A DNA stretch of 64,000 nt from Mustelus asterias (GCF_964213995.1 NC_135801.1:96038001-96102000), one strand, 5' to 3'; numbered from the stretch's first letter, positions 1 to 64,000 are shown. Numbers and translations are program-made. Notes: generated by a model not told the origin, from the letters alone.

Positions 1-217
1 CTGTAACAACAACGGGAAGCTCAACACCATTTGCGGCGAAGCACTCTTATTGACTGGCAGGCACCCTTTTCACCAGTTTTAACAGCTGCTCCCTCCACCG
101 CTGGTGCACAGTGGCTACATTGAACACTATCTTCAGAATGTTTTGCAGCAAGTCGCCAAGTTTTCTGCAATATCACCTCCCCAAATCTGCAAACTGGAAT
201 GACATGGACAGAAATCT

Positions 218-560
218 TAGAAATCTTAGAAACCCTACAGCATAGAAAGAGGCCATTCGGCCCATCGAGTCTGCACCGACCACAATCCCACCCAGGCCCT
301 ACCCCCATATCCCTACATATTTTACCCACTAATGCCTCTAACCTACGCATCCCAGGACACTAAGGGCAATTTTTAGCATGGCCAATCAACCTAACCTGCA
401 CATCTTTGGACTGTGGGAGGAAACCGGAGCACCCGGAGGAAACCCACGCAGTCACGGGGAGAATGTGCAAACTCCACATAGACAGTGACCTGAGCTGGGA
501 ATCGAACCCAGGTCCCTGGAGCTGTGAAGCAGCAGTGCTAACCACTGTGCTACTGTGCCG
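218..560 (-). mobile_element. HE1-type tRNA-derived V-SINE, full length
   Basis: tRNA-like head (cacagtggttagcactgctgcttcacagc), V-domain core (gggtttcctccgggtgctccggtttcctcccacagtccaaaga), CR1/HER1-like 3' tail. Many copies in the window. Confidence 0.85.
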
Positions 561-3500
561 CCCAGCAGCTGGCACATGTGAAGGCCACCATTTTATCAAG
601 GGCATTTACAGATAGGCAAAGACATTTTGGCCTTTGCACATATCTCCAGACTAAAAAATTGTTATAAAAGGTTTTGAAGTTGACATTGTTATGAAGAGAA
701 GTTATTTTTTGCAGAACTTTACCGAAGGGAGTTCATTGGTTTCAATTTTTGTTCCTGTATTTTTATCAGTGTTACATGTCTGAACACGTCATGGTGTGTG
801 TGTTGTCAGTGCTATTCCTGTCAGAATTTGTCTGAGTCTGGACTTGCTTTTGGAAGAGGTGTAGAATTTAAAAATCTACTTGTTGATCTTCTGTGGTGGT
901 TCACTCAGTCATGACCAGGTGCAGTGCCAGATACAGAGGTTGGCGTGAGAGACCGTGCCATGCAAAAGTAATTCACTTCTCATTTTAAAATCATTGTCCT
1001 GCCGGTTATTTATATGCAACATTGATAAATTAATCTATCATTGCAGTAATTTAAAGAAACAGTATCATTTTGTTGGGATGTTGGTGCATTAATAAAAGTC
1101 ACCAATCTGATCCCAATAGAGTTGATTACTGGAGTTGTCTCCAGTTGAGAGCTCCCTGTTGAGTCTGCAGAGCTGAAGAGCCAGGTTTTCCTGGAGGAAA
1201 GAATACAAACTGAAGCTACAACTAGCTCGACTGCTCATATCATTGTTGAATGAAGATGAATCTGGGTTAGGCTTTGACAACTTCCACTATCAGAGCAGTT
1301 GGGGGAAACACTTGTTTAGTAAGTCAATAATGTTTGTAAGGTCTATCAATTCCAGTGTGTTGTGCTGCATTATATTTTATTCGTTTGCTCTGAGAACTGA
1401 TGTTCAAACAATTAAATATTGATGTATGCAGCACATTGGAATATCCGGCCAATCTGTCTCATAGGGCTATACAGGCTTTTAAATAAATGGCTTGGACACG
1501 TGCTCCAAAGGCAAGAGAGCATCTCATCAGCCTTCCACTAGTTTGTCCTCTTTCCTCCACTGCACTCCGACCCCACTCTTAGATTGGACACTTGAGTGCT
1601 TCAACTGGAAGCTAACAAATGCATTTCATCCACAGATTCATTCAGTTAGCCTACAGCTCTTAAGACCTGATCTAGATTTATAATGAAGTTGTTATAATTG
1701 AAACATAGTACCATAGTAGAATAAAAAATAGCAAGTGCATCCAATGGACATTTTTGATCCGTCCCTACAGTTTTTGATAAATGCTGCACACTGGTTTCCT
1801 AGCGCAAGAAGCATTTTTTTTTGCATGGGACCATTTGTCTTGTATAAACCCAAGTTACAATCAGCTATTTGATCATGGAGGGCACCACAGAAGAACCTAA
1901 ATCTCTTCACATACTGAAATTTACAAATCAGTCTGCTGACTAAGCCCCATACCACATGCCTTTAAGCACAACTAGACTTCAATCCTCACGCTACATCTTA
2001 AACTTCGATTGCTCAATCACGTTGTTGCTCTAACAAATGGTGTGTGATCGTGTAACAAGTGCACACACGAGCACAGCTGGCCCTATCTGAATCTTTCTCT
2101 CACGAAACACCAGGAAGTTGGTACAACTCAAGTTTTCTCTTGGATCAAATATTTGGTCACTTCATATTTATGCAAAGAATTAAGGAAATTGTATAATACC
2201 CCCTTTACATAGGTTTAAAAGTAGAGGTATAAAGTGGCATTCATAACAGAAAATACTACTCGTGTTTCGCATGGTGTCTCCATCAGAATTTTGTTCCTGC
2301 AATTATTTATAATGGCCATTGTCCCCTTTCGAATCGGAAAGCCTTCGTTTATAATGTGACACAGTAAAATAAACTTCACACGTCTATCAACACGTTACAT
2401 CATGACAAAAATTGTCAAGTTTTTTTATCTCTTTCAAAAATAATACTTTTTCCATCTTGAATATCGTGTCCTTTAAAAATAAGTTTATTTGAATAATTTT
2501 ACATTGCTTGAAAGAAGACCGGGCAAGAATGATAATTATTGACAAAGGAAAATCGAGTTTCTGTCAGTTTCTTTACTATCCATTGTAAAGAAAAGGGAAT
2601 ATTTCCGAAAGTGACCGTACCTGTAGTATTGACTGCTCTGTGCTCCTTTCTGCAACGTCCTGGGCTGGTGCTGTGCTTGTAGACTCTTGCAATTTTCTGT
2701 CAGCTGAATCTTGCTGTCTCAATCGTTGCGAATGGACAGAAGACTTACCCCTTTCCTTTGGTACCTTGGTTGCATTTGTATTAGCATCGGGTTCCACAGT
2801 GACTTTTGAACCGGTAGCATGTTGCTGTTGTGCAAGGTTAGAAGGTAAGGGCCTTGTGTTTTCCGCCATCCGTACCAGAGCGAATGTCAAGTAATAAACA
2901 ACAACCTGCGTAGTTTGCTTAAAAAGTAAACAGAAATCGCTGTTGGAATAGTTTATGAAAGAGGTGTGGCAGAATAAGTCAGTGTACCAACTCGAATTTT
3001 TTTTTGATGTTATCCTTCTTCAGGGCCTGTTAATTTATCATTTAGATGTTTACTGAACACATCTAATTAGCAGGTGCATGAGACAACTTTGTATGTATGT
3101 ATCATCCCCCTCCACTCCTGCATTACACCTTGGTAAAAATGGACTGTTCCAAATTAAACCCTTGAGGCGATTGGCAACAAGCGTTGGAACAACATTCCAT
3201 TCTATTGAAAAAAAATGTTCCACCATAAAGGCTGTAATACCAGAGTGAAGGGTGAGACAAGTTTGTGTTTGCCTTTCACAGGTTAATGAACAACTTTTCA
3301 TATATATTGCTGCTGTAATTGTTTAACTTGTACATAAAACAGCTCTGATTACAGAATTCAGAGGTTTTTAATCTAGTGTGCTGAAATGATTCTATGCTTC
3401 CAACAAATATCTACTACATTTACTCACCTAAAAACTAAAATTTTAAACATTTAAGTCATTTGTTTAAGTTTATTTATTAGTGTCACAAGTAGGCTTACAT

Positions 3501-3814
3501 TAACACTACAATGAAGTTACTGTGAAAATCTCTTGATGGTCGTGTTTGAACAGACTTTTACCTTGTAAACAAAATAGTTTCTTTTAATGATGAAATGAGC
3601 ATCAATTGGTGTTGTTTTTCAGAAGATCAATTTATCCCTTATTTCTCAGCTGCTCTTTTATTGATAGTAGTTAATCAATCACGCCTGAAGATCAAAATCT
3701 CAACTATAAGATAGAGAGATCTTTGAATTTAGAATAATTGTCAGGAGTCTGTTTAGAAGGAGAATGGTTAACTGATCTTGTTTTCAGATGTTTCGCAGCT
3801 GATAATGTGTGTAG

Positions 3815-3982
3815 GTTAGGGTGGATTGTGTGTGCAGTGCAGAGGCTAGGGGGAATAGCCATGGTAAATGCATGGTGTTATGGGGATAGAGCAGGGGTGG
3901 GCCTGAGTAAATTGCTCTGTTGGAGAGTTGGTGCAGACTCGATGGGCCAAATGTCATCCTCCTGCACAGTAGGGATTCTATA
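3815..3982 (+). mobile_element. HE1-type SINE 3' fragment
   Basis: Tail sequence gcagactcgatgggccaaat...gtagggattcta. Confidence 0.7.
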
Positions 3983-5074
3983 ATTAAAGTATGCTTGCAG
4001 ATTAATATTACTCCTCTTCTGTGTTGTGCTGATATCTGCTTTGAAATAACCTTCTGCTTTGTCCCTTTTCCATATCTTTTAAATATTTATTTTCAAATAC
4101 TAATCTGCTTCCCAGTTAAATGCTGTGATGTGTTCTGTGTCTACCACTGTTTTTGATGGAGCATTCTATGTGCATAAAATAAAATCTCCCGAGCTCTCCC
4201 TTAACCATTTTGGCAACTTGTAAAATTTATCTTTTACTAGTCCAATTGCTAAGCACTAGAAGTAGTTTATCATATTTTACTTTATCAAGACCTTTCATCG
4301 AATCAACATTTATTTAACCTCAATTGTTTTAAGAAGAGTGCCAATTTTTCACATCTCTTAACAGTTAACATCCCTTCTGTTTCCGATCCATGACCTTGAA
4401 ATCCTCCTTTAAAGTAAGGCATCGTTCCAACTGGCCTAACCAACGATGTGTTTAGATTGAGCATTCTCTTGTTTTGGTTTTTTAATACTCCATGCTTCTT
4501 GTTTTTCCCATGGATGTTAATATTTACATCCTTCTATTCGGAACAATATCCATTAGCCACCATAATGTGTTCTGTCTTTAAGTGTTGCTGCTGACCCTTT
4601 TAATGCTGTGTGCCTTAATTTTATTAACAAGCTGTCTTTTTCAAAACCTTTTGAAAATCCATTTGGCCTCCATTTCTTTTATAAATATATTCCATTAACT
4701 CCTGAAATCTGTGCTGCCTGTCCTTAACTAAGTGGTTTTTTCTGTCAAGGTAAGTTTAAGCCATATTATTGAAGTTAGACTCTCATCTGATATAGTTAGC
4801 TGGTGTATCCCTTTATATCCTTTTTAAGCAGAGCTATTATATTATAGTTGACAGATTGTGACTGTATAACTTTGACTTCTCTTGGCATTATCAGAGGCAC
4901 CATGGGTTGTTGCCTTTGGCAGTGAATTTCAGCATTTCTTTTTCATGTCTAGTTAGCTTTTCCAGCCGCTCCACTACAGCATTCTTCAGTGAAAAGTATG
5001 GCGAAGCATTCATTTAATATCTCTGCCACAATTTGCTTTTTCATACTGTGAAGTTATTGAACTTAATGTTAAGT

Positions 5075-5345
5075 CAAAGTTTATTTATGATGTCACAAGT
5101 AGGCTTACATTAACACTGCAATGAAGTTACTGTGAAAATCCCTTAGTTGCCACACTCCAGCGCAAGTTCAGGTGCACTGAGGGAGAATTTAGCATGGCCA
5201 ATGCACCTAACCAGCACATCTTTCAGACTGTGGGAGGATACCGACGCAGACACTGGGAGAACGTGCAGACTCCGCACAGTTACCCATGTCGGGAATTGAA
5301 TCTGGGTCCCTGATTGTGAGGCAGCAGTGCTAACCACTGTGCCAT
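5075..5345 (-). mobile_element. V-SINE variant with aataaact-type tail
   Basis: Same head and core as HE1 with a different tail. Related copies near 20725, 35382, 36250, 46205 and 63805. Confidence 0.8.
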
Positions 5346-5625
5346 AAAGTGCCTAATCGAAAGATGAGGTGTTGTTTCTCCAATTCGCATTGGGCTTCAT
5401 TGGAATATTGCAACAGGCCAAGGAAAGACATGTGGATGTGAGAGCAGGATGGCGTGTTGAAATGGCAAGCGGCAGGGAAGTCTGGGTCCTGCTTACGGAT
5501 GGACCAAAGGTGTTCTGCAAAACGGGTCACCCAGTCTGCGTTTGGTGTCTCCGAGTAGACCGTGTTGGGAGCGGTGAATGCAATAGTCCAGATTAAAGGA
5601 GGTGCTCATGAAGCGTTGCTTGAAT
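5345..5625 (-). mobile_element. Degraded Penelope-like element, GIY-YIG endonuclease C-terminal remnant
   Basis: Translation RFAEHLWSIRKQDPDFPAACHFN...EKQHLIFRLGTL is typical of the end of a PLE GIY-YIG domain. Confidence 0.7.
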
Positions 5626-7104
5626 AGGGCAGGTTTGAGGACAGATGAATGTTCTGGATTTTTGCTTCAGGATTCAGACAAACTGAGCTATGGGGGTATT
5701 TTCTAAACGTCCACCCCTATCTATGGTGCCTAACATGCAGAAACAATGAACATTAGAACTGCAGTGTAGAGTCATAGCATGACCTAACACGAAAGAAGGT
5801 AATTTGGTTCATTATGCCTGTACCGCCCCTTTGAAAGAGCCTATGCAATTAGTGCCATTCCCTTACTCTTTTCTGGTTGCCTTGCAAAATTTCTACTTCA
5901 AGCATTTATTCCATTCTCTATTGTAAGTTATTTTAAAATCTGTGTCTATTGCCATTTCAGGCAGTGTGTGCCACATCACAACTTGGAAGGATACTTTTTG
6001 TTCCCTTTGTGACGCATCTTTTGCTAAGTTCTAATAATTTTACTGCAAATTATTGTTTTTAAAATGTTCCCCGGCACTGATGTTGAACTGATAAGCCTGT
6101 ATTTTCTGGATATTTTAGCTGTATAGCAATCACCCCCATATCCGAGGAGGATTGGGAGATTGGCCATATCCTCTGCAATTTCTACCTTTACACCCCTCGG
6201 CAACCTCGGCTGCATTGCCATTTAGACTGGGTATGACTTTTCCATTTTGGGCACTGCTACCAATTTTTTAAGCCTCCCTTTATCTAATTTCATCGTATCA
6301 AGTTTCATCGTATCAAATTTCTTTACTGCCTCATCTTTTGCTGTGACATTTGCAGCAATTGTTTCTTTGTGAAGACGAATGTTAAGTATTCATTTGGTTC
6401 CTCAGCTATGTCCTCTGCCTCCACAATAAGATTTCCTCTGACTACAGTTTTAGTATTTAGAGAAGATATTCGGGTTCCTTTTTTAAAAAAATGCCATCTG
6501 CTAATCTGTTCTCTCACACTGGTGGTGATTGATGGAAGATTTTGGCTAATAAATACTTTCTCTCTTGACTTGTTTTCTTTTTTGCTGTACATCTGTATGA
6601 AGAGAGAGGGCAAATTTGCATGTTATTCGTCCCTCCAGCAGCTATGGAGCATTTCACACCAATGAATCATTTCTGTTGTTGTTTGTAGGGAGCTGCGGCA
6701 GCCCATTGGCCCACAAACACCAATCAGACGGTTGAAATATCGATCTGTTTATTTGTGGTGGTTTCAGGGTGTATTTTGGCTGGATTATCAGCAGAGCTGC
6801 TCTGTTTTATCTCTGACATTATCACTGACCTGGCATACGAGCCGCTCTCATATTTGATGGCAGGAATTTGTGCTCAGTCACTGAAGGATTGAAGCTGACT
6901 GGGTGAAAAGTGTGAAAAAGTTACCAAGCAATCTGTACTGACTTTTCTCGATCTCTATTTCTCACCTTGATGCGTCAAAAAAAGCTCTATGAAAAGGACG
7001 TCCATTCTTAACAACTGCTGTATTTAACTTTCAGATTCCACAACCTGTGCGCACAATTCGTAAGCACCCCTATAGTAATTAATCTATCTTTCTTTTTGCT
7101 TCAG

Positions 7105-7177
7105 GTATTCCCAGTTTTATTCAGAGGAGGAGTTCTGCCACTACAACATGTTTAATCATCACTTCTTTGGGGGAAAG
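7105..7177 (+). CDS. ZCCHC4: ZCCHC4 internal exon (R)[24 protein letters not shown]
   Basis: Polypyrimidine-cag acceptor and gtaggt donor. The peptide matches the recalled vertebrate ZCCHC4 segment [20 protein letters not shown]. First ZCCHC4 exon found in the window. Confidence 0.93.
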
Positions 7178-7565
7178 GTAGGTACTTCAGTGTGTATCTG
7201 ATTATATAGGTGCATTGCTATGTAAAGTTTCCTTCAAGGACAGGAAAGTCGAATAGAAATTTTGTTCAAATTAGTTCCCCATTGTCTATTTAAAGGAAGT
7301 GTTCTTACAGAAATATTCTTTCATTGTCCAAGTAATAATTTGCCAATTTATCACGTTGGATCTTCTTGCCTGTCAGCGATCCCAATAAAGGGGAGGAATG
7401 GTGAGGCACTCATTAATTACAGAGGGATCTGGGAGCTCAGCCAAAGCTGCCTGAATCCAGGAAGGTTTGCAGCCCTTAAGACAAGCTGTCCCCATTGCAG
7501 TTAGTGATTAAAGAACAGGTAACCTCTACTGCTTATCTACCCGTTTTTCCACATATCTCCACCTA

Positions 7566-7885
7566 TGGATGATGGGGGCGTCTAGAACCAAGTGTTACAG
7601 TCTGAGGATATGGGGTAGACCATTTAGGACAGAGATGAGGAGACATTTCTTTACCCAAAGAGTGGTGAGCCTGTGGAATTCATTACCAGAGGAAGTAGTT
7701 GATGCCAAAACATTAAATGTATTCCAAGAGCTGGATATAGCACTTGGGGCAAACGGGATCAAAGGTTATGGGGTGAAAGTAGGATTAGGCTATTGAGTTG
7801 GACGATCAGCCATGATCGTGATGACTGGTGGAGCAGGCTCAAAGGGCCTAATGGCCTCCTCTTGGTCCTATCTTCTACGTTTCTA
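7566..7885 (+). mobile_element. CR1 LINE 3' end
   Basis: FFTQRVVSLWNSLP ORF2 C-terminus followed by 3' UTR. Confidence 0.8.
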
Positions 7886-10800
7886 GAAGCAGGAGTAGGC
7901 TATTTGGCCCTTCGAGCCTGCTCTGCCATTCATTTTGATCATGGCTGATCATCAAATTCAATATCCTGATTCTCCCCTTCAACCACCCCCCCCCCCCCCC
8001 CCCCCCCCCAAATATCCCTTGATCCTTTTAGCCCCAAGAGCTATATCTAATTTTTTCTTGAAATCAGACAATATTTTGGCCTCAACTACGTTCTGTGGTA
8101 GTGAATTCCACACATTCGCACACCCTCTGGGTGAAGAAATTTCTCCTCACCTCAGTTCTAAAAGATTTACCCCTTATTCTCAAACTATGACCACCAGTCC
8201 TGGACTCCCCCACCAGTGGGGACATTCTTTCTGAACCCCATAGTGTCATAGAGGTTTACAGCATGGAAACAGGCCCTTCGGCCCAACTTGTCCATGCAGC
8301 CCTTTTTTTTAAAACCCCTAAGCTAATCCCAATTGTCCGCATTTGGCCTGTATACCCATCGTACCCATGTAACTATCTAAATGCTTTTTAAAAGATAAAA
8401 TTGTACCCGCCTCTACTACTACCTCTGGCAGCTTGTTCCAGACACTCACCACCCTGTGTGAAAAAATTGCCCCTCTGGACACCTTTGTATCTCTCCCTCT
8501 CACCTTAAACCTATGCCCTCTAGTTTTAGACTCCCCTACCTTTGGGAAAAGGTATTGACTATCTACCTTGTCTATGCCCCTCATTATTTTATAGACCTCT
8601 ATAAGATCACCTCTCAGCCTCCTACGCTCCAGAGAAAAAAGTCCCAGTCTATTCAGCCTCTCCTTATAACTCAATCCATCAAGTCCCGGTAGCATCCTAG
8701 TAAATCTTTTCTGCACTCTTTCTAGTTTAATAATATCCTTTCTATAATAGGGTGACCAGAATTGCGCACAGTATTCCAAGTGTGGCCTTACCAATGTCTT
8801 GAACAACTTCAACAAGACGTCCCAACTCCTGTATTCAATGTTCTGACCGATGAAACCAAGCATGCCAAATGCCTTCTTCACCACTCTGTCCACCTGTGAC
8901 TCCACTTTCAAGGAGCTATGAACATGTACCCCTAGATCTCTTTGTCCTGTAACTCTCCCCAACTCCCTACCATTAACTGATTAAGTCCTGCCCTGGTTCA
9001 ATCTACCAAAATGCATTACTTCGCATTTGTCTAAATTAAACTCCATCTGCCATTCGTCAGCCCACTGGCCCAATTGATCAAGATCCCGCTGCAATTGGAG
9101 ATAACCTTCCTCACTGTCCACCATGCCACCAATCTTGGTGTCATCTGCAAACTTACTAACCATGCCCCCTACATTCTCATCCAAATCATTAATATAAATG
9201 ACAAATAACAGTGGGCCCAGCACTGATCCCTGAGGCACACCGCTGGTCACAGGCCTCCAGTTTGAAAAACAATTCTCTACAACCATCCTCTGGCTTCTGT
9301 CAAGAAGCCAATTTTGTATCCATTAAGATACCTCACCCTGGATCCCGTGAGATTTAACTTTATGCAACAACGTACCATGCGGTACCTTGTCAAAGGCCTT
9401 GCTAAAGTCCATGTAGACAACATCAACTGCACTGCCCTCATCTACCTTCTTGGTTACCCCTTCAAAAACTCAAATAAATTTGTGAGACATGATTTTCCAC
9501 TCACAAAGCCATGCTGACTGTCCCTAATCAGTCCTTGCATCTCTAAATGCCTGTAGATCCTGTCTCTCAAAATACCTTCCAACAATTTACCCATCACAGA
9601 TGTGAGGCTAACTGGCCTGTAGTTCTCAGGCTTTTCCCTGCAGCCCTCTTTAAACAAAGGCACAACATTTGCCACTCTCCAATCTTCAGGCACCTCACCC
9701 GTGACTATCGATGATTCAAATATCTCGGCTCGGGGACCCGCAATTTCCTCCCTAGCCTCCTACAACGTCCTGGGATATACCTCATCAGTTCCCACAAATC
9801 TATCTACCTTGATGCGCTTTAAGACTTCCAGCACCTCCTTCTCTGTTATATGTACACTGCTCAATACAGCAATATTTAATTCCCCAAGTTCCCTAACATC
9901 CATGCTTTTCTCAACAGTAAATACTGATGAGAAATATTCATTTAGGTTCTCACCCATCTCTTGTGGATCCGCACATAGATGACCCTGTTGATCCTTAAGA
10001 GGCCCTACTCTCTCCCTTGTTACTCTTTAGCCCTTTATGTATTTGTAGAAGCTCTTTGGATTCTCCTTTGCCTTATCTGCCAAAACAATTTTGTGTCCCC
10101 TTTTTGCCCTCCTGATTTCTCTCTTAACTCTACTCCGACACCCCCATACTCTTCAAGAGATTCACTTGATCCCCGCTGCCTATGCACGTCATGTGCCTCT
10201 TTCTTCTTCTTGACCAGGGCCTCAATATCCCGAGTCATCCAGGGTTCCCGACTTCTGCCAGCCTTGCCCTTCACTCTCAGAGGAATGTGTTTACCCTGAA
10301 CCCTGGTTAACACACTTTTGAAAGCCTGCCACTTACCAGACATCCCTTTTCCTTCCCACAGACTCCCCCAATTAACTTTTGAAAGTTTCTGCCTGATACC
10401 ATCAAAATTGGCCTTGCCCCAATTTGGAATATTAACTTTTGGGACAGACCTATCATTCTCCATAGCTATCTTAAAACTAATAGAACCTACCCTGTTAGAA
10501 TTTTGTAAGTTTCTCCGAGATCCCCTCTCACTCTTCTCAACTCTAGTGAATATAATCCTAACCGACTTAGTCTCACCTCATATGACAGATCGGCCATCCC
10601 AGGAATCAGTCTGGTAAATCTTTGCTGTACTCCCTCCATAGCAAGGACATCCTTTCTTAGATAAGGACACCAAAACCGCACGTAGTACTCCAGGAGTAGC
10701 CTCATCAATGCCCTGTACAATTGCAGTAAAACATCCCTATTTCTGTACTCAAATCCTCTCGCTATGAAGGCCAACATACCATTTGCCTTCTTTACTGTCT

Positions 10801-11112
10801 GCTGTACCTGCCGCTTACTTTCAGGTGGTGCACGAGGCACCAAGGTCTCGCTGAGTATCCACCTCTCAATTTTACACCCATTCAAGTAATAATGTCTTCT
10901 ATTATTTCTACCAAAGTGAATAACCTCACATTTATCCACGTTATACTGCATATGCCCACATACTCAGCCTGTCCAAATCACGCTGAAAAATCTCTGCATC
11001 CTCCTCACAGCTCACCCTCCCACCCAACTTTGTATCATCTGCAAATTTGGAGATAATACATTCAATTTCGTCTTCCAAATCATTAATATATAATGTGAAC
11101 AGTTGGGGTCCT
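7886..11112 (-). mobile_element. Older CR1 LINE (7886-8237 and 10483-11112) split by a younger 5'-truncated CR1 (~8238-10482)
   Basis: RT motifs PQGSVLGP and SKFADDTK, plus LVRPHLEYC. The older copy resumes after a duplicated gaacc. Stops and frameshifts present. Confidence 0.88.
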
Positions 11113-11139
11113 TAAGATCTTGAGTTTCTCAGTTTTACT

Positions 11140-11306
11140 CTGTACAATCCTGCACATCTTTGGACTGTGGGAAGAAACCGGAGCAGCTGGAGGAAACTCA
11201 TGCAGACACAGGGAGAACATGCAAACTCCACACAGACAATCATCCAAGGCTATGATCTAACTCGGATCCCTGACACTGAGGCGCAGCAGTGCTAACCGCT
11301 GCCACT
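11140..11306 (-). mobile_element. V-SINE 5' fragment
   Basis: Head plus V-core. Confidence 0.75.
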
Positions 11307-14300
11307 GGGGGAAGGAGGGAAGTCCTGAAGCAATGTATGACTGAAAATAAAAATTAGGAACATCACATGAAGTATTTGTACTTGTTCAGTTCAATTCACT
11401 CCTATTATTTTGTGTAATTTGTGGTTCTATTAAGAGGTTATTCACGCATTTTGCAAACCTGTGTAGAGCAAGCTTTTGGCACACTACTTTTGATGTGCAC
11501 TATTTACTGGGTTACAATAGGCCCCTGAGGAACACTTGAAAGCAAAAATAGTTCTCCCACAGAAGCTTGTGTTTCTGCAGATCTTTATTTTTAAATTGGC
11601 AAATCGATAATTAATTTTACTAGGAACCTTCAGATGTGTACCAGATCCACTTGAGGTATGTTTAATTTTGTACAAATGTCTTCTCGTTCTGTGCTCAGAA
11701 TCCAAATTAAATAGTTTGCTTCCACCTTCATTTCCACTTTTTTATTTTATTGACCTGAATCACTTTCTTTTTTTTTCCCTCAGTGGAATCTAATTCAATT
11801 CCGTAAGTCTCTGTAAAGCCTCTTTTATACCAGCACTCTTTTATTTGGGTTTTGGGATCGTTCCCAAAATTTACTCTGGCAAATTGGTTTCTAATTCTGG
11901 AGGCAGACTCGCAGATGTGCCTGTGAATCTCCTGTTGGGTTAGCAGCACACCATGCTGTTCAAACCTCTTATTCTCCACGGCATTTATGTTGTTTGAATT
12001 AAAGCCTTTATTCAACTGGCAATTTATATAATGTACATCAAGCAAAATGAAGCATTTGTGTATAATGTCATTCCATCTAAATTCCATGGTTACTTGATTA
12101 CATGAACACTTTTTGAAACTTTGCTCTTGTTATGTTAGCTTTTGTGCTCTCCCATACAGTCCCCCCATGTCTCATTAAAAATGTTAATTACCTATTGACG
12201 CACTACATTGTTGTTTGAATTTTCCTTCAGGCTTCAAGCGGCATTCATCCTTTAATCTAGTTCATCTTGTATATTTATCTCCAATTTATAGATTCTTGCT
12301 GTGACGTCACTTGGACACCAGGCAAACAGCTGATTAAGCTAAGTGCCTGGTATTGTTAGAGTTCCAATCTAGCCAGGCAATTTCTGGCTTAAGTTGAAAC
12401 AAAATTAAGCATTACAGAAATTATCTAACATGATTTTTTTTTTGCTTGTACATCTCTGCGACACCAATTGTAACTGGCCACTTTTCACATTCATTTGCTA
12501 TTAATGGAGCAGAATGCTATATCTTATTTAGCTGAATAATCTGGGCAGCATTCAAAATAACATTTTCTCTTACCACGTTCCCTTCGTCACTATCCAATTT
12601 TTCAGAAATTTGGAGCTCTTTCAATAGCTTCGAGATTGATTGATTGTAAAATTGTCACACCCGTGCCTGTGCTCTTCGGATTCTTCGACTATTAAGGGAG
12701 ACTGTACAAAGGTTGCAGCTTTTTTATACCCGTGCTCTCGTGTTTTCAAGTCTGCTGTTCTTATTTTGCTCCTCCTCTGATTCTCTAGATCAAAGGAAAA
12801 ATTGAGGTCCAACCAATGGAAGCACATTCGAGGGTTAAACTGTAGAGATGTTTATAAGTGAAACATTTAAATTTAATTGCAATTAAAAATAAGTGCGTGA
12901 AGTAAGAAGCTTCAAAGTGGATATTTTGAAATTGCATGAGGAGCTTTGGCATTTAAATTGCTGGAGCTGGAGCTTTTTGTCAATTATAACTCCCGGATTG
13001 TTTTACTTGGTTCTTTACAACTACATTGCAAAACCAGCAAAATTGTTTGATTTGTGTCTGTGCGCTGCTGCTGCCAGGACAGAATAGGCTTGATGTCTTG
13101 CTGTTGTTGAAGCATAGTAATCGGCGAGCTGGAGAATTCAGATTCCCAGAGTTCTGATGTAGAACAAAACAATGCTATGGCAAATAGAGCATGGTTCAAA
13201 ATTAATTTTTTTGAGTGTTTTAATATAGATGTTATGATCTGAGCCACCTTACTTTCTTTGGTATTTATAGTACCTCATATGGAAGTGATTTGGTGCCCTG
13301 TTACATCGTGTGACAAATCCTGTACTTTTCTATTCTTGTTGCACATAGTGTAATTTGCTGTTTGATTTCCATGGTTTTGTATTAAAGTCCCAGAGGCAAT
13401 GAAGATGTCCACTTCTGAGCAACAACAAGTCTGCTGTTGTTTTTTTAAATAAAGCTATGCTAGGATTATAGGTGCCACTAGGGAGGTCAGCATGTATTGT
13501 TTATCTGGGAGCATCTGTGGAGAGAAACAGTTCATGTTTCATGGCATGACCGTTCGTCATTAATTCCCAGTGAAAAGGTGGTAAGCCACATCCAACCTGC
13601 TGCAATCAATGTGATGAAGTTACTCTCTGCTGTTTTGAAGTCAATGCAATGTAGTGTATTAGGAATTCTGTAAAGCACAACACAGGAAATAACCGGAGAG
13701 AATTGAAGATTATGGAATTAAGGCTAGGGTAGCAAATTGAATTGAAAACTGGTTAGAAGGATAAATGGGAGGTGGCACTTTTTGGTTTAAAGTAATAATT
13801 ATAGTTGTTTACTTGTAATAATTGAATGGAAGAGAACAGGAGAATTTGCTATTCAGGTTTGCAAGACTTTCAACTTTATGGCAAAAGATATGGGCTGGAA
13901 CTTTCCGGTCCTGCCGATGCTGCATTCCTGCCGTGGGTTTTATGGCAGCAAAGGGTGCATTCAACAGGAAGCCCCGTTGACGACGCGGTTTCCACAGTGG
14001 GCTGTGCACTAAATCCCACCCACACAGAATAAAAAAATGAAGATGTACCATTGAATCTATATAACGCTTTAGTAAGACAAGAGTTGGAGTGTTGTGTGCA
14101 CTATAGGAAAGGTGCTGAAACAGGATACAGTGCAGGTTCAATCACATACTACTTGGTATAAGGTGATGAAGTGTGGGGTAGCTTTCATTAGAGATTGCAG
14201 TGTGGTTTGGTAGAAGTAGTTATAAGGAATAGGTGTAAGATTAAATGGTAGAGATTTAGGGCAAAGGGCAATTTTTTTCCCCCCGAAGATTTGGGGGCAA

Positions 14301-15704
14301 TGGAATGTATGGCAGGAGTTGATGATTGAAGCAGCGACTGTTCAAGAAAAGGTTGTATAGCTGGTTCAAGGAAAAATAAATAGATATGGGAATAGGGCAG
14401 GCTCGCTGAGTTAGATCTGCAGTCTATGTGGGGGATTAACACCAACATCAAAGATTGGATCATATGATATGTTCGAAAATCAATTTAACCATTTATGATG
14501 ATCAGAATTCACATTGCACCAATACTGTTTAACCTGTCGATGCATGCTCCCTACTTTTTGCATCATCTTCAATTCGGTGTTATCGTGCCTCTATTATTCT
14601 GCTGCATTGCACAACTAATTTGTTAATGCACTACAAATTTCAAAGGAAGTTTTGTCCCAGCTTGCCGCTTCATTATTTAATAGTACTAGTTAGGCTATGT
14701 CATCTACTCAACACTACCTTGGATCCAGTTGGATCTTTCCATGTGCTTGTCGGATTATATAACATTTGGCTGATTTGTGCCAGTGTTAGCTGTTTGAAAG
14801 TGCTATTCAATTAGTTCTACTCTCCTACTGCCTCCCCGCAGCCCTGCAAGTTTATCCTCTTCAAGTATTTATACAATTCCCTTTTGAAAGTTACTATTGA
14901 AACTGCTTCCAACATCCTTTTCATGCATTTCAAATAATCTATTAAAAAAAATAGATTTCTTCATCTCATCCTGGTTCTTAGTCAATTACTTTATATCTTT
15001 GCCCTCTGGTTTCTGACACCCCTGCAAGTGGAAACTATTTACTCTGTCAAAACCCTTCATGACTTTAAATCTCCCCTTAACCTTCTCTGCTCTGAGAAGA
15101 ACAATCCCGGTTTCTCTAGACTCTCTACATTACTGAAGTTGTTGCTGTTCCTGACTTATTCCTCAGGACTGTACTGGTCCCTTTCTCGCTTTTCTCTCTA
15201 CTTTCTCACAGTTGCGACCAAACAGAGTCATGAGGCTTGAACAGATGGCAATAAAGCAGTGCGCTGATCAAGCTGGTTCTGTATCACGTCACCACCTTGC
15301 TTTGTTATATTACCATCTGCCTCCTCCTCTCAAAACCAGGGAGGAATTCAAACAGCTCAGTTCAGCTGTATATGAATTGAATTAAATTGGGACAGTGGGT
15401 ACAATAATTATTGTTAATTATTTTATGATGCTCCCTCTTCGCCATGCCCAGGAGCAAATTTGAAAATAACTGTCTGTAAGCAACGCCAAAGATATTTGGG
15501 TGTCTTTTATGCAGTGATTTAATTTGCAGGTTGCACCATTTTATTTTTATCACTCCATTGTTTCCAGAAATAAATGCTCTTTATCTGGATCCATTCAACA
15601 CCTATAATTATTATTCTTTTATTCCTATTACATTTGTTATAATGTATTAATGGTGTTGTACAGTTAAAAGGCAAAGCAGTGGGCATAAAATTATAGCTTC
15701 TTTA

Positions 15705-16630
15705 TTCATTTAAGAAATCATTTAAGGGCAAAGCCAGCATTAATTGTCCTTAAGTTGTGGTGGTGTTGGACTACAGCCTTAAACCGCTGCAGCCCATGTG
15801 TAGGTGCACTTAGTGCTGTTAGGGAGGGAGTTCCAGGATTTTGACTGAGACAGTGAAAGAATGGTGATATGTTTCCAAGTCAGGATGGTGAGTGACTTGG
15901 GGTGGAACTTCAGATGAGGTGCTCCCATGTGTCTGCTGCTCTTGTCCTTCTAGGTGGTTGCAGTGTGGGTTTGGAAGATGCTGTCTCAGGAACCTTGGTC
16001 AGTTTCTACAATGCATCTTGCAGATAGGACACACTGCGCATCGGTGCGGGAGGGGTTGACTGTTTGTGAAAGGGGTAGCAATCAAGCGAGCTGCTTTGTC
16101 CTGGATGGTGTCTAACTTCTTGAGTGTTGTTGGAGCTGCACTCATCCAGGTAAGTGGAGAGTATTCCACTACACAAATCCCTGTGTGCCTTGTAGACAGT
16201 GGCCAGGCTTTGGGGAGTCAGGAGGTGAGTTACTCATCGCAATATTCCTAGCCTCTGACCTACTTTTGTAGCCACTGTTGTTATATGGTTGGTCTAGTCA
16301 GTTTCTGGTCAGTGGTAACCCCCAGGATGTTGATAGAAGGGAATTCAGTAGTGGTAATGCCTTTAAATGTCATGGGTGATGGTTAGATTCTCTCTTTGAC
16401 ATGCTCATGCCTGGCACGAATGTTGCCACTTGCCAGCCCAAGCCTGGGTATAATCCAGGTCTTGCTGCATTTAGACATGAGACAGTGGGTACAACAATTG
16501 TTAATTATTTCATGGTGCTCCCTCGAATGGTGCTGAACATTGTGCAATCACCAGCGAACATCCCCACTTCTGACCTTAAAACAGAAGGAAGGTCATTGAT
16601 GAAACAGCTGAAGATGGTTGGGCTTGGACC
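15705..16630 (-). mobile_element. Degraded LINE (L2/CR1 superclade) 3' portion
   Basis: Homologous to 41725-43000 (aacttcttgagtgttgttggagctgcactcatccagg; gcgaacatccccacttctgac). Confidence 0.7.
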
Positions 16631-16771
16631 ATTGTGTTTCAAAGTACTAATGTTTTTAATATTTGTTTCATGTACTGTTTTTAAAAATATAGTTGTTAGT
16701 AAAACTGTCCAAACCTGTTTGAAAATTGCATATGTGCCTGCACACTAATTTACTTTATTAACTTCTCATAG

Positions 16772-16922
16772 TCTGCCTTTGAAGTATTTCAAACATTCTT
16801 GTGTCAAGACAAGGGCGAGTCTGTTATCATGGTGACTGACCCACCTTTCGGCGGCTTAGTGGAGGCTCTTGCCCACAGCTTCAGAAAGATTGTTGATGTG
16901 TGGAAGACTTCACGGACTGGAA
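16772..16922 (+). CDS. ZCCHC4: ZCCHC4 exon with catalytic DPPF motif (SAFEVFQTFLCQDKGESVIMVTDPPFGGLVEALAHSFRKIVDVWKTSRTG)
   Basis: tag acceptor, gtatgg donor, 151 nt, phase 0 to 1. Carries the N6-adenine methyltransferase motif IV, DPPF. Confidence 0.95.
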
Positions 16923-17039
16923 GTATGGAATCTCAGTACAATCACGTGTATGGTGGAGGAATGTTTTTTACTTAGGAATATAGAAACATTAAGAATTTGA
17001 GTGAGCTGAGCTCCAGAAGAGCACTTATTTGATTGGTAC

Positions 17040-18195
17040 GTTAAAGGAGGATATTCAATTTGGTGTCCTTCTCTCCATCTCCATTCCAAATACCTTCCCC
17101 ACCATTAAAGTTAAATTGTCTGGCCTGAGTTGTTCGACTTACCTTGTTTGAACAATTTGTAACATTAGCAGCTCTCCAGTCCTCTAACACCACCCCTGAG
17201 TCTAAGGAAGACTGTGGCCATTGCCTCCACAATTTTCACTCTCACTTCGTGTATTATTATAGGATGCATCCCATCTATTTCTGGCGCTATAACAACCTCA
17301 AATATAGACAGCCTATCCAAGTACCTCCTATATCAATTTCAAGTCCTTTTAGTATTTTAATTACCTCCTCTTCCACCACGACCTGGGTAGCATCTTTAGC
17401 GAGAACAAGTGCAACTTCATCATTTAAGATGACTACAGTGATCACTGTCTCCTAAATGTTTCTCTACTGACACTTGGCCCACCTTATTCCCAAGAAGCAA
17501 CTCGAGCAGTGCTTCCTTTCTCGTTGTTACTGGCAACGTACTTCTGCAGAAAATTCTCCTGGACACACTCTAGGAACTCTTGCCCCTTTACACTATTACT
17601 ATCCTAGTTTATATTTGGATAATTAAAGTTACCCACTATAGCTACACTACAATTTTTGCACCTCTGTAATTTCCTTCCAGATTTGTTCCTCTACATCTTT
17701 CCCACTGGTTGGTAGCCTGTAGGCTACACTCAGCAATGTAATTACACCTTCTATTTTCCTTAGCTTCAGCCAAATAGATTCTGGGACATCCTCTGACTCC
17801 AGCATTGCAATACTCTCCTTAATCAATACCGCTATCCCTCCCCCTTTTCTTCCCTTTCTTTCTTTACTAAGCACCTTGCATGTAGGAATATTTAACACCC
17901 AATCCTGCCATTCTTTGAGCCAAGTCTCTGTTATAACTGCAACATCATATTTCCACATGGCAACCTGTCTGTAACTCACCAATCTTACCACGCGTTGTGC
18001 ATTCACATACATGCGCTGTAACTCTGATTCAGATTTTATTACTTTCTCCCTCACTCTGAATCCACTTAATAATTTACCATTCCCTACTTTAGAGCTACCT
18101 TTCTTTCCCAGTATTCTGTGCACCCTGGCATTCCTCTCTGATATTGCCTCCTGGTTCCCACATCCCTGTCAATTTGCTTTAAACCCTCCCCAATA
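17040..18195 (-). mobile_element. Degraded CR1 LINE, APE endonuclease region
   Basis: YDVAVITETWL, KGGGIAVLIKE and YRLP motifs; WRAANVT. Confidence 0.8.
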
Positions 18196-19438
18196 TCATA
18201 AGGTAGGGTGTGAACCTGATTTGTACGATTTAAGATGCATCAAAAGGTCTCTGAATGCAAATTTTAAAATGTCTTTGGGTACGGAAACTAAATACACAAG
18301 TGGTACCTTTCCATAATGTTCTTATGATGTAGTCCTCAAATATAGTGGCAAAAAATGAATGAGCTAATGGGTATGGGGAAAATTATTGGGTAGGAGAGGA
18401 GAATAACTCTCAATTTATGCTGATCTGAAGGAGTCTCAATCTGGATGTTGGTTCGGATCAGTTAGCTGGTTTGTTGACTGACATTGTTTTTGCATTGATT
18501 TTTGGAAGCTGTGAGCCACCCTGTCAGCCATTTACACTTCTCAGTCTTGCTTCCTCCTTGATGTTGATATAGTTTTTTTTATGGGTCTGAGAGTCTGCCA
18601 CCAGATAACAGGATTTAGCAGCTTAAATGGTGGGTGCAAGCTGCCGAGTACTTACCTTTTGGGATTAGAATAAATTCAACACCAGTTTAAAAGCAGGTAG
18701 TTTTTTTTAATTGAAATTTGAGCGTCACAGAGTCTTGTTTGTGGATCTGTCGTGGAATCCCCTGTAAGTAGTTTAGCACAACCTGAGCTAATCCGAATAC
18801 TTTGATCCCGATGTTAAGATGGCCAAGGCAATGTTACCTGTTTCAAACCCTTACCCAGTTATGGATTTATGTGGATAGATAGTGAAAGAGCTACTAAGTG
18901 GTCTCACACTCTGCTCTCATCCCATAGCCCTGAAGATTTTTCCTTTTCAAGCGGTTATCTTTTGAAGGTCTCAGACGGTATATTCCAGATCACACTGACT
19001 TGGTTAGTTTAAAAAATAAGTTGTCTTCATCTGCTGCCTGGCTTTTAACCGTTCGAAGGACTAATCCTCGTAACATTTTAACCTCTATCAAATTGTCCCT
19101 CAATCTCCTATATTTAAGGAACGCCACCTAAGTCATACCACCAAGACACATGAGGATATTACAATTCAACATCACACTCTGGGCACATTGACTATCAGTA
19201 TACATGGTAGCTGCCATTATTTCTGCTTCCATTTTTGTTTTATTTGATATCTACACCATTAGAAAATGTTTTATGGAAAGGAGCCAACAGGTAGCAAGAC
19301 CAGAGAAGGCTGAGTTAACACTTCTTTCTTTAAAAAAAAAAGAGGGCAGATGTAGGTAAATGGCTATTTCTTATTTTGTGCTTATTCTAAGGAAGTTGGC
19401 ACTTTAATGCCTTCTCATTATGTTTTGTTTTCATTCAG

Positions 19439-19536
19439 TTGATGACGAAGAGTTGCCAATATTTTGGATTTTTCCATACTTTTTTGAACCTCGCATTCTG
19501 CAATGTTTCCCAACTTTAGGCATGCTGGATTACCAG
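19439..19536 (+). CDS. ZCCHC4: ZCCHC4 exon ([32 protein letters not shown])
   Basis: cag acceptor, gtgagc donor, phase 1 to 0. [13 protein letters not shown] is a ZCCHC4 signature. Confidence 0.95.
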
Positions 19537-19702
19537 GTGAGCAGCTTCTCTGTATCTTTGGCGCTCCCACTGTCTGCAAACAGTACGCTTCACTCCAATC
19601 CAATGCAAGCTTCAATTTACATCCGTGACACAAATTGCAAATTGTTAATTACAACTAGTATTTTTGATATGGTTCAAAGAAGCTGAGTCAGAGATTGGTA
19701 AA

Positions 19703-20075
19703 CATTTGATTTATTATTGTCACATGTATTAACATATAGTGAAAAGTATTATGTCTTGCGCGCTATACAGAAAAAGCATAACGTTCACAGAGAAGGAAAC
19801 GAGAGAATGCAGAATGGAGTGTTAGTCATAGCTAGGGTGTAGAGAAAGATCAACTTAATGCGAGGTAGGTCCATTCAAAAGTCTGATGGTAGTAGGGAAG
19901 AAGCTGTTCTTGAGTCGACTGGTATGTGTCCTCAGATTTTTGTGTCTCTTTCCCGACGGAAGAAGGTGGAAGAGAGAATGTTCGGGGTGCGTGGGGTCCT
20001 TGATTGTGCCGACTGCTTTGTCGAGGCAGCGGAAGTGTAGACAGTGTCCATGGATGGGAGGCTGGTTTGAGTGAA
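19703..20075 (-). mobile_element. LINE-like 3' end, unclassified; related copy at 45225-45415 on +
   Basis: Shared block gacaataataaatcaaat / tactttt cact / gatcttt(c)tctacaccctagct in both places. Confidence 0.6.
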
Positions 20076-20721
20076 CATGGGCTGAGCTTTAAATATAGTT
20101 TGTCTTTTAGATGGTAAAACTGATGGACCTCCCTGAACAGGGGAACTTGAAATTCATTTGTGGGACCATTAAACAGCAGGAGCAGAAACTGTCAAACGCT
20201 GCCCTGGTGCAATAGTCTGTTCACTGATTTCACAATAATCAGAGACCCAAATGATATGCAGTGTAGTCTGACACTACTCTGATTGTATCTTGTTTGGGTA
20301 ATTGGACGGAGGACAATAAGCGCCTCTCCCCCTGAATTTCTTTCTCTTTTACTTTAGAACAACCACACAGATTATCCCTTAATCTTTTACATGACGAGTA
20401 GGGAGGGGGCAGTGGGGGTGATGGGGCTTGAGAGGAAGCGCTTCCAGTACAAGCCTGGAAGTTCTGAGCTGTGAGAGAGAACTGTTTGGATGCATGCTTT
20501 GTACATCTCAGCCAGAACTGCACGCAACATTCCAGTTGTGGCCTCACCAGTGTTTGGTGATGTGGACAATTTGCTCTCTCTCAGAACCTAGTTTACGAAG
20601 ATTTTAAAGCAAGTTCTTTGTCTGGGCATTACAACAACAAAGCAAAGTTTAAACTTAACCAAGGCTGCAAGAAGTGCCACAAAATATATTTTCTGAGGAA
20701 TCCGTGTTGTATAAATAAGTG

Positions 20722-20957
20722 TTAAGTTTAAGTTTATTTACGAGTATCACACGTAGGCTTACGTTAACACTGCAATGAAGTTAGTGTGAAATCCCCTAGT
20801 CGCCACACTCTGGTGCCTGTTCAGGTACACTGAGGGAGAATTGAGCATGGCCAATGCACCTAATCGGAGGAAACTGGAGCACCGGAAGAAACGCACGCAA
20901 ACACGGGGAAAACATGCAGACAGTGAAGAATTTGAACCCGGGTCCCTGGCGCTGTAG
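20722..20957 (-). mobile_element. V-SINE variant with internal deletion
   Basis: Tail and partial core. Confidence 0.75.
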
Positions 20958-21079
20958 ATTTGACAGTAGGGTGTATATAATTGGTAACTAGTGCTCACCT
21001 AGAGAGGAAGAGGAACTCTTCAGATCAATTGAAAGAACAGATGGTACCTGAAAATTAATGATCATGATTTTAATTTTAG

Positions 21080-21201
21080 GTGGATTATGATAATCATGCA
21101 TTGTACAAACATGGAAACACTGGTCGAAAACAATCTCCGGTGCGGATATTTACCAATCTTCCTCCTAAAAACATTGTTTTGCCTGCAGAAGAAGGGTACA
21201 G
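21080..21201 (+). CDS. ZCCHC4: ZCCHC4 exon ([40 protein letters not shown])
   Basis: tag acceptor, gtaagt donor, phase 0 to 2. Near-identical to the recalled ZCCHC4 segment. Confidence 0.95.
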
Positions 21202-21519
21202 GTAAGTTCTGGATGCAAAGCATGTCACCTGGTGAAAATGTTTGTGTTTTATTAAAATGCCTTTAACTTGAAATACCCTGAATCAGAGTGACAAACTCAG
21301 TAAAATAGTTCTCATCACAAATGTTTTCACAGTAACACGGGCTGCAACTGAAGTCTTTTAAGTTCCATTCAATATAGCGACTGTCGGGACAGCAGCCTCC
21401 CAGAGAAACGTTCTCATCATGTCCTTGTAGCTCATTTTGGTGGCCTGCTCTGAACTGAAGTAATTAGGAAACAAACCAAGAATCAGAGGGGAGGGCTTAT
21501 TCCTCAAGAAGAAGAGACC

Positions 21520-22085
21520 ACATGCTTCACCCAGCCTGCTCCACCATTCAGTATGATCGTGGCTGATCTTGGGCTTCAACTCCACTTCTCTGCCCACTCT
21601 CCATATCCCTCAATTCCCTGACAGACCAAATACCTGTCTATCTCGGCCTTAATACATTCCACCATGGAGCATCCACAACCCTCTGAGGTAGAGAATTCCA
21701 GAGTTTAAACAACCCTTTGAGAGAAATAATTTCTCCTCATCTCAGTCCTAAATGATCGACCCCTTATCTCAAAACCATGTCCCTGTATTTTGGATTCCCT
21801 GACGAGCAGCAACAATCTCGTCATGTCTTACCGGGTCAAGGTCGTTCAGAATCTCCAGAGAATATTGGCCCAATTTACTCGGTGCCTCATCATGGGACAA
21901 CCACCACCCCTCCCCATCCCAGTGACTAATTTAGTGAACCTTTGCTGTACTGCCTCCAATGCAAGTATATCCTTCCTTAAATATGGAGACCAAACTACAC
22001 ACACCATTCGAGATGTGGTCTCATCAAAGCCCTGTGCAAATGTAGCAAGATTTCTTCATTCCTGTATTCCAATCCCCTCACAGAG
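21520..22085 (-). mobile_element. CR1 LINE 3' fragment
   Basis: RGLEYRNEEILLHLHRALMRPHLEWCV and CR1 3' UTR. Confidence 0.75.
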
Positions 22086-22320
22086 TGCATGCATGTATTA
22101 TCTTTTACAAACTCAAACAGGATATAATTTGGGACTGTCAAGACATTGTATCTACTTCCATCAATGTTCTCTATCTTTATAGGTTGGCTGTTAACTTCAA
22201 TCAAGGAACTCAGTCTTTATAATTTTGCTCGGCTTGGTGAAATAGTTTCACATTTTAGAGCACGAATGTGTATTCTTGACTTTAAATAGCATTTTTACAA
22301 ATTCCAGTCTTTTCCTCCAG

Positions 22321-22396
22321 GTTCTGTTCACTCTGTCAGCGATATGTATCCTCCGCAAACAGACACTGTCAGATATGCAAGGCTTGCACATCTAAA
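22321..22396 (+). CDS. ZCCHC4: ZCCHC4 exon, Cys-rich region ([26 protein letters not shown])
   Basis: ttttcctccag acceptor, gtaagc donor, phase 2 to 0. Confidence 0.95.
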
Positions 22397-22634
22397 GTAA
22401 GCAAATTTTTACTTGTGCCACACTAGTTTGGAGGCAATTTTTGTTTTCCTTATGGTTTAACAGATTACACAATTTTGGTAAATTATCCCAGCAGATGAAG
22501 AATTAAAAGAAGTGTCCAAAATTCTTTAATAGCTCCCTTGGAAACTCTAAATGGTACATGTTACAGGGCTGACCTGCACCAACTTTAGATGCTTCAGTAC
22601 TTTGGAAATGTTTATATTTTTCTCTAGTTTCTCT

Positions 22635-23940
22635 CCAGGCTCATGACCCAATTCCTACACCCTCGACCTACTCCCACTAAACTGACTACCCAGCTCCCCC
22701 TCCTGGCTACCAGGTTAGCAGACATTGTTAACAGCTTCCTCTCTTTGGGTGTTGTCCTCCTCTTATTTAAATCTGCTGTCATCTCCCCCTCCTCAAAAGC
22801 AATCTTCATCCCTCCATCTTGTACCCCACTGCCCCATCTCCAACTTTCCTTTACCAAATTTCGTGAGGGTGTTGGTGTCCAAATCCCTGACCATTATTCC
22901 TGAAATTCCTAGTTTGAGTCACCAGCACGGTACTGAAATATCAAAATCACAAGTAACATCCCATGATAGTGTTACAAAGGTAAATTTCCCCTCCTTGACC
23001 GGTCTCCTGCCTTTGATAAAGCTAGCCACGCAAGCCTCCTCCAATACTTTTCAATTATTGTCCAACTGAAAGGACTGTTCTCACCTGGTTCATTCTTATC
23101 CATCTAATTGTAGCCAGCTAATAACTGTATGGGAAGCATTCCAAGTTATCTCTGTAATTCCCCCCAAGTGTCACTCCTGCTTCATCTACATCCTGTCCCC
23201 TCGGGGATATCATCTGTAAACTCAGCATTACGTTCTACACTGACCATATCCGGCATGTCTGACATCTAGTACTGGATGGCTAGAAACTTCCTTCAATTAA
23301 ATATTGAGAATCCAGCCCTTCTGACCCCCAACTCGGGTCCATAGTGACTGACTCCATCCCTCTCCCTGGTAACTGTCTGAAACTGAACCAAACTGTTCAC
23401 AATCTTGGTGTCATATTTGACCCTAACACGTGCTTCTGACCCGCATATTCTCATCCTCCATAATATTGCCCAAACCTGCCCTGGCCTCTGCTGATCTGGT
23501 GCTGTAAGCTACATTCCAACGCATTCCTGCCTGGCCTCCCATGTTACGCTCTCTGTAAATTTGAGGTTATCCAAAACTCTGCTACCCAGTTCCTAACTAG
23601 CACAAAGTGCCATTCACTCCTGTGCTTGCTAATCTACGTTGGCAGACAGTTAAGCAAAACCTCAGTCTTAAAATTTGTACTTTTGTTCTTAAATTCCCCC
23701 TGGTGCCTCCCTATCTCTCTCATCTCCTCCAATGCCACAACCCTTCGAGATATCTGTGCTCATCTACTTCTGGCCACTTGAGCATTGTTGGTTTTAATTG
23801 CTGCACCATTGTGCCTTCAACTGCCAGGGCCCCAAGTTCTGGAATTCCTTCACTAAACCTCTTTGCATCTTGACCTGCCTTCCTTCATTATAATGCTCCT
23901 TAAAACCTACCTTATTTACCAGGCTTTTGGTCATTTGCCC
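22635..23940 (+). mobile_element. Ancient L2-like LINE remnant
   Basis: Degraded RT-like text (LADIVNSFLSLGVV..FKSAVI; aatcttggtgtcatatttgaccc; L2-type 3' end ctccttaaaacctacc). Confidence 0.6.
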
Positions 23941-24879
23941 AAAACCTTTTGGAATAAAAGTTTCATAGAATCCCTACAGTGCAGAAGGAGGCCATTCGGC
24001 CCATTGAGCCTGCACCGATGACAATCCCACCCAGGCCCTACCCCGTAACCCCATGTATTTGCCCTGCTCATCCCCCTGACACTACGCTAGGGGAGCTTTA
24101 CTTTCAATATTTATTTCTTATGTGGCTTGATAAATTTTGTTTAATAACTGCTGTGAAGAAGCTTGGAACAATCTGTCACCATAAAGGAGCAATATAAATA
24201 AAAGTTGTTGCGCTTGTTGTATATCATGAAGTTATGTTTTTAGCGACAATGGCTGAATTTTATGCAGATACCCCTTAGCTCCTTTGGGGAGCACGTTCAT
24301 TGCCTGGGAAGTAGCTTTCTGTGCTGACTCTAGCCTCTGCTTACTGATGAGTTTCTCTTCACTGTAGAGGGTGCTTCACAATGACCGCACACTCAGGTCA
24401 TGATTTGTGCCTTTGCACTTGCTGCCTTTCATGCACTCCTTTCCCAATTTTGGATATGCTGTTGTCAGTTTGCACCAAAGACAAGAGGAAAGTAGCTCAC
24501 CATGAAAGGGAGAGAAAATTAGAAAATTCACTCAAGACAAGGTTTCATATTTCTCTGCTTCTGTCTTCAAAATGACACAGGAGGTGGTTTGGAATAGTGG
24601 ATAGTCGTTTTGAAGCTTGTATGTGCGACACGGAATCTTCTATGAAAAATTACATCTCAAACAGTGTTGCTAACATGATCTTTAGATGGACAGTATGTGC
24701 AATGAAGAGAGATTGATTACAGAATGGTACATTTGAAGGATCTTCCTCAGTGTTGTCATTTTCTCACCACTTTTAATCTTGTATTTGGGAGCATAAATGA
24801 TGACCCTTAACATAATATGCCAGAATATATTTTTCTGAAGTTTCTGGTTTAGACTAACACTGTTTTATATCCCTGTTAG

Positions 24880-24931
24880 GATGGCAGGCAATGGAAACAC
24901 TGTCAGACCTGCAACAAATGCGTGAAACCAT
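24880..24931 (+). CDS. ZCCHC4: ZCCHC4 exon (DGRQWKHCQTCNKCVKP)
   Basis: tag acceptor, gtgagt donor, phase 0 to 1. Confidence 0.94.
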
Positions 24932-25899
24932 GTGAGTAGAATTCATTAGGTAGTTAAACTGTGTTAATGTTTACTGGGTCTGTTTGCTCGATGTGCAGGC
25001 GGTCAAAGTCGAGAACTATTTCATCCACAAAAATGACACCACTAACACATTGATTATTGTCTGGCTCAGGGAGAAATTAACTTTTTTTGAGAATAACTCC
25101 GCTTGGTTTATTTCCTCTTGCGAATAAATTTTGTATGTTTTTAAACTAAATTCACTTTAATCCTTGTAGGTTTAGCCTTTTGTTCAATCTTGGGATGTGG
25201 GTGTCAAAGGCAAGGCCACATGTATGCTGCCTTCAGAAGATGGTAATGGGTTTTCTTGTTATGTTGCCACAGTCCATGTGGTAAAGGTGGGCAGTCCCTT
25301 GATTTTAAGTGATATAATAGCAATTGAGGATGGTGCGTGATTTGGAGGTAGGGCTGTTCCCATGAGATTATTGCTCCTGTCCTCCTTGAATGTAAAGATT
25401 TCAGGGTTGGCGGTGCTGTTGAAGTCACCCTGCTGAATTGCTGCAATGCATTGTGCTTATCGTACATATTACAGCAGCAGTGTTCTACCAGATGAGGGTG
25501 CAGATGTTGAGACCACTTCTAGGGGAGCTTTACTTAAAATATTTATTTCATTTTATCCCGGAAAATAGGTGTAATATAGCTCAGGGTGGGGTCAACAGCT
25601 TTGACAATATAGATTTCCTTGAATTTATGATGCTCAAGGCAATCACCTGGCTTTGAGGGGAAAACTTTGACAGTGAGCTAATAAGATATGGTGGTGGTGA
25701 TTCTGTGGTGTCGAGGTATCGTCACTGAACCAGAGACTGAGGCATCGTGACCTCGGTTCAAATCCCACTCAAAGCAGGTGGTGAAATTTGAATTTAATAA
25801 AAGTCTAATGATGACCATAAAAAAAGCCATTGTTGTGAAACAAAAAACCCAATTGCTTGTGGTGTGAATTTGTAGAGGTCGCAGCTGTACATTTAACAG

Positions 25900-26200
25900 G
25901 TGGCAGAGTGGTTAGCACTGCTGCCTCACAACACCAGGGACCCGGGTTCAATTCCAACCTCGGGTCAGTGTCTGTGTGGAGCTTGCATGTTCTTCCCGTG
26001 TCTGCGTGGGTTTCCTCCAGGCACTCCGGATTCCTCCCACAGTCCAAAGATGTGTGGGTTAGGTTGATTGGCCATGTTAAGTTGCCCCATAGTGTCAGGG
26101 GGACGAACTAGGGCAAATACATGGGGTTATGGGGATAAAATCTGCGTGAGATTATGGGCCAAATGGCCGCCTCCTGCACTGTAGGGTCCTATGGTTCCAT
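25900..26200 (+). mobile_element. HE1-type V-SINE
   Basis: Head, core and tail present. Confidence 0.85.
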
Positions 26201-26843
26201 GGATATTTTAAAATTGACTATGGGATAGTCAAAATACGGGAACGATGAGGTCTTGATAGATGAGAACTGAGTAAAATGTTTGCACTGAATTGAAATAAAT
26301 GACAAGCTAATCATGGTGTATTTTGTTTTTAAAAAAATATATTTTCACTAATTATTCCATTTAGTAGGAAATGGGAATGTGGTTTTTCAAGGTGATCTGT
26401 CCAGCCCAGAATCACGAGTGAAAACATTCTGGGGCATTCTTGTTTGAGGAAAAATATTCCTGGAAATGTTGTATTTCAGTTAAAACCAAATCAATAATTT
26501 CCTATCTGGAATTAATTTGAAAAGATGCATTGGACTGCATGTCGCACTCAATAAGATTTATTTATTTACAAGTCAAATCTTGATAAATTTATTCAATTTT
26601 GAAATTTTGCAAAGAAACAGAATTCTTTCATTTTTTTATTATGCTGTTACCACAACTACATGATCTGGCTTTCTACATTAAAACAATTCCTATTGTGGAA
26701 AAGCAGGACCTTACTAAACCAGTCTATCCATTTGTTGATTAGAATTCCAATATGGAATTCTGTGTTCTCAAAGCAGTACTGCCTTTAAAAAAAATAAAAG
26801 TACAGATTGATATTGATCTAAGAAATAATTTTGTGTTTTCCAG

Positions 26844-26988
26844 CCTGGATTCACTGTGATACCTGCTGTCGTTGTGTTCTTCAGGAACACACGTGTGGGA
26901 AAGCTGGAGATGGATGTTTTATATGTGGAAGTACTGAGCACAAACGCAGGGAATGTCCTCAAACAGCATTCCCAAACAGGACCACCAC
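26844..26988 (+). CDS. ZCCHC4: ZCCHC4 exon with CCHC zinc knuckle (SWIHCDTCCRCVLQEHTCGKAGDGCFICGSTEHKRRECPQTAFPNRTT)
   Basis: cag acceptor, gtgagt donor, phase 1 to 2. CX2CX4HX4C knuckle CFICGSTEHKRREC. Confidence 0.95.
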
Positions 26989-27289
26989 GTGAGTTCACTA
27001 TCATTTGATATAAAAAGCTTAACTGTTTTCATGAAATGTTAACCACCTTTTAAAGGAGAAATTACTTCTCAAAGGGTTATGAGTTTGTGGAATTCACTAC
27101 TCCAGCGCATGGTGAATGCAGGGACTTTGAGTAAATTTAAGCAGCAGGTGGAGATATTTTTTTATTTGGAAGGGTTTGAAGGGCTATGGTGAACAAGCAG
27201 GAAAATAGAGTTGAGGCCAAGATGAGATCAGCCATGATCATATTAAATGGCAGAGCAGGCTCAAGGGGCTAAATTTGCCTACTTCTCTT

Positions 27290-27600
27290 AGGGGTGGCAC
27301 AGTGATTAGCACTCCTGCCTCACAGCGCCAGGGACCCATGCTTGGGTCACTGTCTGTGTGAAGTTTGCACATTCTCCCTGTGCCTGCGTGGGTTTCCTCC
27401 AGCTGCTCTGGTTTCCTCCCACAGTCCAAAGATGTGCGGGTTAGGTGGATGGGCCATGCTAAATTACCCCTTAGTGTCAGGGACACTAACTAGAGTAAAT
27501 GCATGAGGGTTATGGGGATAGGGCCTTGGTGGGATTGTGGTCGGTACAGACTCAATGGGCCAAATGGCGGCCTCCTGCACTGTAGGATTCTATGATTCTC
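27290..27600 (+). mobile_element. HE1-type V-SINE, inserted after a CR1 3' end (27050-27290)
   Basis: Head, core and tail ending in ctatgattct. Confidence 0.85.
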
Positions 27601-28189
27601 TTTGTTTTTATGATTCTAATGATAAATCTAGGTTAGTTCTTCTCTTTTGTCTCATTGTTCACAATCAAATGACTGTGACATGGTAAACCATCTAATTTTA
27701 TCTTTCATTTTACGGAGTGTGACAGCTTACAGCAACTAAGTGAACATATCTTTTACTGGTCCCAATATCTTTGCCCATTAGATCTGCTCTAACATAGACT
27801 AACATAGTCTGTGTCTCTGTCCTCAAATGTCGTTCACTCTTCCTCAGTTTGTCATGTCTTGTAATTTATTTTTGTCAGAGAAATTCTTTGCATGACTAAG
27901 TCTGAATGATTAATATAGTGAACCAAAAAAGACCCATCACACACCCCCATGACACATACCTATTCACATCCCATCAGTCTGAGTATCCATTTTTTTAATC
28001 CATTTAGCCCTACCTTTTGCTTTCTAATCCCCTAGCTCTATTCATACACTCCATTTCCAAATACAACAGAGCTTTGCTTTCATGACAAGTTTCTTATGTG
28101 ACATCAAATGTCATGAAAATCCATGCCCTATCGTTATCTATGCACTCTGCCTGAAAAAAAGGTGTTCCTATTTATCTCGAAGTAATAAG

Positions 28190-28780
28190 AACAAAGAGAT
28201 GAACAGCACAGGAATAGGCCCTTCGGCCCTCTAAGCCTGTGCTGATCATGATGCCCTAATTAAACTTAAAAAAAACTTCTGCCCTCACTCAGTCTGTATC
28301 CCTCTATTTCCTCCCTATTCATGTACCCATCCAGATGCCTCTTAAATGTTGCTAATGTGTCTGCTTTCACCACCTCCTCTGGCAGCGCATTCCAGGCACC
28401 CAACACTCTGCGAGAAAAAACTCACCCTGCACATCTCCCTTAAACTTTCCCCCTTTCACCTTGAACCTGTGCCCCCTTATAATTGACACTTCCACCCTAG
28501 GAAAAAGCCTCTGACTATCCACCCTGTCTATGCCTCATAATTTTGTAGACCTCTATCAGGTCTCCCCTCAGCCTCCGTCTTTCCAGTGAAAACAATCCTA
28601 GTTTATTTAACCTCTCCTCAAAGTCAACACCCTCGAGATCAGGCAACATCCTGGTGAACATTCTTTGCACTCTCCAAAGCTTCCACGTCCTTCTGGAAGT
28701 GTGGTGACCAGAACTGCACACAATATTCCAAATGCAGCCTAGCCAAGGTTTTAAATAGCTGCAACATGATTTCCCAATCT
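28190..28780 (-). mobile_element. CR1 LINE 3' fragment
   Basis: VQRMFTRMLP...LGLFSLERRRLRGDLIEVYKIM. Confidence 0.85.
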
Positions 28781-31634
28781 TAGCCTTTCTTTAGCTGTTC
28801 TTTTATTTTGTCTGTGTTTTTGAATACTCTTAGGTCTGATTAGTAGTCTTCTTTCAAACTTATTAGCCTTCCTAATTGTCTCTCCTTATTTCTCATTTAT
28901 ATTTTTATATTTTTCTGTATTGTCCTGCACTGTCTTGTATTTCTCGCACTTTGCTGTAACCTCACTGCTTACTTATGGGACGATCCTTTAATTCAAAGCA
29001 TCACAAGAGGTTTGGAGTTTGGTGGGAGGCCATTTGGTTCATCATGTCTGTGTCAGCTCTTTGCACAAACCTGAACTAATTCTGTTTTCTTCCTATATCC
29101 TTGTATCTTCCTCTGTTTCAAATAATTATCCAGTTTTTGCTTCAAAGAAGCATTGGTCCCTACCTGAGCCACTAGCAAAGCATTCCGCTGTTTACCCGCC
29201 GTGTGATTAGGCCTTTAATTTTCTGCCACATTCTGTGGCCACTTTAAGTTGCTGACCCAGAGATCTTGCAAATGGAGGAAATGGTATTCCCCTATTTACT
29301 CTATTAAAACTTCCCCTCCTAATTTTAAAAACATTTATTAAATCTCTTGGCTTTCTCTGCTTCAATTAATTGACCAGCTATTTTCAAGGCCAGATTGTAT
29401 TCCATCTCTCTGAAACGAGCAAATTTCCAGTTCAGTGCCCTTATCTTTATTTCTTACTGTTTACAATGTGAGTGTAATTAGGATACGGTCACTATTTCCC
29501 AGGTTTCAGCTTGCTTATATTGCTCTGTCACCCAGATTCAGATCTAACATTTGGACAGACAACATAGCTATTCAGGAAGACTCCTTTTCTGAAATCTTAT
29601 TTCTGTCTACTTTAGATAGTTAAGTTTCCCCATGGCTACAGCTCTGCTACTACCGCAAGTCTCATTAAATTGCCAAAAAATCTTTTTTTCCCCCCACTAT
29701 TTAGTAATGTTTTATATTATCAATGTAGCAACAAATCCTATATTATGTCTTGGTTCAACACAGACAGGCAGTCTGAGCATTAGCATCAATGAAGCCTCCC
29801 CTTTCCAAAGCTGTAATTGTGTCCTTAATTAATAATCCAACCATCCTGCCTTTTTTTCCTTTTCATTGAAAGTTTTGTGGCTGGCATATTTAAGCATCAG
29901 TCTCACTTTCCAGCATTATCTTTCTATTCAGATTCATGCGTTTAGTTCTATTAATTCATTTCTAATGCTTCATATTTGCATATGAAAATGCAACACTGAT
30001 CCTTTTGTACTCTTTGATGTATCCTTTTCCCTTCTGGGTCGTCTTGTTTTATTCTTCTAATCGCCTCTGCTTTATCCTCAATTATTTGCAGTAATGTTTA
30101 TGTCTCCATAACCTCTCCATGAGCTTACTATTTTAGACTGCTTCGGCCCTTCACTTTTCTTATTGTTCACAATTCTTATTTACACAATTAGGTTTATTTC
30201 TCCTGAATCCTGAAATTACATCTATGATGGAATGTAAACTTTTGTTCATTCTTGTGTATTCTTGCTCTTGTAAAGTGTAATTTTAGTGTGATGAAACCAA
30301 GACTGTACCATATTAGGCAATTATGGTTTGTCTGTTTATGCTGTAGCTATCTCGTGTGTCAATCTTCCTGAATGGAATAAAATAACCAGAATTGCATTGA
30401 ATTGTTTTGGGTTATCCTGACTTCCTTCCTTCATCCATCTACAATTCATTTTTATCACTAACATTGTCTCATCTTGTTTAGCCTTAGGCTTGTTAAAATT
30501 CCCTACTACTGCCTTTCAACCGCATCAAGAGCGCTTATACAGGTCTTGAAGTTAAGCCAGAATTGACTATCTTCCTTTTTGTGCCACAGTAGGAGCAGGA
30601 TTTAGGCCATTCAGCCCCTCGAGCCTGTTCTGCCATTTAACTAGATCATGTCTGATCATCTACCTCAATGCCATTTCCCATGCTATTCCCAGATGTCATT
30701 AGCTTCTGGAAATCAATTGATCCTCTGTCTTGGCCATGCTCAATCACTGAGCTTCCACAGCCCTCCGGGGTAGAGAATTCCAGAGACTCACTACCCTCTG
30801 AGTGAAGAAATTCCTCCTCACCTCTGCCCTAAATGGCCCATCTGTTATCCTGAGACTGTGTCCCCAGTTCTAAACCTTCCAGTGAGGGGAAACATCTCTT
30901 CTGCATCCACCCAATCTAGACCTTGAAGAATTTTGTAAGTTTCAATTAGTGATGTTACTTAAGGAGAGAGGTTTAAGGTTACAGAGACTGATTTTTCTTG
31001 TGTCTGCATTCTTCCTTTGTCTCTAGCACTGGTCTGTTCATCTGCTCTCTGATTCAGAGTCAGAATGAGGATAGCCTTATTCAAAATCAGAAGTTGGAGC
31101 CATTAATTATTGTTGTAATTTATGCACGGAGCTTTTCTATTTAAATTTGGTGGATGCAGTGTGACCCAGGCGACACTGGTCTCCACACTGCTGCCCTGAT
31201 AAACCCCAGATATTTCCATTTCAACAATCACCTGTTCTCATGTTAGAATGGGAGTGAGGAAAATCAGATGATTCCAACATGTCTTCACAAACTATAGATC
31301 TGTCATTTTCCTGCAGTAGGACGGTAGATGCGTGAAGGTCTTGCTATGGGTGTAACTGAGACCTTCTCCTCAGCCTTTGGCAGTGTTGCCCTTGCACTTT
31401 TCCCTCCTTCCCTGTGGGAAGTATGTGATTGGTATTTGCCAGGAGGTCAGTCATTTCCTTTGTGTGCATGCACAACTGCACACATGCACCCTATCACATG
31501 GTGGCACACTGTATTGGAGCTCCGACCACAAGCAGAATAAACTCTTCCTGGGGAATCTAGGGTCATGTGCTATAATTTAGCATTCTTAAAGCTATTAGAT
31601 ACTTTGTCATTATTTTTCTCTTTTCTGTGCACAG

Positions 31635-31821
31635 TGAAGAGGCCAAACCACGTAAAAGAAAAGCTATGGAGACCGATAAAGACACTGCCACGAACAAATC
31701 TAAAAAGCAGGCCCACACAATGAGTACCGGAAAGAGGAAAACCCTGCAATGGGCAACTGGGAAGTCAAAAAGGAAACTGAAGAGGAAGAAGAAACAGAAA
31801 CGAAGGGGCCAGACTGCGTAG
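31635..31821 (+). CDS. ZCCHC4: ZCCHC4 terminal coding exon, Lys/Arg-rich tail ending in TAG
   Basis: Polypyrimidine-cacag acceptor, phase 2 matches the previous exon. Basic tail EEAKPRKRKAMET...KRKKKQKRRGQTA*. AATAAA about 60 nt downstream. Confidence 0.85.
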
Positions 31822-32856
31822 TGCTGGATGATGAAACTTTCCTGGGGATGAGCACTGCTTAATTTCTATCTTCACAAGCAGAATAAACTCTTCCTGGGAA
31901 ATCTAGGGTCATTCCAATGGCCGGCAAGGTGCATCTTTGCACAGCTCTCCATCACTCTTTCCCCAATGTTAGTGCCTTTTTTACATAATAATGCAATATT
32001 CAGCCTCTGTTAATCTGGAAGTAACATACCAGAGAATACATGTGCACAAATTATTTTTTAAAAAATGTTGGAATTGCTTTCAGAGAGATAAAACCAAAAT
32101 AATATATGGTGTTTATTAATTGGTGTGAAAATCTGTGCAACCTATGTCCGCACCTTATTCATACAGCAATCCTGAAATGGTACTTTTTAGATTAAAGCGC
32201 ATCTTTCTAAATTGTTGTCTTATTTGATTTAAATGAAAATTCTTTTCGGTGTGTAAAAATCATAAGGCAAATCTAAAGGTACTGTATCTGCAGTAAAGTT
32301 GAGGGGAAGCAATGGCCTAGTGGTATTATTGCTAGATATGCAGGTTAAGTTTGGCCTTTATGTCCGGGGGATTAGGAGGTTAAATATATGGGGTTACGGG
32401 AATAAGACAGGACCTAGGTGGGATTGTGTTCGGTGCAGGCTCAATGGACGAAATGGCCTCCTTTTGCACTGTAGATTCTATGAACTCTGTTTCCCATATG
32501 TGGGGAGCTGGTGGTGTAGTGGTAATGTCACTAGACTAGTAAAGTAATATTCAGGAGACATGGGTTCAAATCCTACTACGGCAGCTGGTGGAATTAAAAA
32601 AATCAATGAATGAAGTCTGGAATTGAAAGTTAGTCTCATAAATAGCAGGTATCACCAATTGTCATAGAAACCCAAGAGTGGCAAGGGAAACACGAGAGGG
32701 AAACCAAGATCGAAAAGCGGAGGAAATGAGGGCTAGAAGCAACAGTATAAATTAAGTATAGTATGAATTTAAGATGTGTAAAAAAACCTTCAGACAAATC
32801 TAAAGGTACTGTATCTGCAGTAAAGTTGAGGGGAGGTGATGGCCTAGTGGTATTAT

Positions 32857-33108
32857 TGTGGTAAACCACTGTTAAGTTATTGCCTGTGTGGATGTGTGAC
32901 ATGCCTGGACACACCCCTGCCGGCCCTGCCTGAGACGACTCTCCCCCCCCCCCCCCCCCCCCCCGGTATAAAGGTGACTGCTCCCAATCCCTCTGCTCAG
33001 TCACCGGACCAGTTCATCAGCATGGGTGTGCTCCAAGTCTTTCTTTTGTGAATAAAAGCCTGTTTGTTTTGCGTACTCACTAGTCGTCGCATAATTGATA
33101 GTGCATCA
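32857..33108 (+). mobile_element. Solo LTR, 252 bp
   Basis: TG...CA ends, 5-bp TSD ATTAT, TATAAA near 32967 and AATAAA near 33051. Interrupts a SINE head. Confidence 0.85.
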
Positions 33109-33278
33109 ATTATCACTAGACTATTAATCCAGCTAATGTTCTGGGAACCTGGGTTTAAATTTTGCCACAGCAGGTGGTGGACTTTGAATTCAATTTTTAA
33201 AAAAAATCTGGAATTAAGAATCTACTGATCATGAAATGAGTGTCAGAAAAACCCATCTGTTTAAAGTTTATTTATTAG

Positions 33279-35381
33279 AACATAGAACATAGAACATTAC
33301 AGCACAGAACAGGCCCTTCGGCCCACGATGTTGTGCCGACCTTCATCTGAAACCAAGATCAAGCTATCCCACTCCCTACCATCCTGGTGTGCTCCATGTG
33401 CCTATCCAATAACCGCTTAAATGTTCCTAAAGTGTCTGACTCCACTATCACTGCAGGCAGTCCATTCCACACCCCAACCACTCTCTGCGTGAAGAACCTA
33501 CCTCTGATATCCTTCCTATATCTCCCACCATGAACCCTATAGTTATGCCCCCTTGTAATAGCTCCATCCACCCGAGGAAATAGTCTTTGAACGTTCACTC
33601 GATCTATCCCCTTCATCATTTTATAAACCTCTATTAAGTCTCCCCTCAATCTCCTCCGCTCCAGAGAGAACAGCCCCAGCTCCCTCAACCTTTCCTCATA
33701 AGACCGACACTCCAAACCAGGCAGCATCCTGGTAAATCTCCTCTGCACTCTTTCCAGCGCTTCCACATCCTCCTTATAGTGAGGTGACCAGAACTGCACG
33801 CAATATTCCAAATGCGGTCTCACCAAGGTCCTGTACAGTTGCAGCATAACCCCACGGCTCTTAAACTCCAACCCCCTGTTAATAAAAGCTAACACACTAT
33901 ATGCCTTCTTCACAGCTCTATCCACTTGAGTGGCAACCTTTAGAGATCTGTGGATATGGACCCCAAGATCTCTCTGTTCCTCCACAGTCTTCAGAACCCT
34001 ACCTTTGACCCTGTAATCCACATTTAAATTAGTCCTACCAAAATGAATCACCTCACATTTATCAGGGTTAAACTCCATTTGCCATTTTTCAGCCCAGCTT
34101 TGCATCCTATCTATGTCTCTTTGCAGCCTACAACAGCCCTCCACCTCATCCACTACTCCACCAATCTTGGTGTCATCAGCAAATTTACTGATCCACCCTT
34201 CAGCCCCCTCCTCTAAGTCATTAATAAAAATCACAAAGAGCAGAGGACCAAGCACCGATCCCTGCGGCACTCCCGCTAGCAACCTGCCTCCAGTCCGAAA
34301 ATTTTCCATCCACCACCACCCTCTGTCTTCGATCAGATAGCCAGTTACCTATCCAATCGGCCAACTTTCCCTCTATCCCACACTCCTTACTTTCATCATA
34401 AGCCGACCATGGGGGACCTTATCAAACGCCTTACTAAAATCCATGTATATGACATCAACCGCCCTACCTTCATCAACACACCTAGTTACCTCCTCAAAAA
34501 ATTCTATCAAATTTGTGAGGCACGATTTGCCCTTCACAAATCCGTGCTGACTATCCCGGATTAATCCGCATCTTTCTAAATGGTCGTAAATCCCATCCCT
34601 AAGGACCTTTTCCATCAATTTACCAACCACCGAAGTCAGACTAACCGGTCTATAATTACCAGGGTCATTTCTATTCCCTTTCTTAAACAGAGGAACAACA
34701 TTTGCCACTCTCCAGTCCTCTGGCACCATCCCCGTGGACAGCGAGGACCCAAAGATCAAAGCCAAAGGCTCTGCAATCTCATCCCTCGCCTCCCAAAGAA
34801 TCCTAGGATACATTTCATCAGGCCCAGGGGACTTATCGACCTTCAGTTTATTCAAAACTGCCAATACATCCTCCCTCCGAACATCTATTTCCTCCAGCCT
34901 ATTAGCCTGTAACACCTTCTCTTCCTGAAAAACATGGCCCCTCTCCTTGGTGAACACTGAAGAAAAGTATTCATTCATCACCTCGCCTATCTCTACTGAT
35001 TCCATACACAAGTTCCTACCACTGTCCTTGACCGGCCCTAACCTCACCCTGGTCATTCTTTTATTCCTCACATAAGAGTAAAAAGCCTTGGGGTTTTCCT
35101 TGATCCGACCCGCCAAGGACTTCTCATGTCCCCTCCTAGCTTTCCTCAGCCCCTTTTTCAGCTCATTCCTTGCTAACTTGTAACCCTCAATCGAGCCATC
35201 TGAACCTTGTTTCCTCATCCCTACATAAGCTTCCCTCTTCCTTTTCACAAGACATTCCACCTCTTTTGTGAACCACGGTTCCCTCACTCGGGCCATTTCC
35301 TCCCTGCCTGACAGGGGACATACCCTATCAAGGACACCCAGTATTTGTTCCTTGAAAAAGTTCTTTTCATCAGTGCCTTTC
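33279..35381 (-). mobile_element. Young 5'-truncated CR1 LINE, RT domain nearly intact
   Basis: 339-aa and 316-aa ORFs with YMDFSKAFDKVPH, PQGSVLGP and SKFADDTK; (ttctatg)n tail; attag duplicated at the flanks. Confidence 0.92.
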
Positions 35382-35695
35382 ATTAGTGTCACAAGTAGGC
35401 TTATAGTAACACTGTAATGAATTACTCTGAAAATCCCCTAGTCGCCACACTCCGGCGCCTGTTCGGGTACACTGAGGGAGAATTTAGTATGGCCAGTGTA
35501 CCTAACCAGCACATCTTTTGGACTGAGGGGGGAAACCGGAGCACCCAGAGGAAATCCAAGCAGACATGGGGAGAACGTGCAAACTCCACACACACACACA
35601 CGCACACACACACGCACACACACGAACACTGACCCAAGCCGGGAATTGAACCTAGGTGCCTGGCGCCATGAGTCAGCAGTGTTAGCCACTGTATC
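35382..35695 (-). mobile_element. V-SINE variant containing an expanded (CA)n tract at ~35588-35622
   Basis: Head and core present; the tail continues at 33260-33278, on the other side of the CR1 insertion. Confidence 0.8.
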
Positions 35696-35959
35696 AGGGC
35701 TCACTAATGTAATTTAGGGAAGGAAATCTGCAGTCCTTACCTGGTCTGGCCTACATGTGACTTGTGGTTGACTCATTTAAATTAATAACTTTTAAAATAA
35801 ATTTCAAAATATATGTAAAAAAGTAAATATAAACAAATGTTAGAAAAACTAGCCACTTAGAGTATTAAGATTGCTCCGAGTCAATCTAGTGGTAGAGGTG
35901 GGTCAGTGCAGGTAGCAACTCAAGACCTGGGACTTCAGCTACCTATTCTAACACTAACC

Positions 35960-36159
35960 NNNNNNNNNNNNNNNNNNNNNNNNNNNNNNNNNNNNNNNNN
36001 NNNNNNNNNNNNNNNNNNNNNNNNNNNNNNNNNNNNNNNNNNNNNNNNNNNNNNNNNNNNNNNNNNNNNNNNNNNNNNNNNNNNNNNNNNNNNNNNNNNN
36101 NNNNNNNNNNNNNNNNNNNNNNNNNNNNNNNNNNNNNNNNNNNNNNNNNNNNNNNNNNN
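35960..36159. other. Assembly gap (200 N)
   Basis: Run of N. Confidence 1.
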
Positions 36160-36247
36160 AGACTAGATATTCAAAGATTTTGTTTATATCTTCTGCTTTA
36201 ATTTGAATTTGGATAGATCACAAACACTGCAGGAGGTGCACAAAAGT

Positions 36248-36538
36248 GCGGCACAGTGGTTAGCACTGCTGCCTCACAGTGCCAGGCACCCAGTTCAATT
36301 CCCAGCTTGGGTCACTATGCGGAGTCTGCACATTCTTCCCGTGTCTGCGTGGGTTTCCTCCGGGTGAGCCGATTTCCTCCCACAGTCCGAAAGACATGCT
36401 GGTTAGGTGCATTGGCTATGCTAAATTCTCCCTCGGTGTACCCGAACGGGCACAGGAGTGACAACTAGGGGATTTTCACAGTAGCTTCTTTGTAGTGTTT
36501 AATGTAAGCCTAATTGTGATTAATAAATAAACTTTAAA
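36248..36538 (+). mobile_element. V-SINE variant
   Basis: Head, core and aataaataaactt tail. Confidence 0.82.
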
Positions 36539-37843
36539 CAAGTTGCTCTCATGTTTTTCTTTGGATTAATGTTTCATTCAGCTATTTGACCCTGTACTGT
36601 ACTGTTTCAAGTTTAACAAAATAAAGCACTTGATGAATATCAAAGGGACCACATCAAAGACCTCTCCTCTTTAAGGTAAACAGAATCTAAGTAGCTCACA
36701 CAGCTATAAGAGACTGCTTAAATTGAAAAATTCTCCTTTCTAACAGATCCTGTATCCTCTGGATTTGAAAACACTGCTTTGTTCTTTTGTCTTCTTTCGA
36801 GCCATAAATCACTTGTTGCAGAGAAGGGGCATAATAATTTAAAAGAACAATAACAGAACACTGGTCGCTCCATTAAAGGTACTGCTGAACAAGCAAACTG
36901 CAGGAACAGGTTGTACTGCATCAGAACATTCTGGCTGTGACTTGTAGGGATTTGTGATTCATGATGTTTTTAATTTGTGAATTGGTAATTATTTGAATTA
37001 GTTACAGAAGTTTGTTCCCACAGTCCAGAGATGTGTGGGTTAGGCTGATTTGGCCATGCTAAATTAACCCTAGTGTCAGGGGGATTAGTAGAGTAAATGC
37101 GGGGTTACAGGATTAGGGCCTGGGTGGGATTGTGGTTGGTGCAGACTCGATGGGCTGAGTGGCTTCCTTCTGCACTGTAGGGAAACTATGATAGATTGTT
37201 TAGTTGCAATGCATGCTTCTCCTAGTTTGCCAGTGATTGCCTTCAACAGTGAGATGTGAAGTTTATTATTGTTTTCATTCAAAAAAAATTTAAATCAAAA
37301 GAAAAAATAGCTTGACTGATCCTCAGCGCAATGATTGAAACTGTTTTAATAACATTAGGAGCGTAATACCTGAAGCATGATACTGTCCATCTAGTTAACT
37401 CTTTGGCTTCTGCTCTGGATCTTGGCTGCTTTGATATTTAACAAACTTGCATAGCAATTTTTAATCTTCCAATTCCAGGGATCCAGGATTCTGCATCCTG
37501 ACTACCACCCTGACCCAGATCGGAAAATGGAGCTCGGACAACTTGCATTTATATAATGTCTTTGACATAGTAAAATCTTGCAAGATGCTTCCAGGAGCTT
37601 TACCAGGCAACATTTTGACACCTAATTGCACAAGATATTAGCATAGATGACCAAAGGTTTGTTTTAAGGAGTGCCTCATCCGACAAAGAGGACTTGGAGA
37701 GGAATAGGGACAGAATGCCGGAGCTTTTATGGTTTGGCAGCTGAACCAGTAATTGTGGAAGTATTAAACATGAGAATTGGAGGAAAGCTGGGATCCAGGA
37801 GAGGTGTAAAGATGGAGGGGGTTACAGAGATAGGGAAGCCCAC

Positions 37844-39021
37844 GGGTGTGCTTTTCCAGGCCTGCTAGAGTAGCACAGCGGGCTGGGAAATACTGGCGGG
37901 AGTGCTGAAACAGAAATCGTGACCGGCATCCAGCCAATCGTGACTATCGCAGTCCATTTTTTATGGTGTAATCAGCTTCGTGCTGGGAAACAGCGCCAGG
38001 CTGATGCGTGACAATCAAGCACGAGGTACAAGGCTTCAGTAATTGAAGGCTTTTATTGACAAACAATGGAACTATTTAAACACGAGTACACCATTCCAGA
38101 CTGGAGGGGTCCCGCCTGAGCAGAGGGTCTTATACCTCTCCCAGGAGGCGGGGCCCGACTGGGATGTGCCATAACAGCAACCACCACAGGTATATTAATC
38201 CCACAGTGTAAACACCCTAGCCCAACAACAACATTATAACAACCCCACAGTGTCAACACCCTAACCCAACAGCAACATTAGAATAACCCCACAGTGGTAA
38301 CCAACGATGGTTCACCACACAGGCTTACAATATTATGGTCAGTATTTGAATCTCATCGAGCCCATGTCAGTATTGTCCGAGCTTGCTCATGTTTTCGACC
38401 TCGGCAGGGGAGGCTCCCATCAATGGGGATTAAAGCTGGTCCCTAGCAATGAGGACCAGAGGTGATGGCCTCACTGGTGGGGGCAGAGGCCACTGAAGCC
38501 CCCCCCTCTACCCCAGGGGGCAGGGCACCCTGGCACTGCCCACCAGGCTGTGTGAAGGAGGTGGGGCCAGACCAGGGCGCACCGAGTGGGGGTGGGGGGA
38601 AACCACTGTGGACTCTGCACAGTGATTGACGGGGGAGGGAGGGGGCGATCGTGGATGGCAATTGGGTGGGTCAGGGTTGGCGATCCGAGAGGGGGGAGGA
38701 TCAAGACCAGTGATTGGGTGGGGGCGCGTGTTGCGGCCACTGATTAGGGGGGGGGGGGGGGGGCTGGGGAAGCCATCGGGAGGCCAAGGATGGAGGGCCA
38801 GTGCACGCGAGATCAGTGCATGCACAGTGGCCCGCTCAGCATGCTGATGCCAACCTCTTGGACAGGAATGCCCCCCCTGCCCAACCCACCACTGGCATGA
38901 ATCCTCTGGCAGACTCCGAAGCAGAGCGCTGGATATTCATCCAGCTAAGTTTGCCCAAAAGATAGGCAGGAAAATCTCCTGTTTGTTGGGCACTTAGTTC
39001 TTTTGGGAAAAATTGCACCCC
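37844..39021. mobile_element. GC-rich non-autonomous element with imperfect terminal inverted repeats (MITE-like), hosting a solo LTR
   Basis: Ends gggtgtgcttttcc / gggaaaaattgcacccc. Shares internal motifs (ctggcactgccca; gcatgc.cagtggcccgctc) with 58718-59836. Confidence 0.6.
38002..38319 (-). mobile_element. Solo LTR, 318 bp, related to 32857-33108
   Basis: Reverse strand starts tgtggtgaacc and ends gcatca; 5-bp TSD CAGGC; TATAA and AATAAA on the - strand. Confidence 0.85.
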
Positions 39022-40925
39022 CACATCTACCAGCTAGAGTTGGCAAGCCTAAGTTTAGAAAACATACCAGAATATAAAAGCAGATATTTTTAAAATAGTC
39101 ACCTTGAGAGGAAGGACATGTAGAATAAATGAAATGGACAAAAAAAATTCCACTACAAATTTTACTGTGCACAGAATCAAATCAAAAGGACTTGCCCATT
39201 CTCATAAACGATTGAACAGTTTTTCTTGAGTTTTTTTTCTATATCCTTTCATATGATGTGAGAATCATTGGCAAGATCAGCATTTGTTGCCCATCCCTAA
39301 TTGTCTTTGAACTAAATGGCCTGTTAGGCCATTTCAGAGAGCAATTACGAGCCAACCACATTGCTGTAGGCCAGACCAGGTAAAGATGGCAGATTTCATA
39401 TTCTTAAAAATATTGCCTCGTTTGATGTTCGTGCAGTGTCTGGTGATGATTGAGGTCTGCAGCCACAAGCCTCTCCCACAGTCCAGTGTTAAAGTGCTGA
39501 CACAATACCAATGGAGAGAATAACTGATGCTTGGTTTAAAGAGAGTGATTTAAAGGGAAGTCACCCCAGAATCCAACCAAGGCCTGGACTGAGAGCATGC
39601 TTCGTGACTCTACCATCATTAACCTTGTGTGGAGACCAACCAAAGGCAAAAGCCTGTAGCATACAGCTGTGGACATTGTCATTCCAGGTCCTGCATCCCT
39701 CTTGACAGAGACTGTATGTGAATCATTGGTCCATTAATGCAGACCCCACTTACTCCCCTAAAGGGGCAGATTTAAGGCACCATTCAAAAATCCAGAGATT
39801 TGAGAGTCCTTTTGCAACATTCTAAAGTGTGGTTCAATTTTACTTTGAAAATTTGCCACTCGTGACAAGTTTGCAAGATGTGACATGTCTGAAAATGACC
39901 AGTGAATCAGTTAAAGTGCTGGTTATTATTGAAGCAGAAAATATGAAGGACATCTGCTATAGATTTTACACGCTGTTTATACTCTGCATAATTTCTCTAC
40001 CCCCCTTCATACCAGCCTAATTTGAAGTCTCTGCATTTCATTAGTTTTGAATTGTTTTCTACTGTGTGTAATCAGTGTTTACATTTGCTGCTTTCTCCCA
40101 CCATCTACCCCTTTTTAATGAATCTTAAATGACATCACTTCTATAAGTAGCCCAAGTGGTAGAAATTGTACTGTGGAGTAAGAGACACTTTGTCAGCCAT
40201 AATTGAATGGCGGAGCAGACTCGATAGGCCGAATGGCCTAATTCTGCTCCTATATCTTATGGTCTTGTGTACAATATTGAAGGGGCCTCTTTGGTGTGTG
40301 TCCCAAGCATACTTCTCCAATCTCTCAATAAACTTGTCTCGGGGAAAGATAGCATGATCAATTCAAATATAAGCTGACCCAACTATATTCAAATAAGGCA
40401 TTTGTAAACAAGTATTAAATTATTGCATCACAATTTAATTTCCACAATTTATGAAGCATATGTTTAAATTACATCTTGTTTTATGTGTATGACTAATGGA
40501 ACTAAACTAGTTATGTAGTAATTAGCAGAAAACAAAACTAAAAAGACTGCTGCAAACTGTTGCTCCAGAGCACATGCAGCATTCAGCTGCTACAATTATT
40601 GCAATCTCATTATCACAAAGTTGATGAGCCCATGTTCCATTTGCTGCAAAACAAACGCAACTCTACATCATTGCCTGTACTTTGATTGTAAAATGCCTGA
40701 GGCATCCAACAATTGGGAAAGGTGGGTATATAAATGCAAGCCTTTTCTTTCTTTCCAAATCTTCAGTTGCTGAATTGGAGGCAGAATTATTAATGTAAAC
40801 CAAGAATCAAAAACCAGGCTCTGAGATCATGCGTCTCATTTCTACGGCAATAGGCTAGAATTGAATCTCCTCATGTTCATTTAAATGTCGTTGAATTAAA
40901 GTTTAAAAATAAGCATGCATCCTGC

Positions 40926-41107
40926 TTATATGAGAGAACTGTGGGTGTCTTGCTCTTCATTCTCTTGCTGAGCAGATTCCACACTGTTGCAGCCACAGTG
41001 TCTCATGAGAAATGACTGTTGAATTGATTTCACCGATGATAAGTATATAACGGCGAGGATGAGAATGAAAAATGCAGCTGCAGCAACAATTACGATACCA
41101 GTGATTC
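40926..41107 (-). CDS. LRR transmembrane protein exon 7: TM helix and cytoplasmic tail (GITGIVIVAAAAFFILILAVIYLSSVK...EQDTHSSLI*)
   Basis: ttttgtcag acceptor, phase 1, about 22 hydrophobic residues, TAA stop. Confidence 0.87.
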
Positions 41108-41217
41108 CTGACAAAATGCAAAAATAACATCACAAACTGAAGTGAAAAAAGCTGCTGTGAAAATAAAGTAAAAATCCACAAGTTCATCACAATAAAACAG
41201 TAACAGTTGAATGTTAC

Positions 41218-41389
41218 CTTTTCCCAGATAGGAACGCACAATACCAGTTTTATTTGCCTGAGATGCTTTTGGTAAAAATGCAAAATGAGACTCTTTCGAG
41301 CAGTTAAAAAGAGAAACTGAAAGTTGGCTCATCCAGAATCCTCTGAGGCTGTTGGGACTGTTACACAACATATCCAGCTGTACCTGCAA
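41218..41389 (-). CDS. LRR transmembrane protein exon 6, LRRCT second half and stalk (LQVQLDMLCNSPNSLRGFWMSQLSVSLFNC...YLGK)
   Basis: CxSPxxLRG LRRCT motif. cacag acceptor, with an alternative in-frame cag giving a start at 41383. G|gtaaca donor. Confidence 0.87.
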
Positions 41390-41724
41390 CTGTGAAGAAC
41401 AAGATCCCAATATTATAGCCTGAATGGAATCTGGAATATACATGGTGTACATTTGTTAGCATACATTTCATAACACCTTACCAAGGGAATAGTTGTAGAT
41501 TATGTAGTATTAGGGTGATCAGGGTTCATTGGGTGGGAGTGGATAAACAGTACCACCACATGATGCTGTATGAGACACATGACCAAAGATTGAGGGGGAG
41601 ATTCCTCATGGCCTAGACTGAGTAATACCTAGTCACGCAGGCTGGAATGTTGGCTGGAATGTTTGTACTTTCGCGGGAGGAGTGTGCAATTGACAAGGGG
41701 GAGGAATCGAACATTATACATTTT

Positions 41725-43000
41725 CTCTTATTCTTTCACAGGATGTGGGTGTCGCTAGCAACACCAACATCTGTTGCTTATCCCTAATTACCCTTGAGAA
41801 GGTGATGGTGAGCCACCTTCTTGACCCACTGCAGTCCACAGTGCTATTAGGGAGTGAGATCTATGATTTTGATCCAGTGGTTTTGTCCTGGATGGTGTTG
41901 AACTTCTTGTGTGCTGAGGCTGCACTCATCCAGGTAAGTGGGTATTCCATCACACCCCTGACGTGTGTCTTGTAGATGGTGGACAGGCTTTGGGGAGTCA
42001 GGAGGTAAGTTATGCCACAAGATTCCTAGCCTCTGACCTGCTCTGGTAGCCACAATATTTATGTGGCTAGTCCAGTTCAATTTTTGGTCAAGGGTTGCTG
42101 CCAGAATGTTGATAGTGGAGGATTCAACAATGGTAATGCCATTGAGTGTGAATGGGTGATGGTTAGATTCTCTCACAGAATCCCTACAGTACAGACGGAG
42201 GCCATTTGGCCCATCGAGTCTGTCTGACCACAATCCCACACAGGCCCTATTCCCATAACCCCACACATTTACTCTGCAAATCCCCCTGACACTAGGGTCA
42301 ATTTAGCATAGCCAATCAACCTAACTCACACACCTTTGGACTGTGGGAGGAAACCGGAGCATCTGGAGGAAGCACACAGAGACATGGGGAGAATATGCAA
42401 ACTCCACACTGACAGTGACCTGAGGCTTGAATTGAACCTGGGTCCCTGGTGCTGTGAGGCAGCAGTACTAACCACTGTACCACGCTCTTGTTAGTGATGG
42501 TCGTTGCCTGGCACTTGTATGGCATAAATGTTACTTGCCAATTATTAGCCCAAGCCTGAATGTTGTCCAGGTTTTCCTGCACATTGACAAAGATTGCTTC
42601 CTGAGGAGTTGTGAATGATGCTGAACATTGTGTATTCATCAGCGAACATCCCCACTTCTGACATGATGGCAGGAAAGTCATTGATGAAGCAGCTGGAGAT
42701 AGTTGGATTGAGAACACCACCCTGAGGAATTCCTGTAGTGATGTCCTGGATCAGAGATGATTGGCCTCCCAACAACTACAGCCCATCTCCCTTTGTGCCA
42801 TACATGACTCCAACCAGTGGAGTTCTCCCCCCTGATTCTCTTTGACTTCACTTTTGCCAGAGTTCCTTGGTGTCACACTGGAGGAAATGGTGCCTTGGTA
42901 TCCAGGGCAGTCACTCTCCGCTCTTGAGTTCAGCTCTTTTGTCCATGTTTGAACCAAGGCTGTAATGAGGTCAGGAACCAACCGGCTGTGGTGGACCTTT
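41725..43000 (-). mobile_element. Degraded LINE (L2/CR1 superclade) RT and 3' end, with an HE1 SINE inserted at ~42175-42485
   Basis: GIPQGGVL..FINDFP..MFADE and DQKLNWTSHINIVATRAGQRLGIL. Confidence 0.78.
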
Positions 43001-43120
43001 TTAATATGCAAAACCTTCAAGACAGCCCTTAGTGTTTTATTTTTGAAAAAGTCGACTTCAATTTCAATAGTCCCTTATAAATGAAATGTAAATGTTCTGC
43101 TATTAATTTGAGACTTGTAC

Positions 43121-43338
43121 CTTCACAGTGTCCAACCATTTCTTCATTGAGCACATGCTGGCATCACAGTGAAATGGGTTTTGGGCCAGTTTGATGCTCA
43201 CAGCGCCACCTACTGACTGAACAATGGGATTGAGTGTTTCTTTGGAAAGGGTGACAAGCTCATTCCTGGACAAGTCCAGCAGCCTCAGATTCTTCTGAGA
43301 GTTGAAAGCTGATTTGCTTATAAACGCAATTCCTGACC
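43121..43338 (-). CDS. LRR transmembrane protein exon 5 (GSGIAFISKSAFNSQKNLRLLDLSRNEL...KLAQNPFHCDASMCSMKKWLDTVK)
   Basis: tttttgcag acceptor, AAG|gtacaa donor, phase 1 to 0. One LRR plus the LRRCT start NPFHCD. Confidence 0.9.
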
Positions 43339-44111
43339 CTGCAAAAACAATTCACAGTTTTGAAGTGAATAAACATAAAATAATCAAAATTTAGATGAAG
43401 GAATTCTATAAAGATGATTAAGCACAGACGTAAAGGAAATAGAACAGAGAGAGCCAATTGTTCCATAAAGGTCCAAGTGTTAAACTGTGACAGTGACATT
43501 TGACGCAGGTTTACTTTATATTATAGTTAACTATGAATATTGTCATATCTTGTTTGCAAAAAGACAATCAAATGAATGGAGTAATATAATATAATTAAGT
43601 AAACAATTTGCATATACAGTTGGTTAATATATTAGCAAACACTGTAGGAGTGATTTTGTAACCAGGGTGATCAGTCACTTAATATAAAGGCTCATCAGAC
43701 AGAGAAACAAAAGGTGACATCTTCTATATAATTCTCATTGTAGTGATTGCTGTGTGGAACTCTATATAAGGGTCTAGTTTTGTGCCCTTACATTTTACTG
43801 TACGGTCTAATGCCTACTTAATCTGGTGTCAGATGAGTTGTCTGAACTTCTTCACCTGTTTATTTAACAAAAGAAAAAGCAAACTGATTGTGCTAAAAGA
43901 AAATTGAGCAAAACAAATGACAGCTCAGTCAGAATCTGTCTGTGCCATAGATTCTCATTTGCATTTCACAACAACAACTTCAATTTAAATAGCACCTTTA
44001 ATGTGGTGAAGCATCCCGTGGAGTGTTACCAGGTACAATTTGACACCAAATCTGTTCACGAAAGTAACCCCAAAGTAAATGTTAGTTGAAATGAACCAAA
44101 AAATACATTCC

Positions 44112-44262
44112 CTCATGATGCTCCTTCATCAGGTGAGTCGGGTCTACACCGGAGCAGCTCTCCGAAAGCTTGTGATACCAAATAAACCTGTTGGACTTTA
44201 ACCTGGTGTTGTGAGACTTCTTATTATGCCCACCCCAGTCCAATGCTGGCATCTCCACATCA
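44112..44262. mobile_element. Short Penelope-like terminal remnant
   Basis: Shares accaaataaacctgttggactttaacctggtgttg...ccccagtcca..gctggcatctccacatc with the 52466 and 56575 elements. Confidence 0.72.
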
Positions 44263-45875
44263 AAATTAGTCAGAACTGTAAACCATTGCAAATAAAAGAA
44301 ATAAACAATAACAAATGCTGGAAATACACATTCAGTTAGTCAGTAGTTCAGGATCTGTTTGTTGAGAGTTCTGTCTGAGCAGAACTTTTCAAAATTGAAA
44401 ACCAGAAGATGACCAAATGTTTTAGCAGAATGGGAAAAAGGTAGAGAAGCCGAAATTGGCATTGAATATTGCCTCAGAGAGGATGTTATTGGAATTAATT
44501 ACTTGAAGCCGACTTAAAAGAAAGCAGGAAATTATTAAGATTAATTGTTTGGTAGTATAAAGAATGAGTAGTGTTGAAAAAAGACATTCTGTCAAAGGCT
44601 TTTTGTCTTTCACTCAGGACAATCACAAAAACACCAACATCAGGGGTATTATACTCTATAAAAAAGGGGGATGATTGGTTGGCCAGTGGTCTCTGATCGA
44701 TAGTGTTGTTCCCATGGTGAATGCACCAGCTGACGGAGGCTGCTGAGGTTTGGGTGACATAAGATATTTGGAGAAATTTTCTACTTCATTATTCCCAGTT
44801 GTGCAATTGTGCACCCAACCCATGGATTTCTAATGTTAATCCCTGCTGTTTCTGATGGGTTGAGAATAGTTGAATTAGTGTAGAAGTCAGAGTGGGAATT
44901 GTTGGAGAAATCAAAGGAAAGGGAAATCCACTAGAGAGTTAATGAGGTGGCCGACTTGCTGTCATCCGCTTCTCACCAGGTGGTAATAGTTAAAATCCCA
45001 TCCTACGTGCAAATTGCTGTCTAAAGGCACAGTACTGAGGCAAGAGGTAAATGGATATGTTATTCCTGTTGCAGCTGTATTGACAAGTCTAAGGGGAAGA
45101 GTTGCTCGAAGTAGAGATGGTGGAAGACTGAAGAGTGGTAATGGAGAGGAAGCAGTCTCCCTGAGCATAGAAGGGTGAGGGGAGATGTAGTAGTGGGATC
45201 ATGTTATAGATGGCACATCAGACTTTTGATTGGACCTACTTTATATTAAGTTGATCTTTCTCTACACCCTAGCTGTGACTGTAACACTACATTCTGTACT
45301 CTCTCCTTTCCTTCTCCTCTATGGTCTCTATGAACGGTATGCTTTGTATAGCGCCAAGAAACAATACTTTTCACTGTATCCCAACACGTGACAATAATAA
45401 ATCAAATCAAAAATCAAACATGATGATCCGATTAATACAAGGATCGGTGGAGTAGGAAGTGTGAACAAGGGTTGGAGATGGTTAAGCACAGAGGTAAAGG
45501 AAATAGAACAGACACAGCCAATTGTTGCATTGACTTTCAAGGGGAAACATCAGCTCTGGAAGGATGATTCTGTCAAAATGATTTCCTTATAGTTTTCTGT
45601 TCTTAAATCTAATAAAAACCTGAATCTGATTTTTCACATAATATGTTGGCTGTGTATTTCCAACATGTGTTTTTATTTCTATTTTTTCTATATATTTGAC
45701 AATCTATAAACAGATTATGTGATAAAATATTTCTCTTCCCTTTTGGAAAAAAATGCAATCATGTAATTTCAATGAATTGCAAGTAAATTAGGAGCACTAA
45801 AACAACTCCTGAATAATCTAAGGAGAAATAAACTCTTAACATTCAATAGAGAGACTGGTTAGTGTACACTTTTAC

Positions 45876-46029
45876 CTGACAATCGTAGCGTCTGTAGCTT
45901 GGTCAATTTATAAAAGTACTGCGATAATATTCTGCTGATCTTATTATTGGATAAGTCCAGGTCCTGAAGCAACTGCATTTGATTAATGACTGGTACAAAT
46001 GTGAGGTTGAGGCCTCTGAGAATCAGCAC
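45876..46029 (-). CDS. LRR transmembrane protein exon 4 (VLILRGLNLTFVPVINQMQLLQDLDLSNNKISRILSQYFYKLTKLQTLRLS)
   Basis: tttccttcag acceptor, G|gtaaaa donor, phase 0 to 1, LQDLDLSNNKI repeat. Confidence 0.9.
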
Positions 46030-46204
46030 CTGAAGGAAATAATTTAACTTTAGTCAGTCTCTTTTCATGCTCTTTATAAATGGAGACATTAACATCCACA
46101 CTATTCGGCCCCAGCTTATCAAAGGAAATTCCAGAGTATTAATCTCGCTGCTTTCCTGCATAAGTTTTCTATGTGTCAGGACTGCAACTGTGTTTGCTTT
46201 TTTT

Positions 46205-46503
46205 ACAAAGTTTTTATTTATTAGTGTCACAAGTAGGCTTACATTAACACTGCTATGAAGCCACTGTGAAAATCCCCTAAACGTCACACTCCAGCATCTA
46301 TTCAGGTACACTGAGGAGGAATTTAGCATGGCCAATGCACCTTACCAGCACGTCTTTCAGACTGTGGGAGGAAACCAGAGCACCCGGAGGAAACTCACGC
46401 AGATGGGGAGAATGCGCAGATTTCGCACAGATAATGACCAAGCCGGAAATCGAACCCAGGTCCCTGGCACTGTGAGGCAGCAGTGTTAACCACTGTGCCA
46501 CCC
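46205..46503 (-). mobile_element. V-SINE variant
   Basis: Head, core and tail. Confidence 0.82.
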
Positions 46504-48204
46504 TTGGCTGCTGATGAATAAAAATGACCTGACTTTAGCACATCCGATTTGTCAGATATTTACAGCACTTTCTCATTTGTTGTGCTGATCATGAATGTAA
46601 ACTTCCAGAGACCTTGGAGACTTTTATCAGAGTCCAAGTAGGATGTTTGCAGTCAATCTGACCTGCATAACAGAAATGCTTCATCTGGACCTGCACTGCC
46701 AATTTTTAGAGTGTGAGCCAAATTAATTGCAAAGGAGTAACACAGTGGGTTTACTTGGTGTGGTGAAGCGGACCAGCACCTCCACTGGAAAGAATGCCAC
46801 CATCACAAGTGACACCTTCACTTCTGACACCTGGATACCATGCCACTGCCACATCTCCCCACCCACCCACCCCACCAAATTCCTGCCTTTGGACCCTACA
46901 GAAACAATTGCTGTTTATGCCTGAACCTCTTTCTGTTCTGATAGATCGGGCTAATGACCTACTTCTATTGTTAAAAGTTCTTTGGCTTCCTCATTAACAC
47001 ATGAACTGGCTCAGACCCAATATTGAGTCAGACTCGGTCCAAGTCAGGAAAGTGAAACATTTTGGCAGAAAATACTTTGCAGTATTGAGCTCCTTTGCTG
47101 AGAGAAAAAGGTTAAATAGCTCTGGCAGGCAGTGGGATAACAATCAGGTGGACTCAACAGGTCAAGCAGGTTTTGGGAGAGGGAGAAGGTTTCTTGTTCC
47201 TCATTAACTCAACATTGACAACACTTGAAGATTGCCAAGAGTTTTCTCATCAGTATAACACTTGACTTCCGGATACCTTCCTCTTTGTTCCCCCTCGGCT
47301 CAGAACCCTCTTTGATTATGTCTCTCAAGAGTTCTTCCTGCACACATGACTCTTTCTTTTTCAGACCCAGTGCAAAATGGCTGTCATGCTAATTTCAAGA
47401 TGAGCCATTACTCCATCAGGGAAGGAAGTTAATCATATTGAAGTCCTTTGAAGTCCTTTCCTGTCTCCTCTTCTCACAGAAGCTAAAGAGTCTTCACACC
47501 TTTAGAAGATTCAATGGACAGGCCTGGAGGAGTCTTGCATTTTAACAATTCTGGAGATAACAGAATCTGGCGAGGTCTGAACAAATATAGAAAGCGCCAA
47601 TATATCTGTCCATACTTTACTTTTGAAAGGGGCTTTTAAACTCAATTTAAAGATTTAAGATAAAAATACACCTTTAAAACAGTTGTCCTTAAAATCTACA
47701 ATACAACTACACTTTTGTGCCAGTACCAATTCTCAGCAAAGATATATTATAATAAAAGCAGAAGTTATTGAAAATACTCGGCACTTCCAGTGGCATCAAT
47801 GGAGAGAGAAACAGAGTTAACGGCTGCGCTGGACCTCGGTCCGGCAGAAGTGGGAAGTCGGGAGGATTTCTGCTGGTGAGCAGAGTGGGTGAACATGTTG
47901 AATTGTGCATCACGCACCTAATTAATTATGCTGCTGGGAGGATTATGTCGCTTTGCATGGCAGGGCGAGTAGGAAGTCACACACCCCACCAACATGTCCA
48001 GGCACCATATTTAAAAGACAGACAGCAAGTAATTCATCACACCAGGAGTCCAGGACACCAAGATGGCCCCCAGAAAGCAGCAGGCACTGGCCTCATGGTT
48101 CACTGATGGCTCCCTGGAGACTCTCCTCCAGGCTGTGGAGGACAAGAGGGACATTCTCTTTCCCAGAGATGGGAGCAGGAGGCCCACCTGAGGCTTATTC
48201 TTAC

Positions 48205-48308
48205 CTTAATCTTTCTCAGCGGGATTAGTGCTTGATATTGAAAGTCTTGAAACTGTGCTTGGGGCCCCAAGTATAGCTCCCTGAGCTCCTGCAAATTCTC
48301 AAAAGCAC
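48205..48308 (-). CDS. LRR transmembrane protein exon 3 (GAFENLQELRELYLGPQAQFQDFQYQALIPLRKIK)
   Basis: tttttgattag acceptor, AAG|gtaaga donor, phase 1 to 0. Bridges exons 2 and 4 in both frame and LRR register. Confidence 0.87.
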
Positions 48309-48439
48309 CTAATCAAAAACAAACCTTATATCAATGTGACACATTTTGAATTACATCAGGATAGATAATCTAACAGAACAAATTATCCACCCACCATAAA
48401 AACAATATGATTCTGATTCCCAGCTAGTACTGATGAAAA

Positions 48440-48600
48440 TTTACCATGGCCAGTCCACCTAACCTGCACATCTTTGGATTGTGGGAGGAAACCGGAGCAC
48501 CGGGAGGAAACCCACGCAGACACGGGGAGAACGTACAAACCCCACACAGATAGTGACCCTAGGCCAGAATTGAACCCGGGGCCCCTGGTGCTGAGGCAGC
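48440..48600 (-). mobile_element. V-SINE fragment
   Basis: V-core sequence. Confidence 0.75.
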
Positions 48601-48789
48601 AACCAAAATAGTTTGGAAATTGAAGTAATTCATGCATCGCTATTATTTCACACTTCCAGGATCTGTGGTATTTTGCTTGCAGTTTCACTATCCCCCACCC
48701 ATTCCCTATGACCCTGCACATGATTCCCTGTCAAATATCTATCCAATTTCCCCTTGAAAGTAAGCATTAATGACTTAATTAAACACTTT

Positions 48790-50497
48790 ATGCAGCAAAT
48801 TAGAGGAGTAAATTGGAAGGAGGTATTCTTGGGGAAATCTACTGAAGAGAGGTGGCAGTTTTTCAAGGAATGTCTGTCTAGGGTTCTACAGGACAATGTT
48901 CCGAGCAGACAGGGAAGAGTTGGTAGGTTAAAGGAACCGTGGTGCACGAAAGCTGTGCGGGACCTAGTCGAGAAGAAAAGGAAAGCGTACAAAAGGTTCA
49001 GAGAGCTTGGTGAAGATAGGAATCTAGATGAGTATACGGCTTGAAAGAAGGGACTAAAGCAGGAAATTAGGAGAGCCAGAAGGGGTCACGAGAAGGCCTT
49101 GGCAAGTAGAATTAAGGAAAACCCTAAGGCAGAGGTGCTTAATGAGTATTTTGCCTCGGTTTTCACAGAGGAGAAGGACCTGGGTGGATGTACTGTGGGC
49201 TTGCGGTGGACTGAAAAGATTGAGTATGTGGACTTTAACAAAGAGGTTGTGCTGGAATCTTTGAATGGCATCAAGATAGATAAGTCGCCGGGTCCGGATG
49301 GGATGTACGAAGGGAAAGCGGTAGATGTGGTTTATATGGATTTTAGCAAGGCGTTCGATAAGGTCCCCCTTGCAAGGCTTCTAGAAAAAGTGAGAGGGCA
49401 TGGGATCCAAGGGGCTGTTGCCCTGTGGATCCAGAACTGGCTTGCCCAAAGCAGGCAGAGAGTGTGTATAGATGGGTCTTTTTCTAAATGGAGGTCGGTC
49501 ACCAGTGGTGTGCCCTAGGGATCTGTTCTGGGACCCTTGCTGTTTGTCATTTTCATAAATGACCTGGATGAGGAAGTGGAGGGATGGGTTGGTAAGTTTG
49601 CCGACGACACGAAGGTTGGTGGGGTTGTGGATAGTCTGGAGGGATGTCAGAAGTTACAGAGGGACATAGATAGGATGCAAGACTGGGCGGAGAAGTGGCA
49701 GATGGACTTCAACCCAGATAAATGCGTAGTGGTCCATTTTGGCAGATCAAATGGGATGAAGGAGTACAATATAAAGGGAAAGACTCTTAGTACTGTGGAG
49801 AATCAGAAGGACCTTGGTGTCCGGGTCCGTAGGACTCTAAAATCGGCCCCGCAGGTGGAGGAGGTGGTTAAGAAGGCGTATGGTGTGCTGGCCTTTATCA
49901 ATCGAGGGATTGAGTTTAGGAGTCCAGGGATAATGATGCAGCTATATAAGACCCTCGTCAGACCCCACTTGGAGTACTGTGCTCAGTTCTGGTCGCCTCA
50001 TTACAGGAAGGATGTGGAAAAGATTGAAAGGGTGCAGAGGCGATTTACAAGGATGTTGCCTGGATTGAGTGGCATGCCTTATGAGGATAGGCTGAGGGAG
50101 CTCGGTCTTTTCTCCTTGGAGAGACGTAGGATGAGAGGAGACCTAATAGAGGTATATAAGATGTTGAGAGGCATAGATCGGGTGGACTCTCAGAGACTTT
50201 TTCCCAGGGTGGAAATGGCTGCTACGAGAGGACACAGGTTTAAGGTGTTGGGGTGTAGGTACAGGGGAAATGTTAGGGGGAAGTTTTTCACACAGAGGGT
50301 GGTGGGTGAGTGGAATCGGCTGCCGTCAGTGGTGGTGGAGGCAAACTCAATAGGGTCTTTTAAGAGACTCCTGGATGAGTACATAGGACTTAATAGGATG
50401 GAGGGTTATAGGTAGGCCTAAAAGGTAGGGATATGTTCGGCACAACTTGTGGGGCCGAAGGGCCTGTTTTGTGCTGTAGTTTTCTATGTTTCTATGT
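48790..50497 (+). mobile_element. CR1 LINE, 5'-truncated with internal deletions
   Basis: 292-aa RT C-terminal ORF (GKFADDTK, LVRPHLEYC), in-frame stop in PQG (ccctag), tttctatg tail. Confidence 0.9.
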
Positions 50498-51489
50498 TTA
50501 TCTGTTCTACTTTGATTCAAGTTTTCTTTTCTTATCACCCATCTTTGCTCTTTTTTCCAGCTCACCCACCACCCCTTGCAGATTATGATTTGCGTAGGTA
50601 ATTTTACAACCAGCTTAATTATCGATGCAGCATCAGAATGGGGGTTATTACATCCGATTCTTGTAATCAGTGGAGCTGCTGTTAACACTTGTCTTGAAAA
50701 TCCAGTGAGGAAAATGTCAATGTTCAAAGCCCTACTTCTGAAAATTGAGCACATAAGCTGGACAGGCATTTCAGTACAGACGCAGGGAGTGCTGGTAAGC
50801 ATGGGTTGGCAATTGGATGGGAGGTAGGGGGCAAAGGTGTGTACTGAATTGGCAGGGTGAGACAGATAGTGTTCCCATGGCATCCATTGTGAAGCTCCAG
50901 TGTTTCACCATAATTATCATTGACCCAAAAGAGGAATGCAGAGGGTTATATATCAAAGTTTGAAAATGACACCAAGTTGGTGAAGAAAGAAAGACTTGCA
51001 TTTCAATAGCTCCTTTTGAGGCCTTGGGCCTTGGAGAGCTGTCAGCCAATCTGATCCCAGATCTTTGAGGAGAGGGCGCCCCAAATCTGAAGGGACCTTC
51101 TCACCTGAGGTCTATTTAGCATCCTGATCTAACTGGTGCCTGCCAATCTAATAATTGAGGCTGGCAGAAAAATGCCCTTAAGTGGCCGTTAAGTGCCACT
51201 TAAGGGCCTTAATAGGGGCATAGGCAGGCCTTCCGTCCAAGGCCCTGTCCTCCCTACTGTGAAATTGTGTCTGGGTTAGGGTGGGCAGGGTTCTGGAGGG
51301 AATCCGTTCCATGCAATTTACAGTCCCCGCCCTAACCCCACCTGGGGATACTGTAAAATTCTGGCAAGCAAGCTTGCACAGGACAAAGTGACAATGATCA
51401 AATAATCTAAATGATAATGATCAATTTTCGTGATATTGATTCATGAATGCGGTGAATTCTTCAGGTGATGCGGTGGGTATAAAGGAGAT

Positions 51490-52440
51490 ACACGGATTAA
51501 ACAAGTGGGCAAACCTCTGACAAAAATGGAATTCAATGTTGAGTAGTATGTGGCCATCTACTCTGGACCCAAGAAAGACAAGACAAAGTATTTTCTAAAT
51601 GGTAAGAGGCTGGTAAGAGGCAGCGGAACAAAGAGATTTGGGTGTCCCCAATACATAAATCTCTAAAAGTAACTGGACAGGCACAAAAAGCAATCATAAA
51701 GACTATTAGTCTTCATCTTGAGGGGACTGGAATACAAAGGGGAAGATGTTCTGCTTTTGTTATACAGAGTCTTGGACAGATTGTGTTCAGTTCTGGGCAC
51801 TGTGGTGTAGCAAGGATATATTGACCTTGGAGGGGGCGCAGCATAGATTCACCAGAATGATACTGGGGCTGAAAGGATTAACTTACAAGGACAGGTTGCA
51901 AAAACTTACCTTGTATTCCTTGGTTACATAGAATTTACAGGATAGAAACTGGTCTGTGTGTGTGCTCCACAGGAACCATAGGGAGGTTCACTGGACTGAT
52001 TCCTGGAATGAGGGGGTTAACCTATGAGGAAAGGTTGGACAGGATAGGCCTGTATCCATTGAAGTATAGAAGAATGAGAGGTGGTCTTATTGAATCTTGT
52101 AAGATCTTGAGGGGACTTGGCAGGTGGATGTTGAGAGGATATATCCCCTTGTGAGACAGACTAGAATAGGGGGACACAATTTAAAAATAAGGGGTCTTGC
52201 CTTTAAGATGGAGATGGGGGGAATGTTTTTCTCTCAGAGGGTCGTGAGTCTGTGGATCTCTATTAGTCTATTGTGGTGGAGGTAGGGTCAATGAATATTT
52301 TTAAGGCCGATGTTGATAGATTCTTTATTGACAAGGATGTCAAAAGGTACGGGTTAGGAAGGAAAGTGGAGTTAAGGCCACAATCAAGTGGCAGAGCAGG
52401 CTTGAGGGGCCAAATGGCCTACCCCTGTTCCTAATTCGTA
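51490..52440 (+). mobile_element. Two degraded CR1 3' fragments
   Basis: CVQFW..LEGAQHRFTRMI and RFTGLIPGMRGLTYEERL. Confidence 0.75.
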
Positions 52441-52465
52441 TGCATGTATGTGTATGTAAATATTG

Positions 52466-52690
52466 TAAGAAGTTTAACAACACCAGGTTAAAGTCCAACA
52501 GGTTTATTTGGTAGCAAACGCCACTAGCTTTCGGAGCGCTGCTCCTTCGTCAGTAGCCACTCCATTTGATGAAGGAGCAGCGCTCCGAAAGCTAGTGGCA
52601 TTTGCTACCAAATAAACCTGTTGGACTTTAACCTGGTGTTGTTAAACTCCTTACTGTGTTTACCCCAGTCCAACGCCGGCATTTCCAAAT
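52466..52690. mobile_element. Short inverted-repeat Penelope-like remnant with hammerhead-like motifs
   Basis: Inverted arms of ~87 bp; 13-bp TSD tatgtaaatattg at 52453-52465 and 52691-52703; termini match the 56575 element. Confidence 0.8.
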
Positions 52691-54088
52691 TATGTAAATA
52701 TTGCCATGTGTGTCCATACTCTGGTGGCCCATACCACTGCCAGAAATTCCTGATGCCTCATCCCTGTTGTTGGTGGAGAACAGTTGAACAATAACAGTTT
52801 AACCAAAGAAAGCCCCATCCCATTGTGCCTGTGCTGGTGTTTGTCTTCAACCTTTCCCCATGTCAGTGGCAGAGATGTTCCATTCTAAAGCACTGACCTG
52901 CATCACTTGGATAGGCACAAAGCTTGCCTAATCAAAACATAAACATTTAAGAAGATACATTTATTTTAGTATACCACAAATTAATGAGCATCATATGGTT
53001 GAAATATTGGATATATATCCAGAACGTTATTAGAATGATGTATGACAAAGAAAGTCACTCACCAGCCATCCTTATAACTCCAGTCAATTCACACGAATCA
53101 CTTCCTGGGCGATTGAACTGTCAGAGTGTGACATCCAATCACAAATCTATCACATTTCTTATTGTGTGCAGCATATTTTTTGCCAAGTGCTGCAGTTTGT
53201 CATTTAAAACCACAAAGTCTCAAAAATGCTGTATCTGAGCAACCCTACAAGGTGCAGTAATATTTCTTAAGGATGTAGGTCAAACAGAATTCAGTCTGAC
53301 CTCAATGAACAAATTTCAGATGAAATGTTCTGATTCAACTTGTATCTTTCTCAGAATCTGAGAACCAATTGTCTTGGAATATGTAAGCATGTAACTGTAA
53401 TTTTGTTAGGTCTGTCTAAAATTATATGTTTTATAAATACTTGCGTCTACTGCAGATTTATTGATATGGTTTTTCTTTTATTACAACTTGGAAAAGTACG
53501 TAATTGGCTTTAAATCACTTTGGGACGTTCTAAAGCCATAAAGGAGACTGCATAAATGCAAGTTCTTTCTTTTGTAACAAGTAAACTTCCACTCAACAGC
53601 CAAAGAAATATTAATTTGGTGGAATTAAAATACCATAAAATTTACTTTTTCACATTGAAACTTTTCCATGTTGTTTAAACTAATTATATTTTAATCCGTT
53701 TTTTGATTATGATGGAGCCATTAGTGGGAGACTGTGGTGTAGTGGTAATGCCACTTGGTTAGTAATCCATAGGCCCAAGCTAATACATTTGGGGACATGG
53801 GTTTAAATCCCACCATAGCAGCTGGTGGAGTTCGAATTAAATTACAAAATCTAGTGTTGCCTATTTGTGACTCCCGAACCACAACTGCACTTGACAAATG
53901 CCCACTGTAAGAGTCTTGTAAGCCACTCAGTTCAACGGGTGGGCAACAAATGTATATCCTAGTAACATTCCATGATCAATCAATTGATTTTTGGTGGTCT
54001 TCGCTGAGGGGAAAATTTGTGATCAAGTCAGGTGTCACTTGTGTCAAAAATAAACGATTTATCAATGTAGATGGGTAAATGGACATAC

Positions 54089-54275
54089 CTGATTTAATTT
54101 CCTTGATGTAATTGTTGCTGATAACTAGGACTTGAAGCGAAGTTAGCAGAGCCATTGGTTTGGAAGGAAAATCCGTTAACCTGTTGTCATGTAGATAGAG
54201 TTGCCTAAGACAGGATATGTTTGTAAATGTTGTGTCCTCTACAACCTCCAAATTAGAACTATTCAGGAATAGCAC
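54089..54275 (-). CDS. LRR transmembrane protein exon 2 (VLFLNSSNL...LRQLYLHDNRLTDFP...LQVLVISNNYIKEIKS)
   Basis: ttccag acceptor, G|gtatgt donor, phase 0 to 1, canonical LxxLxLxxNxL repeats. Confidence 0.9.
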
Positions 54276-55522
54276 CTGGAAGCAAACACGGAAGATGCAG
54301 ATTAACCAAATTTATTTGATGTTAAATAGAAGCCTGATCAAGATAATTCCATATCTGATCTCTATAGTATTTTCTCAGGAGAATTGTTAATAACTTTCAC
54401 TTTCCAGTCACAGTGTGGGTTACTATTTTGTTTCTGATTGTCATGGTGAACAGCCAGGCATAATGTTGTTGCAGTCATTTATCATTAATAAATCTGCTCA
54501 AAACTATGTATCGAATAGATTAGAGGTCACTTGAAGAGCCCGTGAGCAAACGCAATGCCTGCAAACTTTTCTTCCTATCATGTGAGTTGACTTCTGCCCC
54601 TAGAAATTCTGATATGTGCTCTCAGCAAACAGAGCCTCATCCCAGAACAATTTTAAAATGTACACTTGTATCTCATGTTGATCTGTAGTCATTGTCAGGC
54701 TTGTAAAACTTAATGCATAGGTAATATTCTCATAAATGTTCACTTTCTAACTTAAATATGCCATTTACAAATAAGCCTGACCTAAACATTTTGCTCAAAT
54801 TTAACCTCATTTTTTATCATCTGGGAAAATCCATTTGATGACAAATTATGTACAGATACCTTTGCATGAAATTCTTTCTTTAGTCCCTTCTTTTGGTAGG
54901 GGTATTGTCCTATTTATTCTAAATGGGTTAATGCATCTATTAAAATAATGAGAAATATAATTTAACATGAATATAATCAGTGTTTATATACCGCCATTGC
55001 AAAGTGCAATTATATCCTCTGGGAATTAAAAAAAAGACGTATATTGGATTTTATGTTAAATTGGCACTTTCTTTCATTTTGAACAGAAAAAGTAGCTGAG
55101 GTGTAAACTTCTGAATACAGTCAGATTCCCAAAAACAAACAACACATTTTGTTCTTGGAATATTTCTGATCATATTCTGAACCCAGCATTTTGACAGTAT
55201 ATATTAACACATTCATTGTTACTCTGCCTCTCCAAATAATAATTCAACCACTGCTATTTTGATTGAAAAACTGCCTAAAGTTATTCCGATTATTCGTAGC
55301 AAGAAAACACCTACTGCCTTAACTTTGATAAAAAATTTATGCAGTACGTTAGCAATCTAAATACAGAAGATTCACTTCCAACGTCACTTAATTTCCACAA
55401 TTGTGAACTTACAAAAGAAGTACGCCTACTTAAAATAATTTGCTTTAAAGAAACTAAGATCTTTTCTTCAATAAGTTTATAATGAACTATTAATTTAAGA
55501 TGAAGAAACTCCAACTCCTCAC

Positions 55523-55720
55523 CTGTAATTGGTTGTAGTCCCTCAGGCAGTCATAATAGCTTCTTCTGAGTCTGAGGCCACTGAGGTTCAGAACAGATAT
55601 ATTTTTGCTAATGGGTTCATTCAGTTCTAGCGGACATTGGGTTGAATGTGTCACTAAGGTTCCCAATGAGGCAACATACAAAAAGCAGGCAAATGTATAG
55701 AAAAGGAGAGCGGAACCCAT
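55523..55720 (-). CDS. LRR transmembrane protein exon 1: signal peptide and first LRR (MGSALLFYTFACFLYVASLGTLVTHSTQCP...ISVLNLSGLRL...YNQLQ)
   Basis: ATG in aacATGG context, hydrophobic leader, CAG|gtgagg donor, 198 nt, phase 0. Confidence 0.85.
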
Positions 55721-56574
55721 GTTCTTGTCTGTCTGTCTTTTCAAATCCCTAGTTAGAATGATCAGCCGGTTTTGTAAAAACACGGATTTGTCCAGTTTTC
55801 TTATCGTTATAATTTTGGCTTTATCAGCTTTGGCTCAATGGTAACCTTGAAAGTGGTTGTATTTTCTGATGCTCTTGAAGGATTGATATCCAATTTGTTG
55901 AATGTAGCAGCTGTCTTGATTCTGATCAGCAAAAGAAGAAGCAATTTATCAAAATTCTGTGCAAGTAAAATATCAAATTAGTTTTTTAACAGCGTATGCA
56001 GCTGAGCCTGCGCAACTTGATAAATACATCTCACTCCTTAAATTCCACTGCTCAAGAACAAAGCTATACTGTTTGAAGCTCAGCTGTTGACCTTCTACAA
56101 GTCCAAGAAACGGGGGATGTGTTTAGGCATTAATACCAACAATTTTGAACTTCTTTTATTTCAAATGTTCCTGATAACTGCTTTGAAACTTAGGCCCCAC
56201 CTGTTCTTTTAATTGCACTATTTGACATAATTCTGGTTCTTGATGTTTGTAATATTTCTGGGTATTGGCCAATTTTCACTTCAGCAATCTGACTGACTCA
56301 TACATTTTGTTCAGTCTTCATTCTGACAGCTAAAGATGACAGGTTCACATGGCATCTTGTCCAAACCAGGGTACACATAATTCAGCATAGCAAATAGCCT
56401 CAATCAATATATGAATTAGGCCCTTGAAGTTGCTTTGCCATTTAATAAGATAGAATCATAGAATCCCTACAGTGCAGAAGGAAGCCATTCAGCTCATCAG
56501 GCCAGTACTGCCAACAATCCTACCCAGGCCTTATCCCCTTAACCCCACATATTTACCCTGTTAATCCCCCTGAC

Positions 56575-57691
56575 GTGGAGATGCCGGCGTTGGACTGGGG
56601 TAAACACAGTAAGAAGTTTAACAACACCAGGTTAAAGTCCAACAGGTTTATTTGGTAGCAAAAGCCACACAAGCTTTCGAGGCTCTAAGCCCCTTCTTCA
56701 GGTGAGTGGGAATTCTGTTCACAAACAGAATTTATAAAGACACAGACTCAATTTACATGAATAATGGTTGGAATGCGAATACTTACAACTAATCCAGTCT
56801 TTAAGAAACAAAACAATGGGAGTGGAGAGAGCATCAAGACAGGCTAAAAAGATGTGTATTGTCTCCAGACAAGACAGCCAGTGAAACTCTGCAGGTCCAC
56901 GCAACTGTGGGAGTTACAAATATTGTGACATGAACCCAATATCCCGGTTGAGGCCGTCCTTGTGTGTGCGGAACTTGGCTATCAGTTTCTGCTCAGTGAC
57001 TCTGCGCTGTCGTGTGTCGCGAAGGCCGCCTTGGAGAACGCTTACCCGAATATCAGAGGCCGAATGCCCGTGACCGCTGAAGTGCTCCCCAACAGGAAGA
57101 GAACAGTCTTGCCTGGTGATTGTCGAGCGGTGTTCATTCATCGTTGACAACGGATGAATGAACACCGCTCGACAATCACCAGGCAAGACTGTTCTCTTCC
57201 TGTTGGGGAGTACTTCAGCGGTCACGGGCATTCGGCCTCTGATATTCGGGTAAGCGTTCTCCAAGGCGGCCTTCGCGACACACGACAGCGCAGAGTCGCT
57301 GAGCAGAAACTGATAGCCAAGTTCCGCACACACAAGGACGGCCTCAACCGGGATATTGGGTTCATGTCACAATATTTGTAACTCCCACAGTTGCGTGGAC
57401 CTGCAGAGTTTCACTGGCTGTCTTGTCTGGAGACAATACACATCTTTTTAGCCTGTCTTGATGCTCTCTCCACTCCCATTGTTTTGTTTCTTAAAGACTG
57501 GATTAGTTGTAAGTATTCGCATTCCAACCATTATTCATGTAAATTGAGTCTGTGTCTTTATAAATTCTGTTTGTGAACAGAATTCCCACTCACCTGAAGA
57601 AGGGGCTTAGAGCCTCGAAAGCTTGTGTGGCTTTTGCTACCAAATAAACCTGTTGGACTTTAACCTGGTGTTGTTAAACTTCTTACTGTGT
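56575..57691. mobile_element. Penelope-like element as a ~1.1 kb inverted duplication (GIY-YIG C-terminus plus terminal repeat), inserted in an HE1 SINE
   Basis: Arms 56604-57146 and 57148-57691; peptide MNEHRSTI..PVGEHFSGHGHS..EQKLIAKFRTHKDGLNRD; flanking direct repeat atccccctgac. Confidence 0.88.
57586..57630 (+). ncRNA. Putative minimal type I hammerhead ribozyme (mirror copy at 56665-56709 on -)
   Basis: cac-CTGAAGA-a-ggggc/ttaga/gcctc-GAAA-GCTT-gtg: core boxes, stem II hairpin, palindromic AGCT stem III, short stem I. Confidence 0.62.
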
Positions 57692-58229
57692 ATCCCCCTG
57701 ACACTCAGGGACAATTTAGCATGGCCAATCAGCCTGACCCACACACTTCTTTCCTGCTCTTGTTGCACCCTCCTTGGTGCTGCTTACAGCTTAGACTCAT
57801 ATTGTACCGAAGGCCATTTGGCCCATCATGCTTATGCCAGCTGAGTCAATTCCACTGTCTGTGCTCTTTCCGCATAGCCCGCAATTTCCTGTTCTTCAAC
57901 TCCCTTTTCAGATGGTGCATTCCGTATCAAAGTAACTCACTGCACTAAATAAATTCTCATCTTTCCTCTACTTCTTTTCCAATCCACTCTGTCCAGTGGA
58001 ACCAATTTCTCCTTACTAACTCCATCAAAGTCCTTCATCATTTGAACACATCAACTAACCTTTGGAAAAAAGATCTTCGAACTGTTGCGTTGCTTTTAAA
58101 TGAGTTTAAAGATGGACTACTTTAGCAGTTCTACTGTCACCTAAAACTGTCATCTAAAATGTGATACACCTCACAAATAAGTCATTACCTTGCTTACATT
58201 GTGGGGCCTCCGATACTGAGGTTGGCAAT

Positions 58230-58520
58230 GAGGGGAGATGGTAGCCCTAGTAGTAATGGCACTGGATTAGTAATCCAGCTAATGCCCTGGGGCCACGGGT
58301 TCAAATCCTACCATGGTGTCTGGTGGAATTTAAATTCAATTAATAAAACCTAGAATTGAAAGCTAGTTTCAGTAATGGTGACAACTATGATCAACTGTCA
58401 TATAAACCCATCAGCCTCACCAATGCCTTTAGAGAAGGAAATCTGCTATCCTTCCCTGGTCTGGCTTACATGTGACTCCAGACCACAAGCGGGTTGACTC
58501 TTTTTAAAAACAAAATGCCC
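58230..58520 (+). mobile_element. Second tRNA-derived SINE family; related copies near 25690, 32500, 32830-33260 plus 35698, and 53725
   Basis: tagtggtaat..cactggattagtaatccag / gggttcaaatcc head and gaaggaaatctgc..ccttacctggtctggc body. Confidence 0.7.
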
Positions 58521-58549
58521 TGTACTTTCAGATCTACTTTCCCGTCTAC

Positions 58550-61385
58550 ATTCTATAGACCTTGACTTCCTTGTCAATCAACAATCTAACTCAACCTTAA
58601 AAAGATTCAATGACCCTGCCTCCACCGCTCTCTGGGGAAGAGAATTCCACAGACTAAATAACCTTCTGAGAGAACAGAAATTCTCGTCATCTCCATCTTA
58701 TATGGGAGACTCCGTAGGGACGATTCTCCCAGCCCACTGCACAGCTCAAATAGCGCAATGGGCCGGGAGGCATCAGTGGCGGCCGTTTCATAGGCTTCCC
58801 TTCCCGCTGAACATCACAGACTCCGTGCTTCTCCATTTCTGGAAATCATCCATTTCCATATGATTAGTGGGCCTGGGACTCAATTCACTGGGCCTGCTAG
58901 CGTGTCCCCCCTACCACCAACACCCCCACCCTCCACCGTGAGTGGTTCCCTCCAACGGGGTTTACTACTGCTCTCCCCTAACAGGAAAACAGGCAGCATG
59001 ATCCCATTGGAGGGAAGAGAGGCCAATAAGGCCCTAGGGAGGTCGGGTTAAGGGGGATGCCCCTTGGTCTGTGCCAGCCTGGCACCCTGGCACTGCCCAA
59101 GGGGCAAACTGGTACTGTCCATCGGGTTTTCCCACTGGGCACTAGGCAGTGCCAAAGGAGTGGGGCCAGAGGGGGCAGGGCCTATTGGGGGTGATCTTTA
59201 TGGGGGTGGGGGCACCTGCTGCCACTTTGCAATTGGGATTAGTGGAGAGGGAGTGAGGGAGATCAGGGCTGGCCATCCGGGTGAGTGGGGGTCAGGGCTG
59301 CCGGGAGGGTGGAGGAGGAGATCGGGCTTGGAGGAGGAGATCGGGCTTGGCAGAGGGGGGAAACATCAGGGCTGATCATCAGGATCGGGAGGGGTCGGGA
59401 CAGTCCGGTGGGGGGTCATGTAGATCGGGGCTGGCTGGGAGAAGGTGGGGGTGCGATATAGGGGCTCGCCCAGGAGGCCAGCGATCGGGGGTTGGAGGGG
59501 TTGGAAGGCCAGCGATGGGGGATTGTGGGGCTGGCCAGCAATTGGGCTGGCCAGTGATCTGGAGGCTGGCAATGGGGGGCCACTGTGCATGCACCGATCT
59601 CCATGCCGACAGATCGGCGCATGCGCAGTGGCCCGCTCGGCGCTATTCTGCCAGCCTGTCCAGCTGAAATAGGCCCCACCCCCAGATTTCCAGAGTGAAT
59701 CCCGCTAGGGCACTCAGTGATTCACAGAGTGTTGAAGATCCATTCTGGAAATCACATTTAAAAAAACCGATGGGATTTACTTCCATTTTCTCGCATGTTG
59801 GAAACTTAAAGAGTTATTTTGGGAGAATCCCAGCCCATATTTTTAAACTGCATCTGTTCATTCTTGTCTCTTCCACAAGGGGAAACCTTTATTCATCACC
59901 ACCCTGCCAAATCCCTTCAGGATTTTAAAAGTTTCAACAAGATCACCTCTTATTCTTCTAAACGTCAGTGGATGCAGGCATGACCAGTCCAACCTTTCTT
60001 TGTAAAATAACCCTTTCATTCCTGGAATCAATCGGGTGAACCTTCTCTGAACTGCATTGAATGTAATATCTTTTCTTACGTAAGGAGACCAAAACTGTAC
60101 ACAATACTCCAGATGCAGCCTCACCAAAGCCCTGTACACCTATAGCAAAATTTCCCTACTTTTATATTTCATTGCCCCTGCAAAATTAACAATTTCCATT
60201 TGCCTTCTTAATCACTTGCTGCATCTGCATACTAACTTTTTATGATTCTTGTACCAGGATGCTCAGATCCCTCTGTACCTCAGAGTTCTGCAATCTCTCT
60301 CCATTTAAATAAAATGCTATTTTGGTATTCTTCTTGCCAAAGTGGACAAGTTCACATTTTTCTGCAATATATTCCATCTGCCAAATTTTTGCCTACTCAT
60401 TCAACCTATCTATATCCCTTTACAGATTCCCTATCTCCTTTTCACAACTTACTCTCCTACTTATCTGTGTCATCAGCAAATTTAGCTAACATACATTCAG
60501 TCCCTTCACCCAAATAATTGATATAAATTGTAAATAGTTAAGGCCCTAGCACTGATCCCTCTAGCACTCTACCAGTTCATCTTACCAAACCATTTTGCTT
60601 CCTGTTAGCTATCCAATCATCAATCCTTGCTAATATTATTTTGCAGCAACGTGGCATCTTATCAAATACCTTTTGGAAACCCAAGTAAACTAGATCTACT
60701 GATTGTCCTTTATTCACGTTGTTTATTATTTCCTTATTGAACTTTAAGAATTTAGTTAAACACAATTTCTCTTTCACAAAACCATGTTGACTCTGCCAGA
60801 ATGCATTGAGATTTTAAGTGCCCTGCCTTAACCTCCTTAATAATGGTTTCTCACATTTTCCCTATAACAAATGTTAGGCTAACTGGCCTGTCAGTTGTTG
60901 CTTTCTGTTTTCCTACCTTCTGGAATACATAAATTACTTTTGCTATTTTCCAATCTGATGGAATTTTCCCAGAAACTTGAGAATTTTGGAAAAATTACAC
61001 CCACTGCTTCTGCTATCTTAGCAGCCACTTCTTTCAAGACCCCAGGATGAAGTCCAAGTCCAACTTGTCTGCCTTTAGTTCTAATAATTCTCAGTACCCT
61101 TTGCCTGGTGATTGTAATTGTTTTAAGTTCCTCTCTCCCCTTTGCCCCGTGATTTACAAGTATTTCTGGGATGTTAATTGTGTCTTCCACAGTGAAGACA
61201 CAACACAAAATGCTCAATGCATCCAGCATTTCCTACTTCCACTATTAATTAGAACCATAGAAAAGTTACCATTTGGCCCAACTTGACCATGCCAATTCCA
61301 GGCTCAGTCTCCAGAAGCCCAATGCTCACATAAGATACTTTTCATTTTAAATATTTGTAGAAGCTTTTATAATGATTTACATTTC
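58550..61385 (-). mobile_element. Degraded CR1 LINE interrupted by a GC-rich MITE-like element
   Basis: LVRLHLEYCVQFWSP, VDLVYLGFQKVFDK and LHPGVLKEVA motifs. Confidence 0.78.
58718..59836. mobile_element. GC-rich MITE-like element with terminal inverted repeats
   Basis: gggacgattctccc ... gggagaatcccagccc; CR1 sequence continues on both sides. Confidence 0.68.
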
Positions 61386-61391
61386 TAACTA

Positions 61392-62310
61392 GGGGCTCGA
61401 TTTTACCAAAACTTGGCGGAAAGTTGGGCATCGGGCCTATACCGCGATCTGCACCCGATTCCGAGCAGATCGTGGCTTTACCAACACCCGATTTGGGTGC
61501 GGGTCCGGCCTGTGCCCGAATCGGGCGGCCCGATGATTTAAATGCATTTGTATGCATTTAAGTCGACAGTGAACCACGCGCCCAACCCTACCACCAAATC
61601 CCACTTTACCGTCTTCTGGCCCGTTCTGCATCCACGCTGTAAGCGACCTGCAAAATAAAAGTCTGAAGTCGTCACTGCAGCTTCCGAAGAGCAGGATCAG
61701 AGCCTGCAACGGCTCTCTGACCCAGGTCATCCTCTGGGGGGGGTGGGGCCAGATCATCCTCTGGTCGGCAGGGGTGGGGTGGGGGGTTCCGCTGCCAGTC
61801 TGCGGCTGATCGGTGGGGAGGGAGGGGGCAGGGGGGTCCGCCGCCACTCTGCGGGCGATCCCTCCTCCCCACCGGAGGAATGAATCCCTCCTGCCGGAGT
61901 GGACGTGCGGCCATGCCATCCCACAAAACCTTCAGGATGAAGCAATTCCTTGCTAAGAAGATGAAGCAGAACCGGCCGATTCCACAGTGGATCCACATGA
62001 AAACCGGCTACAGGATCAGTACAAGTCCAAGAGGAGACTGTAAAGGGATACACCATCATTGGTACACTGCCGGCCAGAGCCATCTCTCCCGGTCTCTTGC
62101 CCCTGCAGGGAAAAGAATCTGTGGCTGGTAGTGTACCAGTGATGGTGTATCCCTTTACAGGCCCAGCTTGGTCCTTCTCCAGTGTCTCCTCTTGGACTTG
62201 TACTGATCTTGTAGCTGGTTTTCATGCGGATCCATTTTCACGCGGATGAAAAAAACATTTCAGAGATGCAAACTGAACGAGCCCCGACACTGGGAGTTTT
62301 TAAAATTCAT
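61392..62310. mobile_element. GC-rich MITE-like element containing an RPL39 retrocopy
   Basis: ggggctcgattttacc start, CpG-rich body resembling the other GC-rich elements. Right end is uncertain. Confidence 0.5.
61913..62234 (+). pseudogene. RPL39: Processed RPL39 pseudogene with partial inverted duplication
   Basis: Intronless [32 protein letters not shown] followed by a frameshift. The inverted copy at 62130-62234 encodes WIRMKT...KRRHWRRTKLGL*. Confidence 0.9.
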
Positions 62311-63554
62311 TCATTTTGGAAACTTCTAACTCATGACTCTGTTTCGATAACTTTACTGCCTTTTTTCCTGTGCACATGCACAAGTAAAACTTTCAAACAG
62401 TGTCAGGAGTTAGTGATTTTAAAAGACTAGAATTAGTCAAATATTTTTCCTGCTGGTTAACAGATTGGTGACAATCTGTAATACAAACTATAATTGAATG
62501 AACAAAGGGAGAAGTTGGAATAATTTATTTTCAGACTGTTTAGAACATAAAATATTTTTTTCTGAGGAAAAATGTAAAGTCTGAGCTTTCTGTGCCTCTT
62601 TGTTCTTTTTGGTATTGGCTGGCTGAATTTCCCTTAAGCATAATAGGCAATTGGATGCTGAGTGATGTCTGATGTTGCTGCACACATCTCTGCAGCGTGA
62701 AGTCGAAAGAACAAGTACCCTGATTCTGCCCAGGTGCCAGAATGCTAACTGCACAACCCCAGCAGCAGTGAAGCACTTAACTGCCCAGATGAGCAAAACC
62801 TGGCCTCATTTTTCAAGCTTTGGCCTTGTAATTTAACCATGGTCATTCCAGTATCCAATTTGTTTCAAAAGAACTCCAAACGACCTTGCTGAAATCTCTG
62901 CTGCTTTCATTGTCTGACAAAATAGGATGCTGCAGCTGGCCAGTAACACAGCTATGATCCCCAAAAAGCACATCAATGCATCTAATTTCACCCTTCACAT
63001 ATTGACGGCTCAGTAATAAATGTTGGTGTAAAAGAAGATGCCATGCAACCCCTTCATTGCCGTAAGCTTGCTGTTACTTACTTGCCTTGCTTAAAAATTC
63101 ATGTGTTTTCTCCCAAAAGGCAGATCAGGTCTTGCACTTAAAGCAGGCATGTACAACTATTCCCTGCCCCCTCTGAATTTCCTATAGTTTTACTTGGTGG
63201 GTTTATTTTGTAGTAGTCACTGAAAATTTTGATGGCAACTGGTTATATCCGGTCTCTTCCCCTTTACATAACTACATTCTAATCAGTTTGGATTGGTGTT
63301 TGTTGTAACCACTATTCTGTGCAAATTTAAGTTTGAAAAAAAAAGTGGGAGTGAAAACTATGATGGCAATGGGCTTGCCCCAGTTGGTCCTATTATACAT
63401 TCAGCATGTATTTAATACCAATGTTCTAGGAATTATAGAATTGTACAACATAGGAAAAGGCAATTCAGCTCAATAAGTATGTATCAATCCAATTCATCTT
63501 ACTCCTTCAGTTAATTGCACTCTGTTCCTTCCCCATATCCTTGCAAATATTTAT

Positions 63555-63805
63555 TAAATTCTAGACCTAATAATGTGTAATGAGACAGGATTAATTAATG
63601 GTTTCAAGGTAAAGGAACCTCATGATAGCAGTGATCATAACATGATTGAGTTTCACATTCAGTTTGAGAATGAGAAGTGTGGTTCTAAGATTAGTGTTTT
63701 AAACATTTATAAAGGCAATCACAAGGGTATGAGGACAGAGCTGGTTGATGTGAACTAAGAAATTAAGTTAAAAGGTAAGACTGTAGAGATGCAATGCCAG
63801 ACATT
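63555..63805 (+). mobile_element. CR1 endonuclease-region fragment
   Basis: SSDHNMIEF motif. Confidence 0.7.
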
Positions 63806-64000
63806 AAAGTTTATTTATTGTCACAAGTAGGCTTACATTAACACTACAATGAAATTACTGTGAAAATCCCCTAGTTGCCATACTCCAGCACCTGTCTGGG
63901 TACACTGGGAGAATTTGGCATAGCCAATGCACCTAACCAGCATGTATTTCAGACTGTGGGAGGAAACTGGAGCACCCAGAGGAAATCCACGCAGACACGG
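63805..64000 (-). mobile_element. V-SINE variant, runs off the window edge
   Basis: Tail and core. Confidence 0.8.

Follow-up and report, generated by a model that had tools for sequence, protein, structure and literature searches.

Gene structure and genomic context

The window analysed here is a 64,000-nucleotide stretch of the Mustelus asterias genome (NC_135801.1:96038001-96102000), and a leucine-rich repeat (LRR) receptor gene lies on its minus strand between ZCCHC4 and ANAPC4. Seven GT-AG exons, totalling 1215 nt, encode 404 amino acids and a stop codon. All AG acceptors, GT donors and phases match, the spliced frame is free of stops, and its product (P0001) agrees with RefSeq XP_078074387.1 at 404 of 404 residues; the identity excludes a chance splice, and together these results confirm the intact seven-exon reading frame proposed in a preliminary description of this DNA. 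RefSeq names the protein only 'uncharacterized'.

Exon 1 (55523-55720, 198 nt) carries the ATG, a predicted signal peptide (about residues 1-26), a reduced N-cap with one Cys, and LRR1; an in-frame stop is located 38 codons upstream of the ATG, with no earlier in-frame ATG. LRR2-LRR4, including the N71 glycosylation sequon, are encoded by exon 2 (54089-54275, 187 nt; LRR_8, E 4e-10), while exon 3 (48205-48308, 104 nt) corresponds to the 25-residue LRR5 with an L-x-L-G-P motif common to an ascidian family described below. The 22-residue LRR6, LRR7 and the start of LRR8 follow in exon 4 (45876-46029, 154 nt; LRR_4, E 5e-7), and exon 5 (43121-43338, 218 nt) adds LRR8-LRR9 and the first half of the LRR C-terminal cap (LRRCT), with C272 and C277 in C-x4-C spacing. 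The remainder of the LRRCT (C296, C317) and the stalk come from exon 6 (41218-41389, 172 nt), at which three in-frame AG acceptors (41389, 41383 and 41377) all give a stop-free frame. The coding part of exon 7 (40926-41107, 182 nt) specifies the transmembrane (TM) helix (residues 345-368; 41107-41037), a 36-residue tail and the stop.

A likely 3' UTR extends from 40925 at least to 40586, on the basis of a contig over 40586-41084 from run X1, which is RNA by guess only; ATTAAA hexamers lie beyond it at 40439 and 40119. A second X1 contig on 41217-41391, i.e., exon 6, shows eight listed differences that lead to five amino-acid changes and no stops, too few to judge selection. Within 40300-42300, X1 leaves most of intron 6 and intron 5 uncovered; no intron-6 joint is listed, and this was not counted as evidence. 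The runs recorded as RNA that were searched for the gene stretch listed no match.

The gene is convergent with the plus-strand ZCCHC4, as had been noted before; one ZCCHC4 exon matches PDB 6uca (E 1e-13), and the PDB search with a second exon gave no match. Pfam PF10237 missed ZCCHC4 here, and ANAPC4, missed by PF12896 and PF12894, was located by PF23405. The gene is single-copy (one among 91 genome matches), with no further LRR exons in the window plus 200 kb. A genome search with a Ciona protein gave no better single-exon match, and the same search also missed this multi-exon gene.

Protein architecture and predicted fold

The protein consists of a predicted signal peptide, nine LRRs, the LRRCT, a short stalk (26 residues), one TM helix and the tail. 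The signal peptide was called from hydrophobicity together with a helix predicted at the N-terminus. All the modules listed in the preliminary description (about nine LRRs, LRRCT, stalk and a single TM helix) were found, the last with a hydropathy peak of 3.15; the tail is short, as stated there, but measures 36 rather than about 38 residues by the TM boundary used here. With no other domain, this layout is that of the extracellular LRR-only type I membrane proteins, a group treated in part of an earlier survey (PMC2235866). Neither an Ig nor a TIR domain was found in the Pfam hits, the 26-residue stalk or the structural model.

The N-cap has one Cys (C29) before LRR1, and the repeat lengths are 24-24-24-24-25-22-24-24. 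The TM helix contains a conserved alanine run. The tail contains C382 and C384, and only K371 and R381 are basic after the TM helix, without a basic cluster. The C-terminus is S-x-I in sharks, with other ends in rays and chimaera.

The horseshoe fold and membrane topology are predicted. An AlphaFold model from 18 close orthologues had a pLDDT of 43, and one from a 40-row alignment reached 79.9, with most blocks of the LRR core exceeding 90 and the TM helix modelled. Foldseek placed NGL3 and NGL1 at the top and NGLs at ranks 1-3, but these ranks are not independent of the NGLs and other paralogues, because the 40-row alignment included them. By VIA-align, the Nogo receptor (Z 30.8) and NGL3 (Z 29.8) are tied within about 1.

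Orthologues in cartilaginous fishes

The gene has orthologues in 19 further cartilaginous fishes, a chimaera among them. One of them is a fragment only, and the full-length ones are 64%-90% identical to the M. asterias protein, the chimaera orthologue marking the lower end. The same layout recurs across the group, and the open frame and cysteines are kept from sharks to chimaera. Among 13 compared orthologues, 138 of 404 positions are invariant and the N71 sequon is present in 13/13. The concave face of LRR3-9, at 11 of 35 invariant positions vs 45 of 97 in loops and on the convex side, is not specially conserved.

The RefSeq models of these orthologues carry five contradictory '-like' names, and several models are labelled 'chondroadherin-like', whereas the gene's protein has a TM helix. 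Chad3, which lies in tandem with chad2 (PMC11917481), was considered and rejected, as Amblyraja Chad3 (XP_032869114) and the Amblyraja orthologue (XP_032888042) have different accessions. No paper on the gene was found by its neighbours, six orthologue accessions, the '-like' names combined with shark or skate, or Ciona terms. The protein kind and the unnamed RefSeq model are known, and the family itself is new.

Relationship to ascidian and NGL/LRRC4 proteins

The closest kin is likely an uncharacterised ascidian LRR-TM family, and NGL/LRRC4 the closest named vertebrate relative, though the indications conflict. The ascidian family includes Ciona XP_009860829, Styela XP_039264697 and Clavelina XP_076811373/4, named 'slit homolog' or 'uncharacterized' in the databases. 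Three trees of LRR domains join the shark gene to it with support of 97/91, 91/81 and 95/91, although on long branches. A four-domain ascidian profile gave P0001 147 bits vs 107 for the runner-up among 26 LRR proteins from the shark side, a margin that shrinks to 151-164 vs 142 with a 14-domain profile. The motif [LIV]x[LI]GP[NQ] in LRR5, chosen after seeing the alignment, is present in 25 proteins of the cartilaginous-fish family, in 12 of the ascidian family and in only 1 of the 324 others. Both groups have a nine-LRR module, L-x-L-G-P followed by L-R-x3-L-x2-V-P, an extended pre-LRRCT segment, one TM helix and a short tail, with no Ig domain, and the Clavelina protein P0261 shows the one-module, TM, short-tail layout of the shark protein. 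Unlike the latter, ascidian members mostly have two tandem modules, a full Cys N-cap, a C-x-C LRRCT, signature repeat lengths of 23/23 and several paralogues per species, and identity is 26%-29%. Scored in the opposite direction, against the shark-side family profile, the ascidian family reaches at most 103 bits, below the NGLs (122 and 117). Pairwise BLAST with ascidian proteins as queries is mixed: P0261 prefers NGL2 (119 vs 85 bits), P0224 is tied, and P0219 and P0220 prefer a CHADL-like locus.

The NGLs are the top matches of the family profile outside the orthologues, and the most serious competing reading, possible though doubtful, makes the gene a fourth, Ig-less NGL/LRRC4 branch, sister to NGL1-3, with the ascidian family as outgroup or co-orthologue of both. 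The 24-24-24-24-25-22-24-24 spacing is matched gap-free only by the three NGL/LRRC4 proteins (3 of 215 other domains). The best genome paralogues (L006, L007 and L009), the Foldseek ranks, and rows 1, 2, 4, 5 and 6 of the Atlas structure search, which are named LRRC4C/4B/4 clusters, point the same way. The nine LRRs, which NGL3 also has (PMC3230378, Figure 1 legend), the 25/22-residue pair, the LRRCT, the single TM helix, the fold (TM about 0.6) and, in sharks, the class I PDZ-type end are common to both. The AU test rejects sisterhood of the family and the NGLs in one set (p 0.037) but not in a larger one (p 0.124). Against this reading stand the three trees, which favour the ascidian family, an identity of only 28%-30%, a separate locus and seven coding exons, vs one open frame for each of the three true NGLs found elsewhere in this genome. 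The protein also differs in its C-x4-C LRRCT spacing and 36-residue tail, and lacks the four-Cys N-cap, the ETQI end and the Ig domain, the last being a feature of the NGL family according to the pertinent part of a review (PMC10084454).

The sequence comparison indicates that the protein is not an NGL. Besides the missing Ig domain and cysteine N-cap, only 7 of 45 concave positions are identical to NGL1, no better than for LINGO1 (8), and the N71 sequon falls on NGL1 S108, within the surface that contacts netrin-G. Nor does the protein have counterparts of the N-cap contacts of NGLs or of the LAR-related Q96 of NGL3, a Ser occupying the Q96 position. Netrin-G and LAR are therefore likely not its partners, as far as residues can tell.

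More speculatively, and at rather long odds, the gene could be the living form of the NGL ancestor, intron-bearing and Ig-less, from which NGLs would have gained the Ig domain and lost the introns, with its loss in bony vertebrates at an ANAPC4 inversion. It would then be a pre-vertebrate receptor that bridges the ascidian and NGL families and, of the jawed vertebrates, survives in cartilaginous fishes alone.

Two other LRR systems share features with the protein. LRRTM1-4 have an LRR-only ectodomain, one TM helix, a C-x4-C LRRCT and no Ig domain, but differ in regular 24-residue repeats, a long tail ending in ECEV and an ectodomain in one open frame, at 24%-25% identity; they group with the family in no tree, although an LRRTM clade is not rejected (AU p 0.145). 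The Nogo receptor (RTN4R) has the best VIA-align score (rmsd 2.5 over 280 aligned residues) and a horseshoe of similar size, but with 22%-24% identity the likeness is one of fold only, and it is GPI-anchored, unlike the TM-anchored shark protein.

Distribution beyond cartilaginous fishes

The gene was found only in cartilaginous fishes and was likely lost in bony vertebrates, judging by the sequence searches. No bony-vertebrate orthologue was present among 7999 scored candidates, in the best 150 of 29,805 hits (cut 164 bits) or among Atlas clusters, and family profile scores fall from 725 bits for orthologues to 122 for the next relative. The gene had been described as unassigned, and it has no reciprocal match to any named vertebrate gene, even though RefSeq annotates it; the suggestion that it is lineage-restricted or amniote-lost holds in its first part, with the range redrawn to cartilaginous fishes and, likely, sea-squirt relatives, instead of a mere absence from amniotes.

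A fast-evolving orthologue under another name in bony vertebrates or jawless fishes, which would make the gene not lineage-restricted, is improbable. Simulated orthologues passed the searches in 20 of 20 cases at 40% identity, 15 of 20 at 35% and 12 of 20 at 30%, and a one-module ascidian protein reached only 88 bits in this check. The searches could overlook orthologues below roughly 35% identity, so the gene may be present in lampreys or hagfishes. A joint ascidian-shark alignment search retrieved ascidian proteins and long arthropod ones while missing those of sharks, and hence is no test for bony or jawless orthologues. The slow change within cartilaginous fishes and the steep drop in profile score speak against a hidden orthologue, as does the duck interval, for which the gene table in PMC10875613 (Table 2) gives SLC34A2, ZCCHC4, ANAPC4 and PI4K2B and no LRR or unnamed gene.

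Possible functions

The explanation we prefer, to which we assign a probability of roughly 55% as a whole, is a conserved orphan cell-recognition or adhesion receptor of early chordate origin, likely lost in bony vertebrates. Among the roles suggested in the preliminary description, adhesion or recognition fits best, the nearest structures being NGL, the Nogo receptor and LRRTM, and such a role is likely by analogy with them. We predict a glycosylated receptor at the cell surface that crosses the membrane once. Since conserved glycan sites occupy the concave face of LRR1-2, its ectodomain would use LRR3-9 and the C-cap to bind a protein of another cell or of the matrix, although the concave face of LRR3-9 is not specially conserved. 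Signalling or positioning may proceed through a co-receptor, as the 36-residue tail has no enzyme or TIR domain, possibly with palmitoylation at C382/C384 and, in sharks, the class I PDZ-type C-terminus. The gene itself would go back to an early chordate.

The immune role proposed earlier, taken here as that of a TIR-less innate receptor or decoy after the model of CD180/RP105 or CD14, appears unlikely. The LRR ectodomain with a short TIR-less tail would suit it, the CD180 cluster stands at rank 8 by Atlas features, although these searches return generic LRR clusters, and TLR ectodomains are among the fold matches (Z 28 and below). TLRs and CD180, however, have about 20 LRRs, not nine, and the single copy, the slow change (64% identity to chimaera), the lack of a TIR hit in Pfam and a PDB sequence search in which TLRs score at most 78 bits vs 110 for NGL3 argue against it. 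The suggested channel-accessory role fares worse: an LRR-only ectodomain, one TM helix with the alanine run and a short tail recall the BK gamma subunits (LRRC26/38/52/55), but those have six LRRs and a basic cluster after the TM helix, and we regard this role as very improbable. Finally, a pseudogene or chance splice of LRR-like fragments, to which the lack of a junction-spanning read from this species might point, is already refuted at the sequence level by the conservation of frame and cysteines between sharks and chimaera and by RefSeq models in many species.

Significance

LRR receptors at the cell surface determine specificity in synapses and tissues; this one has been found only in cartilaginous fishes, where RefSeq labels it wrongly in five ways. 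Its ordinary architecture limits the surprise. How NGLs are distributed across animals has yet to be studied, according to the above review (PMC10084454), and the gene offers a handle on NGL origin. Its expression should be readable from the tissue atlases already published for catshark and skate. As a concrete candidate, it may represent a recognition system of ancestral vertebrates that was later given up in bony vertebrates.

Gene structure, product and transcript hints

The seven-exon, stop-free gene for a 404-residue leucine-rich repeat (LRR) membrane protein that the preliminary description had proposed is real and intact. Its exons lie on the minus strand at 55720-55523, 54275-54089, 48308-48205, 46029-45876, 43338-43121, 41389-41218 and 41107-40926 (the coding part of exon 7), all placed by splice sites and phase, and are separated by introns of 1247, 5780, 2175, 2537, 1731 and 110 nt. 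The AG acceptors, GT donors and phases agree over a coding total of 1215 nt, which corresponds to 404 residues and a stop. The spliced product is identical at 404/404 residues to RefSeq XP_078074387.1 (P0001), so the earlier reading had rebuilt an existing gene model; it was right in calling the gene unassigned, as the record is entitled only 'uncharacterized protein LOC144497247 [Mustelus asterias]'. For exon 6, three AG acceptors keep the frame; they are spaced by 6 nt within 41377-41389, the point at which orthologue models differ by two residues, and alternative acceptor use is possible.

Among the sequencing runs listed for the stretch, none is recorded as RNA. Run X1, guessed to be RNA and bearing another organism code at about 94% likeness, gave one contig aligned on 40586-41084 and a second with the first 175 of its 382 letters on 41217-41391 and the remainder off the aligned stretch. 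The latter match equals exon 6 within two bases at either end. It points, if weakly, to a transcript spliced at the 41389 acceptor in a relative; none of these contigs showed a junction. A single contig of run X2 is continuous through 40300-41757. For Callorhinchus, a second record, V9KU28, shows two differences from the orthologue P0026, and its accession series is presumably mRNA-derived.

The hydrophobic N-terminus, a probable signal peptide, is followed by a short, single-cysteine cap and nine LRRs, whose first residues are 41, 65, 89, 113, 137, 162, 184, 208 and 232. Then come an LRRCT whose cysteines C272, C277, C296 and C317 are invariant in 13/13 orthologues, a stalk of 26 residues, a single TM helix (345-368) and a tail. 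This is the anatomy claimed before, except that the tail has 36 residues instead of about 38. LRR families of Pfam exceeded the curated cut-off in exons 2, 4 and 5, and no Pfam family did so in exons 1, 3, 6 and 7. AlphaFold with a 40-row alignment predicted a confident horseshoe and TM helix at a mean pLDDT of 79.9, versus 43.3 with the initial alignment. Foldseek placed NGL3 and NGL1, netrin-G ligands of the LRRC4 family, at the top, and VIA-align gave Z 30.8 for the Nogo receptor (rmsd 2.5, 280 aligned) and Z 29.8 for NGL3 (rmsd 2.7, 286 aligned). This likeness of fold is no proof of function.

Genomic neighbourhood

The proposed convergence with ZCCHC4 was confirmed. ZCCHC4 exons occupy 16772-31821 on the plus strand, including a methyltransferase motif exon matching PDB 6uca, zinc-finger exons recognised by motif at about 22325, 24898 and 26852, and a probable lysine-rich last exon with AATAAA at 31882. 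ANAPC4 lies just past the window end on the minus strand (G000:C1:96105426-96122539), so that the two genes face each other across the LRR gene; the apparent last exon of ANAPC4, read by eye, ends about 11.7 kb before the LRR gene ATG. The flanks (SEPSECS, a PI4-kinase match and an SLC34-type match) follow the mammalian order. Since human ANAPC4 shares the strand of ZCCHC4, a local inversion between the shark and human lineages is likely, with the LRR gene in the breakpoint interval. For the interval SLC34A2, ZCCHC4, ANAPC4, PI4K2B, the part of a duck table covered holds neither an LRR nor an unnamed gene (PMC10875613), and the part covered of a cattle list names no LRR gene and includes three unnamed Ensembl ids (PMC11350750).

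An assembly gap of 200 N (35960-36159) lies between ZCCHC4 and the LRR gene and leaves the exons untouched. Long reverse-transcriptase frames at 48724-50412 (plus, within intron 2 of the LRR gene), 33362-35437 (minus) and 8321-9322 (minus) are taken to be CR1-type LINEs, and an inverted pair of short GIY-YIG endonuclease-like frames at 56917-57378 is presumably Penelope-like. Several short, partly repeated fragments on both strands at 61850-62240 and in the flanking stretch, which we read by translation as ribosomal protein L39, are likely a processed or repeat-borne copy.

Distribution and copy number

Besides Mustelus, orthologues were found in nine named sharks, in one more species, in Callorhinchus and in eight rays and skates, of which one is represented by a fragment, with 66-90% identity to the Mustelus protein in elasmobranchs and 64% in the chimaera. 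Their contradictory RefSeq names (chondroadherin-like, LRRC4B-like, vasorin-like, SLITRK4, LRRTM4-like, LINGO-like) are best-hit labels. The Mustelus genome holds one copy, and no additional LRR exon occurred among 6779 frames in the window and the following 200 kb. Two loci were seen in Cetorhinus (P0015 and P0016, one modelled with an unrelated N-terminus), either a duplication or an assembly artefact. Elsewhere in the Mustelus genome, six or more single-exon LRR frames of 470-1060 aa stand in tandem at G000:C72:3.33-3.39 Mb.

The family profile scored full-length orthologues at 686-812 bits and the best non-orthologue at 122. No bony-vertebrate orthologue was found among 7999 candidates scored, among the best 150 of 29,805 matches (1.84 billion representatives; cut at 164 bits) or among the Atlas clusters. 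Simulated full-length orthologues passed that cut in 20/20 cases at 40% identity, 15/20 at 35% and 12/20 at 30%, optimistic figures as indels were omitted, and a genuine distant one-module relative reached 88 bits. Sensitivity thus falls below 40% identity, and from these searches the lineage restriction proposed earlier is judged likely with respect to bony vertebrates.

LRR-only type I membrane proteins are a known kind, with many singletons in the part of PMC2235866 covered. The present family is unnamed; a literature search with most subscription journals outside its scope returned no paper on it. The gene is not named in the text parts, 12 small supplements and part of supplement 19 of PMC8455134, nor in the parts of PMC3466250 covered. 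Chad3, in the covered part of PMC11917481, is a separate gene and was ruled out.

Kinship

An uncharacterised family of Ciona, Styela and Clavelina, with nine-LRR modules, one TM and a short tail, is with a probability of roughly 0.55 the nearest relative, as judged from sequence comparison. Most of its members have two modules, unlike the LRR protein; one (P0261, Clavelina) has a single module. LRR-domain trees joined the two families with support of 97/91 (40 rows, LG+G, one misanchored Phallusia segment excluded), 91/81 and 95/91 (mixture model, author-chosen subsets of 20 and 25 rows). An ascidian profile ranked P0001 first of 26 shark-side proteins (147 versus 107), with a smaller margin when 14 domains were used (best orthologues 151-164 versus 142). 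A G-P motif in LRR5, chosen post hoc, is shared by 25 proteins of the shark family and 12 of the ascidian family, against 1/324 others. Pairwise BLAST between the two sides was mixed. The ascidian proteins P0219, P0220, P0223-P0226, P0231, P0234 and P0261 are mislabelled 'slit homolog'; in Clavelina, a single contig carries four or more paralogues, of which two have adjacent accessions, and the N-terminus of one Styela member bears a long His/Asp-rich repeat.

That the NGL/LRRC4 proteins are nearest is a less probable alternative. The three best paralogues in the Mustelus genome, each a single open frame, are NGL3, NGL1 and NGL2 (named from sequence reading and PDB matches), at 28-30% identity, and solely NGL1-3 among 215 non-orthologous LRR domains align gap-free over profile positions 112-235. 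However, the trees join the family to the ascidian proteins. Its sisterhood with the NGLs was rejected in the smaller set alone (p 0.037) and not in the larger one (p 0.124). The C-x4-C LRRCT also resembles that of LRRTMs and amphioxus proteins. Still less probable is that the gene is an Ig-less survivor of the stock from which the NGLs arose, its loss in bony vertebrates being tied to the ANAPC4 inversion; the distribution of NGLs across animals is unstudied according to the part of PMC10084454 covered. Whether the ascidian family or the NGLs are nearest, the lineage is likely old.

Ligand surface and proposed role

According to the parts of PMC3230378 covered, NGL1 and NGL2 take netrin-G on the concave LRR face, loop I contacts lie at I61, V63, N66, L80, H84, Q87, I104, S108 and H111, a glycan put on that face abolishes binding, and LAR binding by NGL3 requires Q96. 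In the LRR protein, the cap strand of the NGLs is missing, the place of NGL1 S108 is taken by N71, whose glycosylation sequon is kept in 13/13 orthologues, a second concave sequon (N45) is kept in 11/13, the Q96 position is a serine, and 7/45 concave positions match NGL1 (LINGO1 8, LRRTM1 5). Binding of netrin-G or LAR therefore appears unlikely on these residues.

Conservation is highest over LRR3-9 (mean 0.875) without favouring the concave face, where 11/35 positions are invariant versus 45/97 elsewhere, so a partner may bind at a lateral or convex surface. The tail lacks a domain and keeps C382 in 12/13 and C384 in 10/13 orthologues, possible palmitoylation sites. The compared shark proteins, one alternative isoform excepted, end in S-x-I, by consensus presumably a class I PDZ-type motif, whereas ray and chimaera ends lack it. 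The protein would most likely be an orphan recognition or adhesion receptor of cartilaginous fishes that acts through a partner chain or scaffold.
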